Assembly (NCBI GenBank): GCA_030704615.1
Contig: CM060731.1
Location: 80,414,001-80,478,000, forward strand
Source of the DNA: Takakia lepidozioides
Lineage: Eukaryota > Plantae > Bryophyta
Reading direction: 5' to 3'
Length of the DNA stretch: 64,000 bases
Shown: positions 1-64,000 of the stretch, piece by piece
How the letters are laid out: every line of letters starts with the position of its first letter
Position numbering within the stretch: position 1 is the first letter of the stretch
Program-made: the position numbers and the translations under genes
Notes under the pieces: model-generated
Databases searched by the model: none
Told to the model about the DNA's origin: nothing
The model's input: the letters and a program-made list of their open reading frames with translations, nothing else

Positions 1-1923
1 TGGAATGGCCCATTTTACTGAACCTATCCACCACCACCATGATTGCATCGAATCCTTTTGACAGCGGCATAGCAGTCATGAAATCCATCGAGACACTTTC
101 CCAAGACCCCTCTGGAATCGGCAAGGGTTGTAACAACCCCGTTTGCTTTTTGTACTCGCTCCGGTTTTGTTGGCATGCGGTGCATGTCTTGACATACTCC
201 TCGGCCTCCTCCCTCAGTTTGGGCCAGAAATACTCTTTCTTCAGGAGTGCCACGGTGCGCTTGGCTCCGCCGTGGCCCGCAAGCGAGCCATCATGCATTC
301 TCTCAAGAGACTATCTCTGATCCCTCCCTTCGGCACATAGAGACGCTTTTGCTTGTACTAGAGCAGTCCATTTTGCAAGTGGAACTGCGATTTAACCCCC
401 ATCCTCAAGTCCCGCATCACGGACTTCGTCATCTCATCCTTCCGGTAAGCCTTCCGGAATTTTCCTTTGGAGCGCCGTCTCGCCCCTGTACACCAACATG
501 AGCTGTTGCTTTCTACTAAAGGCATCGGCCACCACATTGTCCCGTCCCGGTTTGTACTGGATATCCACGTCACACACCGCCAAAGTGTCTTGCCACCTAA
601 GTTGTTTTGGGGACAACTTAGGCTGCGTGGCAAAATACTTCACCGTGACATTGTCCGTGAATACCTTCACCGGGTTGGAATCAACATAATGGCGCCAAAG
701 CTCAAGGCAATGCACCACCGCCTTCATATTTTTCTCGTGTGTTGGCCAGCGTCGCTCAACTTCATTCAGTTTCTTACTTTCGTAAGCCACTGGACGCCCA
801 TTTTGCATAAGTACACCCCTAATCGCGAAGTCCGACGCATCTGTATGAATCTCAAACGGACGGTCGAACTCCGGGATTTTCAAGACTGGAGCTTCCGCCA
901 TCTGCTGCTTCAACTCGGCAAAGGCTTGGCCACAAAAGGTGTTCCATACCCATACCTTGGATTTACACAAAAGGTTTGACAGCGGCCCCGCGATCTTGGC
1001 AAAATTTCTCACATACTTTCGGTAATAGGAGGCGAATCCTAGGAAGGATCGCACTCCGAGGACCAAAGTCGGAGGCTCCCAGTCCAAGATCGCCCTCACC
1101 TTTCTGTCATCCATTTTGATCTCATCCTGTGTAATCACATGCCCTAGGAACTCCACTTTTGTGACCCCGAATTCGCACTTTGATTGGCATACAGCTTCTC
1201 TTCCCGCAATTTCTGGAACACCCTTTTGAGGTGCTCCAGGTGCTCTTCCTTTGTTTTCGAGTACACCAAGATGTCGTCGATGTACACGATCACAAAGTCA
1301 TCCAGCCACTCCTGGAAAAGGCTGTTCATAAGCGTGCTAAAGGTCGCGGGTGCGTTGGTGAGCCCAAAAGGCATCACCAAGAACTCATACGAACCATATC
1401 TTGTCATGCACGCGGTCTTCTCCTCATCTCCTTCCGCCACTTGGATTTGATGGTAGCCCGAGCGCAAATCGATCCGGCTAAAATACTTCGGTCCTGCCAA
1501 CCGATCGAAGAGGTCGTCGATCATTGGCAAAGGGTACCGGTTCTTGATAGTCACCTTATTCAGAGCCCTGTAATCGACACACATCCGCAGCGTCCCATCC
1601 TTCTTGTCTACGAATAGCACTGGGGCTCTGTAAGGTGACTTACTCGGCCGGATGTACCCCTTTGACATTAGTTGGTCGAGCTGAGTCTTCAGCTCGACCA
1701 ACTCTATGTGGCTCAACCGGTAGGGCGCCTTGGCCCGGTATCACCTCAATCTTGTGGTCAACTCCTCTTCGCGGCATCACATCCTGGTATTTCTCCAAAA
1801 TCCCCTTGATCCAATCTGGGCTCGGCTCCCTATCGCCTTCTCCCTTCACTTATCTTACGTAAAGCAAAAACTAGGGCTCGTGTGGCTTCTCCACAGCCCA
1901 CTCCTTTGCTGTCAACAGGTTTA
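1..1923 (-). mobile_element. Ty3/Gypsy retrotransposon fragment (RT-RNase H-integrase N-part), copy A of the chromovirus family at 15330-22057; cut off by a CACTA end at 1924
   Basis: ORF 1144-1716 has Gypsy RT motifs ([24 protein letters not shown]); ORF 434-1156 has RNase H (IHTDASD, VADAFSR); colinear and near-identical to ~17705-19660; several frameshifts and small deletions. Confidence 0.95.
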
Positions 1924-4855
1924 CACTACAGGAAAAGGGGGGCCTTTGCGACGCCCGAGCCACGCCGCAACGTCGGGAAAATGCCCTTTTTGGGCAGGGG
2001 CAGGCGCAGAATTTGCGACGCCCGGCCGTCGCCCGGCAATCGCATGGGCGTCACCAAAATGACGTTGCAAAAATGCGACGTATGGGGGTCACGAGCCCCC
2101 ACCCCAACTCCCGCGACTGCCGGACATCGTTTTTCGGGCCGTCCGCGCCGATGGCAGGGCCTCCGTCGAACGACGTCTCGCCGTCGCGGCCCTCCAGCCG
2201 ATGGCTTGGTGGGGGCGCCGGCACGGCGTCGCATCCCTTTTTTTTTCTAACCTGCCCGGGAGTCCCATCATAAAACCCAAAGACACGTGGCGTAAGCCGG
2301 GTGGTACACCAAGCGACGCCAGTGCGTCGCTATAAGCGACTATTGGGCGTGGCAAAAAAAATAGCAGGAGTAGGAGTCGGGCTCCGCCACACCCGGGCGT
2401 GGGTTTTGGCGACGCTCTGGCGTCGTTTTTTTAATATTTAATCCAAAAAAAAAAAAAAATGGCGCAGGCAGGGTGGCGGGCTACGCGACGCCAGGGCGTC
2501 GCAGCTTGCGACCCCCGGACCAAAGAAACACGTCGCAGGGAGTGTCGGGGGTTGCCGCCCACAAATGGGATTGGCGACGCCAGACCGTCGCGGCGTGCGA
2601 CCCCCGCCCAAAAAACACGTCGCCATTGGCGACGTCCTTCAGTCGTGAGGGCAACCTGGTGGGGGGGGGGGGTTTGGGGGTTGATTTTGGGGGTGAATTG
2701 GGGGTGGTTTTTGTTTTTTGCCTGGTTTTGTTTTTGGGGATGGGAGACCTTACAGTTCCATTTCTCTGATTTAGCAGGTACACAATTGAGCAAGCATGAA
2801 TCGAGGGTGAGGACGGTGCGACACATGAATAAGATGGAAGATGGAAAGATGGAAATATATTTACAGGAAATGAGCTGAAAAGCTCACAAGGGTTCAGTAG
2901 GCTGACCCTGGGACCTACATGGACTAGGACTAGTCATCCTCATCATCATCCTCAGTGGAGGACTCATAGCTATCCGATGAGCCTGATGACTCCACACCCT
3001 TTGTCAGACCACCTAAATGAGGCGGCGTTCCCCTAAGTCCCACAGAGCTCTCATCCAATCCCTGACCATGACCCCCGACCTCATCCATACTAGTGCCCTG
3101 TAGTGCACTCATCCCCTCCGTGTTGGCCATGTTCTTCATGAGGGATTGCCAACCATGCTCCTTGGCGTAGTTGTACTCTACCGGAGATGGATTCCTCTCA
3201 AACGCACGTTGCTACACATGCCACAAATTAAAGTCAGATCTTCGCGATGATGGAGCCAAAAAGAAGACATAACAAAATCCATAGGGAAGTACGACTTACA
3301 AATCACAAGATAAAACCCTTGGATCCGCCGGCACCTCACTTGTGTGTGGATTCGTGCTTGTCAAGGCGGACTGTTGTTGCTTCGCGTGCTCGGTCAAATT
3401 TGATACACACATACGTTGCATCGAATCCACCTCATTAATGCACATGCGACAAATGGAAGGTGACATGATTCAAGATTTGCCAACCTGTGTAATTCCATAA
3501 GGTGGTTTGGGTATGGCCCCCTTTTCCATTGCCCTCCAAATGATCTGTCTGGCACGGTACCTCATGTCCTTCAAGTTTCGCCCCACCATCTCCATCACCC
3601 TTATGTCACTCCAATTTCTCGGAAACCGGCGGTCTAACTCACGGGCATACGCCCGCTTCACGCCAAAGTGCTGATCAGCCCACTCGATGTGCAAAGGGAA
3701 CCACCTCAATGCGAGTTCGAAGGCTGGTTTCTTCACAGCCTCCCTGAACGCACCGCAGGGGTCACCATGGCGATTCACCTCCACCGGTGGCACCACGATC
3801 TTTGCCAACTCCACATCCTGTATCGCCAAGGGCATGTTCTTCTTCTCACCCTCTCTCTTCTTTGTAGCTTCCTTCCCCTGCTCCTTTGTTACCCCACTGC
3901 CCTCCCTCGCATGCACACTCACCCCTTCCTCTCCATGGGACTTCTTCTTCTTCTTCTTCTTCTTCTTTTCCTTCCCCTTCTCCACGACCATCTCCTTCCC
4001 CTTCCTCGCTACTTCCTCTCTCTCCTTCTCCCTCTCCTTTCTCTCTCTCTCCTCGGCAGCCACTTCATTGATAGTAAAAGGGATCTCGGGAGATCGAGGC
4101 CTCTTCTTCTTACCTTTGGTGTTCGGGCCCTTCATGAATACCACGTGCTCTCCCTCATTGGCAACCCCACTGGACTGCACCAATGAGGCCAGCCATGTTG
4201 CTGCCTCCTGAAGACAAATAACCCCTCCAAATTCAAAAAAAGAAACAAACAACAAAGAAAATCATGCATGCAAAGGAAAGGATAAATCATGGAACAAGGT
4301 GCGACAGTTGTACCTTTGCAAGCTTGTCCGACTCGCCCCCGGTGTCACCCGATGTGGCAGGAGTCCCCGCTGCCGGATGTGCCCGCTCTATCCCCTCCCG
4401 GAGCGCCACTGGAAGTAGATCTCAGATGTGGAGCATAGCCGGCGGCGGTGCCCCGTAGTCCAGGCCCTTCTTTGCTGACCGCTCAGGCTCAGGGGGTGAT
4501 GTAGCTGATCGGCTAGGCTGCTCTGAACCGGCCCATACCTCCTCCTCCCCCCCCCCCCCCCCCCCCAAAATGTGTATCAGGGTAGAAGCCCTCACCCGGC
4601 TTGACTTCTTCAAGGCGCTTCGCTATCTTGGCCACTTCATTGGCCCTCCTCGTCTCCTCCTCCCTCATCAACAACAATGGGCTGGCAATGGAGGCTTTCA
4701 AAGGTCCTTGAACCTGACGTTGGGCCTTGGCAAGTGCAGCCTTTGCTGCGGAGGAAGGGGTCGCTATGGGGGTGACATCCAAAAGTTGCCCATGTCGGGC
4801 CTCCGAACGGGTGATGTGCTTGCGGGGGCTGAGAGCAGCAAGTGCTCGGGGTCTC
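1924..4855 (-). mobile_element. CACTA (En/Spm) DNA transposon, one terminus plus TnpA/ORF2-like remnants; other end missing
   Basis: Starts CACTACAGGAAAAGGG exactly where Gypsy copy A homology stops (after TTA); dense GCGACG/CGTCGC subterminal repeats 1945-2640; no matching TAGTG end followed by the Gypsy continuation. Confidence 0.85.
2930..4855 (-). pseudogene. Degenerate intron-containing CACTA ORF2/TnpA-like coding remnants
   Basis: Minus-strand ORFs 2930-3139, 3470-4255 and 4513-4782 with K/E-rich low complexity and an acidic C-terminal tail, lying just inside a CACTA end; the family call rests on position and composition only. Confidence 0.45.
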
Positions 4856-6007
4856 GAGAGGGGGCAATTTTTTTTTGTTTCCTGATCTCTCCCTCTCTCT
4901 CTCTCCCTCTGTACATGGATCCTGTTGGCAACCTATTCCATAACCCAGAGGGTTTGGTACTAAGGTAATTTTTGACTAAACTATAATTAACTTTCTGCTA
5001 TCTTCATCCATACCGGATATAGTTAATAATGGATGAATTCCATTAAATATTAATTCTGGCTATCATTTTTTACCTGGTTCCTTTGATTATTAAGGTCATT
5101 TATATCTAACCCTAATGAATGCCAGGTTCTGGTCATCGATTTTAGGATGACATGGCGATGACAACAAGGGAATATTCACCTTTCATTCCTTATTCTTCAT
5201 CCGACATGGATGAAATCGCAATGGTTTGCCATATCTCCTCTTCTGCCATAAAACTTGCACGATACTCGTGCGTTTTTCCTACGGGAGATTCCAGTCCTTT
5301 CTCATCTTCCTTGGGATGCGTAACGGCGGCAGTGCTTCAATTCCCTCAGTATGGTGGCCTATTCCCTTGGTGGGCAATCTACCTTAGGCTGCCCGATTAC
5401 TTGTAGATCCTCTCTGGATCATTAAGTCTCAGCACTGCTCATAAAAACTCAGGGGGTTTCTTCACCTGTTAAAATGCGCATAGATTTCAGCAAACCATTG
5501 CTTGTTTGTGTTGTTGATTGTCAAGTGCTTGGAGCGATGTCGAGTCCTCTTCCGTAATCGATTAAGGTTGTGGATAACCCTGCTTGTGTTTAGAATTGAT
5601 TCTTGCTTTAGAACTCATGTTGTATAGCGATAACAAGCGTGAGACCCGATTCACCTGGGGTTCCACAATTCTCACTAACCTGTTGGTTCTTGTGGGGGCT
5701 TGTGATGGGACCAGGTGAGGGTCCTCACTCATTTTTGCCGCCCTACCTTGACCAATCTGGATATGCTTACAACCTTTATCTCTGTGTTGAGCAGCAAGTG
5801 CATTAGTGAGCTTTTTTAGAACACATGAATTCTATTAAGGACTCTGGGTTATGATTTCCGCTGCATTGAAATATGGTACTGGAAGTAGGGTTTCCAGACC
5901 AAATATATGCTCTTTTTTCATGCTTAGAGCACGATTTGCTACTCTGATATGTACACTTTCAAGCAACACGGTAGGGGAGAGGCCAGAGCTTGCATATGGT
6001 TTATACT

Positions 6008-7370
6008 AAGCCCTGTATGCCTTTATGTGCTCAATCTATGGAACCTCTGTGGCTTTCTGAACCCCCTTTCCTTTTTTACCTTGCATACAATCTGCTAAGG
6101 TAAGTTACCTGCTACCTCTTCATGTCACTCTGTAATTACAGATTGTATACAGTTGTGTTTATGGCTTTTGGGTTACAATAAAAGAACACAGGACTCATTG
6201 TTTCTGCTCCACAAGAAACATGGACTGGTGGGGACCCAGAATTACTCTTCTAAAAGCAAGCTTTTGTTTTTTTAGAAAAACATGTACTGGCTTTATAGAC
6301 TCTTGGTTCCAGAAGGTTGGGTTGGATTCAAGATATCAGCTGCTCTGATATCTGGCAACAAAGCCTTTTTTTCAGATGATATGACTTCAAAACCTGTATA
6401 ACATTGGGGTTTGAACATGTATTGGCACTATAGCCTTTCTGAACTTCATTAAAATATCTTTTTTACCTTGCAAACACCTTGTTAAGGTGGTAACATAATG
6501 ACCCCAGACCTAAACCAGGTCCTGGTGTTTGAAGAAAAGCCTCTTCTGTTGCTTGATGACCAAAGAATGATTAACATCATACTTACCAGCATGGCTCTGG
6601 ATTTTATGATTACAAAAAAGATTGTTGTTTGTTTGATCTTTCTGGCTATGGCTGGTTTTGATATGACATAGCATTGCATTTGTTTTGTTTTGTTCTAAGG
6701 CCCTGTATGCCTTTATGTACTCATACTATGGAACATCTGTGGCTTTCTGAACTCCATCTGTGTTTTTTGTACCTTGCATACAATCTGCTAAGGTAAGTAA
6801 CCTGATGTCATCAGGCCTAAACTAGGCTCTGGATATGATTCCTGTAAATACAGATTATATACAGCTTGTTTATGGCTTGTGGGTTACAAAAAAAAGAACA
6901 CATGACTCACTATTTCTGCTCTGGCATGATTGATGCCAAGACACACAAGAAACATGAGTTGGTGGGGACCCAGAATCGAGCTCTTCTAAAAACCCTCCAA
7001 GATTTAGTTGGGTTAGATTAAATGATTTCAGCTGCTCTGGCTTGATAAAAATATCAGGCTACACAATATAATTTTTTCAGATGTTATCGATTCAAATAAC
7101 ACCAGGGTTTGAACAAGTGTGGGAACTATGGCCTTTCTGAACTTCATTAAAAGTCTTTTTTGCCTTGCAAACACCTTGTCAAGGTTGTAACATAATGACC
7201 CCAGACCTAAACCAGGTCTGGTTGTTTTAAAGAGAAGCCTCTGTTGTTGCTTGGTAATCAAAGACTGATTAACAATCATACCTACAGCGTGGCTCTGGAT
7301 TTTATGTTACAAAAAAGATAGCTGTTTGTTTTTTGCTAGCTATGGCATATTCTGATACAGAACACTGCAG
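6008..7370 (+). repeat. Diverged tandem duplication, ~690-bp unit x2, inside monomer M1
   Basis: GCCCTGTATGCCTTTATGT at ~6010 and ~6700; ATAATGACCCCAGACCTAAACCAGGT at ~6495 and ~7192. Confidence 0.85.
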
Positions 7371-8017
7371 TAGAAAGCAGTTATGGGAAATCAAGCTTAC
7401 TAAACAATGCAATGAGTTTTGACTCTATGTCATGATTACAAGAAGTTCTAAAAATGTAGCAGATAAGCTCTGGGTTGTTGTTATTAAAAAACTGGTTATC
7501 TTATCAAGTAACCAGATGATTTAATATCCCGGTTTTGTGATTAATGGAAAATAGCTGGAACTCTTGGGTTCCAGATGAGTAGTACTATTGCATGATATAG
7601 GTAAACATTTAATTGTTTGCTTAGATGCCACCCATAGCTTATAATTCTAAAACAGGCATAAAAACAGGCTGGTAACACTTGTTTAGCATACTGTTCCTTA
7701 GAATATAAAACTAGATTATTATAACGAGGGGATCTTCTAAGTAATCCCACCCTCCCACCCGTATTTTCTTGTCATTGAAATCTACCAGGTAGATTCTTTG
7801 TCTTTGAAATGTAATGGAGGTCATCATAAGATCTGATTTGAAGTGGAGTTTGACTGATAATGCCTCTTCATGAGGTTGATTTGTCGTAAAAATTGACAAT
7901 GACCATATTTGGTCCTGTCCATGTCCCGACAAGACATAGTATCTTCCCTCTCTTTTTTGCTGCTCAAAAAAATAAACAAACCACAAGGGAGAGAGGGTGC
8001 AGAAAAAGTTAAAAAGA

Positions 8018-8730
8018 TTGTACTCATAAGACGTTGTTTGCCGTAGCCTTGTGGCCATTGACCCCGCGCCCAATTTGAGCAGAAACAAAAGGGATAGAAC
8101 CTGCCTCTGTCAGGGGCTGACATTGGTAGTAAGACTTACCTTCATATATAGAAATAATCTGGGTTTTCCAGATATCCTCTAGAAATCCCTTCACACAAGC
8201 ATCAATCTGTTGTGTGTGATTTGCCCAATAACTAGGCCTCAAGAGGGCCTGGGCTTTTGGCTCAACCTTGAGACTTCCAAAGTTGGTAAACAGAGGTACA
8301 AGCACAATTCCCTTGATGGATTTGAAGAGAGAGTCTCTTTGGTGAGAGAACCCAGACAGTGTATCAGAAAATGAGTATTGTCTTCAGATTGCCCACACAA
8401 CGGGCAATTGCACTCTCCCTTTCCTCTCTGCTTGTGTTTGTTGTTCAAAGGTAGGCTTCCTGCCCTTTGTTTAAATTTCAGTCTAGTGCCGAGAGTGGTG
8501 ACCCTTGAAGTCATCCAAGAAGTCCTCCCCCATGTCACTGACTGGAAACAAGTTCAGGGAAGTTTTCTGCCTAACTTCATTTTCATCAGACAATCTCATG
8601 GCAACAGACATGGCTTTGGACACTACAGCCTCTAAGTCAGATTTATCAACCCATATTGCAGATCCGTACTCCAAGGCAGGTCTAATAATGCGACAAAGCA
8701 TGGTTTTCTTAACCTCAGAGTTGACCCCTC
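8018..8730 (-). mobile_element. 5'-truncated LINE copy with internal deletion and target-site duplication
   Basis: Matches 46094-47130 with ~315 bp deleted at a TTATC microhomology; flanked by TGCAGAAAAAGTTAAAAAGA at 7998-8017 and 8731-8750. Confidence 0.93.
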
Positions 8731-9019
8731 TGCAGAAAAAGTTAAAAAGAGAGAGGGAAGATACTCATGTCATGTCAAGACATGGACAAGACCCAGTAGG
8801 GTCATTGTCAATTGAAGACATAAACAGCCCATAAACAGGGCACCATCTAACACTTCCATTCTTGTCATGACTTCCCAATTGATTTCACCCAATCATTCAT
8901 GATAAAACAGGGTGGGAGGGCGGGGTTTGTTTATGTATAGGTCATGACAACAAGACAAGCATATAAGCAAGCATCGTGTGTGCTGAAAAATCAGATTGCT
9001 GCAGCATGTTCAAATTCCT

Positions 9020-9625
9020 ATAAGTAACCCAAGACATGCACCATGCAAGGCTCCTTGGGTAGGTAAGAACAGCCTGCCCTCCTACAGATTCAAAATATGT
9101 TCATACAAACACCTTGAAGGACCAGCCTGCAATTTACCAGATTTCAAACATGCAACCAAGTAATGTTCTTGGGCATGACAAAACATATTGCAGCTTCACT
9201 CTTTGCCATTTGTAGGTATCCCAAGACATGCATCGTGCAAGGCTCCTTGGGTAGGTAAGAACAGCTTGTTCTACTACAAATTCAGGATATGTTCATACAA
9301 GTACCTTGAAGGACCAGCCTGCAATTAATCAGATTTCAAACATGCAACCAAGTAAACCCCTTGGGCATGACAAAACATATTGCAGCTTCACATTTGGCCA
9401 ATTGTAAGTACCCCAAGACGTGCATCGTGCAAGACCGTCTGGGTAGGTATGAACAGCCTGTCATTGTACAGATTCAAGACCTGTGTACACAGGAATCTTG
9501 TTGGACCAGCCTGCAGTTAATCAGACTCCAAACATACAACCAAGTGACCACTTTGGGCATGACAAGACTGACTGCAACTTCATTCTACACCATGTACAGT
9601 TGCCCCAAGATATGCATCAAGTAAG
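9020..9625. repeat. 192-bp tandem repeat, ~3.2 units (monomer M2)
   Basis: Anchor AAGA(C/T)RTGCA at 9031, 9223, 9415, 9607. Confidence 0.9.
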
Positions 9626-11392
9626 GCATTTTTGCATGGAAGAAAGGCCCGCCCTGTCACAACATCCAGATATGGACACACATACAATTTGAGTGCCCAA
9701 GATCAAGCCCACTTGGCCAAGATAAATCATACAATGCAGGGAGCTGTTCAGATGGCAAAATAAGGTAACTAATCACTGGCCAGAGTCCTTTAGAGCTTAC
9801 CATCACTGTTTCCCAGGAGGCTAATGCCATGTTTTGCAAATAGGACCTCATTATGCTCCATTCCACATCAAATCCAGGTCTGAAAACGGCCTGTCATTGC
9901 CTGATCAGGCTGTCTTGTATAAAAAAAAACCAAGCCTTACCTAGTCTAAAAATCCACAGGCAAAGCTGTCAAAGATTCAAGACAGGGTAAGATTCACATG
10001 TTGTGCTGCAAGAGACGGGGCTGCCAGGCCGAAATGCTCCATCAACTGCAGCAAAACATAAGTCAAAAGCAAGCATCATCATGTCAAACCGGGAGCAAAC
10101 GAGCCGAAATCGGGGCTACAGGCAGCAGCAGTATGTTCCTTTTGCTCACATCTTTATCTGCAAGCTCAAGAGAATTCAAAGCAAGTAGGGATCCTCACCT
10201 GGTCCCATCACAAGCCCCCACAGAAACCAAATGGGTTATGTGAGGATTGTGGAACCCCAGGTGAATCACAAACCCCTACACTTGTCATCGATATCAATTA
10301 GGAACCTCAAAAACAAGAGAGAAAGACACGAATTAAAGGAACTCTAATCACCAAAAGCACCTTGAGCGATTGGGGAAGGTAACTCTGCGTCATCGCCACC
10401 AGTAAGCCATCTCCAGCACAACTAAGGAGAAGCGAAGCATACAAGTGCTAGGTTTAAGAAGGGAGAGAGATATATATACTTCCCCACACAAGCGCCGCTG
10501 CGAAACATAAAAGCCAGAGGAGGTAAAGAGACGATGCCATCACAGCGGGGTCTCCCGCCTGTGAGAAGAGACAAGATGCCGCCATTGCGCATCCCCAGGA
10601 GCTCGTTCGGCATGGGCACGAAGCAGTAGACAGGGTAGCAGCAGAGCTCAGACGCCATAACTCTCAGCCCGCGAGCTCAGAAGCACGAGGAGTGCAGCTG
10701 ACGACGGGAAAGACACCCTAGGGCAAATCCCGATTTTCCATCCGCGGAGGATGAATAATCAACACCCTTTATCTCGAAAACCCGATGTCATCCATTAGCT
10801 AGGTTTAAACAATAGATTATAGGGTAGGGGTTAGGGTTTCACTCCTTAATTAGCCATAATTAAGGGTAATTAAACAATTCTCCAGGGCCATCATAAGCTG
10901 CTTTTTTCATCTGGTTCAGATGAAAAAAAAAAATAGGTTCATTTATTTGGAGGAGGTCCGTCAGCAGGATGAAAAAGCAGTACACATCACCCAAGGCAGC
11001 GGTTTCTCATCCTAACAAGTAATTCATCATCCCCTAAGAAAAGCCTCATCCAGTACGGAAAAAAAAGCATAAAGGAGGAATAAAACGAATTCATATCCTG
11101 GTATATTTCATCCGGCATGGATGGAAAAATTATAGATAGGATGTCAGTGTCACAACCCCTAAAGAGGTAATTCCTCACTCTCTGGTGACTCATCTGGTAT
11201 AGATGAAAGTCAATAAAAGAGGAATGAAAAATTATAGACCCTTTTTAGAGGTTTTTTAGTGTTCACCCAGGTAATTCTTCCGGTATGGACAGAAAAACTT
11301 TATAGGGCGTGTGAAAACACTGTTTAGAGTCCATCTGGTATAGATGAAAAAACATGGAAAAGAACACTGATGCAACCGGCCAATTCCGAGGA

Positions 11393-11560
11393 GGGAGACA
11401 GAGGGAGAGAGGGGGCAACAAAGAAAAAACACAAAGGTGGGGGGGGAGGGGGGGGGGGGGGAGGATGACTGAGCAGCTGCTACTCAGTCAATCCCCCCCC
11501 ACCTTCCTCTTTTTCTTTTTGTTTCCTGATCTCTCCCTCTCTCTCCTCTCTCTCCCTCTG
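11393..11560. repeat. Large imperfect hairpin (GA tract, G-run, TGACTGAG-loop-CTCAGTCA, C-run, TC tract); paralogues at ~23200-23350, ~26110-26275 and a centrally deleted one at ~4857-4910
   Basis: Inverted symmetry read directly from the sequence. Confidence 0.85.
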
Positions 11561-13949
11561 GAAACTAGGTTTATGGAATTGTTGTCCCGACTTCCATCTT
11601 TGAAAAAATTGAAAAAATTGCAAAATTGGGTTGCAGGGAATTTTGGATGTTTTTCATCCAAAATACAAAATTTTCCCTAGTGAAACATTTCTTCACTAAA
11701 TACCGGTGAGTTGCAAAACTCCCGTCAGTTTTTTTTTTTTCAATCCAATCTGGATGAGAAAAGGACTTCATCTGACATGACCTAAATACGGGCCATACAC
11801 GTATAAAAAAGTTGTTTTAAACCCCCGATGATTTTCATCTAACCTAGATGAAATGCGGACTGCATCCGTTGAGTTCAAGATAGGATGAACGCACGATGTC
11901 TTTCATCTTCCGCGAATGAGAAACGGACAACGTCCGTCGGGCGTACAGGCAGGCGGATGTTTTTCATCCTGAGAAGGATGAATGATTGGCCAGACAGGGG
12001 AAAACCCTACGCAACCCTAATGTCTTTCTTTTTGCGCTGCGAGAGCGCGCGCGATGGCGGCTTGGGAAGAGCGATGGTGCTCGTGCTGCAGATACCTTGA
12101 GCTGCCAATCCTTGAGTGTTTATGGCTCCTGTGAGCGCCGCCTAGGCGGGCTCTTTAAGGCGATGGCGGTGGCTTAGAGATGAGGGAAGATTCACTGTCT
12201 CAGTTGTCTGTTTTTTTGCTGCACAAGGGAACCGCGGCAGTGATGGTGGAGGTACCACCTGCATGCTTATGACATTTCCCTAGGAGCCCTCCTCTGGATC
12301 TTTGATGAATGGTGGCGTCTTGGTAGAACAAGGAAGTCTCTCTCCCTCCCTTTATAAACCCTACCTTTTGAGACCAGGTTTTTTTTTCTTGTGCTTGGCA
12401 AGACTTTGCTTTGGTTAAGGTAGCAGTGTTGTGGTGCTGGCGGAGTCCTCCCTGCACGGTTAGGTTTGTGGAGAGACGACGACTCTCCCCCAAACAGTAA
12501 AAAAGGTGTTTTTTTTCTAATTGTTTTGCTTCCCTGCTTTCTTTGACATTCTCTGCGCTTAGATTGAAGTGTATTTGACCTCGATAGCAAGTGTGGAAGC
12601 TTGCTACTCACCTCGTGCATCCTCACTAATTCACAATGCGTTGTGGTTGTTTTTGGGACGGGCACAGGTGAGGGCTTCCACTTTATATTATGATGTCTAG
12701 GTGCTGTTGAATGCCAGGTGGGATTGCAGAGCAGGGGAAGGAATCGCTTGCCAGGGACTCATCTTAAAATGTTGAAAATGAACTGTTTGTTGCAGCTATT
12801 CGGGTACCCATGTTGGCCCCTGTTATGTTCCAACCCGGATGGCTTTGTTAGCTAGATGCTTAGGCCAGATTATGGTGAAGATTCTGCCTGTGGATATTCG
12901 GCTGACAATGAAATATGGCAGCAATATATAACTGGTAACTGGTTTTTGAGGCAACCAGGGTGGTCAAGTGGAAATACCCCCTGGACATGGTGTAATGACA
13001 TGGTCAAATGTGGAATGATGTGAAGGGTGTACTGACAGTATCATTAACTGTAACAGGATGTGTATGTAGTCCTTTATCTTTACCTTGCTGTGTCATGAAC
13101 TTTGATTTTCAGCTCTAGCAAGAAATAAAGGTATAGGGGTAGTCTGGAAAACTTACCAGACATATCCACCTACCGTGTGGGGGCAAGCTGTACTGCAGAC
13201 CAGTCTAAACCAATACTGGCAGGGCAAGGTATTTAAAATGTGTGATGTCCAAGTGTTCTTTTTGTTCTCTCCGATTTCTTAAAAAAACCCTCCCTGACAC
13301 CCATGGGGTTTGAATAAGTATGCTTGGATTACAGCTTGCGGACAGTAAATCTGTATGACCATTTGACCTGCAACACATCAAGGCCAAAATATGGCCAAGT
13401 ACCCGCCATCCCACCCAGACCACCGAATGTATATCCTGATCATGACTGGTGGTCAATCAACATCAGTGGCATACTCTTTGGGTTATGAATAATACTGACA
13501 TGAACACATTACTGTACATGGATGTAATTCTGGATTATCTAAGCTTGATGATTGATGGATGGTGCCACTATTAAGTGGCTGATATGTCTGATTATTCTTC
13601 TTATTCATGACAACGACCCTACGGGTCTTGTCTTTGTCTTGACATGACAAAAAATATCTTCTCTCTCTCTCCTCTCTTTCGTGCTGCTCACAAAAAAAAA
13701 AAAAAAACCACAAAGGGAAAGAGGGGGTAGAAAAAGTTAATAAGAGAGAGGGAGAGAGTGGGAAGATATTCATGTCATGTCAAGACATGGACAAGACCCT
13801 ACTAGGGTCATTGTCAATTAAAGACATAAACAACCCATAAACATGGCACCATCTAATATTTCCAGTCTTGTCATAACAGACCAAATGACAACACCCATTC
13901 AATCAAGATAAAACAGGGTGGGAGGGCGGGGTTTATTCAAGTTCAAATT

Positions 13950-14560
13950 CCTGTAAGTAGCCCAAGATATGCACCATGCAAGGCTCCTTGGGTAGGTAAG
14001 AACAGCCTGCCCTACTATTGATTCAAGGTATGTTCATACAAGCACCTTGAAGGACCAGCCTGCAATTTACCAGATTTCAAACATGCAACCAAATAATGTT
14101 CTTGGGCATGACAAAACATATTGCAGCTTCACTCTTTGCCATTTGTAAGTACCCCAAGACATGCATCATGCAAGGCTCCTTGGGTAGGTAAGAACAACCT
14201 GTTCTACTACAGATTCAGGATATGTTCATACAAGTACCTTGAAGGACCAGCTTGCAATTAATCCGATTTCAAGCATGCAAGCAAGTAAACTCCTTAGGCA
14301 TGACAAAACATATTGCAGCTTCACATTTGGCCAATTGTAAGTACCCCAAGACGTGCATCGTGCAAGGCCTTCTGGGTAGGTATGAACAGCCTGTCATTGT
14401 ACAGATTCAAGACCTGTGTACACATGAATCTTGTTGGACCAGCCTGCAGTTAATCAGACTCCATACATGCAACCAAGTGACCACTTTGGGCATGACAAGA
14501 CTGATTGCAACTTCATTCTACACCATGTATAGTTTCCCCAAGATATGCATCAAGTAAGGC
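13950..14560. repeat. 192-bp tandem repeat, ~3.2 units (monomer M4, paralogue of 9020-9625)
   Basis: Anchors at 13964, 14156, 14348, 14540. Confidence 0.9.
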
Positions 14561-15329
14561 ATTTTGGCATGGAAGAGAGGCCTGCCCTGTCACAACATCC
14601 AGATATGGACACACATACAATTTGAGTGCCCAAGATCAAGCCCACTTGGCCAAGATAAATCATACAATGCAGGGAGCTGTTCAGATGGCAAAATAAGGTA
14701 ACTAATCACTGGTCAGAGTCATTTAGAGCTTACCATCACTGTTTCCCAGGAGGCTAATGCCATGTTTTGCAAATAGAACCTCATTATGCTCCATTCAACA
14801 TCAAATCCAGGTCTGAAAACGGCCTGTCATTGCCTTATCAGCCTATCTTGTATAAAAAAAACCAGGCCTCCTCTTCCTTAGAGCCTAATAGCCACTGATG
14901 CCTTTACCCTTACACCATAAATCCTCTTTTAAGGCCAAAAATATACCTAGTCTAAAAATCCACAGGCAAAGCTGTCAAAGATTCAAGACAGGGTAAGATT
15001 CACATGCTGTGCTGCAAGAGACGGGGCTGCCAGGCCGAAATGCTCCATCAATGACAGCAAAACATAAGTCAAAAGCAAGCATCATCATGTCAAACCGGGA
15101 GCAAGCGGGCCGAAATCGGGGCTGCAAGCAACAGCAGTATGTTCCTTTTGCTCAAATCTTTATCTGCAAGCTCAAGAGAATTCAAAGCAAGTAAGGATCC
15201 TCACCTGGTCCCATCAGTAGCCCCCACAGAAACCAATGGGTTAGTGAGGATTGTGGAACCCCAGGTGAATCATAGACCCCTACACTTGTCATCAATGTTA
15301 ACTAAGAACCTCAAAAACAAGAGAGAAAG

Positions 15330-15828
15330 TGTCGCGCACCTCACTTCGGTAATCTCCCCTTCAAGTCATAGTTACTCGCTTTGATACGCGCGCCTAACTC
15401 CCAACCTGGCCGCCGGGCCAACTTGGAGCTTCGGCTGCTCACCGGGACATAACGGTCCCGCTTTACTCTTCCAAAAGACCCTTCACCAATTTGGGCCTAG
15501 TGGAAATTCCCTTTGGTAGATGGCAGTCCGGAATAGCTTCCCACTCCTTGGTCGCTTTCCGGCTCTCTCGCTTACTCACTAGTTTTTGGTCACCAACGGG
15601 CTTGCACTGTTCTCGGGGTTACTACTAAGCTACCACCACCCCTTGTGGAGCCACCCCCACCGCAACCCGGTGTGTGGAGCTCCACCTAGTGAGCGCCTCC
15701 GCCTCCTTGAGTGCCTTGGGCACTCAAGGGTGCTTCAGCCCCCCGTACCTATTGCTGCCACCGCCCCCACCACAGGGGCAACCCCTCTACGTCCCGACCC
15801 CATGTCCTCAAGGCAAAGGGCCGCGACA
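15330..15828 (-). repeat. 3' LTR (499 bp; lacks ~230 bp present in the 5' LTR)
   Basis: Direct repeat of 21326-22057; PPT-like GGTAGGGGTGTG directly upstream on the minus strand (15829-15840). Confidence 0.93.
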
Positions 15829-16674
15829 CACACCCCTACCATCAGGGAGTCGATGTCCTCATCGACTTGTCCATTTTGTAGAAACGAACATCCAAGTTGT
15901 GGCGTCCCACATCAAGGAGTTTGTTTCCGTACCATGGCGTCCCATGGCAAAGAACCAAACCCCCACTTGGCTCTACTCTCCACTAGCTAGTTCGGCCGAC
16001 TTCCTCCAAGTCCCGGCCAAGGGTGGAGCCTCTCAAGCTCCACCCAGTGCACTCTTCTTGGCCTACTTCAAGGCCAAGGAACGATCCTCCCCGAGGACCG
16101 AATCGCCTTACTGCAACAACATTGCTTGCGACCGCTCATGATGCCGCTTTTGGCATCACCCTGAGCAAGGGTTCACCTTGAACCTTTTTTTGACTAGGAA
16201 GATAACCTTGAACCAAACGTGCGCCCCAATCACTACAATTGGGTCCGCTTTGGAATGCTGGCCTGAGGTACGGGAACACGCCGAAGCCACATTACGACTT
16301 TGTCCCGAGGCTACACGATTATAGTACGTGAACGGAAGCACGTAGCTTTCGCGTTAGCCCGCACTACAAGACAACCCCCTCAGTAGCGTAGTTATAGTAC
16401 GCGCACACGCCAGGTGCGCACTAGCACGTGAACTCCCAAAGAAGGCGCAAGTTTCCTTGCCCATTGGATGGGAGTCACTCGATTTTGGCACTACGCAAAC
16501 ACACGATTAATCCAATTTACCTCTCCCACTTTTGTAAGCTAGCATGCATTCTACACACTAGCCAACCATACCAGGCATCACCATTCCAAAGAAAATAGGA
16601 CGCACAACATTTGGAAATCATTTCATTTATAACAAAATTTGTACAATACAAGTTTTTGCAATCGGATTCCTGAG

Positions 16675-19600
16675 CTAGCTAAGCCGGGCTAAGCATGCAT
16701 TTCCTCCCCCACGATCCAAGGTTGATGTCCCCATCAACGCTTCTTCCGCTTTTGAGATCGCCCTTCGAAAGTTGCAACTGCCTCGGATGCGTTTCCCATT
16801 GGCACGCACCCAAGATGCCTCCACATGATGATAACCCTTCCATTTCACGAGATACTCCGTTTCTCGATTTTTGAACCTCCTTGACTTAAGCTCTGCCTCC
16901 ACATCGTACCCAGGTTCATTTTCATGATCCAACAGCACAAGTGGCGGACGCAACACTTGATGCCGATTCAGACGCGCTTCATCTTTGAAGTAAGGCTTCA
17001 AAAGAGAGACGTGGAATACCGGATGCACCTTGCTGTTTGCCGGCAGCTCGAATTCATACACATCCTCATTCATAACCTTCCGGATGCGAAAGGGTCCCGC
17101 ATACAGAGGTACAAACTTCGGACTCACTTCCGGAGGTAGTCAACAATTATTGATGTTCAACCAGACCTCCGTGCCTGCCTCAAACTTAACTTCCCTCCAC
17201 TTCCAATTTGCCTACCGTTCATACCGTTTCCTAGCTTTGGCAATGTTGTACTTTGCGAGCTTCAACAAACGCTCGCATTCTTCCAGCACCGCTGCTGCTG
17301 CCGGTTCCTCAACATCTTGGGCGGCCCAACTTGTCGGCACCAGAGGTGCTTTTCCATAGACCAATACGAAAGGGGAAACTCTCGTTGCGGAGTGTTTTGT
17401 GTTATTATAACAGAACTCTGCCGCGTCCAAGTGCTCCACCCAGTCCGATTGGTCTGCCGCCACGTAATTTCGCAAGATCTGCTTCACCACGGAATTCACC
17501 CTTTCTGTTTGGCCGTCTGTCGTAGGTCGGAAGGCGGTGCTCATCTTGAGCCTCGTCCCCATTTTCTTCCAGAATGCCCTCCAACATTTACTTGTAAACT
17601 TTGGATCACGATCCAAGACAATATCCTTCGAGAGTCCATGATGCTTGAAGTTGTGGGCGAAGTGAAGTCGCCCCGTCTCCTGTGCCGTTGCCGTCTCCTT
17701 GGTAGGAATGAAATGGCCCATTTTACTGAACCTATCCACCACCACCATGATTGCATCGAATCCTTTTGACAGCGGCATAGCAGTCATGAAATCCATCGAG
17801 ACACTTTCCCAAGACCCCTCTGGAATCGGCAAGGGTTGTAACAACTCCGCTTGCTTTTTGTACTCGCTCCGGTTTTGTTGGCATGCGGTGCATGTCTTGA
17901 CATACTCCTCGGCCTCCTCCCTCAGTTTGGGCCAGAAATACTCTTTCTTCAGGAGTGCCGCGGTGCGCTTGGCTCCGCCGTGGCCCGCAAGCGGGCCATC
18001 ATGCATTCTCTCAAGAGACTATCTCTGATCCCTCCCTTCAGTACATAGAGACGCTTTTGCTTGTACCGGAGCAGTCCATTTTGCAAGTGAAACTGCGATT
18101 TAACCCCCATCCTCAAGTCCCGCATCACGGACTTCGCCATCTCATCCTTCTGGTAAGCCTTCCGGATTTTTCTTTGAAGCGCAGTCTCACCCCTGTACAC
18201 CAACATGAGCTGTTGCTTTCTACTTAAGGCATCGGCCACCACATTGTCCCGTCCCGGTTTGTATTGGATATCCACGTCACACACCGCCAAAGTGTCTTGC
18301 CACCTAAGTTGTTTTGGGGACAACTTAGGCTGCGTGGCAAAATACTTCACCGTGACATTGTCCGTGAATACCTTCACCGGGTTGGAACCAACATAGTGGC
18401 GCCAAAGCTCAAGGCAATGCACCACCACCTTCATCTCTTTCTCGTGCGTTGGCCAGCGTCGCTCAACTTCATTCAGTTTCTTACTTTCGTAAGCCACTGG
18501 ACACCCATTTTGCATAATTACACCCCCAATCGCGAAGTCCGACGCATCTGTATGAATCTCAAACGGACGGTCGAACTCCGGGATTTTCAAGACTGGAGCT
18601 TCCGCCATCCGCTGCTTCAACTCGGCAAAGGCTTGGCCACAAAAGGTGTTCCATACCCATACCTTGGATTTACACAGAAGGTTTGACAGTGGCCCCGCGA
18701 TCTTGGCAAAATTTCTCACATACTTTCGGTAATAGGAGGCGAGTCCTAGGAAGGATCGCACTCCCGGGACCAAAGTCGGAGGCTCCCAGTCCAAGATCGT
18801 CCTCACCTTTCTGTCATCCATTTTGATCTCATCCTGTGTAATCACATGCCCTAGGAACTCCACTTTTGTGACCCCGAATTTGCACTTTGAAGCTTTGGCA
18901 TACAACTTCCATTCCCGCAATTTCTGGAACACCCTTTTGAGGTGCTCCAGGTGCTCCTCCTTTGTTTTTGAGTACACCTACACGATCACAAAGTCATCCA
19001 GCCACTCCTGGAAAAGGCTGTTCATGAGCGTGCTAAATGTCGCGGGTGCATTGGTGAGCCCAAAATGCATCACCAAGAACTCATACGAACCATATCTTGT
19101 CATGCACGCGGTCTTCTCCTCATCTCCTTCCGCCACTCGGATTTGATGGTAGCCCGAGCGCAAATCGATCTGGCTAAAATACTTCGGTCCTGCCAACCGA
19201 TCGAAGAGGTCGTCGATCATTGGCAAAGGGTACCGGTTCTTGATAGTCACCTTATTCAGAGCCCTGTAATCGACACACATCCGCAGCGTCCCATCCTTCT
19301 TGTTTGCGAATAGCACCGGGGCTCCGTAAGGTGACTTACTCGGCCGGATGTACCCCTTTGACATTAGATCCTTGAGCTAAGTCTTCAGCTCGACCAACTC
19401 TCTGTGGCTCAACCGGTAGGGCGCCTTGGTAGGCGGCTCCGATCCCGGTATTACCTCAATTTTGTGGTCAACTCTCCTTCGCGGTGGCAAGCCACTTGGT
19501 AAATCCTCCGGTATCACATCCTGGTATTTCTCCAAGATCCCCTTGATCCAATCTGGGCTCGGCTCCCTATCGCCTTCTCCCTTTACTTATCTTACGTAAA

Positions 19601-20260
19601 GCAAAAAGTGGGGCTCGTGTGGCTCCTTTATGGCCCACTCCCTTGCTGACAGAAGGTTTATTCGCCCTCCCATGGGTTTGGGCGTTTTTCCGACACTCGT
19701 AAAACTTCGCCACCATTCCCACACGGCAGCGTGACTACTCTCTTGCGGTCATCTATGACCGCTCCGGATTTACTCAAAAATGTCATCCCTAAAATGAGAT
19801 CCACTCCATCGATCTCGCAAATGGTGAAGTTCTCACGTCTCTCCCAAGTCCCCAGTTGAAGAGGAACATCGAACGCCAACCTCGTCACCATTTGTGGTTC
19901 TCCTTTGGCAGAACGCACCTCAATAGAGGCCCCCACGTCACTTGTCAGGAGCCCCAGCTTTCGTGTCGTTGTCGGTGTCATGAAGGAGCGCGACGCTCCT
20001 GTGTCCACCAACAACGACACGTTAGTTCTGGAAATTATCCCATCCACGAACATTAACTGACTTCCTTTACGCAAGGCGCCAATTTCCTGATACAACTCAC
20101 AAGAGTAGTTGCCTACCTTGCAAGTCTTGGCGACCACCGCCTCCACCAAGCGGCTGATTGAATCTTCACACAGCTCCGTGGCCGCCCGAATCATGTTCAA
20201 TTGTCGGGGTTTCGTGCACTTCTTGGCCATGTGCTCAGGCTCCCCGCAATTGAAGCACAC
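16675..20260 (-). pseudogene. Gypsy pol (zinc knuckle, protease, RT, RNase H, integrase, GPF motif, chromodomain), frameshifted; RT catalytic DD deleted
   Basis: CFNCGEPEHMAKKC, LVDTGAS, RT, IHTDASD, HHCC plus SMDFM/DRDPKF/TERVN, YAGPF, EYLVKWKGY..ASWV. A 15-bp deletion at ~18977 relative to copy A removes the IDD codons and creates TAG. Confidence 0.95.
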
Positions 20261-20301
20261 TCCATCGAAGGTCGCCTTCTGTCCGCCATAAGCCGCCGCA
20301 C

Positions 20302-21270
20302 CTACATTTCTTTTCGGAGCACAGGGTGCCGCCTTGACGTGTGAAGGCCCTCCCTTCGATTTCCACGTGCCATTGTCGCCGCGTGGCCTATCCCACTTTC
20401 CGGTCGGAAGGAGTCACCCTCCCGCCGGGCCTTCTTGTGGTTCAGCTCCGTACGGCCTTGCCTTTCGCCCTTAGGGACATCTGAGAAACATTCAGCCCTC
20501 TCAATTGTCTCGTTCAAAGTCTTAGGTGGCTTCTCCTCCAACTTCCGTCTGGCCCATGGGGCCAGTCTCGCCACAAAGTTGAAGACAATTTTTGGTTCTG
20601 CCATGTCCGCGACTTCGAGCAACAGCACATTGAAATCCTGAACATATCCCCGAATGTCATCCGTTTGCTTCAAATTCCTCATCTTGTCCCGGGCAAGCCA
20701 ACACGCGTTGAGGGGCACAAACTGTCTCTTCATAAGTTCCTTGAACTCACTCCAGTTCAAGGTTTCCGGGTTTGGACCTCGGTCGTGAAGGCGTTTCTGC
20801 CACCATTGTTGAGCATAGCCCCTCAAATAGGTGGGAGCCACTTCCACCCGATCCTCGTCACTCAACTTGGCCGCTCGGAAGTACTGCTCTAGCTCCAAGA
20901 GCCAGGTGTTGAGTGCCTTCCGATTTCAGACGCCCTCAAAGGTGCCGGGTTCCTTAGGCTTCACCTTAAACTTTGCCTTAGTGGAAGTGGCATTAGCCGC
21001 CTTCAACACGTCTTTCAACGTCCCGCCAAACTGCGCCAACAACCCTTCCCAAAAGGCTGCTGGCATGGGAAGCATCTGTTGGTCTGTCGGAGCTCTCAGA
21101 AATTCCTCGGGCTCCGACTCCTCAGATTCCTCCCGTTCTTGAGCGGCCTCGTTTTCAAAAGCATGGATCGCTTCCTCAAATGGCCGCTTCGGTGACACGT
21201 CGCCCCCATCGGGCTCACCAGAATCATCTTTCGGGCCGTTCCGCTTTCGCTTTGGCTTGTCTGACCCCAT
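20302..21270 (-). pseudogene. Gypsy gag (frameshifted)
   Basis: PKEPGTFEG..., LRGYAQQWW, LKQTDDIRGYVQDF (Retrotrans_gag-type) in ORFs 20926-21270 and 20302-20898. Confidence 0.9.
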
Positions 21271-21310
21271 GATGAGGCCGATCCCAAGGACGAATGCGTA
21301 CTAACCTCTA

Positions 21311-21323
21311 GTTTGTGATACCA
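21311..21323 (-). promoter_or_regulatory. Primer-binding site (tRNA-iMet type, TGGTATCA)
   Basis: TGGTATCAC begins 2 nt inside the 5' LTR end on the minus strand. Confidence 0.85.
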
Positions 21324-21325
21324 AG

Positions 21326-22057
21326 TGTTGCGCACCTCACTTCGGTAAGCTCCCTTTTAAGTCATAGTTACTCGCTTTGATGCGCGCGCCTAACTCCAAC
21401 CTAGCCGCCGGGCCAACTTGGCGCTTCGGCTTCTGCTCACGGGACATAACGGTCCCCCTTTACTCCTTCCAAAAAGACCCCCACCAATTTGGGCCAGTGG
21501 AAATTCCCTTTGGTTAGATGGTAGTCCGGAATAGCTTCCCACTCCTTGGTTGCCTTCCGGCTCGCTTGCTTACTTACTAGTTTTTTGGTCACCAACGGGC
21601 TTGCACCGTTCTCGGGGTTACTACTCCCTATATATACTCCTGTGATTGTCCGTGGGGGTTTCACAAAACAAACCTTGCATTTTATGGCGAACCACCACGA
21701 AGACCCTCGACTCCCGGTGATGAGTCGTGGTGAGTCTTGGCCCACCCACCGCGGCCCCATTGGACCGTGCCAAGACTCCCCACGACTCCCACCACAAGGT
21801 CTCCGCCCCATGGTGAGTCCTATGCCACCCCCACTAAGTCCCACTAAGTCCCACTAAGCTACCACCACCCCTTGTGGAGCCACCCCACCGCAACCCGGTG
21901 GCTGGGGCTCCACCTAGTGAGCGCCCTCCGCCTCTTTGAGTGCCTTGGGCACTCAAGGGTGCTTCAGCCCCCCGTACCTATTGCTACCACCGCCCCCACC
22001 ACAGGGGCAGGCCCTCTGCGTCTCGACCCCCTGTCCTCAAGGCAAAGGGCCGCGACA
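21326..22057 (-). repeat. 5' LTR (732 bp) with TATA-like TATATATAG at ~21628-21637
   Basis: Direct repeat of 15330-15828 plus an extra internal segment. Confidence 0.93.
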
Positions 22058-25000
22058 GAAAGACATGAAGTAAAAGGACCCCTAATCACCAAAAGCACCT
22101 TGAGCGATTGGGGAAGGTAACTCTGCGCCATCGCCACCAGTAAGCCATCTCCAGCACAGCTAAGGAGAAGCAAAGCATACAAATGCTAGGTTTAAGAAGG
22201 GAGAGAGAGATATATATACTTCCCCACATAAGCGCCGCTGCGAAACATAAAAGCCAGAGGAGGTAAAGAGACGATGCCATCACAGTGGGGTCTCCCGCCT
22301 GTGAGAAGAGACAAAAACGCCGCCATTGTTGCACATTCCCCAGGAGCTCGTCTGGCATGGGCACGAAGCAGCAGAGCTCAGATGCCATAACTCTCAGCCC
22401 GCGAGCTCAGAAGCCACGAGGAGTGCAACTGACGGCGGGAGAGACACCCTAGGGCAAAGCCCGATTTTTCATCCACGGAGGATGAATAATCAACACCCTT
22501 TATCTCGAAAACCCGACGGATGTCATCCGTTAGCTAGGTTTTAACAGTAGATTATAGGGTCCAGGCCGTAAACCCTATTTCCTTTAATGACTTCTTGTGC
22601 TTTCTCGCCGGAGTATGGATCTAAGTGATAATGGACAAACCTCTTCACCTCCTTAATTAGCAATAATTAAGGGTAATTAAACAATTCTCCAGGGCCATCA
22701 TAAGCTGCTTTCTTCATCCGGTTCAGATGAAAAAAACAAATAGGTCCATTTATTTGGGGAGTCCCGTCGCAGGATGAACAAAGCAGAGTACACATAATCC
22801 CACAGGCAGCAGTTTCTCATCCTAACAGGTATTTCATCATCCCCTAAGAAAAGCCTCATCCAGTACGGAAAAAAAGGCATAAAGGAGGAATTAATCGAAT
22901 TCATATCTTGGTATCTTTTATCCGGCATGGATGGAAAAATATAGATAGGATGCCAGTGTCACAACCCCTACAGAGGTAATTCCTCACTTCTTGGTGACTC
23001 ATCCGAGTATAGATGAAAGTAAATAAAAGAGGAATGAAAAATTATAGACCTTTTTTAGAGGTTTTTTAGTGTTCACCTAGGTAATTCTTCAGATATGGAC
23101 AGAAAAACTTTATAGGGCGTGTGAAAACGCTGTTTAGAGTCCATCTGGTATAGATGAAAAAAACATGGAAAGAACACTGATGCAACGGCCAATTCCGAGG
23201 AGGGAGACAGAGGGAGAGAGGGGGCAACAAAGAAAAAACAAAAAGGTGGGGGGGGGGGGGGGGATGACTGAGCAGCTGCACTCAGTCACTCCCCCCCCCC
23301 CACCTTCCTCTTTTTCTTTTGTTTCCCTCTCTCTCCCTCTCTATCCCTCTGGACACTGGGCTGTGGAATTGTTGTCCCGACTTCCATCCTTGAGGAAAGG
23401 AAAAAAAAATTGCAAAATTAGGTTGAAGGGAATTTTGGATGTTTTTTATCCAAAAACAAATTTTAATTTGTTTTAGTGAAATATTTCTTCACTAAAAAAC
23501 TTGTCGATGCTCAATACATACCCCAATCACACCATTAAGGTTTATATACTTGTTTCGGATACCCAGTTTGTCTAAAGGTAGCCTGATAATCCTTTTCAGG
23601 ACATCTTCCAAAGGATTGGCATATGAGCAGGGAGAGTTTGCCCTTTTGGAGAGGATTCTAGTATGCACTCCCTTACGGGGTGAGTGCATTACCACATTCA
23701 CTCCGTAAGGGCCTGCCCATACCAGGGGGTTGGATGGTGGGATTCCTCTCTCTCCTTCTCTCTCCCTCTAGACACTGGGCTTATGGAATTGTTTTGTCAC
23801 GATTTTCATCTTTGAGGAAATTGACAGGAAAAAAAATTGCAAAATTGGGTTGCACGGAATTTTGGATGATTTTTATCCAAAATGTTTTTTTAATTATTTT
23901 TTTAGTGAAATATTTCTTCACTAAAAAACTTGTGAGTTGCAAAACTCCCGTCGGGTTCTACTTTTTCATTCCAACCTGGATGAAAAAAAGACTTCATCTG
24001 ACTGGACCTAAATACAGGGAATTGTTTTTTTTTTTTAAAACCCCATGCTTTTCATCTAACCTAGATGATTGAAATACGGACTACATCCGTTGAGTGCAAG
24101 ACACGCAGTTGAAAGGCACGATGTATTCATCTTCCACGAATGAGAAAGGACTACGTCCGTCGGGCGGACTATAACTGGTTGGATGCTTTTTCACCTAAGA
24201 AGGATGAATGACGGGCCAGACAGGGGAAAACCATGCAACCTAATGGTTAATTTTCTTCTGAGTTAGCAGTGTTGTGGTGCTGGCGGAGTCCTCCCTGCAC
24301 GGTTAGCGTTGGTGGAGAGATGGCGACTCTTCCCCCAAACAGTAAAAAATGTTCTTTTTTCTGTTTGTTTTACTTCCTTGCTTTCTCTGGCATTCTCTGC
24401 GCTTAGATTGAAGTGTATTTGACCTCCTTTTGATCGAAGTGTGGCTTACGCCTGCTAACTCACCTGTGCATGCTCACTAAATCATCAGATGTTTTTGTGG
24501 TTGTTTTTGGACAGGGCACCCAGGTGAGGGCTTCCACTTTATTATTCTGATGTCTAGGTGAGGCTGGATGCCAAGTGGGATTGCAGAGCAGGGGAAGGAA
24601 TCGCTTGCCGGGGATCTCATTTAAACATGTTGAAAATTGAAATGTTTGTTGCAGCTATTCGGGTACCCATGTTGGCCCCTGTTATGTTCCAACCCGGATG
24701 GCTTTGTAGCTAGATGCTTAGGCCAGGTATGTGGTGAAGATTCTGCCTGTGATATTGGCTGACAATGAAATATGGCAGCATCTAGAAATATATAACTGGT
24801 AACTGTTTTTGAGGCAGCAGTGGGGGGTGTCAAGTGGAAATACCCCCTGGACATGGTTTGTAATGACATGGGTCAAATGTGGAATGGAATGATGTGAAGG
24901 GTGTACTGACAGTATCATTACTGTCACAGGATGTGTATGTAGTCCTTTATCTTACATTGCTGTGTCAGGAACTTTGATTTTCAGGCTTAGTCTTTAAGAA

Positions 25001-25569
25001 ATAAAGGTATAGGGGTAGTCTGAAAAACTTTACTCAGACATATCCCTCCTCCCCTGTTGGGGCAAGCTGTGGCTGCAGACCTGCTCTAAACCTTTTATAT
25101 AGCAGGGCAAGGATTAAAATCTGTGATGTCCAAGTGTTCTTTTTTTCTCTCCGATTTCTTAAAAAAACCCTCCATGACACCCATGGGGTTTGAATAAGTA
25201 TGCTGGATGTTATAGCTGGCGGACAGTAAATCTGTATGACCATTGACCTGCAACACATCAAGGCCAAAATAAGGCCAAGTACCCGCCATACCACCCAGAC
25301 CTCTGAATGTATATCCTGACATGACTGGTGTCAATCAGCATAAGTGGCATATCTTTGGGTATGAATAATACTGACATTGAACACATTACTGTACATGGAT
25401 GTAATTCTGGATTTTCTTTAAGCTTGATGATTGATGGGTGGTGCCATTGTTAAAGTGGCTGATATGGCTGATTATCTTCTTATTCATGACAACGACCTTC
25501 GACGGTATCATGTTTTGTCGTGACATGAAATAAAAGTATTTTCACTCTCTTATATGCTGGTGCTCTCTT

Positions 25570-26107
25570 TTAAGCTCCCGACGAGTTTAAATTCAAGGTC
25601 AGATGGTGGGTTCAGCTGTAACATAGTCCCAACACCAGATATCCTAAGTTTATCGACTCTATATCTTGGAAACAAGACCGTTCACCGACCTGTCAAACAG
25701 GCAAGTTTTATTGAAGACGTAGTTGAAGACAGTAAGAAGAGATTCTCAAGACCTGGACCTGAAACCGATAAGTCTTCACCCTGCTGGTAAATGGGACTTA
25801 GAGGCTTGTAGTGTCCATGCTTATGATCACTGTCCGGGGGTTCTCTCACCAAAAAGACGCTCTCTTAAATATATCAAAGAATGTGCATGTACCCTCTGTT
25901 ACTTTGAAAAAGTCGAGCCGAGACAACAAAAGCCCAGCCCCTTCTGAGGCCTAGTTTTTGGCAACTCACACACAGCAGATTAATGCTTATGTGAAGGGAT
26001 TTGTAGAGGATATCTGGTGAACCCCTGGATTAATTTCTATATGTGAATGTATAGTCTTACTACCAACGTCAGCCCCTGACAGAGGTAGGATCTGTCCCTT
26101 TGTTTCC
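25570..26107 (+). mobile_element. Degenerate 5'-truncated LINE fragment
   Basis: Reverse complement of ~46160-46925 with an internal deletion and many indels. Confidence 0.85.
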
Positions 26108-28358
26108 ACAAGAGGGGCAACAAAGAAAAAAAAATAAATGTGGGGGGGGGGTGTGGACCTGAGCAGCAACAGGCTCAGTCACTTCCCCCCACATTCTTTT
26201 CTTTCTTTGTGCCCCTTGATGTCTCCCTCTCACTCCCCTCTCTTGTCCCTCTCTCTCCCTCCCTCTCCCTCTCTCCAACTACTTGTTTGGGATTATCAAT
26301 TTTTTTCCATAATACTTATTTAGAAATACTTTCATATTTTTAATCCCAATTTTTAATGTTCATCCATACTGGATGACATTTTCTGCTATAACCATAACCT
26401 GGATGATTTATAGGCAGATGCATTTCAATGCATTTTCGTGTTATGCTCCTTGATTGGTTTAAACCTATTGAATGCCCATTTTCATCCTGGTCTGATACCA
26501 TCCATACCGGATGGTGGATGAAATCCGCGGGTGGTTTCTCTTTAAGTGTCGTCTTGCCCTAGACACAACACGATATCGTGCGTGTTTGTTTATCTGGAAG
26601 AGGGCGCCATGGCGGACGAATGCTTCCCGATGTCGGCTGAATGCCCGAGCAGCAAGATCCGAACGGGTGTGTTCTTGTTTTTTTGAAAGCGCGATGATGG
26701 CAGACACTTTCATCTCCCGCGATGGCAAATGGGCATAATATTGTGTTTGCCTACGTTTTTCCTCAGATGACAGCAAGCAGCGGTTATGGAGGTGGGGAAG
26801 CGGCCTGTATTACAAGGATACAACCTGTCCTCAACTCTCCTCCGTTTGCATTCTATTGTGCTCATTCAAATTCAGGTGATGAACACTGCAGCGTCCTACT
26901 CAACAAAAGATTGACGTTCTTTGTTTGGGGTCACCTATGCGTTCTTCTGCTGGTTATGTGATCTTGCATGCTTTATGGCTCATACCTGACATGGATAGCA
27001 ACTGTGAAATCCTTGTTAATTCACCTCGCGCATCCTCACTAATGCACAAAGCATTTTTTGTGTTTGTTTTTTTGGGGACGGGCGCAGTAGAGGTGAGTCG
27101 GATTTTCATTGCCGCCATGAACTCTTTGGCTTGCAGAGATTCTTGTTACTGAATGAGGGATAAGATATGCTGCAAGCTGCCGTTGTTGCAATTTTCTGCT
27201 TCAAAGCTGCTCAAGGGGGATATGCCTAAACCTTTACTTTGATTTCTGGTTCCTTGGTTAACAAAATCTGTTAAGTCAGGGAGTAAATTGGGCTGGGCCT
27301 CCTAGAAATCAGACCTTATTGTGAAGGTTCGGGCTGGTTGTGATTGACAAAGTGTTTGGTGGTGCACGTGTGAACATTGGATGAAATTTTTCAGACCTGT
27401 TTTCTGGCCTTTTGGAGAATCAGACAATGTTGTTTATGCCTCACCGATTTAGAATGTATTAAGTAAGGCATTGGGTAAGCCTTTTTAAGAACACATACAT
27501 TCTTTCAGGCTCCCCCATGGAGATTATAACCTGATTACAGACTGGTATTTTTGAGGATCTCTCTAAAACTTGGCAGAGTGACTGGATAAGGCCCTGGGAT
27601 ACATACCATAGCCCTGCATCTACTCATGGAAGTACAATCAGTTCAGCTTGTGCTTTTAGGAACATACAAGTCCTTTAAAGCTGTAATAGGGAATTGTTTT
27701 CATCAAAGCTCTCACTCTTAGGCCTGCTGGAATGGTTTTCTCAAAAACCTGTTGAGCTTACAACATACTTGTTTAAGCTATTTGAACCCAAGAATTACCA
27801 AGTCAGTATTTTTTAAGGGCTTTTTTTTATTACGAACTGTATTCTTAAGCTCCCCCCAGAGATTGGGAATGTGACATGGTAATGACTTACGGGTTTTTGT
27901 ATGATCATCACAGCATTTGCCATCTGTTTGGTTGTTGTAAGCCACTGGAACACGTACAACTCTTATTTAAAACTCAGTATGTTTTAAATAAAGTGGTTCA
28001 GACTTTGATTGATTGACTGTATGCAAATGTGCATATATTCTTCAGAACCCTACATGCTCATGCTATGTCTTTGTTTTTTTAGAAGACCCCACCCTCCCAC
28101 CTATGATTTCAAGAACTTTGAAATCCAGTCTCTTTTATTTAAGATGAACTATTTATGGAGGGGAAGTGTTAACATGATGATATAAGGATACCTTGTAATT
28201 TAAGGATTTTTTTTCTGGGATTGTACATGTAAGGAGATGTTTGACAATGCCTTGTAATGAGGCTGCTATGTCATTTTTCTTGACAATGACTTTTACTAAG
28301 TCTTGTTCATGTCTCGACATGACATGAATATCTTCCCTCTCTTCTGTGCTGCTCTCTT

Positions 28359-28805
28359 TTAAGCTCCCGACGAGATAAATTCAAGGTCAGATGGTGGGTT
28401 CAGCTGCAACATATGTCCAACACCAGATATCCTAAGTTAATCGACTCTATATCTTGGAAACAGGACCGCCCTGTCAAACAAGGTAAGCCCTGGGAGAAGA
28501 GAGTAGAAGAGATTGTCAAGGATCTGAATCTGGACCCGCAAGTCTTGACCTTGCTGGATAAACCTGACTTAGAGAGTGTAGTGTCTAAAGCCATGTCTGT
28601 TACCAGAAAATTGTCCGATGAAAATGAAGTTAGGAAGAAAACTTCCCTGAAACTGTTTCCAGTCTGTGACATGGGGGAGGACATCATGGATGCGCTCAAG
28701 GGTCTATCCCACTCTTGGCACTAGACCTAAATTTAAACTCAGGGCAGGAAGACTACCTTTGAATAGTAAACAAAAGCAGAGAAGAAAGGGAGAGTGCAAT
28801 TTCCC
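28359..28805 (+). mobile_element. LINE fragment (post-RT C-terminal region)
   Basis: ORF 28413-28724 matches the LINE C-terminus (NTRYPKLIDSISWKQDRPVKQ); reverse complement of ~46480-46925. Confidence 0.92.
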
Positions 28806-28809
28806 TGAC

Positions 28810-29115
28810 GTACCTCTGTTGTTGCGGCTGCTGGTGCTGCTGGTGCTTGAAGCGAACTGGCACGGCGAGCTGCTGTTGCTGTTGCGGCTGCCAGCGGCGC
28901 GGGTCCCCGCCGCTGCAGGGCGTCTCTCCCCCGCTCACCACGGCTCTCTCTCTCTTCAGCTCGTTTAGGTCGTGCCTCTGCGCGGCGTTCGTACCACACA
29001 GGGGAGAGAGACATCAGCCCGTGCTTAGGGCAAGAAAGCAAGAGAGAAAGTGAGGGAGGAGGCGGTGCTTACCTTGGGCGTTGGAGCGGCGTTGGGGCAA
29101 ACTCCTTGGGGCATT
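28810..29115 (-). pseudogene. Possible orphan gene fragment (short exon, intron, Gln-rich exon)
   Basis: MPQGVCPNAAPTPK followed by GTAAGC donor; downstream PQQQQQ..HQQHQQPQQQ stretch followed by GTACGT; trapped between a LINE and a CACTA; no recognisable homologue. Confidence 0.25.
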
Positions 29116-30926
29116 GCGACCACCTCGGGTTCAGCAGCAGATGCGTTTATCCTCCACCCTAAACCCCACTCTCTGAACTCCCTCTCTCCCAAAGAACAAA
29201 CGAAAATGGGAGGGGAAAGAGATGTTTCAAGCACTTAGGGAAAAAAAGGGCGCGGCGCCTACGTACGACGCCCGGCCGTCGCACGCCTGCGCCCCGCCCT
29301 TTTTTTGAAATGTAAAAATGATATTTGCGACGGCCGGCCGTTGTTGCTTGCGACCCCCGACCCCATAAATAAATAAATAACACGTCGCCCCCTGCGACGG
29401 CTTTCCGTCGCGGGGTGCGACCCCCAGGTAAAAAATTGAAAAAAACCTCGTCGTCAAATGCGACGCGAGGGTGTCGCAGGAGGCGATGGCCGGCCTTTCT
29501 GGGTTTAGGGCCTTTTGGGTTTCTTAGTTTTTATTTATTTTTATTTATTTTTTCATATGGTACTGGATTAGGGTGTTTGCTTTTATTTATGGTGCTGGGT
29601 TTGGGATTGGCGGTTTTGGTTGTGGGTCTCGGGGTTAAAAGGATAAACGGTGTAATTAGGATTCACATACCCAAAATGTGGTTCAATCTGATAATCGCAA
29701 AGCGCTGGGTCTCAACAAATTTTTCCATGGTGTGGGCATCCTGAAGATAGAACGAGAGGAAGGATTTATTGTCTTGGGCTCTAGCACCATAGGGATGCTC
29801 CGCCTTTGGTTACCAATTTTGAAAGCCCCGAGGCTGAGGCATAGGGTTTTTTTGCCAACGGTTTTTGAGAAATGAAAGTGTTGGTGGTGTGTGTTAATTA
29901 GGATGCGATGGTGAGGAAACATCGACCCGTCTCCCTCGAGGATGGGGAGGTAGTACCACATATCGATTGTGGCCCTAGAGCGACCGTTTTTTGTGCGAGG
30001 AGCTACCCATTGCACCTGATCCAATACAGGCTGTTGGGCACAATCGTAAAAGGGACCGGTGCCAAATTTTTAGGTGATGCGGAGGATGTTGACACCCCGG
30101 GATCGAGTCGGGCGCGCCGCGGGTTGCCCCCTCGCGGGCCACCCCGTCCAACCACGTCCACCTTTGACCCCCCCCCCCCCGACATGATTGAGTGTTGGTG
30201 CACTAAGTGTGGGAACGAATACCGCCGGGCGGCACCAGACCACCAAGGCGGTGACCGCATGTTGTCGAAAAACATTACAAGAAGAACAAGATTGCGGTTG
30301 CGGCAAATGTGAGTGTTTTTCCCACCCCTCTCATTAACATTCATTTAAGGTACATTTAGGTTTATCTAATAATATAGTATTATTGGTAAGCATATATGAA
30401 TCAAAATTACGACATAAGTATTGATGCGTCGTTCACTACGCACATTGCAGCCACGACTTGATGCCCAAGCTCGCAATCACATTACACATGAGGCATTTCG
30501 CGCCTGTATACTTGCAGAATTTGTGCCAGAGCATATGCCCGATGTGACCAGTTGGTTCCCCTAGCAGCACGTAGATGAGATGCGTAGGGTCGCGGGGTAT
30601 CGTAGGTGTCGTAGGCGTTATGGCCGGCGACGAGCAGGACCCCCCCCCCCCCCCTTCCAGTTTCCTCAGGCGGTCCCCCTGATTGTGGGCCCCCCCCCCA
30701 TCTGTTTTTTTGCCTGATCCACCTCCGGTAGTACTTGATCCGGACATTGTACCCCCAGCTGCACCTCCGATATTACATCCTCAACCACCTCCACTTTCAT
30801 CTCCTCCGCCAGCAGTACCACCTCCACCTCCACCTCCACGTGCATGTGCCACCGAACCCCTAGGAGGGGTCGGCTTCGCCCTAGGTTGAGCCGGATCCTC
30901 GCCCCCGATGGGAAGCACATAGGACT

Positions 30927-31220
30927 ATGTTACTGAGGACCGTCCAGCCTCGTTGTTGGGAGAATCATCTTGACCCTCCCATCCCCATCCGAGAAAATGT
31001 GGAGTTCGAGTATTGGGGGAGATGGTATGTTGTGAGAGCCGCTACAGACCCTGCTATGGGTCGAGGTTTATTCACGGTCAATGATATTGTGGTTCATCCT
31101 CGGGAAAACAGCATGGTGGACTTGTTTCCCTACTATGGTCCATACTACACCTCCGCGGAGTTCCGTACATTACGCCTCGAAGCCCCATACATCCTACCCT
31201 ACATTTTGTGTGTCAACGGA
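30927..31220 (+). pseudogene. SET-domain N-terminal-like segment within the CACTA
   Basis: VVRAATDPAMGRGLFTVNDI...LFPYYGPY...YIL resembles the SET GxGLFA..DI...I.EY.G motif; SET C-terminal NHSC/ELxxDY motifs absent. Confidence 0.5.
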
Positions 31221-31239
31221 CTTGTACGTAGACGGGGGT

Positions 31240-34200
31240 TGTCTCCCATTGAGATTAGATTGAGGGCACAGTACCGAAGCCCTGAATTGGCCAGACTCAT
31301 GAGATGACACGCCTCGCATCGAAGCCCCCAGGGAAAGGTGCGCGGGCCACAAGATTCACAAGCATGGAGGCATATTGAAGAGATGTGGCCTTTTCTCTTG
31401 GATGACCCATGACATGTCCACCTCGGCTTCTCCTTGGATGGGGTCAACCCATTCTCTGTCCAGTCATGTAGTCATTCCACTTGGCCGGTGACCATGGTGA
31501 ATTACAACATCCCTCCGTATCTTTCAATTAAAAAAGACCATATCATGTTGGCTGCCATTGTGCCAGGTGAGTGTACTCATTTCATGTTTATTATTGCCTT
31601 AGACTTTACATTAAACTTCTGATCTCTGACGCAATTCGGATGCAAGATTGATGAGTGACATAATCATGAAGTAAGACGTGTAATTCATTTTGTAGTATAA
31701 TTTGCATATTGGTGGAGCATTGAAACAATGATGTGAGTGTCTCACAGGGAAAAAACAAGTGGCAAACATGGACACGTACTTGCGACCTCTTGTTGATGAA
31801 CTTAAGGAGCTATGGAGGGGGTTCCCGACATTGGATGTTTCACTTGACCCTATGGCCGGACAATCTTTTTAAATGAGAGACATCTTGCTTTGGACAATGC
31901 ATGATTATCCAGGTATATTATGTTCCCCATGAACAACCCGCGTACATTCACTTGTCAATGCCGGATAATATCGATGAGGATTGGGATTGATTGAAGTAGC
32001 GGCGACAGTCTTGTGCACCGTAGTGGGATAGATGGCATTATGGGCCATGCACATGACAACTTTTTGTTTTTGTTAATGTGGCGGGATGTGTAGTACAAGA
32101 CTAACTATTTGCTCGGGGCTAAGCACGAAAGGGTACCATGCATGCTTGCATTATGACGATGATCTTGATGCACATAGCTCCCGCCATCTGCACAAGATGG
32201 TGTATCCCAACTACCGCAAATTTTTTCCTATGAGCCATCGATGGAGAAGAAGAGAGAAACACTTGTTTGATGACAAAGAGGAAGTACGTCCCCCCCCCTA
32301 TGACACCGTCCGGGCAGTTTTGGGAGGACCGATGGAAGGAGGTCCATGCAGGCACGGATGGTGAAGTGGACGTGCCCGACATGAAACGACTTTCAATCTT
32401 CTACGAGTTGCCATATTGGGCGGTACATATTCCACAAAAACACCGTCAATATCCGTATGCATGCATGTGATATTGCACATTTGGTATGCGTTGCATTGTC
32501 ACTTTCACGTAAATTTTTTTGTGTAAGTCTTTGTGGGTGGGGATATATGTAGGACCTGAAGATTCGCCATCTTCTAGATCCCATGCATATTGAGAAGAAT
32601 GTCTGCTCGTCTTTTTTTTGGGTTCTTCATGGCACGCCGGCAAAGAAAGGAGTGGCTGCAAAATGAGATTCTCTCGGTGTTAGAAAGGAGTTTGAGGAGC
32701 AGGGTCGCATGCGCCATCTATGGGCCGAACAAAATGGTGTGGACCCAAATGGTGTTGTACGGTGGAAGTATAGGCGTGCACCTTGGCAATGGACAAAAGA
32801 GGAATACAATAAAGTGATAGCCACCATAAGTGCTGTCCGAACACCAACTGGTTATGGGTCATCCCTCCGTACGAAGTTCAGCGAAGAAGACGGGGTCCAT
32901 GGTTTGAAGTCTCATGAGTACCACAATCTATTGCAAGACATCGATGCTCTAGAGGTTGGTATATGGGATGCTTTACGTGGGACATTGACTCCCGAGGTTC
33001 GTGAGACAATCTATAGATTGGGAGGCTTGTTCCGGTGGATTTGCTCCAAAGAGTTGGAAGAAGTAGATTTTCCACGCATGAAGAAGGAGGCGGCGGAGGT
33101 AATATGTATGTTGGAGCTGCACCTTCCTCCCTCCTTCATTGACATCCAAGTGCACTTGGTAGTGCACTTAGTGGAAGAGGCTTCGATTGCCGACCCCGTT
33201 CATTCTTGGTGGATGTACTTCATTGAGCATTATATTAAGACTTTGAAAAGATTTGTAAGACAAATGGCGCACCCGGAGGGTAGCATGGCGGAGGGGTATA
33301 TGTTGCAAGAAACTATGTTCAACACCCCATCTATACATGAGTGGGAGGTAAGATACAATAATCTTGTTCAGCAACGAGAGGAGGAGACGCTTGCATGGAG
33401 GCGGAACCATCCAAGGCCGGTTACTAGACGCCCACGACGAGGAGCGGGCCGCCGAAATGTTCATTCATAAAATTTGCCCATGGAATTGCAGCCTCTAAGT
33501 TCATTCCAACAGTGGCTTCGGACTTCAGTTTATGACGCCGTTGCTCAAGGAGAGGTGGTTTCAGATTTGGTGCAAGACATTGCAAGGAGCCCCTCTCAAT
33601 TCGCGACCTCATACACGGCGGTTTGGGTTCACGATCATCATTTCCGCATTCGTGCTCTTGACATGAAGCGCAAAACAACCTTTGATTCTGGCTTGTGTGC
33701 CACATATTGGCAAGACTCCGTGTGGGGCAAGGGAGATACACGACCTGCTATGAGCAAACTTGAGTACATTGGAGAGCTTGAGAGCATACTCCAACTTCAG
33801 TATACAAGGTACAAGCCTTTTCTCTTCAAGGGAAGGTGGTTCCAGGCACATCTTGTGGGGCCCTCCGCAACACTAGTGCAAGATGATTATGGTTTCATGC
33901 GCGTCAATGCAGATAGGGTCAACCCTATTCATCGTCCCTCCGATGAGCCTTTTTCACGGCCTTCAGACATGTAGCAAGTTTATTTTCCGATGACAAAACA
34001 AGAGGGGGGAATTTGAAGGTAGTTGTGCACGCTCAGCCAAGAGGAAGACGTATCTATCATGGTCTCGGATCTCTATGGGGTGAGGCAATTGCGGTGGACG
34101 GAGAGACTGGTCATAATGATGCTGATGATGGAGGTTGGGTAGAGGGGGTAGAAGAGGATGATGACGCCCCAGACAATGCATCCTGGATCCTATATGATGA

Positions 34201-34384
34201 AGCTCTAGAAGATACAGATGTTGGAGAAGGAGACGAAGACACGGCCATTGATAACAATGTGAAGGATGATTCGGAGGTGCCTTTTGAGGGCCGGGCCATT
34301 TATGACGATGACTCCGATGACCAAGAAGACTTGCAGCTTGATGAGGATGAAGAAGCTCCGGATGATGATGTTCAAGTTGATTAG
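31240..34384 (+). pseudogene. CACTA TnpD transposase (Transposase_21, DUF4218, DUF4216), intron-containing, with stops and frameshifts
   Basis: DGVNPFS..STWPV..NYNIPP, DTYLRPLVDELKELW, HDYPG, LDPMHIEKNV, GLKSHEYH, PPSFIDIQVHLVVHL, PEGSMAEGY, DDYGFMRVN..DEPF, acidic tail. Confidence 0.95.
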
Positions 34385-35483
34385 ACACAAAATCAAAGCT
34401 ACATAACAATTCTCGCACCGAAATCCCTTCGATTGATTGAACATGTACATGCATATTGTACTTTATTTCTATGTTTGATCAAATATGGTTGTGGCTGGTA
34501 GTATTTCAAGAAAGAAGGCAGAGGCAATGAATATGTTGGAGCAACACATACAGATGTGGTATCAAGAGAATTATCAAAATGAATGTCACAATCTACAAGA
34601 AGGTCCACAACAACAAGCTAAACCATAAAGAAAAACAAACACCCTACCCCAGTACCATATGAAAAAAAAAAAAAAACTAAGAACCCCCAAAGGCCCTAAA
34701 CCTAAACCTAGAAAGCCCTGCCGTTGCTGCCTACGACCCCCACGCGTCGCCACCTGCGACGCGGTTTTTAGGATTTATGAGCCGGGGGTCGCAAATGGCG
34801 ACGGCAACCGTCATCAACTGCGATCTGTTTTTTTTAATGGATTTATGAGGCCTAGGGTCGCAAACTGTGACCTGTTTTTTTGTTTTGCAAGAATAGGGCA
34901 GTCGGGCAGTTTACGAGTGTCGGAAATGCCCAACCCAGTGGGAGGGCGAATAACACTACACCAAATGGGGGGGGGGGGGGGGTTTGCGACGCCAGCCACG
35001 CCCCCACGCCCCGCGCGGCGCCGAGTGTGCGACGCCAATCCCGCGGAGTGTGTTTGCGACGCCGAGCCGTCGCAGCCAAACCCCGCGGGTCGCCACCTGG
35101 CGCCAGGGCCAGGCGGCGACGCCTGGCCGTCGCACGGGCGGATGAAGGGAAAAAGACAGCCCTTTCGTGCGACGCAAAAGGCAGCCCTTTCTGGCGACGG
35201 CCGATCGTCGCACGCCGAAAAAAAAAAACCCTTTCTTGCCCTTTCTTTCAACGCAGGAGCTAACAAACTCCAATGGTCAATCAGAAACAATATGAAAAGG
35301 TGAAATTGGCTATGCTTTAAAAGAAAAACCATAACTTTACAATTCATGATTTGGCTAATCACATTGAATATCTTTAACCCTAAATGCCATATGTCCATGT
35401 CATAAAACTTTTGGTTTCATCTTATGAAAGCTTTCCAAGGCAACCGGCGTGCAAGCATTGTTGTGGGTATGCAAATGATACTA

Positions 35484-36349
35484 CCGTAGGTTCATAGCAG
35501 ATTAGGCACACATTAAATTTAAAAAAAAAACCCACGCAAATCTGTGATTTTTCAAGATTTATGTCTAAAAGGTTGGAAAAAAAAATGAAAGTACCTAATT
35601 CAATAAATTTGTCTAAAAAAAGTCCTACTGTATATAATTTGTATTGAAAACAAAAAACAAACGCCTCCATAAATGTTCAAAAAGTATAGGCCAACTCCCT
35701 AGGTCCATAAGTAAGTATGACGCCTCCCGAAGGGAGAGTAACTTATGGTGTCTCTTCATCACAAGGGCTACAGCTGAAAGGTGGACACCTTCATGACATA
35801 CCAGACCGTGGTTTGAACCCACAACCACATCCAGCGTGGTATGTGCCCATTACCACTAGGCTACATACTGGTTGTCCCTAGGTCCATACAACCTCCAAAT
35901 GACCTTCCAATGAGTCTCAAACATTCTGCATATGCTCATCATTGAAGTCTTCATCCCCATTCAAGTCAGGTACATGTGAGTCTTCAATGTGCAAAAAGGC
36001 AGCGACTCGTGCTCTCTACCACCTCACTCGTGCTCTCTACCACCTCAACATCAAGATAGAAATCTGGTACCTCTGAGCAACTAAGAGTCATTTTCACTTC
36101 CACTTGAGGAGATGTGGCTATAAACAAAGGCTATGTAAAATTGGCTCTCATAGCCTCACACTGAAACTGAATAAGGGTGACATAACAAAAAAGCAGGTAA
36201 CATTTATCTAGGCTTGACTGTAATACATGCCTAATGTTTGGAAAATACCTAGGTGAGGTGCCTAAATAATAAAAATGAATCTGCCTAATAATATTTCAAA
36301 TTTAATAATTATTAGGCACTCGGGTGCCTAATCTGCTATGAACCTACCG
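35484..36349. mobile_element. MITE / non-autonomous Tc1-mariner/pogo-type element, 26-bp TIRs
   Basis: CCGTAGGTTCATAGCAGATTAGGCAC ... GTGCCTAATCTGCTATGAACCTACCG; TA on the left flank, degenerate on the right. Confidence 0.8.
35710..35874 (-). mobile_element. tRNA-derived SINE (165 bp) with 14-bp TSD
   Basis: A box TAGCCTAGTGG, B box GGTTCAAACC, 3' stem-loop CTCCC-TTCG-GGAG, short (TTAC)n tail; TSD TCCCTAGGTCCATA at 35696-35709 and 35875-35888. Confidence 0.88.
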
Positions 36350-38636
36350 TTCGATGCAACCACTTGGTCATTGCAATGAAACCATTTTGGGGAAACGTTG
36401 CATGCCTTGATGATGGAAACATGCTTAGAGTTGTCTATCTATGGATGCAAGTTTGGCAGTGGATGAGATGTGGGCCAGCCCCCCTCTCCTCCATATGTTC
36501 TCAGAGGCCAGAGTTTTGATACTTCAACACACCAATCTGGTGGGTTTCCTGTTTCCAAAATCTTGGAGAGGCCCACTGCCAGTGTAAGCTCTAACTCTAT
36601 TGACTTTCAGCAAGTTGCTCCATGAATGTGAACGTTCAAGACTTTGCACCTAGAGCATGCATGCATCATACTCACGCTTCTCTTATTTTCGTCCACATCT
36701 TTCAGTGTTGTCTTCAGTGTTGTCAATCTGGTGTCTACGCCCCTACTTCCAGCCTTCACAATTGTTTATTTCTCACTGACAACTTGACAATTTGGGATTT
36801 GGAATGCGGTCGGGATTTGTTGGTTCTTCTTTATAGGCCTAGAAGGATGCCACATGAGCAACCAAATAAGTGGCAAGCAAACACTGACCACACTGTAGTC
36901 TTGGGAAAGGCCCTCAATTGGCCTTCAATTGTCTTCTGTGCAGTCTAAACTTCTTTGCCTCTTTGCTGGGTTCTCTTTTGCCCTCACCGTTTTGCAGCGT
37001 TTGGAAGGTATTATGGGTTTCAGTAGTCCAACATAGCCCTCACAGCCTGTGTGCTGGATTTCCTTACTACAACCATGAAAAAGGTATCTACTGACCAGAA
37101 CTTTGTGCCTTCATTACCACAGTTTATGGCCACCCTCCCACCCACTCGGTCTTGGCTATTGGCAAACGGTAGATAACCTCTATGGATGGTCTGAATGTAT
37201 GGACCTGTATCTCTTTGCTATATTCTTCGGTGTTCAATCTAATGCCTATACTCACAAAGATCTTTCTGTAGCTAGTTGCTACTGGGGTTTGTGGATAAAG
37301 CCCATTTTCAAGGCTGATGATGTCTTCAAGTAAAGGAAGCAATCTGGTTTAGACTTCTTTTCTGGTCTTGGCATGACTAGCCCTACCTCTCTCTCCTCCA
37401 GTTTATTGGTTTTGCTATCTCTCTCTCGCCGTGAAATCAAAAGCTGGCACCTCTTGAAAGAGCATGCAAAGCTTTACTTGAGGAGTGAAACAACTCAAAG
37501 TCGTCATAAACTGCCATATCACCGTGAAACAGAGTGCGTCAGGACGTCTCTCTGAGTCCTCAATGGACATGGTCTTGATGCTTGCTTAAAGTTGCTGTGC
37601 CGAACTCCTTATCGACAATTGTCTGCCACTCCTTCCTCTAAAACCTTCAAGCTTGTTAGCCAGGTATTTGTATTTGGAGGATGCAGCTTTAAGAAACATT
37701 GACAAGCAAATGGAAAACATACTGGGAGCAACCACACCAACAACTTGCAGGGCTGAGCTGAGGGAGTGAAGGAAAGTTATTACCTTCTTCAGAATTGTTG
37801 CCTATACTTCATCAGTGCCCCCCCATGATTTTTCCAAACGAGGCATTCAGTGTTTTCTTTTTTTTTCTCGTTGTCGCGCATGGCCCATCGACCAAAAGCC
37901 CTCATTGTGTATGCCCTTCTCGTATCTGCCCATCTCTTTTTCCACCGATTGACGATAGCTTTCATATAAACCGTTCCTGCCTTGACTGCTCCATGTTTCT
38001 CGTCCAATAACAGGAGTGGCCCGACCCATTCGAGCTGTTGGCCCTTCAAACTGTACTTCGCCACACTAGTTCATCCAGAAGATTGCAGAGGCCTGTCTTA
38101 CGAGTTCTCTGTGGCTTCCACTGCTGAGGATTTTCCCGTCTTCCCAACTCCCAATCGTATAGTCAGAATGACTCCCACCAATGCGAAGAGGCCCAGCCTC
38201 AGAGACAGAATAGGACAAACTTGAACCTTTTCATGAGACTCCATGTGACTCCGGCGTCCGAGGGCCTTCGCAGCCGCACTGTCTCTCTCCCCCTTGCCAG
38301 ATTTGATAAGTGGCCAAAGCAACCAAACCCTAACACCTCCAATCTATCCAAGCAGTAAAGTGTTGTATAGACACATGAAGAGGCTACACGCAACAAATAA
38401 ACCCTTCTCCCAGGTTCGAAGTAGCCCATGCATTCAAATTCCCCTGTGAGCTCGTTGGGTTCCTTGTGGACTCTGTACACTTAATTTCTTCTTGTCCCTG
38501 TGACTCTCTCTTCCCCCTCTGGACTTGATAAGTTTCTTTCTTCTTCTGATGTTTGTATGAAATTCGTTTCATTCCTCTTCTTTCTTTCTAAGCAGAAGCT
38601 TGTGTCGAAAGGTGAGAAGTTTAAGGGCGCGGCATT

Positions 38637-41600
38637 ATGGCTCGCATCGTGGCCCTCTCGACAAGCGCCATCGTCTTCAACTTAAGCTCTTCTCCAGTTT
38701 CCTTCTTCGAAATTCATCAGCAACAATCTCAGCACTCTTTCCGAAATGTGTTACCTTGTAAGTGTGAGCTTCCGAAGAAGTGAGGTATCAAAATTGTGAA
38801 GTAGGGTATAAACCAGTCACATACGTTGGATTTTGTCGCAGGCACAGAGAGAAGATTTGCACGAGCATGTAGGTGGCAGCAGAGACGCCGTGTTTTATGC
38901 CAGGCAGAGGAACAACCAAAGGCTTTGATTCAGATGGAGCCTGGACATATCGTCAGAGACGAGGTAATATTTCTTTGACAGATTGAACATCGACATCCAT
39001 TGACAGGAGAGATGGTCAAAGCCTCGATTGTACTTTCACGGCCTATTGTCTGCTGATCTAGAAAACATTCAAGCAAAATGCCATGTTCTGGAATATAGAG
39101 CTACGTAGTGCTGATAAAATAAATTCCATTGAATGGGATAAAACCTTGCATGAATCCTGTATGGAGTTGGGGTTGGTCAGGAATGGGAGAGGCAAAGAAG
39201 AGAAGAAAGTCGAGAATTAGAAAGGAGGCGACAGCAGGAGAAAAACGAAGAAGCAAAGAAGGAGGTTGAGTATCGCAAAATTGGACTGCAGCTGAAAGGG
39301 TACCCGCCAGAGGAGATTAGCAAAGTGAAACGCTCAGTGGCCAGCTGGATCAGGGCTGGTGAAGAGGTGGAAGAGGTAAATATCAGTTTGACTTGCATAT
39401 GCAAGTTTCCCATTTTCTGCTTGGTCTCTATGATGACACTCAGGAAAAGGCAGGTGTTGCTTCCATTGATTTTTGGTCTGTTTTTGGTTTAACATGTATT
39501 GAGATCCATGACAGAGACAGAAGGAAGGAAGAAGAGAGAGGGCAGAGAGGGGGGATGAGATTTAGTGATAAACTTCCAGAGAGAGACGTACTCATAAGAC
39601 GTCTAGTGTATGGCCATAGATCCCGCACCCAGTTTGGGCAGAACTAACGGACACTCCAATAGAGACAGAATGCCCATGTCGTTCCCTGCGAACGTTGGCT
39701 GGCCATAGCTTTATGGCCATTAACCCCGAGAGAGAGATACGGCTCGTCTTGTCTTGACAAGAAAGGATCTGTCTATATGAGACAAGATCAGATTATAGAC
39801 AACACCGTCAAAGGAAGGCATCATCATATTACTTCTTGATCCCGCTCTAAAATTTAAAATCTTTTCCATATAGGTGATTGGGGTGTGTGGTGGTGTGACC
39901 GAATGTGATCAGATACAGGTTTATCTCCTATCTTAGCATTGAGGTAGGGAGACTGTCGTTGTTTCTCCAAAACCATCTCTAGCAAGTCAAAGCAAACTTA
40001 CCATGCATAAGGTTTGCAAAAGACTTCATCATAGAGCTCATAACATGTACAACATAGGTTCTGGAGATGAGCTTATGATAAGATAGCACACCTCAGAGTG
40101 ATATGTAGTGTCTGTCACTAAATTACTATCTTAGCATTATTAGAAATTGTTACTTTTCCTGTATTCCTCTCGTAGTTAGTGCACCATAACACTGGTTGCT
40201 CACTACAAGTAAACAGCTTTCTCATATCTGCAAAACAACTCCATATTCCAGCTGTGTTTTTAGACAAAATATTGAAAAATTCATAGAAGAAGAGTGGCTC
40301 TCACCTGCGCCCGTCCCAAAACACCACAGGCATATGATGTGGGTTAGTGACAATGTGCGTGGTGAATGGCAGGCCCTCTTGCGTGCTATAGCTTGCCAAA
40401 GTGAACCAATAAGTATTATGTCAAATACCAAAGCAGAAAAACCTCTAGGTCAAGATCATATTAATGAATGCAAAAGTTAGTGGCATTTCCATCTAAAAAA
40501 CCATGCATTGAGAGAGAGAATTAGGACTTGTCTTGTCTTGACAAGAAAGGATCTGTCTTTTCCAGATTAGACCGCAAATTTATAGACAATGAATAGACAA
40601 GGCACCATCACATTTCCTCCTGATCTAGACTCAACATTGACTCCATATCTATAGAGGTGATCAGGGTGGGTGGTGGTGTAATTATATATGATCAAATACA
40701 GGTTTCCCACCATCTTAGATTTACCACAGAGATAGGCAGAACTGTTCATGGATTTTCATGAACTGTTATACTACTCCATGGTAGAGAGTATGAGATAGCT
40801 CTGTGTAAGGCAAATAGCTGCTATGTCAAGCATCACTGTATTGCATTTTGTTTTCAAACAACACCTCTACCAAGTCATTGCAAACTTACCACGCCTGTGG
40901 TTTGCAGGAAACTTGATCAAAGAGCTCAGATCTTGGACAGCTTAGGTTCTGAGCTCATGGTAAGACAACATAACTCATAGTGATATATAGTGACCATGCA
41001 CTATATCACTAACCTAGCAGATAGGAAAAATCTCAGAGCATAGGTTAGATCCCTGGAGAGGGTAACCCGCTGTTATTCTTTGCTGAAGTCCTCTCATATG
41101 TAGTGGCATCATAACATTTAGTTGCTGACTGCAAGTAAGCAACTTTCTCATATCTGCAAGACAACTCCAGATCCAGCTCTGTGATTTCGGACAAAAACCC
41201 AAAAATTCATAGAAGAAGAGAGGCCCTCACCTGCAACCGTCCCCAAAAACACCACAAGCATATGATGTGCATTAGTGAGGATGTGCAAAGTGAATGGCAG
41301 GCCCTTTTGCATGCTATAGCTTTCCAAAATGAACCAGTAAGTAAATGTCCAATATCAGAGCATAAACCCCACTTTTGTACAATCATGCAAGGGAGTCATA
41401 GGAGTAGATCACTAGCAACCACAACCTGAAGCGTTTGTGTAGGAAGGGCTGCGACATTACTGTTTCTGCCATACTTCCCTTGTTCATGTAATGCATATTA
41501 GCAGCTCATAGAACACTACCACTGATTCTACTTTTTAGAGTCAAGTGGCTGGAAGTAAGGAGTGTCATTCACTCGACTTAATCAAGAGTCAAGTGGCTGG

Positions 41601-44600
41601 TACTAACTTTGTTCTCATTTTCAGGTTTCCTAATTGTGACACAAGGCATTGGCTACCGTAGACCAGCCAGAAGAGCAATGTACATCGACCCGATCATGTA
41701 GAAGGTGTACACATGTACTCCAGTATGCTGCTGCCACAGGGCCTAGCACAAGATATCAGGGATTAGTTCGCCATCAAACGGCACAAAATCCTAGTTCCAC
41801 TTTGGCATAAAAAAGGATAATCCAAAAACAGACTATCAAATTTCTACTAAGAGAAATATGCTAAACAGATATGTGCTGCTTTCAAAGTATTAGAGTCTTG
41901 TCAGGGGCTGACGCCAGTCGTATGACTTACCTTGGAACGGGAGAATGTACTCATAAGACGTTGTTTACCGTAGCCTTGTGGCCATTGACCCCGTGCCCAG
42001 TTTGAGCGGAAAAGAGACATAAGACGTTGTTTGCCGTAGCCTTGTGGCCATTGACCCCACGCCCAGTTTGAGCGGGAACAAAAGGGACAGAACCTACCTC
42101 TGTCAGGGGCTGACGTTGGTAGTAAGACTTACCTTCATATATAGAATTAATCCGGGTTTTCCAGATATCCTCTAGAAATCCCTTCACACAAGCATCAATC
42201 TGCTGTGTGTGATTTGCCCATAAACTAGGCCTCAGGAGGGCCTGGGCTTTTGGCTCAGCCTCGAGACTTTCAAAGTTGGTAAACAGGGGTACAGCCACAA
42301 TTCTCTTGATAGAATTGAAGAGAGCGTCTCTTTGGTGAGATAACCCAGGACAGTGTATCAGAAAATGAATACTTGTCTTCAGATTGCCCACACAACGGGC
42401 AATTGCACTCTCCCTTTCCTATCTGCTTCTGTTTGCTGTTCAAAGGTAGGCTTCCTGCCCTGAGTTTAAATTTCAGTCTAGTGCCGAGAGTGGGTAGACC
42501 CTTGAGGTCATCCAAGATGTCCTCCCCCATGTCACTGACTGGAAACAAGTTCAGGGAAGTTTTCCGCCTAACTTCATTGTCATCAGACAATCTCATGGCA
42601 ACAGACATGGCTTTGGACACTACAGCCTCTAAGTCAGATTTATCCAGCAGGGTCAAGACTTGCGGATCCAGGTCCAGAAAACATTGAAGAGCAGAGGGGA
42701 GAGAGTACATCCTTGAGCTACACCTTGGTCTATGTCAAAGAAGTTGGACTTCTCTGTTAACAGTGACACAGCTTTTGGTGTGAGCATACAAGTTGGGGAC
42801 AACTCTCCACATCTTTCCCTTGATCCCACAAGACCAGAGGCGGAACCATAGGCCATCCCTCCACACTGTGTCATAAGCCTTTTTGACATCCAGGAAAAAA
42901 ACATAAGTGGGTTTCCCTTCTTTTTTCCTTCCCTGGATAATCTGGCTTAGAGTGAAGATATGATCCACACAGCCCCTGTTTCGCCGAAAGCCAGTTTGGC
43001 CTTCGTGGAAACAACCTCTAGACTCCAGATCAACCTCGAGACGAGTACTTATAACTCTGCAGAATGTCTTGCCAACAGCATTGAGGAGCGTGATGCCACG
43101 GTAGTTCCCCGGTTCTTCTCTGTCACCCTTCTTGTATAGATTGACAATGACCCCCTGTCGCCAGCGAAAGGGGATCATGTCAGTCTTCCAGATAAGGTTA
43201 AAGAGGAGAACTAGGGCCTCTATCATGGGATCGCCACCGTGCTTGATAAGCTCGTTGACAATACCATCAGGTCCACCAGCTTTATATCCATTTAAATGTT
43301 CAATTGCTTCCACAATCTCAGAAGAACTAATGGGAGCATTATAAGCCATTGAAATATACTCCAGTTCATCAGGGCTGTTTTGAATCATAGGAACAGTCTT
43401 TCCAACTGTGTCCCTCCATTCAGCAGAAGACCCCTCACTGTTAGACCTAGAAGTTCTGCCAAGGATACTGTAGTGAGTTTCAAAGGTTTTGACAATGTCA
43501 ACCGATGAAGTCACCACTGCACCTTAGTAGTCTTCAGCGCTTGTACTTGCTGACCGTTTTTCGGCTTGTACAAACGTTGAAGGGCCAACCAGAATTTCTT
43601 GTCATTACCACCATGGTGGTTTGAGTTCATTTCACTGTATAACTTGTCCCAGTATAATTTCTTCTGAGACCTAACAAGCTGATTGATATCTTTACGGAGC
43701 TGGTAGTACCTCGCCCACAATTCTCTGTTGGTTTCCAAATTGCAGCACTCTTTATAGAGGGCTCGTCTCTCAGCTATCTTGAGTTTAATCTCATTAGTCC
43801 ACCAATTAACTGCTCTACCGCAGACAATTAGTTTCCTCCCAATGATCTTGTCAGCCACGGAGGAAACGAAACTCTCCCAAGAGTCCACTGCTCTTTCGAC
43901 TTCATTTCTTGCGTTAACAGAGCGTGACTGAAGTTCTTGGAGTGATTGGACAAAATGAGGGAGAGCCTCTTGCAAGGCCTGGACGTACTCAGCCTTGACC
44001 TCCTCATTGTGGAATTTTTCTATGCGCCACTTCCGAATCGAACGTTTCACAGATCTCTTGGTGGTGGGAAAACACCTTTTGATCTCAGTCCAAACCAGGA
44101 AGTGGTCAGAGGTACCAATATCAGTTCTGTCGATCAACACATTGGCACACTGGGGGAACAAAATTTTGTCCATTATGATATAGTCCACAATGGAACGTTC
44201 CCCAGTTTGGGATTTCTCACGAGTCCACTGCACTTGGTCACCTCTTGTCCTGTTATTCAAGGTCAAAAGCTGAAGCTCTTCTAGACAGTTAATTAACCGT
44301 CTGCCATTAGAATTCAGTTCCTCACCAAAAGGTCCAATGATATCGTCCTGATGGATCCCTTTGCCCACCCGGGCATTGAAGTCCCCCAATAGTACCACCT
44401 GACCTTTGGCAAGGAAACAGTCCAGCTTTACATCTTCGAAGGCCTTGTCTGCGTCAGCACTAAGGGTCCCCTCTGTGGGCATGTAAACACAACCAACAAA
44501 GAGGTCCTTTGTACTCATGCCGCCCTTCAAATTCAGTTTTAGCCAGATACTATGCTCGTACCTCAAACCCTTGTTGATAATTTCACAATTGTCAAACAAG

Positions 44601-47600
44601 AAATCACGGACAAAGAATCCGACCCCTTTTTGACCGCGTTTGGCAGAGGCTGCCTTGAGAGTACACATCTTACCTGCCCATTTATAGCCAATGACATCTC
44701 CAACCAGTTTACCCGACGTTTCCCATGTTTCTTGCCCAGAACTTGTCCCACTTCAAGTTGTTTCCTTTGGTTGGTCAACCCTGAGAAGTTGAAAGTGGCC
44801 AGCTGCAAGCCAGCCCTTTGCGTGTGAATTGTTTGTCGTCTAGGTAGCTTGTGATTGCTCCTGGACGGCCAACCGTTCTGCAAAGGGGGGACAGTTACCC
44901 CATGTGTAGATTTTGCTCGTCTTGTGTAAACTTTGAGAATTGGTAAACCATTCAGGGTACCAAATCTTTCAGTTACACGACGCACAGGCTCCGCACACAT
45001 AGGGGCAGATTGTCCGTCAGACTGCTTGGGGACAATTACCCCGTGTATAGATTTTGCTCGTCTTGTGTAGACTTTGAGGATTGGTAAACCATTTAGAGTA
45101 CCAAATCCTTCAGTTACACGACGTTCAGGCTCTGCACACTTAGGGACAGATTGTCCATCTGACGGCTTGGGGACAATTACCCTGTGTATAGAATTTGTTC
45201 GTCTTGTGTAAACCTTGAGGATTGGTAAACCATTCAGAGTACCAAATCCTTCAGATTCAGGACGTTCAGGTTCCGTACACTTAGGGGCATCTTGTCCTTC
45301 TGGCTGTTTGGATTCAACCTCATCCAGAGCATCAAACCGATTAGAAACTCTCAAGTTGAAGTTGTTGCCCTTGGTTGTCTTCCTAGAGCGCCCCATTGAA
45401 TCACCAATGTCTAAGACCGCTCTCCAGCCAGTCAAGGGACGAACTTCTTTGAGATTGAATTGATGCGGGACTCTATTAGAAGCACTTTTGGTCATTGCAA
45501 CCTTCAACGTACCCCTGTTATCAAGTCTCGAGATGGTACCATTAGCCATGAAATCCAAGCCTAAGCTAGAGCATGTAGTTTTAAAGAACACATCGTCCAT
45601 CCTGGGATTCACCCCAAAAACTACACATGAAGCCCTAGATTTGGCATAAGTAACCAATTCCCAGGGATCACCCTGAGGAGTGTTGATGTTGATAGGAGCT
45701 AAATTTTTTATTGTTTTCGCAGGCCATAAGTTTAAGCACAGGAACCAACCCGAGCCCAAGTGCCGAGTATGCTAGACAGAGCATACGACTGCCCAATTTG
45801 AGCGGAGGGGCTGCCCCCAAGCGGTAGGAGTCCGCTTGTTACCATTCAGAGATCACACTCCAGGGAGTTGCAGGGAATGGCCCGTGTAGGCATATTCTAA
45901 AGAGGGAAAGGCCCCAAGCTTTCCAACTAAATCCAATGCACTACCTTACCTGAAGCAAAGCGCTTCAGGTCGAAACAAACAAGAACACGAGGTCACAAGG
46001 CCGGCATTTAGTCACAGAGACATTAATGTACTCCCGTTTCAAGTCCACCCAATGTCAATAGGCTTCCTAGAGGACAGGGAGACTAGAGAGAGATTGTACT
46101 CATAAGACGTTGTTTGCCGTAGCCTTGTGGCCATTGACCCCGCGCCCAGTTTGAGCGGGAACAAAAGGGACAGAACCTACCTCTGTCAGGGGCTGACGTT
46201 GGTAGTAAGACTTACCTTCATATATAGAATTAATCCGGGTTTTCCAGATATCCTCTAGAAATCCCTTCACACAAGCATCAATCTGCTGTGTGTGATTTGC
46301 CCAAAAACTAGGCCTCAGGAGGGCCTGGGCTTTTGGCTCAGCCTCGAGACTTTCAAAGTTGGTAAACAGGGGTACAGGCACAATTCCCTTGATAGATTTG
46401 AAGAGAGCGTCTCTTTGGTGAGAGAACCCCGGACAGTGTATCAGAAAATGAATACTGTCTTCAGATTGCCCACACAACGGGCAATTGCACTCTCCCTTTC
46501 CTCTCTGCTTCTGTTTGCTGTTCAAAGGTAGGCTTCCTGCCCTGAGTTTAAATTTCAGTCTAGTGCCGAGAGTGGGTAGACCCTTGAGGTCATCCAAGAT
46601 GTCCTCCCCATGTCACAGACTGGAAACAAGTTCAGGGAAGTTTTCTGCCTAACTTCATTTTCATCAGACAATCTCATGGCAACAGACATGGCTGAGGACA
46701 CTACAGCCTCTAAGTCAGATTTATCCAGCAGGGTCAAGACTTGCGGATCCAGGTCCAGGTCCTTGAGGATCTCTTCTACTCTCTTCTGCCAGGACTTAGC
46801 CTGTTTGACAGGGCGGTCCTGTTTCCAAGATATAGAGTCGATTAACTTAGGATATCTGGTGTTGGGCATATGTTGCAGCTGAAACCACCATCTGACCTTG
46901 AATTCATCTCGTCGGGAGCTTAAGGACAGAATGCCAAACTCACCCCGAACAGCCACATTGGCTGTTTTGGAGCATGCTGACATACACTCCTTAAGCACCC
47001 CCACTTGAATGGATTCTAGAGACTTAGCCTGGTTGGAGTTATCAACCCATATAGCAGATTCATACTCCAAGGCAGGTCTAATAACGCGACAAAGCATGGT
47101 TTTCTTAACCTCAGAGGTGACCCCTCTGCAGTGGAAAAATTTAGTGAGCCCCAGAGCTTTGCCCTTGCCAGTTTGAACAACTTTCCGGATATGTGCATCC
47201 CAATTACAATTGGAGGAGAACTCAACGCCCAGGTAAGTGTAGGAAGGGAGGACCGGGATCTCTTGGCTACCCCACTGCCACTTAAGATCACTTCCTCCCT
47301 CTCCTCTGTCGTTGAATGCTACCACTGCACATTTGCTGACATTAGCCTCTAGCCCCCAAAGATCAAAGTATCTCTTCGCGCAATCAATCAATTCCTGGAG
47401 ATTGGTTGGAGTCTCCCCTATGCCTGCGAAGTCATCCGCAAACATAAGGGCTGGTATGGTGGTATCACCCACCCTTAACCCAAATCCCTCACTTTCCACA
47501 TCCTCGAGGAGTTGATTGATGAAAACATTGAAGAGTAGAGGGGAGAGAGTACATCCTTGAGCTACACCTTGGTCTATGTCAAAGAAGTTGGACTTCTGTC

Positions 47601-50600
47601 CGTTAACAGTGACACAGCTTTTGGTGTGAGCATACAAGTTGTGGACAACTCTCCACATCTTTCCCTTGATCCCACAAGACCAGAGGCGGAACCATAGGCC
47701 ATCTCTCCACACTGTGTCATAAGCCTTTTTGACATCCAGGAAAAAGACATAAGTGGGTTTCCCTTCTTTTTTCCTTCCCTGGATAATCTGGCTTAGAGTG
47801 AAGATATGATCCACACAGCCCCTGTTTCGCCGAAAGCCAGTTTGGCCTTCGTGGAAACAACCTCTAGACTCCAGATCAACCTCGAGACGAGTACTTATAA
47901 CTCTGCAGAATGTCTTGCCAACAGCATTGAGGAGCGTGATGCCACGGTAGTTCCCCGGTTCTTCTCTGTCACCCTTCTTGTATAGATTGACAATGACCCC
48001 CTGTCGCCAGCGAAAGGGGATCATTTCAGTCTTCCAGATAAGGTTAAAGAGGAGAACTAGGGCCTCTATCATGGGATCGCCACCGTGCTTGATAAGCTCG
48101 TTGACAATACCATCAGGTCCACCAGCTTTATATCCATTTAAATGTTCAATTGCTTCCTCAGTCTCAGAAGAACTAATGGGAGCATTATAAGCCATTGAAA
48201 TATACTCCAGTTCGTCAGGGCTGTTTTGAATCATAGGAACAGTCTTTCCAACTGTGTCCCTCCATTCAGCAGAAGACCCCTCACTGTTAGACCTAGAAGT
48301 TCTGCCAAGGATACTGTAGTGAGTTTCAAAGGTTTTGACAATGTCAACCGATGAAGTCACCACTGCACCTTTAGTAGTCTTCAGCGCTTGTACTTGCTGA
48401 CCGTTTTTCGGCTTGTACAAACGTTGAAGGGCCAACCAGAATTTCTTGTCATTACCACCATGGTGGTTTGAGTTCATTTCACTGTATAACTTGTCCCAGT
48501 ATAATTTCTTCTGAGACCTAACAAGCTGATTGATATCTTTACGGAGCTGGTAGTACCTCGCCCACAATTCTCTGTTGGTTTCCAAATTGCAGCACTCTTT
48601 ATAGAGGGCTCGTCTCTCAGCTATCTTGAGTTTAATCTCATTAGTCCACCAATTAACTGCTCTACCGCAGACAATTAGTTTCCTCCCAATGATCTTGTCA
48701 GCCATGGAGGAAACGAAACTCTCCCAAGAGTCCACTGCTCTTTCGACTTCATTTCTTGCGTTAACAGAGCGTGACTGAAGTTCTTGGAGTGATTGGACAA
48801 AATGAGGGAGAGCCTCTTGCAAGGCCTGGACGTACTCAGCCTTGACCTCCTCATTGTGGAATTTTTCTATGCGCCACTTCCGAATCGAACGTTTCACAGA
48901 TCTCTTGGTGGTGGGAAAACACCTTTTGATCTCAGTCCAAACCAGGAAGTGGTCAGAGGTACCAATATCAGTTCTGTCGATCAACACATTGGCACACTGG
49001 GGGAACAAAATTTTGTCCATTATGATATAGTCCACAATGGAACATTCCCCAGTTTGGGATTTCTCACGAGTCCACTAGAGACTAGAGAGAGAGAGAGAGA
49101 GAGAGAGAATTAATGACAGGGACTTCAACGTCCACAGGGAACACCCATGACAGGGCAAAATAAAGAAAGCAGGAAACTTTACAACTTCTAGAGGAAGAAG
49201 AATAAGACGAAATTGTCCGAGGGAGGCCATGAGGGCCCTGGGAGAATGGTGCTTTCCAACCTGTGATTATACATTTATGACTTGGAAGTTTTCCACTCTA
49301 TGATTCCTCTACTTTTGTACAGATGATTGTGGAAGCTGCCGACAAGGGCGAATTGACACCCCTTGTTCTTCTTGTCATTCGGAACCGCCTTGAATTGGCA
49401 CGCCAAGATGTACGCCGCCTCTCTTTTAGGCCTTACAGGCCACCTGTCTGTTGCAGTGTAGCTGGAGTTCAATCATTAGGGCTGGTGACCTTCTGGCAGG
49501 TTCTATCAGTCCCATTCAGGGAGTAGCTGTATCCCTCTGGGGGAGGGGCTGTGGTGTGAGAGAGATTTACTTGTTGACTATGTGAAAGGTGGCTATGCTG
49601 TAAAGGGCATCAAAATTCGTGAGACATTGATCAAGGTTTGCTTTAAGGGCTGGCTTGATATTTTGAAGTGCAGAGTGTGAATTCAGCACTCTGAAAATAG
49701 AGAGCGACACAGGATCTACTCAGGAAGTTGTGCTTGCCGTGACTGGTAGTCCCTTTGTGCCCATCTTGGATGGAGAGGTAAAGGGGCATTAACTCGGCCT
49801 CCCAGATTCTTATTAGAAAGACTGTTACAATAGTTCTTCCAGTTTAGCTGTCAGTGTTGCCTTGTTCACATATGGAGGGAACAGGGGCGGAGGTCGTTGT
49901 ACTTGGGGACTAATCACAGCGAACAGTAAATATGCCGGAGACTTGCATGCATAGGAGCGGCAGATTTTCAACCCTTCCAGAGTGGTCAGACCCATCAAGG
50001 TCCCGACGTTAGTGTTTTCTGGGAGGGAGGTGGCCAAGACCTAGCATTATAGCATATGGATGCTGGGAGGGGTGCAGGATGAGAGAGATGCAATTCAAGC
50101 TCTTGATCTGCTCTACCGTCGGGTTGAGGTGTGCTTTCTCAAACCTGTTTTTTGCTAAGCCTGTTGAATTCCCCTAGTGTGTAAGTCAGAATGGTATCAT
50201 AAGAAGGGACTGGCGCTTGTACTATGACAGAGGCATCTCTGGTCTCTTATCATTTATTACGGTTCAAATTGTACAAGTCTAACCTCACAAATTTTCAGAC
50301 CACATGGATGGTCTACCCGATTCTAATGAGGTTGCTTGGCCTTTAAAACCCTTAAGAGCCCGTCCATGCAAATCCCCTGTTTTAATGACCGGGATGGTCT
50401 CTTCTCAGGAGCCAGTTTGAGCAGCTTATAGTTCCAAAAGGTCCCATTCTTATGATGCTATCATCCATAACCTTGCAACGGGGCTGTCGAGTTTGGATGC
50501 ACACAAGTGCCTCTGTGAGCGCGTTAAGGGCAGTTGCGGGAAAATAAGTATATACCTGCAGCTGAGCTGCAGTAAGCTAAACCCTGGTGGGTGCAAACCC

Positions 50601-52070
50601 CACAAAGGCTCCAGGAGGGTTAGTTTCCCACGGGGTCTATGGCCATAAGGCTATGGCAAGCCAACGTCCGCAGGGAACGGCATGAGTACCTCTTATGATG
50701 CTATCAAGGTTCACAAATGTGGTCTTCGGAAGAATATTCACAGGCTTTATCTCAAAGTGCCTGTGTCAGAATCATCTACAATGATCAGTGGTCCTCAGGA
50801 TTGTCACAATCAAGCGTCTTATTGTTGAGGTAAAGCGGCTGTAACTATGGAAAGATAGAACGGTACTGAAATGACCAGAATCCACTATCATGTACTTCTA
50901 TCTATTGAATCTGCTATGCCAAGCAGATTGGTGATATAGTGAATTTTAACGTGCATGACTTTGCTTTTGGAGAGGTGGGCAGCCTCTACCCTTCTTCAGA
51001 GTCCAAATTAGTGTTCCCAACCACATGATAGCAATACATATGATATGTGCACTGAACAGACAGAATAGTGGGTTAAACCATTTGCAATGGCATATTTTGA
51101 AGCTGTCTAGGAAAAATATAATGCTTACAGGAAAAGAATGGGTTATCTGCTTCTGAACCAAATTTTAAGAAAAGTCTGTAGGAAGTAGCAGCCTTGCATT
51201 TTAAGTAGTTTTATTATTTATCTTGTATTGAATCAGAATTGGGATTTGAGTACTGAGATTCCATTAATAATCGTTTTATTTGGTGTCAGATGGAAATGCT
51301 GCAGAGAGAGGCCAGCCCAGCTATGCAGTTGCTGAATGAGCTCTTGAATTTGCACTCTGGGTTCAGTGATGAAGAGTGGTTGCAGAGATCGCGAAAGTCT
51401 ATGCTCAAAATCTTCCCTCCAGAGGATGTGTTCAGTTTTATTGGACCGCCTGGCATGGATCTCTCGACTGTATGCAACCTTTCTCTGTCCAATCATTTGT
51501 TTGTCTGGCCATCTGTTCTCTTTGTTTTTCTTTCCTCACAGCAAATCCTATGATCACTGATGACCTCCATTTTTTTTTGTTGGAAGCTTAGAAATCATGA
51601 AGTCTCAATCTATAGCTGCACTGCTCTATGTGTGTCGGGTTCATCAATTTCTGTACTGTTACGAACCTGAGGTTTTGGCATAGGGATTTCTTCTGTTAGG
51701 GTAAGGGCTTTTACCCTCCCAGGGTTTCTCATTGCCTCAATTTTACACGTATGATGTATTAGCTTCTCTGTTCTGATCAGAGCTCTATAACTTGCAAAGA
51801 TAAGCCCATTGGAGTCCCTGTTTGTCGATGTTTGCTTACCAGCACATGGGTCCAATCGAAGTACCTGAAGAAGACGACGTTCTTTTGCGGATTGATTTCA
51901 TAAGGGAAGTTGATGAACTGCTTGCCGAACTAGAGTCTCAGCCAGAGATACAACCTGTAAGCGGGTTTGATGCCCAATCTGTGGCCATCCGACTCCGGCA
52001 GCAAGAAAAACTGAGGACAATACAGCAAGTGAAGGATTTGAGAAAGTTAGCTGCAACTCTGACGTGGTGA
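38637..52070 (+). CDS. PAC: PALE CRESS chloroplast protein homologue, 327 aa, 7 exons: 38637-38757, 38842-38963, 39181-39375, 49323-49409, 50078-50128, 51290-51469, 51843-52070
   Basis: All introns GT-AG with consistent phases (984 nt open frame). Peptides EYRKIGLQLKGYP..SWIRAGEEVEE, EAADKGELTPLVLLVIRNRLELAR, DERDAIQALDLLYRRVE, REASPAMQLLNELLN, LLRIDFIREVDELL, QQEKLRTI..LTW* match Arabidopsis PAC as recalled; Ser/Arg-rich transit-peptide-like N-terminus. Exons 1-2 are less certain than 3-7. Confidence 0.93.
39588..39727 (-). mobile_element. Two stacked very short LINE-type 3'-end fragments in a (GA)n tract
   Basis: 39588-39657 resembles the LINE 3' end (..ATGGCCA..CGTCTTATGAGTAC); 39668-39727 matches the 3' end of the 50464-50690 insertion. 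Confidence 0.75.
39728..41370. repeat. Diverged tandem duplication (~39728-40470 and ~40510-41370) in PAC intron 3
   Basis: Shared anchors CTTGTCTTGACAAGAAAGGATCTGTCT, TTCTCATATCTGCAA and GAATGGCAGGCCCT; each copy begins at (GA)n. Confidence 0.8.
41948..46078 (-). mobile_element. Near full-length non-LTR retrotransposon (N-terminal region, APE endonuclease, RT, C-terminal CCHC), copy 1; RT core deleted; 5' UTR may continue to 49239
   Basis: ATFNFSGL, GDFNA, SDH (APE); PGNYRGITLL, QTGFR, FLDVKKAYD, QGCTLSP (RT); CPLC..H....C; ~760 bp including FADD missing at ~42677 relative to copy 2; 3' terminal ~65 nt duplicated. Confidence 0.95.
44888..45305 (-). repeat. In-frame 141-bp (47-aa) tandem repeat x3 upstream of the APE domain
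   Basis: FGTLNGLPILKVYTRR repeated three times; anchor TTGGTAAACC at 44940, 45081, 45222. Confidence 0.92.
46094..49077 (-). mobile_element. 5'-truncated young LINE copy 2 (826-aa ORF, intact FADD) with 15-bp TSD
   Basis: ORFs 46555-49035 and 46100-46597; TSD GAGACTAGAGAGAGA at 46079-46093 and 49078-49092; near-identical to copy 1. Confidence 0.96.
50464..50690 (+). mobile_element. 227-bp retroposed insertion (truncated second LINE subfamily or SINE) with 16-bp TSD in PAC intron 5
   Basis: TSD TCTTATGATGCTATCA at 50448-50463 and 50691-50706; ends GGGGTCTATGGCCATAAGGCTATGGC...ATGAGTACC like the LINE 3' end. Confidence 0.85.
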
Positions 52071-53395
52071 TGCCAAACATTTCACCTCTGTTAGACATCT
52101 AAGTAGGCGGCATAGGATGTCTCTGTGAGTCATTGGGCCCTTTTTGGATCAACGTTTTTTGCAACATTGTGCTAGCAAGTAGGAATGATGACTGTTAATA
52201 CCAGTCACTCAAAGCCCTTCGGCTATGTCCATTTTGGTTTTCTGAGGAGAGGCAAGACACTGATACAAATATCTCTCGCATTGTGGATTCTGGTGGCGAT
52301 TCGTTGGTTTGTAACTCAAACTGATGAAGACACATTGAATCCAGTGAGGGAGAGAGAGAGGTGGAAGAGGGGATCAGCCCCACTGTAGTGCCAAATGATT
52401 GTGTACAAATATAGGACATACTGATCGCGAGGTTCTTTAGCTCTATCACACAAAGATGCTTAGCTTTCAGCTTGTTGTATTTGGATTTCGCTAGACACTC
52501 ATCAGCATCTAGATGACGTGGTTGTTTATCAGTACTTGTTCTTATTATTCTACTCAATAAACAGTTGATAACGAGCCTTAATTTCTTCCATTTCATCCTT
52601 TTCAGCCTCTTTCAACAGCTTACCCATGTCTTTAGCTCTCTCAGCAATCACCTGTGAACAACTACAAACAAGGCTCAACTGGTACACAAGTATCTGTTGA
52701 TAGAAGTCGGGAATACTGGCAGTTTCTTTGTGATGAGGACTTCTGAAGAAGACGCTCCTGACAATTGCATCACCGTTGATTCAGTGGTTATGACCACCAA
52801 AACGTTCTGAGATCACGGAGGATGCCTCTCCCCAAAATAAAGAGGTAAAATGGGCATTGGGTAATCTCAAGAGTGAATGAAACACGGTAGTGGCAGGCTC
52901 TGCCTTGGTGCCCTATTAGGGCACCTTCATCACTGTTGGGTTATCAATTTTTCAATACGAACAGTTATGGTCACAGTTCGCCCATGTGGGCTCCACCTCT
53001 GCTTAATTCACCCCACTTGTTCCCCACACAAACTCTGTTAAGCTGTAGGCCAGAAATCATCGACTATCCATAAATCATCCAAGGAACTATCTACAGTCCA
53101 TCAATTCGTATATTTTTATTCATTGTATGAGCCAATAGATAAAATGTGAATTACAAATTAATTTAATTTTTTTTATTTGTATCTATTGCCCGGAGCGACC
53201 GTTCACAAATCAAGCCCTTTAAGTATAGTGAGAGGGTGCGCTTCCTTGGGGGCGTCATATATACCGTCCCTGGACAACCGTTTAGGCATTTTTGCGCCTA
53301 ATAATAAATTCAATCAATCAGCAAATTGGCATGTGTTGAAAACCATTTCTCACATTAGGCATCTTCATGCTATAATTTTTTAGAATTAGGCACAT

Positions 53396-53893
53396 TGTAA
53401 TGGCCAGATTCCTTCCACCTACCATTTTGTCATTGGATGAACAGATGATTGGATGATGACCGTTGAAAAAGGGTTTGGATGAAACAGCTGGAGACAATCT
53501 ATTTTTAAACTAAGTATTGTCTTTTGTTAACAGCTAGTTTATCTCTAAAATAGAATGAGGTGGCGTCCTATCTGGATAGACACCCGGATGGCATTCAGGT
53601 GACCAATCAAGACATGCCACTTGGTCAGATAAGATTGTGGGCCTTCGTTTATAAAAAGGATCAACACGACGCTTAAGGCGGCGGTGTATGTTTGGTGTAA
53701 AACCCTATTGTACATGTGTGTGAGTTTTGGATGAAAGGGCTGTGAATAAGGATGTGCTGTTAGGTTGGGTGAATGATTCTGTCTCCTCTACCTTGGATCC
53801 TGCCTATCTCGCTAGCCTGCTTTACCGAGCATACATTCCCCTTATAGCTTGATACCCCGAGAGGAAGAGGAATAACGGGGTGGGCGAGAATCT
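53396..53893 (+). repeat. 5' LTR of element C (ends GAGAATCT, no terminal CA)
   Basis: Direct repeat of 60731-61211 (about 10 substitutions and one 17-bp indel by eye). Confidence 0.93.
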
Positions 53894-53904
53894 TGGTGGA
53901 GATG
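53894..53904 (+). promoter_or_regulatory. Primer-binding site, tRNA-Ala type (TGGTGGAGATG)
   Basis: Abuts the end of LTR homology; complementary to the ..AUCUCCACCA 3' end typical of eukaryotic tRNA-Ala. Confidence 0.75.
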
Positions 53905-53966
53905 GTTGTGTTTTTGCTTGCTCCTGGTTTTCACAGTATCTGCTTCTACTTCTGTAACCTGCAGCG

Positions 53967-54897
53967 ATGGCCTCGTCTTCTGATCCTTTCACTGCCGTTG
54001 AGCCCAAGGAGTACAAGGACACTCCTGCTGGTCATTTTGAGTCGATTTTCGCCAGCATTGTGCGTGCTTCGGTTGATCCTAGTCTGGTGGTTGAAGTTGA
54101 TTATCCGCCCCTTGGTGCAGCTGTTGAACGCCCTGAATTAGTCCTTGACACCCCTTTTGATCACTGGGTGGCTCAGTTTGAGTTGACTGCTGCGTTGGAA
54201 GGTTTGAAGCCCACCCACACCCCCCAAGAAGAAGCGGAGCAGCGGCGGAAGTGTATTCAGGCCTTTAGAAGGGGCCCGAGCGGCCAAGGCCGTGCAGCGA
54301 CTCTTTGCTGCGGAGATAGCTCGCAAGCTTCCACTACCTGAGGCCAAAGATAAACTTTTGAAGGATTGCCGGCTGTCGTGGGCTGAACTAGGTATTCTGC
54401 AATTCACCGTCGTTGGGGAGGTTGATGGCGAGTGTGAGAACTTCATTCCGCCCAACTTGCCCAGTGCGCATCGTTTGTGGGAGCTGGTCAAAGGTGGCAG
54501 TTTGCTTGTCTTGGCCAACTTGCGGCCTACCTGGAAACCTGACGACAATGTGGACATCACCTGGGATGACCATGTCACAGGCATTCATGTCTCTCGCTTT
54601 CCTCATACTGTGCATGATATTTTGATTTTCCCTGCTCTTGTGTTTAGACAGAAATGATTGGGTTACTACTTGCCTGGCTTTCCTGTTACTGATTATCCAG
54701 TGCACACACTGCTTGCCAAAGAAAAGCTTATTCGCTCCATAGTTCGTGTGGCTTTCTGGCTCAAAGTGGACGAAGAGTTGTGGCACTCTCTGGGTGAAGG
54801 TGTTTACATGCTTCATAAACACCGGTTCATAAGTGGCTATTGTATCAAGGACTGGGAGTCCAAATTGCGTCCTGCACGAACCTCCAGTAGAAGGTAA
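53967..54897 (+). pseudogene. Extra ORF of unknown function upstream of gag (~310 codons; one frameshift, one stop)
   Basis: ORFs 53967-54341, 54292-54657 and 54658-54897 are contiguous between PBS and gag and have globular-like composition. Confidence 0.6.
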
Positions 54898-54932
54898 CCA
54901 CTTTGTTTTTTTTACAAACCTGATCAACTACA

Positions 54933-56140
54933 ATGTCTGTCACTACTCGGTCTGGCAAAGAGCCCTGGAATATGCTAGATGAGTTGCATGATGTGGATCT
55001 TACTGATGATGTGAAAGATGATGGTGATGCTCTTCCTGATCCTATGTGTGAAACTTTGTCTCCTGAAGAGCCACGGCCACCCCAGGGGTCCCTCCAGCCT
55101 CTGGTAATGTGCCTAACCTCAATATTCAGGGCATTTGTGATGTTATGGTTACGCTATCTAGTTGTCCAGCTATGCAGCTCTTTTTGGATAAACAAGTAGG
55201 TTCGCCTTCAGTTACCACGCTCAAGGACGTTCATCGTGCTCACAAAAGGCCTTATCCTGACTATGAGGTAGGCCAAGACTTTGACAACTTTCTCAATTTT
55301 TTCGAGATGAGTGTCAAATTCAATGAGCTGCCAGCTTCTATGATTACTGATTCCTTTCGTTTTTGTCTCAAAGGTGAGGCTCGTGATCTCTTTGAAGCTA
55401 GTATCAAGGATCAGGGTGACTTGCGATGGGGAGTGGCCAAGCAGTTGGCGCTTCAGTTGTTTCGTACAGACATGCCCATCAATTACACCATGCCCGATCA
55501 TCCTTATCAACCTGGTGAGAGTATTTGGAAATACTATACTGACTTGAAAACCACGGTGGTCAAGGCCATTCCGGTACCCTCTGAACGTACTGCCATTCTA
55601 AAAACCTACTTTATTACTGGATTGTCTGCCTCTGATCAAGTTTACCTACAAAAGCATCCTTATCGCAATGAGCAGCATATGGTAGAGATGATGGATGAGC
55701 GCATGCGGTTTAAGAATGCTAAACTAGGCAAAGGTTGTCAGCCTGTTGTTCATTCTGCTCCTCAGCAGGTTTCCTACTATTCTCATGGGATTGCCATGAT
55801 TAAGGGTGGCTCTACAGAGGCCTCTCCCACATTGCTGGAGGAAGTTAAAAATCTACAACAAGAGCTGCATATTCAGCTTCAGGCTGTGAGGGCAGAAGGA
55901 TCCTGGAGGGCTGCACCTGTCAAGCCTCCTCCGGCTGACTCTCATCGTGGCCACACTCAGACTGGCCCACGGTATGAGGTACAAGGTAAACGTGTGGCCT
56001 GTTTCATTTGTGGGTCCCTGGAGCACTGGACTCACTTCTGCACTTATGCCGCTCTTGTCCCTGGTATGATTGAAGAACACAAACGCATTCAATGTGAACA
56101 GCGGGGCAAACAGCCTTTAAACGAACCCGATCGCTTGTAA
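54933..56140 (+). pseudogene. gag of element C (one frameshift near the N-terminus)
   Basis: MSVTTRSG start; LKGEARDLFE and YQPGESIWKYY..L capsid-like motifs; CFICGSLEHWTHFC zinc knuckle. Confidence 0.88.
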
Positions 56141-56199
56141 AGGGGCCAAGCGGTCATTCTTCCCCACACTTTGCACAAGATGACTCCATTGTTTATGTT

Positions 56200-58849
56200 A
56201 TGTTGTCCAATGAATTCAAAATGATGCATTGCGAAGCCAACAGGAAGCTTAGGAAGGAGAGAGTTCACCCTCTCATGACTCAATGTCACATAGGGCACCT
56301 CTCGTTTTCATGTGTTGTTGACACAGGCTGTACCATGTCTGCTGTTCCATTGTCTGTGGTTCGATTACTTGGTCTCAAGCTCACTCCAGCCAAGGGTCTG
56401 CAGGTGACCATTGCAGATGGCACACGTTATGAGCCTCTAGGTTTGGTCACCGTTCCCATCAAAGTCAGTTGCAAGTCGGTCACACTGACTTGTATTATCA
56501 CCATTGGTGAACAGTTGCTATTAGGCTTGGATTGGATGTGTGCTGCAGGGGCCAAAATTGATGTGGTTGAAAACGTCATGTGGCTTGCCAATGGGGCTCC
56601 CCCCCCCCCCCCCCCCATAAGGTGCAGCTCAACTCTGTTTCCCTGCTTGCTGGTTGTGCCACTGCACACCTTTCCCACATACGCACCCTTGTTGCTGAAA
56701 CCAAGCGGCAGGTGGGTGAGCAATACAACTGGACACGTTACTTTAACTTTGCCAAGACGGCTCCCCTCACCCTGTATCAATGGCAGCTCCATTTGCCTGA
56801 TAAGAAGAGTGGCCCTCCCATTCCAATCCCAGGTAACACCACTCTTCTTCACAATCCCACTGACTTTGTCATACCTGCCTCCTCCCAAAAAATTGTTTCT
56901 CTTGGCCTCACCTTTCTTTGTCCACAAGGTCATTATCTTGAAGTTGAGGGGTGGAAACGTTTGATGCTTTCCAAACATTGTTTGATTGCATCTGGAGTGC
57001 TAGATCGGGGCTTTTGTGGGGAGCTTCGCCTTCTTGTTGCCAACCCAGAACACATTCCTATCACCGTCCGCAAGGGTCAGGTCCTCGCTCGACTCACTGC
57101 CACTCCCTTAACAGATTTAGGAGAGGTGCAACATGCTTTAAGTTTTGCTGATATTGGCCTGTCAGATGATCCTATTGATCAATTGCATCTCTTAGCCCAA
57201 TCTGTCGCTGCACCCCAGGTTCGTCCCCTCACTCCTGCGCAATCTGCTCATCTTGATCAAGTTCTGACTGATATCAAAATAGGCTCTGGTCTCACTGACA
57301 TTGAGAGGTCTCGTTTATATCATATCATTCGTGACAATCTGGATGTTTTCAGTGCTGGTTCTCATGATTTGGGACGTACCGAGGTCCTCCACCATGACAT
57401 TGTCACTGATGGTAGCCCTGTCAAACAATACGCTTATAGATAAAGTGTCAAAGAACGTGAAATTATGCAACTCGAACTGACCAAGATGTTGGATGCAGGT
57501 GTTATTAAACCCTATATTTCCCCCTGGGCTAGTCCCATCGTCTTGGTTGCCAAAAAGGATGGTACCACTCGTTTATGCGTTGATTTTCGACGGCTCAATG
57601 CCCTGACTAAGAAAGATGTATATCCTTTACCTCACATTAATGATACTTTGGATCAACTCAATGGTGCCACTCTCTTCTCTTCCTTGGACCTTGCTGTGGG
57701 TTTTTGGCAAGTCCCCCTCACAGAGTCAGCCAAGGGAAAGACTGCGTTTACCTGTAAGATGGGTCTCTTTCAGTTTGAAACCATGCCTTTTGGATTATGT
57801 AATGCCACAACCACCTTTCAACGCCTCATGGATGTTGTTCTAGGCAACTTGCGCTGGGAATGTGCCTTGGTCTATGTTGATGACATCAACGTTTACTCCG
57901 CTGACTTTGACTCTCACATGTTGGATCTGAAGCGCGTTTTGTGCAGGCTTAGAGGTGTAGGTCTCAAAGTGAAAGCCAAGAAATGTGACTTATGCATGAC
58001 GGAGCTTCACTTTCTTGGCCACCTTCTCTCAGCCCAAGGCATTAGCCCTGACCCTACCAAAATTCAGGCTGTCTGGAACTATCTTACTCCACGTGACAAA
58101 AATTGTGTCCGTGCTTTCTTGGGTTGGCCTCTTACTATCGTCGTTTCATTAAACACTTTGCTCACATTGCTGCTGCGCTTAATCAGTTGTTATGCAAAGA
58201 TGTTCGCTTTCTTTGGGGCAAGTCCCAAATCACTGCTTTTGAGAAACTCAAAATTGCCCTCACCACTGCACCCATTCTGGTCTTTCCTGATTTCTCCCTT
58301 CCTTTTATTCTTCAGACTGATGCCTCTGACCTGGCTGTTTCAGCTATTCTATGCCAAAAGAGAAATGGCAGGGAACATGTTGTGGCCTATTCTTCCAGGC
58401 GGCTTGACAAACACGAGAAGAACTATAGTATTACTGATAAAGAAGGACTTGCCATTATTTTTGGGGTCAAACATTTTCGGCAGTATCTATATGGCTACCC
58501 CTTTGTTATTCAGACTGATCATCTTCCATTGAAGGCTCTCAAAACCCCACGGGCACTCTCGGGACGCTTGGCTCGCTGGTCACTCACTCTTCAGATGTTT
58601 GAATATGACATTGAGTATAAGAAGGGCAAAGCCAACAGCAATGCTGACGCTCTCACACGCACGGAGATTAAGTCCTCTGACCCTTATATCACCTTAGATG
58701 ACCTTGCACACTGCTCACCATCTGGTGCTTCACCCTTCCCTTCTTCTTCTCCTGAAGGATCCGATTTACTTGCCTTGATTGCCTTTGTTCCTCTTCTTCC
58801 ACCTGATCTCATGTCTGAATGGGATTTGCTATCCTTTTCTGCTGGCTGA
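56200..58849 (+). pseudogene. pol of element C: protease, dUTPase-like domain (~56860-57110), RT, RNase H
   Basis: VDTGCTMS; GVLDRGFCGELRLLVAN..ITVRKGQVLARL; SPWASPIVLV, CVDFRRLN, MPFGLCNA, YVDD; QTDASD, TDHLPL, NADALTR. Frameshifts at the poly-C run (~56600) and ~58120; stop at 57441. Confidence 0.93.
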
Positions 58850-59113
58850 ATTTGGTTTAGAGTGTTGTAATGTCACTGTGGTCATATTCTAGGTATGATA
58901 TCACTCTCTCTTCTATGATTACGCTGTCCCTTTCTGCTTCCAGTTATGGTTTTGGCACTGAATCCTCTCCATAGGGAATCTGCTTCTGTGCTTCATTGTC
59001 CTTGGTTGCATCTTCATGAAGTCCCCCTTGTCATTCAGTTGAGCTGGCAGCCATTCCCTGGAGATAACTGAGGCGGACACTCCGATAGGCTCACACTAAC
59101 CCAAGGGCTGGCT

Positions 59114-60475
59114 ATGGCAGCTGCACCCATGGAAGACCAACTTCATCGAGCCCTCCTCCAGAAGTGTAAGACCAACACTCATCTGTCGGGCCTCTCTTCC
59201 CGTCTCCTCAGGCAAGTCAACTATCATCTTCCCTCTCATCGGGAGCATGAAGGTAAATTGCTTAAGGTAGTTCATTTTCAAGGGCAAGAGACTGCCGTGG
59301 AGGTCCCTACTAGGAGCTCTATGCATGCGTTGCTTGAGCTTTACCATTGCTCATTATATGTTGCTCATCTAGGCGTTGACAAAACTGTCAAGCGGCTCCA
59401 AGAAAAGTACCATTGGAAGGGGTTAACTAAGGATGTGGCAGATTTCATTTCTAAGTGTGTTCCATGTAAGTCTAAAACATTGTTGCCTCGGACCGTAGCT
59501 CCTCTTAAATTACAACCAATTCCGGTGACTGATATGTTTGCCCGAGTTGGTCTTGATCTTGTTGGACCCCTCCGAACTACGACTAAGGGCAATAGCTACA
59601 TTGGTGTGGCTACTGATTACATGTCTAAGTGGGTTGAGATCCGACCGTTGGTTGCTAAGGACAGTGATGAGGTGGTTCAATTCTTCTTTGATGAAATCCT
59701 GCTACGCCATGGTTGTCCCCTTGAAATTTTAACTAATCAGGGTATGGAGTTTTGTAACCAGCTTATGGAGGTTGTGTGCTTTAATTTAGATGTCAAGCAT
59801 CGCTTGACTGCTCCCTACAACCCCCAGTGCAACGGGCTTACAGAGAGGTTCAACAAAACCATGTGCCAGTTGTTAGAAAAGAACGGGGCTCTCACTGAAG
59901 ACTGGGATGTTACTCTACCCATTCTCATATTTGCCTACAGGACCTCGGTGCATGCCAACACTCGTTTTTCCCCTTTTGAGTTATTGTATGGCCGCAAGGC
60001 TCGCACCCCTCTTCATGTCCCTGTGCTTCAGACTCAGGTTGCAGAGCCCATCATATGGGAAGACTTTCTTACTCACCTCACTTCTCATCGTTTACGTTCA
60101 TTAGAAATTGCTAAGCACAACATTCAGGTTTCTCAAGTTGCTCAGGCTCGAAATTATAACCGTAGGGTTGTTTACTCTGAAAAATTTTCTCTAGGCCAGA
60201 CTGTTTGTGTTCGATTGCAGCCTGGCAAACAGGTCACCAAATCCAAGATGCGGATTGATGGGCCTTATCTGATTCATGCGATTGTGTCTGGTTGGCAGTA
60301 CCGTCTTCTTCCTCAGCACCCTTCCACGGCGGAGATTGCAGGGACTGTTCATGTTTCTCAACTGGTCCCTTCTAAGCTGCAGTTTGATTTGACCTGCATC
60401 AACGTGGAGAATCGGCATGTGGTGTTAACTCCGAAGAAATGTGCTCGGCTTGATTCTGCTTCCATTTCTACCTAG
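59114..60475 (+). CDS. Integrase of element C (HHCC, D-N-E with second Asp mutated, GPY motif, no chromodomain)
   Basis: H..HLGVDKT..C..C, GLDLVGP, TNQGMEF, NGLTERFN, DGPY. Confidence 0.92.
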   Translation: MAAAPMEDQLHRALLQKCKTNTHLSGLSSRLLRQVNYHLPSHREHEGKLLKVVHFQGQETAVEVPTRSSMHALLELYHCSLYVAHLGVDKTVKRLQEKYHWKGLTKDVADFISKCVPCKSKTLLPRTVAPLKLQPIPVTDMFARVGLDLVGPLRTTTKGNSYIGVATDYMSKWVEIRPLVAKDSDEVVQFFFDEILLRHGCPLEILTNQGMEFCNQLMEVVCFNLDVKHRLTAPYNPQCNGLTERFNKTMCQLLEKNGALTEDWDVTLPILIFAYRTSVHANTRFSPFELLYGRKARTPLHVPVLQTQVAEPIIWEDFLTHLTSHRLRSLEIAKHNIQVSQVAQARNYNRRVVYSEKFSLGQTVCVRLQPGKQVTKSKMRIDGPYLIHAIVSGWQYRLLPQHPSTAEIAGTVHVSQLVPSKLQFDLTCINVENRHVVLTPKKCARLDSASIST

Positions 60476-60730
60476 ACTTCCTCATCACCCTGTCTTTTCC
60501 GCTACTCCCTCCCTAGGCTCTCTATCAGTTTCTTTCTCGTTCTTCAGGTTGCACACCTCACAAGCTAGGATTTTTTCACATCAAAGTTTTGTCCTTCGCT
60601 CAACTTGCAGAGCACGGTTTTCCTTGTTGCGGTTTTTTCATCCTATCTTGGTGTAACCATGAGTGACCCTGCTGTTTATTTAGCTTGCTCACTGGAGCTC
60701 GCTTCTCTGTGTGTCAGGAGGCTTTACATA

Positions 60731-61220
60731 TGTAATCTACTTTTTTGTCATTGGATGAACAGATGATTGGATGATGACCGGTGAAAAAAGGTTTGGATGA
60801 AACAGCTGGAGACAATCTATTTTTAAACTAAGTATTGTCTTTTGTTAATAGCTAGTTTATCTCTAAAATAGAATGAGGTGGCATCCTATCTGGATAGACA
60901 CCCGGATGGCATTCAGGTGACCAATCAAGACATGCCACTTGGTCAGATAAGATTGTGGGCCTTCGTTTATAAAAAGGATCAACACGACGCTTAAGGCGGC
61001 GGTGTATGTTTGGTGTAAAACCCTATTGTACCTGTGTGTGAGTTTTGGATGAAAGGGCTGTGAATAAGGATGTGCTGTTAGGTTGGGTGAATGATTCTGT
61101 CTCCTCTACCTTGGATCCTGCCTATCTCGCTAGCCTGCTTTACCAAGCATACATTCCCCTTATAGCTCGATACCCCGGGAGGAAGAGGAATAACGGGGTG
61201 GGCGAGAATCTGGCTTTACA
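60731..61220 (+). repeat. 3' LTR of element C (ends GAGAATCT-GGCTTTACA)
   Basis: Direct repeat of the 5' LTR plus 9 extra terminal bases. Confidence 0.93.
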
Positions 61221-62099
61221 ACATGAGATGAGAAAACATTTATTTTCTTAAGAATAAAATTACAAAATAGACGCCCAATGCCCATGGGCCCTTCCAGGCT
61301 CCAGCCACCTTTCGTTTCCTTTGAAACCCTAATATGATGACATTGTGGAGTCCATGCAAGGGCCTTTCGAAGTTACATGGAGCTCTCACAAATAGATTGC
61401 GATTTGTAGGAAGTTATTTCCGCACGCATATATTTGTATTGATTTTTATTCAATGAAATTTTGATCTTATTACAAACAACATGAGAGGAGGCTTGCAAGT
61501 TTTTTGTTGGAATTTTTGGGTAACAATTAGGCCAAAATCTGAAAAATTCACAGAATTGGTTAGGCCCTTTCATTTTGAATTAATTATAGCCTAAACGGTT
61601 GTCTAGGGACGGTATAAATACATATAGTGAGAGGAACCCCCTACCACTCAAAGACACCCTACAACTAGTTCTAATACACACACACAGATACATGGAGATA
61701 TTAGGTGTTGCCCGCAAAACACGTTTAGACAAATATGGAACAACATGCACTACCACTCTGAATGAGCGGGTTATATGGACAAATATAACTCCTGGGAAGT
61801 GGAGGAGAAACTCTTCGTGTTGATTCTTACACGGAATTTCAAATCCAGCTGATAGCAGACCACCACAGATGAACCAATTCAACGTTTTTCCATCGACAAC
61901 ATAGAAAAGAACTGCATGAACTGCAACCACTGGACAACACCTACATACACCCACCATGGAATTTGATAAACCTGAAAATCTTCAATGGGTGCAATCCAGA
62001 AATTCCAACCGATGGGATGAGAAATTACGATGTTGTAGGATGAATGCTATAGAAGAAAGGGTACGTGTACATGGGTCAAGACTCAAGACTCAAGATGTC

Positions 62100-62390
62100 G
62101 GTGTAGGGAAAGGTCCGAGTGAAGGGGGTTCCTAATTTGAGGGCCCCCAGCCATGACGTGAACTAGTCAACCACATGTCGTATGCACCATGTTCTACATG
62201 GCCACATGAAGTTGGTATAGGGGAAAACCGGAGTAGAGGGCATTCCTGATTTGAGGGCCCCAAGCCATGCCGTGAACGTTCCAACCAGTCAACCACATGT
62301 CGTGTGCACCATGTTTTGCATGGCCGGGTGAGTTTGGTGTAGGGGAGGCCGGAGTGGAGGGCGTTCCTGATTTGGGGCCCCAGCCCTACA
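62100..62390. repeat. Tandem repeat, ~114-121-bp unit x ~2.4
   Basis: TTCCT(A/G)ATTTG(A/G)GG at 62129, 62243 and 62364; AGTCAACCACATGTCGT occurs twice. Confidence 0.85.
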
Positions 62391-64000
62391 GCGCTAGCCG
62401 AAGGGGAAGGCCTGAAAACTAGGAGGGCCTTTACTGACGTATGTAAATCTTTGGAGTACTTGAGGATTTTTTCAACGCGCCAAAGATTTATGCTTGTTGG
62501 CAAGAGTAAATACAGCGGACCTATGAATGTGGTAGTAGACAATAGTTCGGACTTGATATTAAAGGTTGTCGCAACATAAAGCACACACTACCATGTGTAA
62601 TAACTTTGAAGTGGGGTACCTTAAAAAAAAAAAAAAAAAAGATGGAAGTCATGTGAAGCCTCAAAGTGAGCGTGAAGAATATGAACCGACTTTTAACAAC
62701 AAGGGGCAAGCAAGAAGAGACGAGCAGTGCGCGAGAGGAGGGTCATCGCGGGGTTTTCTGACACAAGAGCTCTCATCCACAGCGTGCTTGACACGAATTC
62801 ACATATACTGCAACACCAAAGTACCCAAAGTACACCGCTTGACCTGTGTCATGCCGCCGCTTTATACGAAACCCTAGCTGCTTGCTTGTATGCCGCGTGG
62901 CGAGGCGCAATCAGCTGAGCCCGCGGGGCCTGTTTCTAGCCTTGGATCAAGCGGATGGCCCAGATGCTCCCACCATCCTAACTAACCCCTAGCCTAACCA
63001 TGAGTGTAACCGTTTAATGGTACACTAAGCCAAAAATTTATACGGATGAATGAGTATTGTCGCACGGATGAAATAGGAAAATTAGGGATGAGGAGAGTTT
63101 GGGCCATCACAGCCCTTTATATCATCATTAAAGAACGTGGAAAAATTAACCATGTTAGGAGGCCATGAAAGACGTGTACATCAAAAAACTCATGGGGTGA
63201 CACCCAGATACTGTCCACTGAGGGGATGCTTAAGTGCAAAGCCAGGGAGAGTCTGTCTTTATTATAGTAAGTGAGAATGGGGCTGTAAGTTCGAAACCAG
63301 ATGCAGAGGAAAAAGAGGCCGGCACCAAAAGAGCTCCTGGCATATGTATGGTTGACTAGATGATTAGTGAACTGAGTAGGCTGTCCTAAACAACAAACTG
63401 TGAAGGCACAATCATAGGTACTTGGGGAATGTATGGGGGCAGAGCCGAGTCTGAACTAGGAAGAGTCATTAATTGTATGCCATGGATTAAAGACCAGAAA
63501 AGCTACCAGCTAGACTGTGCAGAGAAACAACAGATATCAATCTTCTACCCCTTTCGACTAAGGGTTCAAAATCAGTGGGCTTTGATTCTTGAATCCATGT
63601 TCTTCCAATGATGCCAAGTTATCTCCTCATTGTGTTCCTTCCACTAGAGATGGCCATTGGCTAGGGGCCGGGGCTTGAGGGATCACTTGCCGGATGATGC
63701 CTTGGTGAGCCCATGCAGCATCAAAGGTCGAGGGGAGGGCTCGCCGTTTGGCTTCAGCACATATGCATACTGCCAACAAAAGCAATTTCCTCAATTTCCT
63801 TCCCTCGAGAATTAGATCAAAATATATTCGGGCAACATGTGGACTACCAACCGGTAGAAACTTGTAGGATAAAGCAGCCCTAGAAGGTGCTTCACTTGTT
63901 TGAGCATTTTGTCATGGAGGCGTTAATCCTAGTGGTGAAGGCGAGAACAAGGGGTTGTGTGGAAGTGTGGACCCCACACCAAGCATTTATGGAACATCAA

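Follow-up and report, generated by a model that had tools for sequence, protein, structure and literature searches.

The element described here, now decayed, belongs to a multi-copy family of Ty3/gypsy type. Members insert in the form A...B-TA-A-B, where A denotes the body of the LTR and B stands for the 9-mer GGCTTTACA. Because textbook reverse transcription cannot place B at the right end, this layout is best explained by end-joining of the DNA copy and a subsequent cut by the integrase at an internal site. We lean towards the view that the DNA copy is joined end to end and then cut by the integrase at a palindrome 9 bp past the joint.

Structure of the inserted element

The inserted layout is ACAT/A-PBS...AGGA/B-TA-A-B/ACAT. 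Its features, numbered within the window (the whole 64-kb stretch of Takakia lepidozioides DNA analysed), are:

53392..53395, plus strand: left target-site duplication (TSD) ACAT (sequence; empty-site contigs)
53396..53893, plus strand: 5' LTR body A, 498 bp (sequence)
53894..53904, plus strand: PBS TGGTGGAGATG, flush against A with no gap from the 5' LTR end
53958..54894, plus strand: broken upstream reading frames, no family match
55067..56140, plus strand: gag-like frame, CX2CX4HX4C knuckle seen by eye, no Pfam match
56281..56538, plus strand: aspartic protease (PF13975, E 2.6e-6)
56853..57116, plus strand: dUTPase domain between protease and RT (PF00692, E 8.8e-7)
57549..58022, plus strand: reverse transcriptase (PF00078, E 5.5e-31), frame broken upstream and downstream
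58214..58600, plus strand: RNase H (PF17917/PF17919)
59315..60475, plus strand: DDE-type integrase, zinc-binding domain and rve core (PF17921, PF00665)
60687..60733, plus strand: 47-nt block with purine patch AGGAGG (60716-60721), predicted plus-strand primer site (run X5 contig)
60720..60728, plus strand: internal B GGCTTTACA, right-hand att end, a near-inverted repeat of the intact LTR start TGTAATGGCC
60724..60735, no strand assigned: palindrome TTACA-TA-TGTAA, predicted integrase cut site and putative att-att joint with 2-bp spacer
60731..61211, plus strand: 3' LTR body A, 481 bp, with a 17-bp deletion near its start (sequence)
61212..61220, plus strand: terminal B GGCTTTACA, adjoining GAGAATCT of the 3' LTR and followed by ACAT
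61221..61224, plus strand: right TSD ACAT (sequence; contigs)

The 5' LTR opens with TGTAAT at 53396, contains TATAAA at 53650 and ends in GAGAATCT at 53893 without a CA. The PBS that follows is presumably a tRNA-Ala match; no tRNA genes were found within the 64-kb window. The motif TGGTGGAGATG is also present at the control locus L003, where 1 nt separates it from the canonical CA that closes the LTR. A PBS-like motif at 24310 was judged a chance occurrence and is missing from its paralogue. Alignment of the two LTR bodies over 481 bases shows 10 differences, and the 17-bp deletion in the 3' copy, which the first-pass annotation does not mention, lies 6 nt from its start.

The domain order PR-RT-RH-IN with a DDE integrase is that of Ty3/gypsy, and both RT and integrase are related to those of Gypsy elements. 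One catalytic position of the integrase is non-acidic in the Takakia copy. The dUTPase is shared with the close relatives P0274 and P0275. No match to a tyrosine recombinase was obtained in any of the 9 frames scanned. The outer ends, TG...CA with a short TSD, are likewise as in Ty3/gypsy. In the test for canonical Ty3/gypsy ends, the element showed neither a CA-ended 5' LTR before the PBS nor a purine tract at the 3' LTR; all of the complete control elements (8/8) were canonical in both respects. The element shares with canonical Ty3/gypsy elements (Metaviridae), including Phygy, the order PR-RT-RH-IN, a tRNA primer site, TG...CA outer ends and a short TSD (PMC6317226), but its LTRs are not co-terminal, no CA stands ahead of the PBS, and its purine tract lies upstream of B instead of adjoining the TG.

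Empty-site contigs from runs X1, X5 and X6, in which the 5' flank ...GAATTAGGC runs straight into 61221, fix the TSD length at 4 bp. This confirms the TSD given by the first-pass annotation, whose positions for the 5' LTR end (53893, no CA at the PBS), the two B copies (60720-60728 and 61212-61220) and the TA spacer all hold as well. Its description of a 4-bp TSD as atypical was overstated: among plant LTR elements 6.2% have a TSD of this length, and a 4-base target, NCGN, is favoured by the moss Phygy clade (PMC6317226). The single Takakia site, ACAT, differs from this preference.

GGCTTTACA occurs at exactly two sites in the 64-kb window, 60720 and 61212, and the TA spacer (60729-60730) separates the internal copy from the 3' LTR start at 60731. 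TTACATATGTAA has a single occurrence. The A/B joint at 61211/61212 shows zero microhomology and zero added bases, and is predicted to be an end-to-end joint. From base composition, the terminal 9-mer would also end 0-4 nt from the start of the 3' LTR with a probability of about 2e-5. A blind scan for a palindrome with a downstream-repeated 8-mer returned 23 matches in the 64-kb window; the short pattern is common by chance and was not kept as a test, and the weight therefore rests on its position at the LTR ends. The 47-nt block is conserved in a diverged copy (run X5) whose upstream part no longer aligns. Pairing of U5/PBS with the block upstream of B reached -37 kcal/mol, a score equalled or bettered by 21 of 500 shuffles; the test was post hoc and was left unused.

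Other copies and related families

The first-pass annotation had asked whether 5' LTRs elsewhere lack the 9-mer and whether the 9-mer upstream of the 3' LTR is conserved. Neither outcome that would have refuted its reading appeared in the other copies seen. A is joined straight to the PBS in three contigs, with differing leaders, in each of four runs from one sample, and in one contig from a second study. Runs X1-X4 may be the source sample. Furthermore, a diverged second-study copy retains the internal B-TA-TGT block. One second-study copy begins TGTG, which makes its 12-bp palindrome imperfect, so that the palindrome described earlier as perfect is not so in every copy. In another diverged copy (X1 record 8) the A/B joint is in register and gap-free, and the A/B joints are precise in 2/2 copies. 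The A...B-TA-A-B layout is not a one-copy accident.

The same layout is found in algae. The active element Gypsy-7a_cRei from Chlamydomonas reinhardtii, with 86 new insertions, has a left LTR without its final 8 bp (Craig et al., PMC9940879). In the published library entry the 8 bp, followed by GC, stand immediately ahead of the right LTR and are preceded by a purine run. The passages of PMC9940879 on this family mention only the missing 8 bp, neither the internal copy nor a mechanism. As in the Takakia element, the terminal bases of the right LTR are missing from the left LTR, which directly meets the PBS; these bases stand internally, after a purine run and ahead of a 2-bp spacer and TG, and the Gypsy domain order includes a DDE integrase. 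The two differ in B and spacer (8 bp and GC against 9 bp and TA), in PBS and integrase core motif, and in that Gypsy-7a_cRei has 2-kb LTRs and a PHD finger, whereas the Takakia element has 0.5-kb LTRs and a dUTPase. The permuted layout is present in 12 of the 19 Chlamydomonas Gypsy families that could be paired. In each of these the internal B, 6 to ~50 bp long, is identical to the end of that family's LTR, and a G-rich tract frequently precedes it. The spacer is GC in all 12, against TA in the Takakia element.

KnitGypsy-Dnmt3 from Klebsormidium nitens also combines Gypsy domains with DIRS-like repeats, A-coding-B-A-B (de Mendoza et al. 2018, PMC5890265). It differs in having a DNA methyltransferase aboard, and B is only 9 bp in the Takakia element; the account in PMC5890265 comes without junction sequence, TSD or mechanism. 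The Takakia element has the A-PBS...B-NN-A-B layout with internal CA-NN-TG that typifies Gypsy-7a_cRei and KnitGypsy-Dnmt3. The permuted layout has appeared in print twice (PMC9940879, PMC5890265), in neither account with a mechanism, and no published mechanism was found among the papers listed by the literature searches, a scope that leaves out subscription papers, theses and Repbase reports.

In a tree of RT-RH-IN, the Takakia element falls in its own dUTPase clade with support 1.0. This clade groups with PHD-bearing stand-ins for Gypsy-7a and with Glomeromycota-type elements at 0.72, in a tree without the published Gypsy-7a and KnitGypsy-Dnmt3 proteins. The internal palindrome is absent from the closer Glomeromycota-type relatives L002, L006 and L044. 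Searches for DNA of the nearest protein relatives gave 78 metagenome loci with 29-39% integrase identity, all outside the nearest clade; viral searches gave 1 + 1 loci and the genome collection one, none of them in that clade. Scanning 19 distant loci for PPT and PBS motifs yielded little of use. The top profile-search matches were not close relatives, as 10 of 10 looked up were long pseudoscorpion gene models. On the sequences compared, the Takakia family stands apart as a clade of its own, marked by a dUTPase and a TA spacer.

Proposed integration from end-joined cDNA and its alternatives

The proposed route would begin with a minus strand primed at the PBS, giving a cDNA right end ...GAGAATCT with no CA. 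The plus strand would start behind AGGA, at the first G of B, and leave a left end B-TA-TG...; this start is a putative one, the purine tract of the Takakia element being only AGGAGG. The resulting linear cDNA would be B-TA-A...B-TA-A, and blunt joining of both ends, by either RT or a host ligase, would produce a closed or nicked 2-LTR circle form containing A/B-TA-A. The integrase would then nick each strand after its CA, so that the nicks flank TA, and insert with a 4-bp stagger, TA being lost in repair. Joining and cutting would probably take place within the integration complex, with the ends still bound there, since use seems confined to the joint-proximal palindrome. End-joining itself is likely, and for the Takakia family we infer a circle.

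There is precedent for the cutting step, since retroviral integrases can cleave CA-NN-TG palindromes internally (PMC1180852, PMC1905944). In prototype foamy virus and HIV-1 the DDE integrase likewise cuts the 2-LTR circle junction, producing both processed ends at once with loss of the spacer. In these viruses, however, the palindrome coincides with the end-to-end joint and linear DNA can also integrate, whereas in the Takakia element it is encoded internally, 9 bp from the joint. As the Takakia linear right end lacks CA, circle cutting would be obligatory, unlike in foamy virus and HIV-1.

Several observations count against this route. A free circle would carry two equivalent palindromes and should also yield mirror insertions; none are described for Gypsy-7a in the published passages on it. 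Only ~40% of HIV circle joints are perfect (PMC5314604), against precise joints in both copies here. The relatives L002, L006 and L044 lack the palindrome, and the grouping with Gypsy-7a reaches only 0.72. A weak objection is that the predicted A/B-TA-TG joint was not among 13 of the 47 loose-end rows, and the one joint listed in the contigs is unrelated to it; genomic contigs would rarely hold it. The first-pass proposal, a circular intermediate cut at the internal palindrome, is partly supported: the need to copy the right att end from internal B stands, and such a cut would yield the provirus. No end-to-end joint was seen in the contigs, and a linear template jump by RT gives the same provirus.

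That linear route is possible, though we regard it as doubtful. RT would finish the plus strand at ...GAGAATCT, jump to the B template and add B(-TA) at the right end; the integrase would remove 2 nt on the right and 11 nt on the left from a cDNA that is never circularised. The identical provirus, the exclusive use of the end-proximal palindrome and the precise joint are all accounted for in this way, and RT-made cytoplasmic LTR-LTR joints have been proposed by Delelis et al. (PMC1180852). A homology-free jump at the joint would, however, be needed in every cycle, as would trimming of 8 to ~50 nt across families, and a jump continuing beyond TA would give a nicked circle, that is, the end-joined form favoured here. 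The same inserted sequence would also result from two cDNAs joined head to tail, or from a B fragment released first and then ligated to the right end. This is improbable, as it demands two full cDNAs per event or a retained 9-bp duplex, and no tandem joint is among the contig joints listed.

A one-off accident, either a canonical element with a 9-bp 5' LTR deletion and a chance 9-mer or a single aberrant insertion, is very unlikely and largely refuted. Only one copy is fully assembled, with other damage, and the contig evidence comes from 13 of the 47 loose-end rows; against this stand the low chance expectation given above, the recurrence of both junctions in other copies from two studies, and an active algal element that shares the layout. 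Split-direct-repeat tyrosine-recombinase retrotransposons of the PAT/Ngaro type are thought to insert from circles. Their repeats, A...B-A-B, are matched by the Takakia element with a B of only 9 bp, and the A-coding-B-A-B order is that of DIRS-type elements (PMC5890265), so that a tyrosine recombinase provided in trans might be supposed to insert a circle. We give this hardly any credence, since the Takakia element encodes a DDE integrase and has a PBS and TSD, no tyrosine recombinase was matched in the 9 frames scanned, and insertion kept TG...CA ends, lost a 2-bp spacer and made a 4-bp TSD.

Implications for LTR retrotransposition

The status of 2-LTR circles in retroviruses, as dead ends or as precursors of integration, has been debated since the 1980s (PMC1180852, PMC5314604), and the question is hard to test there because linear ends work too. 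In permuted elements the linear right end has no CA, so that some end-joining or end-copying step must be obligatory. As an element of the same layout transposes in laboratory Chlamydomonas strains, the question can be put to a direct test in cultures already available. LTR finders requiring TG...CA at the ends of both repeats would be expected to miss or mis-bound such families.

On balance, we find it plausible that cDNA end-joining has become an obligatory part of replication in at least two distinct Gypsy lineages, the TA-spacer dUTPase plant clade and the GC-spacer algal families, with the right att encoded only internally and the integrase acting as a site-specific endonuclease on joined DNA. 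If true, these would be DDE LTR elements that have the 2-LTR circle form as a productive intermediate, by a route of end-joined DNA usually treated as a dead end.

Layout of the element and its setting

Re-reading of the sequence confirmed the first-pass annotation's description of the element, in which an LTR body (A) and a 9-mer (B) are arranged as A-PBS...B-TA-A-B between ACAT repeats, PBS being the primer-binding site. Its parts are:

immediately before 53396: left target-site duplication (TSD) ACAT, read from the sequence
53396-53893: 5' LTR body A, TGTAAT...GAGAATCT
directly after 5' A: primer site TGGTGGAGATG, without a preceding CA
between primer site and AGGA: gag-like, protease, dUTPase, RT, RNase H and DDE integrase frames, interrupted by stops and frameshifts
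directly upstream of internal B: AGGA
60720-60728: internal B (GGCTTTACA), then TA
60731-61211: 3' LTR body A
61212-61220: terminal B, then right TSD ACAT

Between the two copies of A, 10 of 481 aligned bases are mismatched (K2P 0.021), and the 3' copy carries a 17-bp deletion relative to the 5' copy. B (GGCTTTACA) and the intact LTR start (GGCCATTACA) are near inverted repeats, and B is therefore the right-hand att end. Inverted repeats of 31 bp (94%) flank the insertion site (53257-53287 and 61589-61619), and this flank is highly repeated in reads, so the element landed within a MITE-like host repeat. The surrounding context marks the host as a plant. The window also holds:

8015-8647 and 28359-28805: LINE-type fragments
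15329-22057, minus strand: second Gypsy; its ends are canonical, with CA closing each LTR and CTTTC as 5-bp TSD
32667-34384: DUF4218-bearing frames, which we take to be a probable CACTA-type transposon
41941-49076, minus strand: pair of LINE-type copies in tandem, carrying RT and endonuclease frames; their matched stretches are 98-99% alike
62091-62381: three tandem units, 114-122 bp long and diverged from one another

The second Gypsy, nested in a duplicated repeat of about 4.7 kb (9005-13668 vs 13938-25550), has an iMet-type PBS 2 nt behind the LTR. Together with seven distant relatives (loci L003, L047, L064, L068, L072, L078 and L080) it makes up eight complete controls, counted among loci with LTR ends in view, those missing both ends being left out. 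In all eight, 1-4 nt separate the CA that closes the 5' LTR from TGG, and a purine tract adjoins the 3' TG. The closer Glomeromycota-type loci L002, L006 and L044 (two families) have a purine tract before TG and lack CA-NN-TG, as read on the 3' side.

Other copies and published parallels

Other copies were sampled by mapping public contigs onto stretches with one LTR; runs X1-X4 come from a single sample, possibly the source of the window, and X5 from a separate study. About 1,650-2,140 contigs mapped per run, a depth that is not a copy number, and most were less than 99% alike, indicating a multi-copy family. Three contigs per run in X1-X4 depart from the reference where A ends (61211), continuing TGGTG(T/G)AGA and then entering differing leaders, and one X5 contig likewise passes from A into the PBS. 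Other copies thus share the direct A-PBS junction, which supports the proposal that 5' LTRs of the family lack the 9-mer, though individual copies may depart from it. A PBS following B was absent among the loose ends listed (24 of 1,611 and 13 of 47). Record 8 of X1 spans the A|B joint in register before entering other DNA (14 differences in 120, no gap). The permuted-end layout is real and family-wide.

Contigs joining the 5' flank straight to 61221 (six in X1, one each in X5 and X6) represent the empty site and set the TSD at the four bases ACAT, as had been proposed. The perfect palindrome holds in the window element but not in an X5 copy, whose LTR begins TGTG, leaving a shorter one. The contig of that copy matches 60687-60733, as judged from two loose ends and depth bins (block at least 80% alike), with unalignable sequence upstream and an intact LTR start downstream. 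This 47-nt block, ending B-TA-TGT and kept despite the diverged upstream, exceeds the need of an att site and may serve as a signal in priming or in the pairing of ends.

The layout is described in print twice, each time without a mechanism, and no published mechanism was found in the literature searched (subscription journals, theses and Repbase were outside its scope). A figure legend of de Mendoza et al. (PMC5890265) gives the Klebsormidium nitens element KnitGypsy-Dnmt3 Gypsy domains with a DIRS-element repeat structure. Craig et al. (PMC9940879) state that Gypsy-7a_cRei, with 86 new insertions in a single Chlamydomonas reinhardtii strain, has a left LTR from which the last 8 bp of its right LTR are missing. 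Its entry in the supplement has an LTR ending ...ctttgt-gaccgaca and an internal part that opens with the primer site and ends aagtaggggcg-gaccgaca-gc, followed by the LTR's tgtg; the layout is that of the window element, with a B of 8 bp rather than 9.

Library entry ends of 22 numbered Chlamydomonas Gypsy families with an internal entry were compared by eye; 19 were paired at both ends (13, 17 and N3 were not among them), as follows.

Permuted (12 of 19, the internal part closing at its 3' end with the family's own LTR end and GC): 2, 3, 6, 7, 8, 9, 10, 11, N2; reverse-strand 5, 21, 24
Canonical (7): 1, 4, 12, 15, 16, 19, N1

Gypsy-5a, -19, -21 and -24 were apparently entered on the reverse strand in supplement S15 of PMC9940879; after re-orientation the internal B-GC block is present in 5a, 21 and 24, and 19 has canonical ends. 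B measures between 6 and about 50 bp and changes from family to family, its internal and terminal copies in step, and several families have a G-rich tract upstream of it. The spacer is GC in 12 of 12 permuted algal families, whereas the window element has TA. Within the consulted text of PMC9940879, left-LTR truncation is reported for 7a only.

Relationships

In FastTree trees of partial rows, with 45 background rows drawn at random, the element groups by integrase and by RT-RH-IN with unnamed metagenome proteins (support 0.99-1.0), two of which also bear dUTPase. This dUTPase-bearing clade comprises proteins P0274 and P0275 and the window element (dUTPase at 56853-57116), with RT identity to the element of 62-66%. 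Next to this clade, at a weak support of 0.72, stand Glomeromycota-type elements together with PHD-bearing polyproteins; the integrase motif of the latter, read by eye, resembles that of Gypsy-7a. We infer that the element works like Gypsy-7a, and the two may belong to one clade. With its separate dUTPase-bearing clade, 9-bp B and TA spacer, the element is a variant of Ty3/gypsy end formation. The Gypsy polyproteins P0245, P0254 and P0260 carry, between their protease and RT, a domain of the Dam-type adenine methyltransferase kind; in P0245 and P0260 a PHD finger also precedes the integrase.

Possible origin of the permuted ends

We infer every step beyond the layout. Under the accepted model of LTR reverse transcription, the PBS sets the right cDNA end, which here would be ...GAGAATCT, without CA. 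Terminal B lies beyond the 3' LTR part copied by the minus strand, so the daughter's B must derive from the internal copy. A plus strand starting behind AGGA would give the cDNA B-TA-A...B-TA-A, joining of its ends would create A|B-TA-A, and cuts after each CA would yield exactly the observed provirus. Foamy-virus and HIV integrases are capable of such internal cuts (PMC1180852, PMC1905944), although there the palindrome is the end-to-end joint itself, whereas in the window element it lies apart from the joint.

A free circle would carry two equal palindromes, and mirror insertions would be expected half the time. None are described for Gypsy-7a in the consulted text of PMC9940879, which suggests an end-coupled reaction rather than a free circle. 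The end-to-end form, a joint from 61220 to 60729, was absent among the contig joints listed. The A|B joint shows neither microhomology nor added bases. Overall, end-joining of the cDNA plus an internal integrase cut is somewhat favoured; a template jump on a linear molecule is a tentative alternative, and intermolecular or cut-first routes to the same ends are improbable. By chance alone B would end 0-4 nt upstream of the 3' LTR with a probability of about 2e-5, and that the layout arose by accident is very improbable; action of a recombinase, in an element with DDE integrase frames, is rated lowest of all. The end-joining mechanism is testable in the active algal element.
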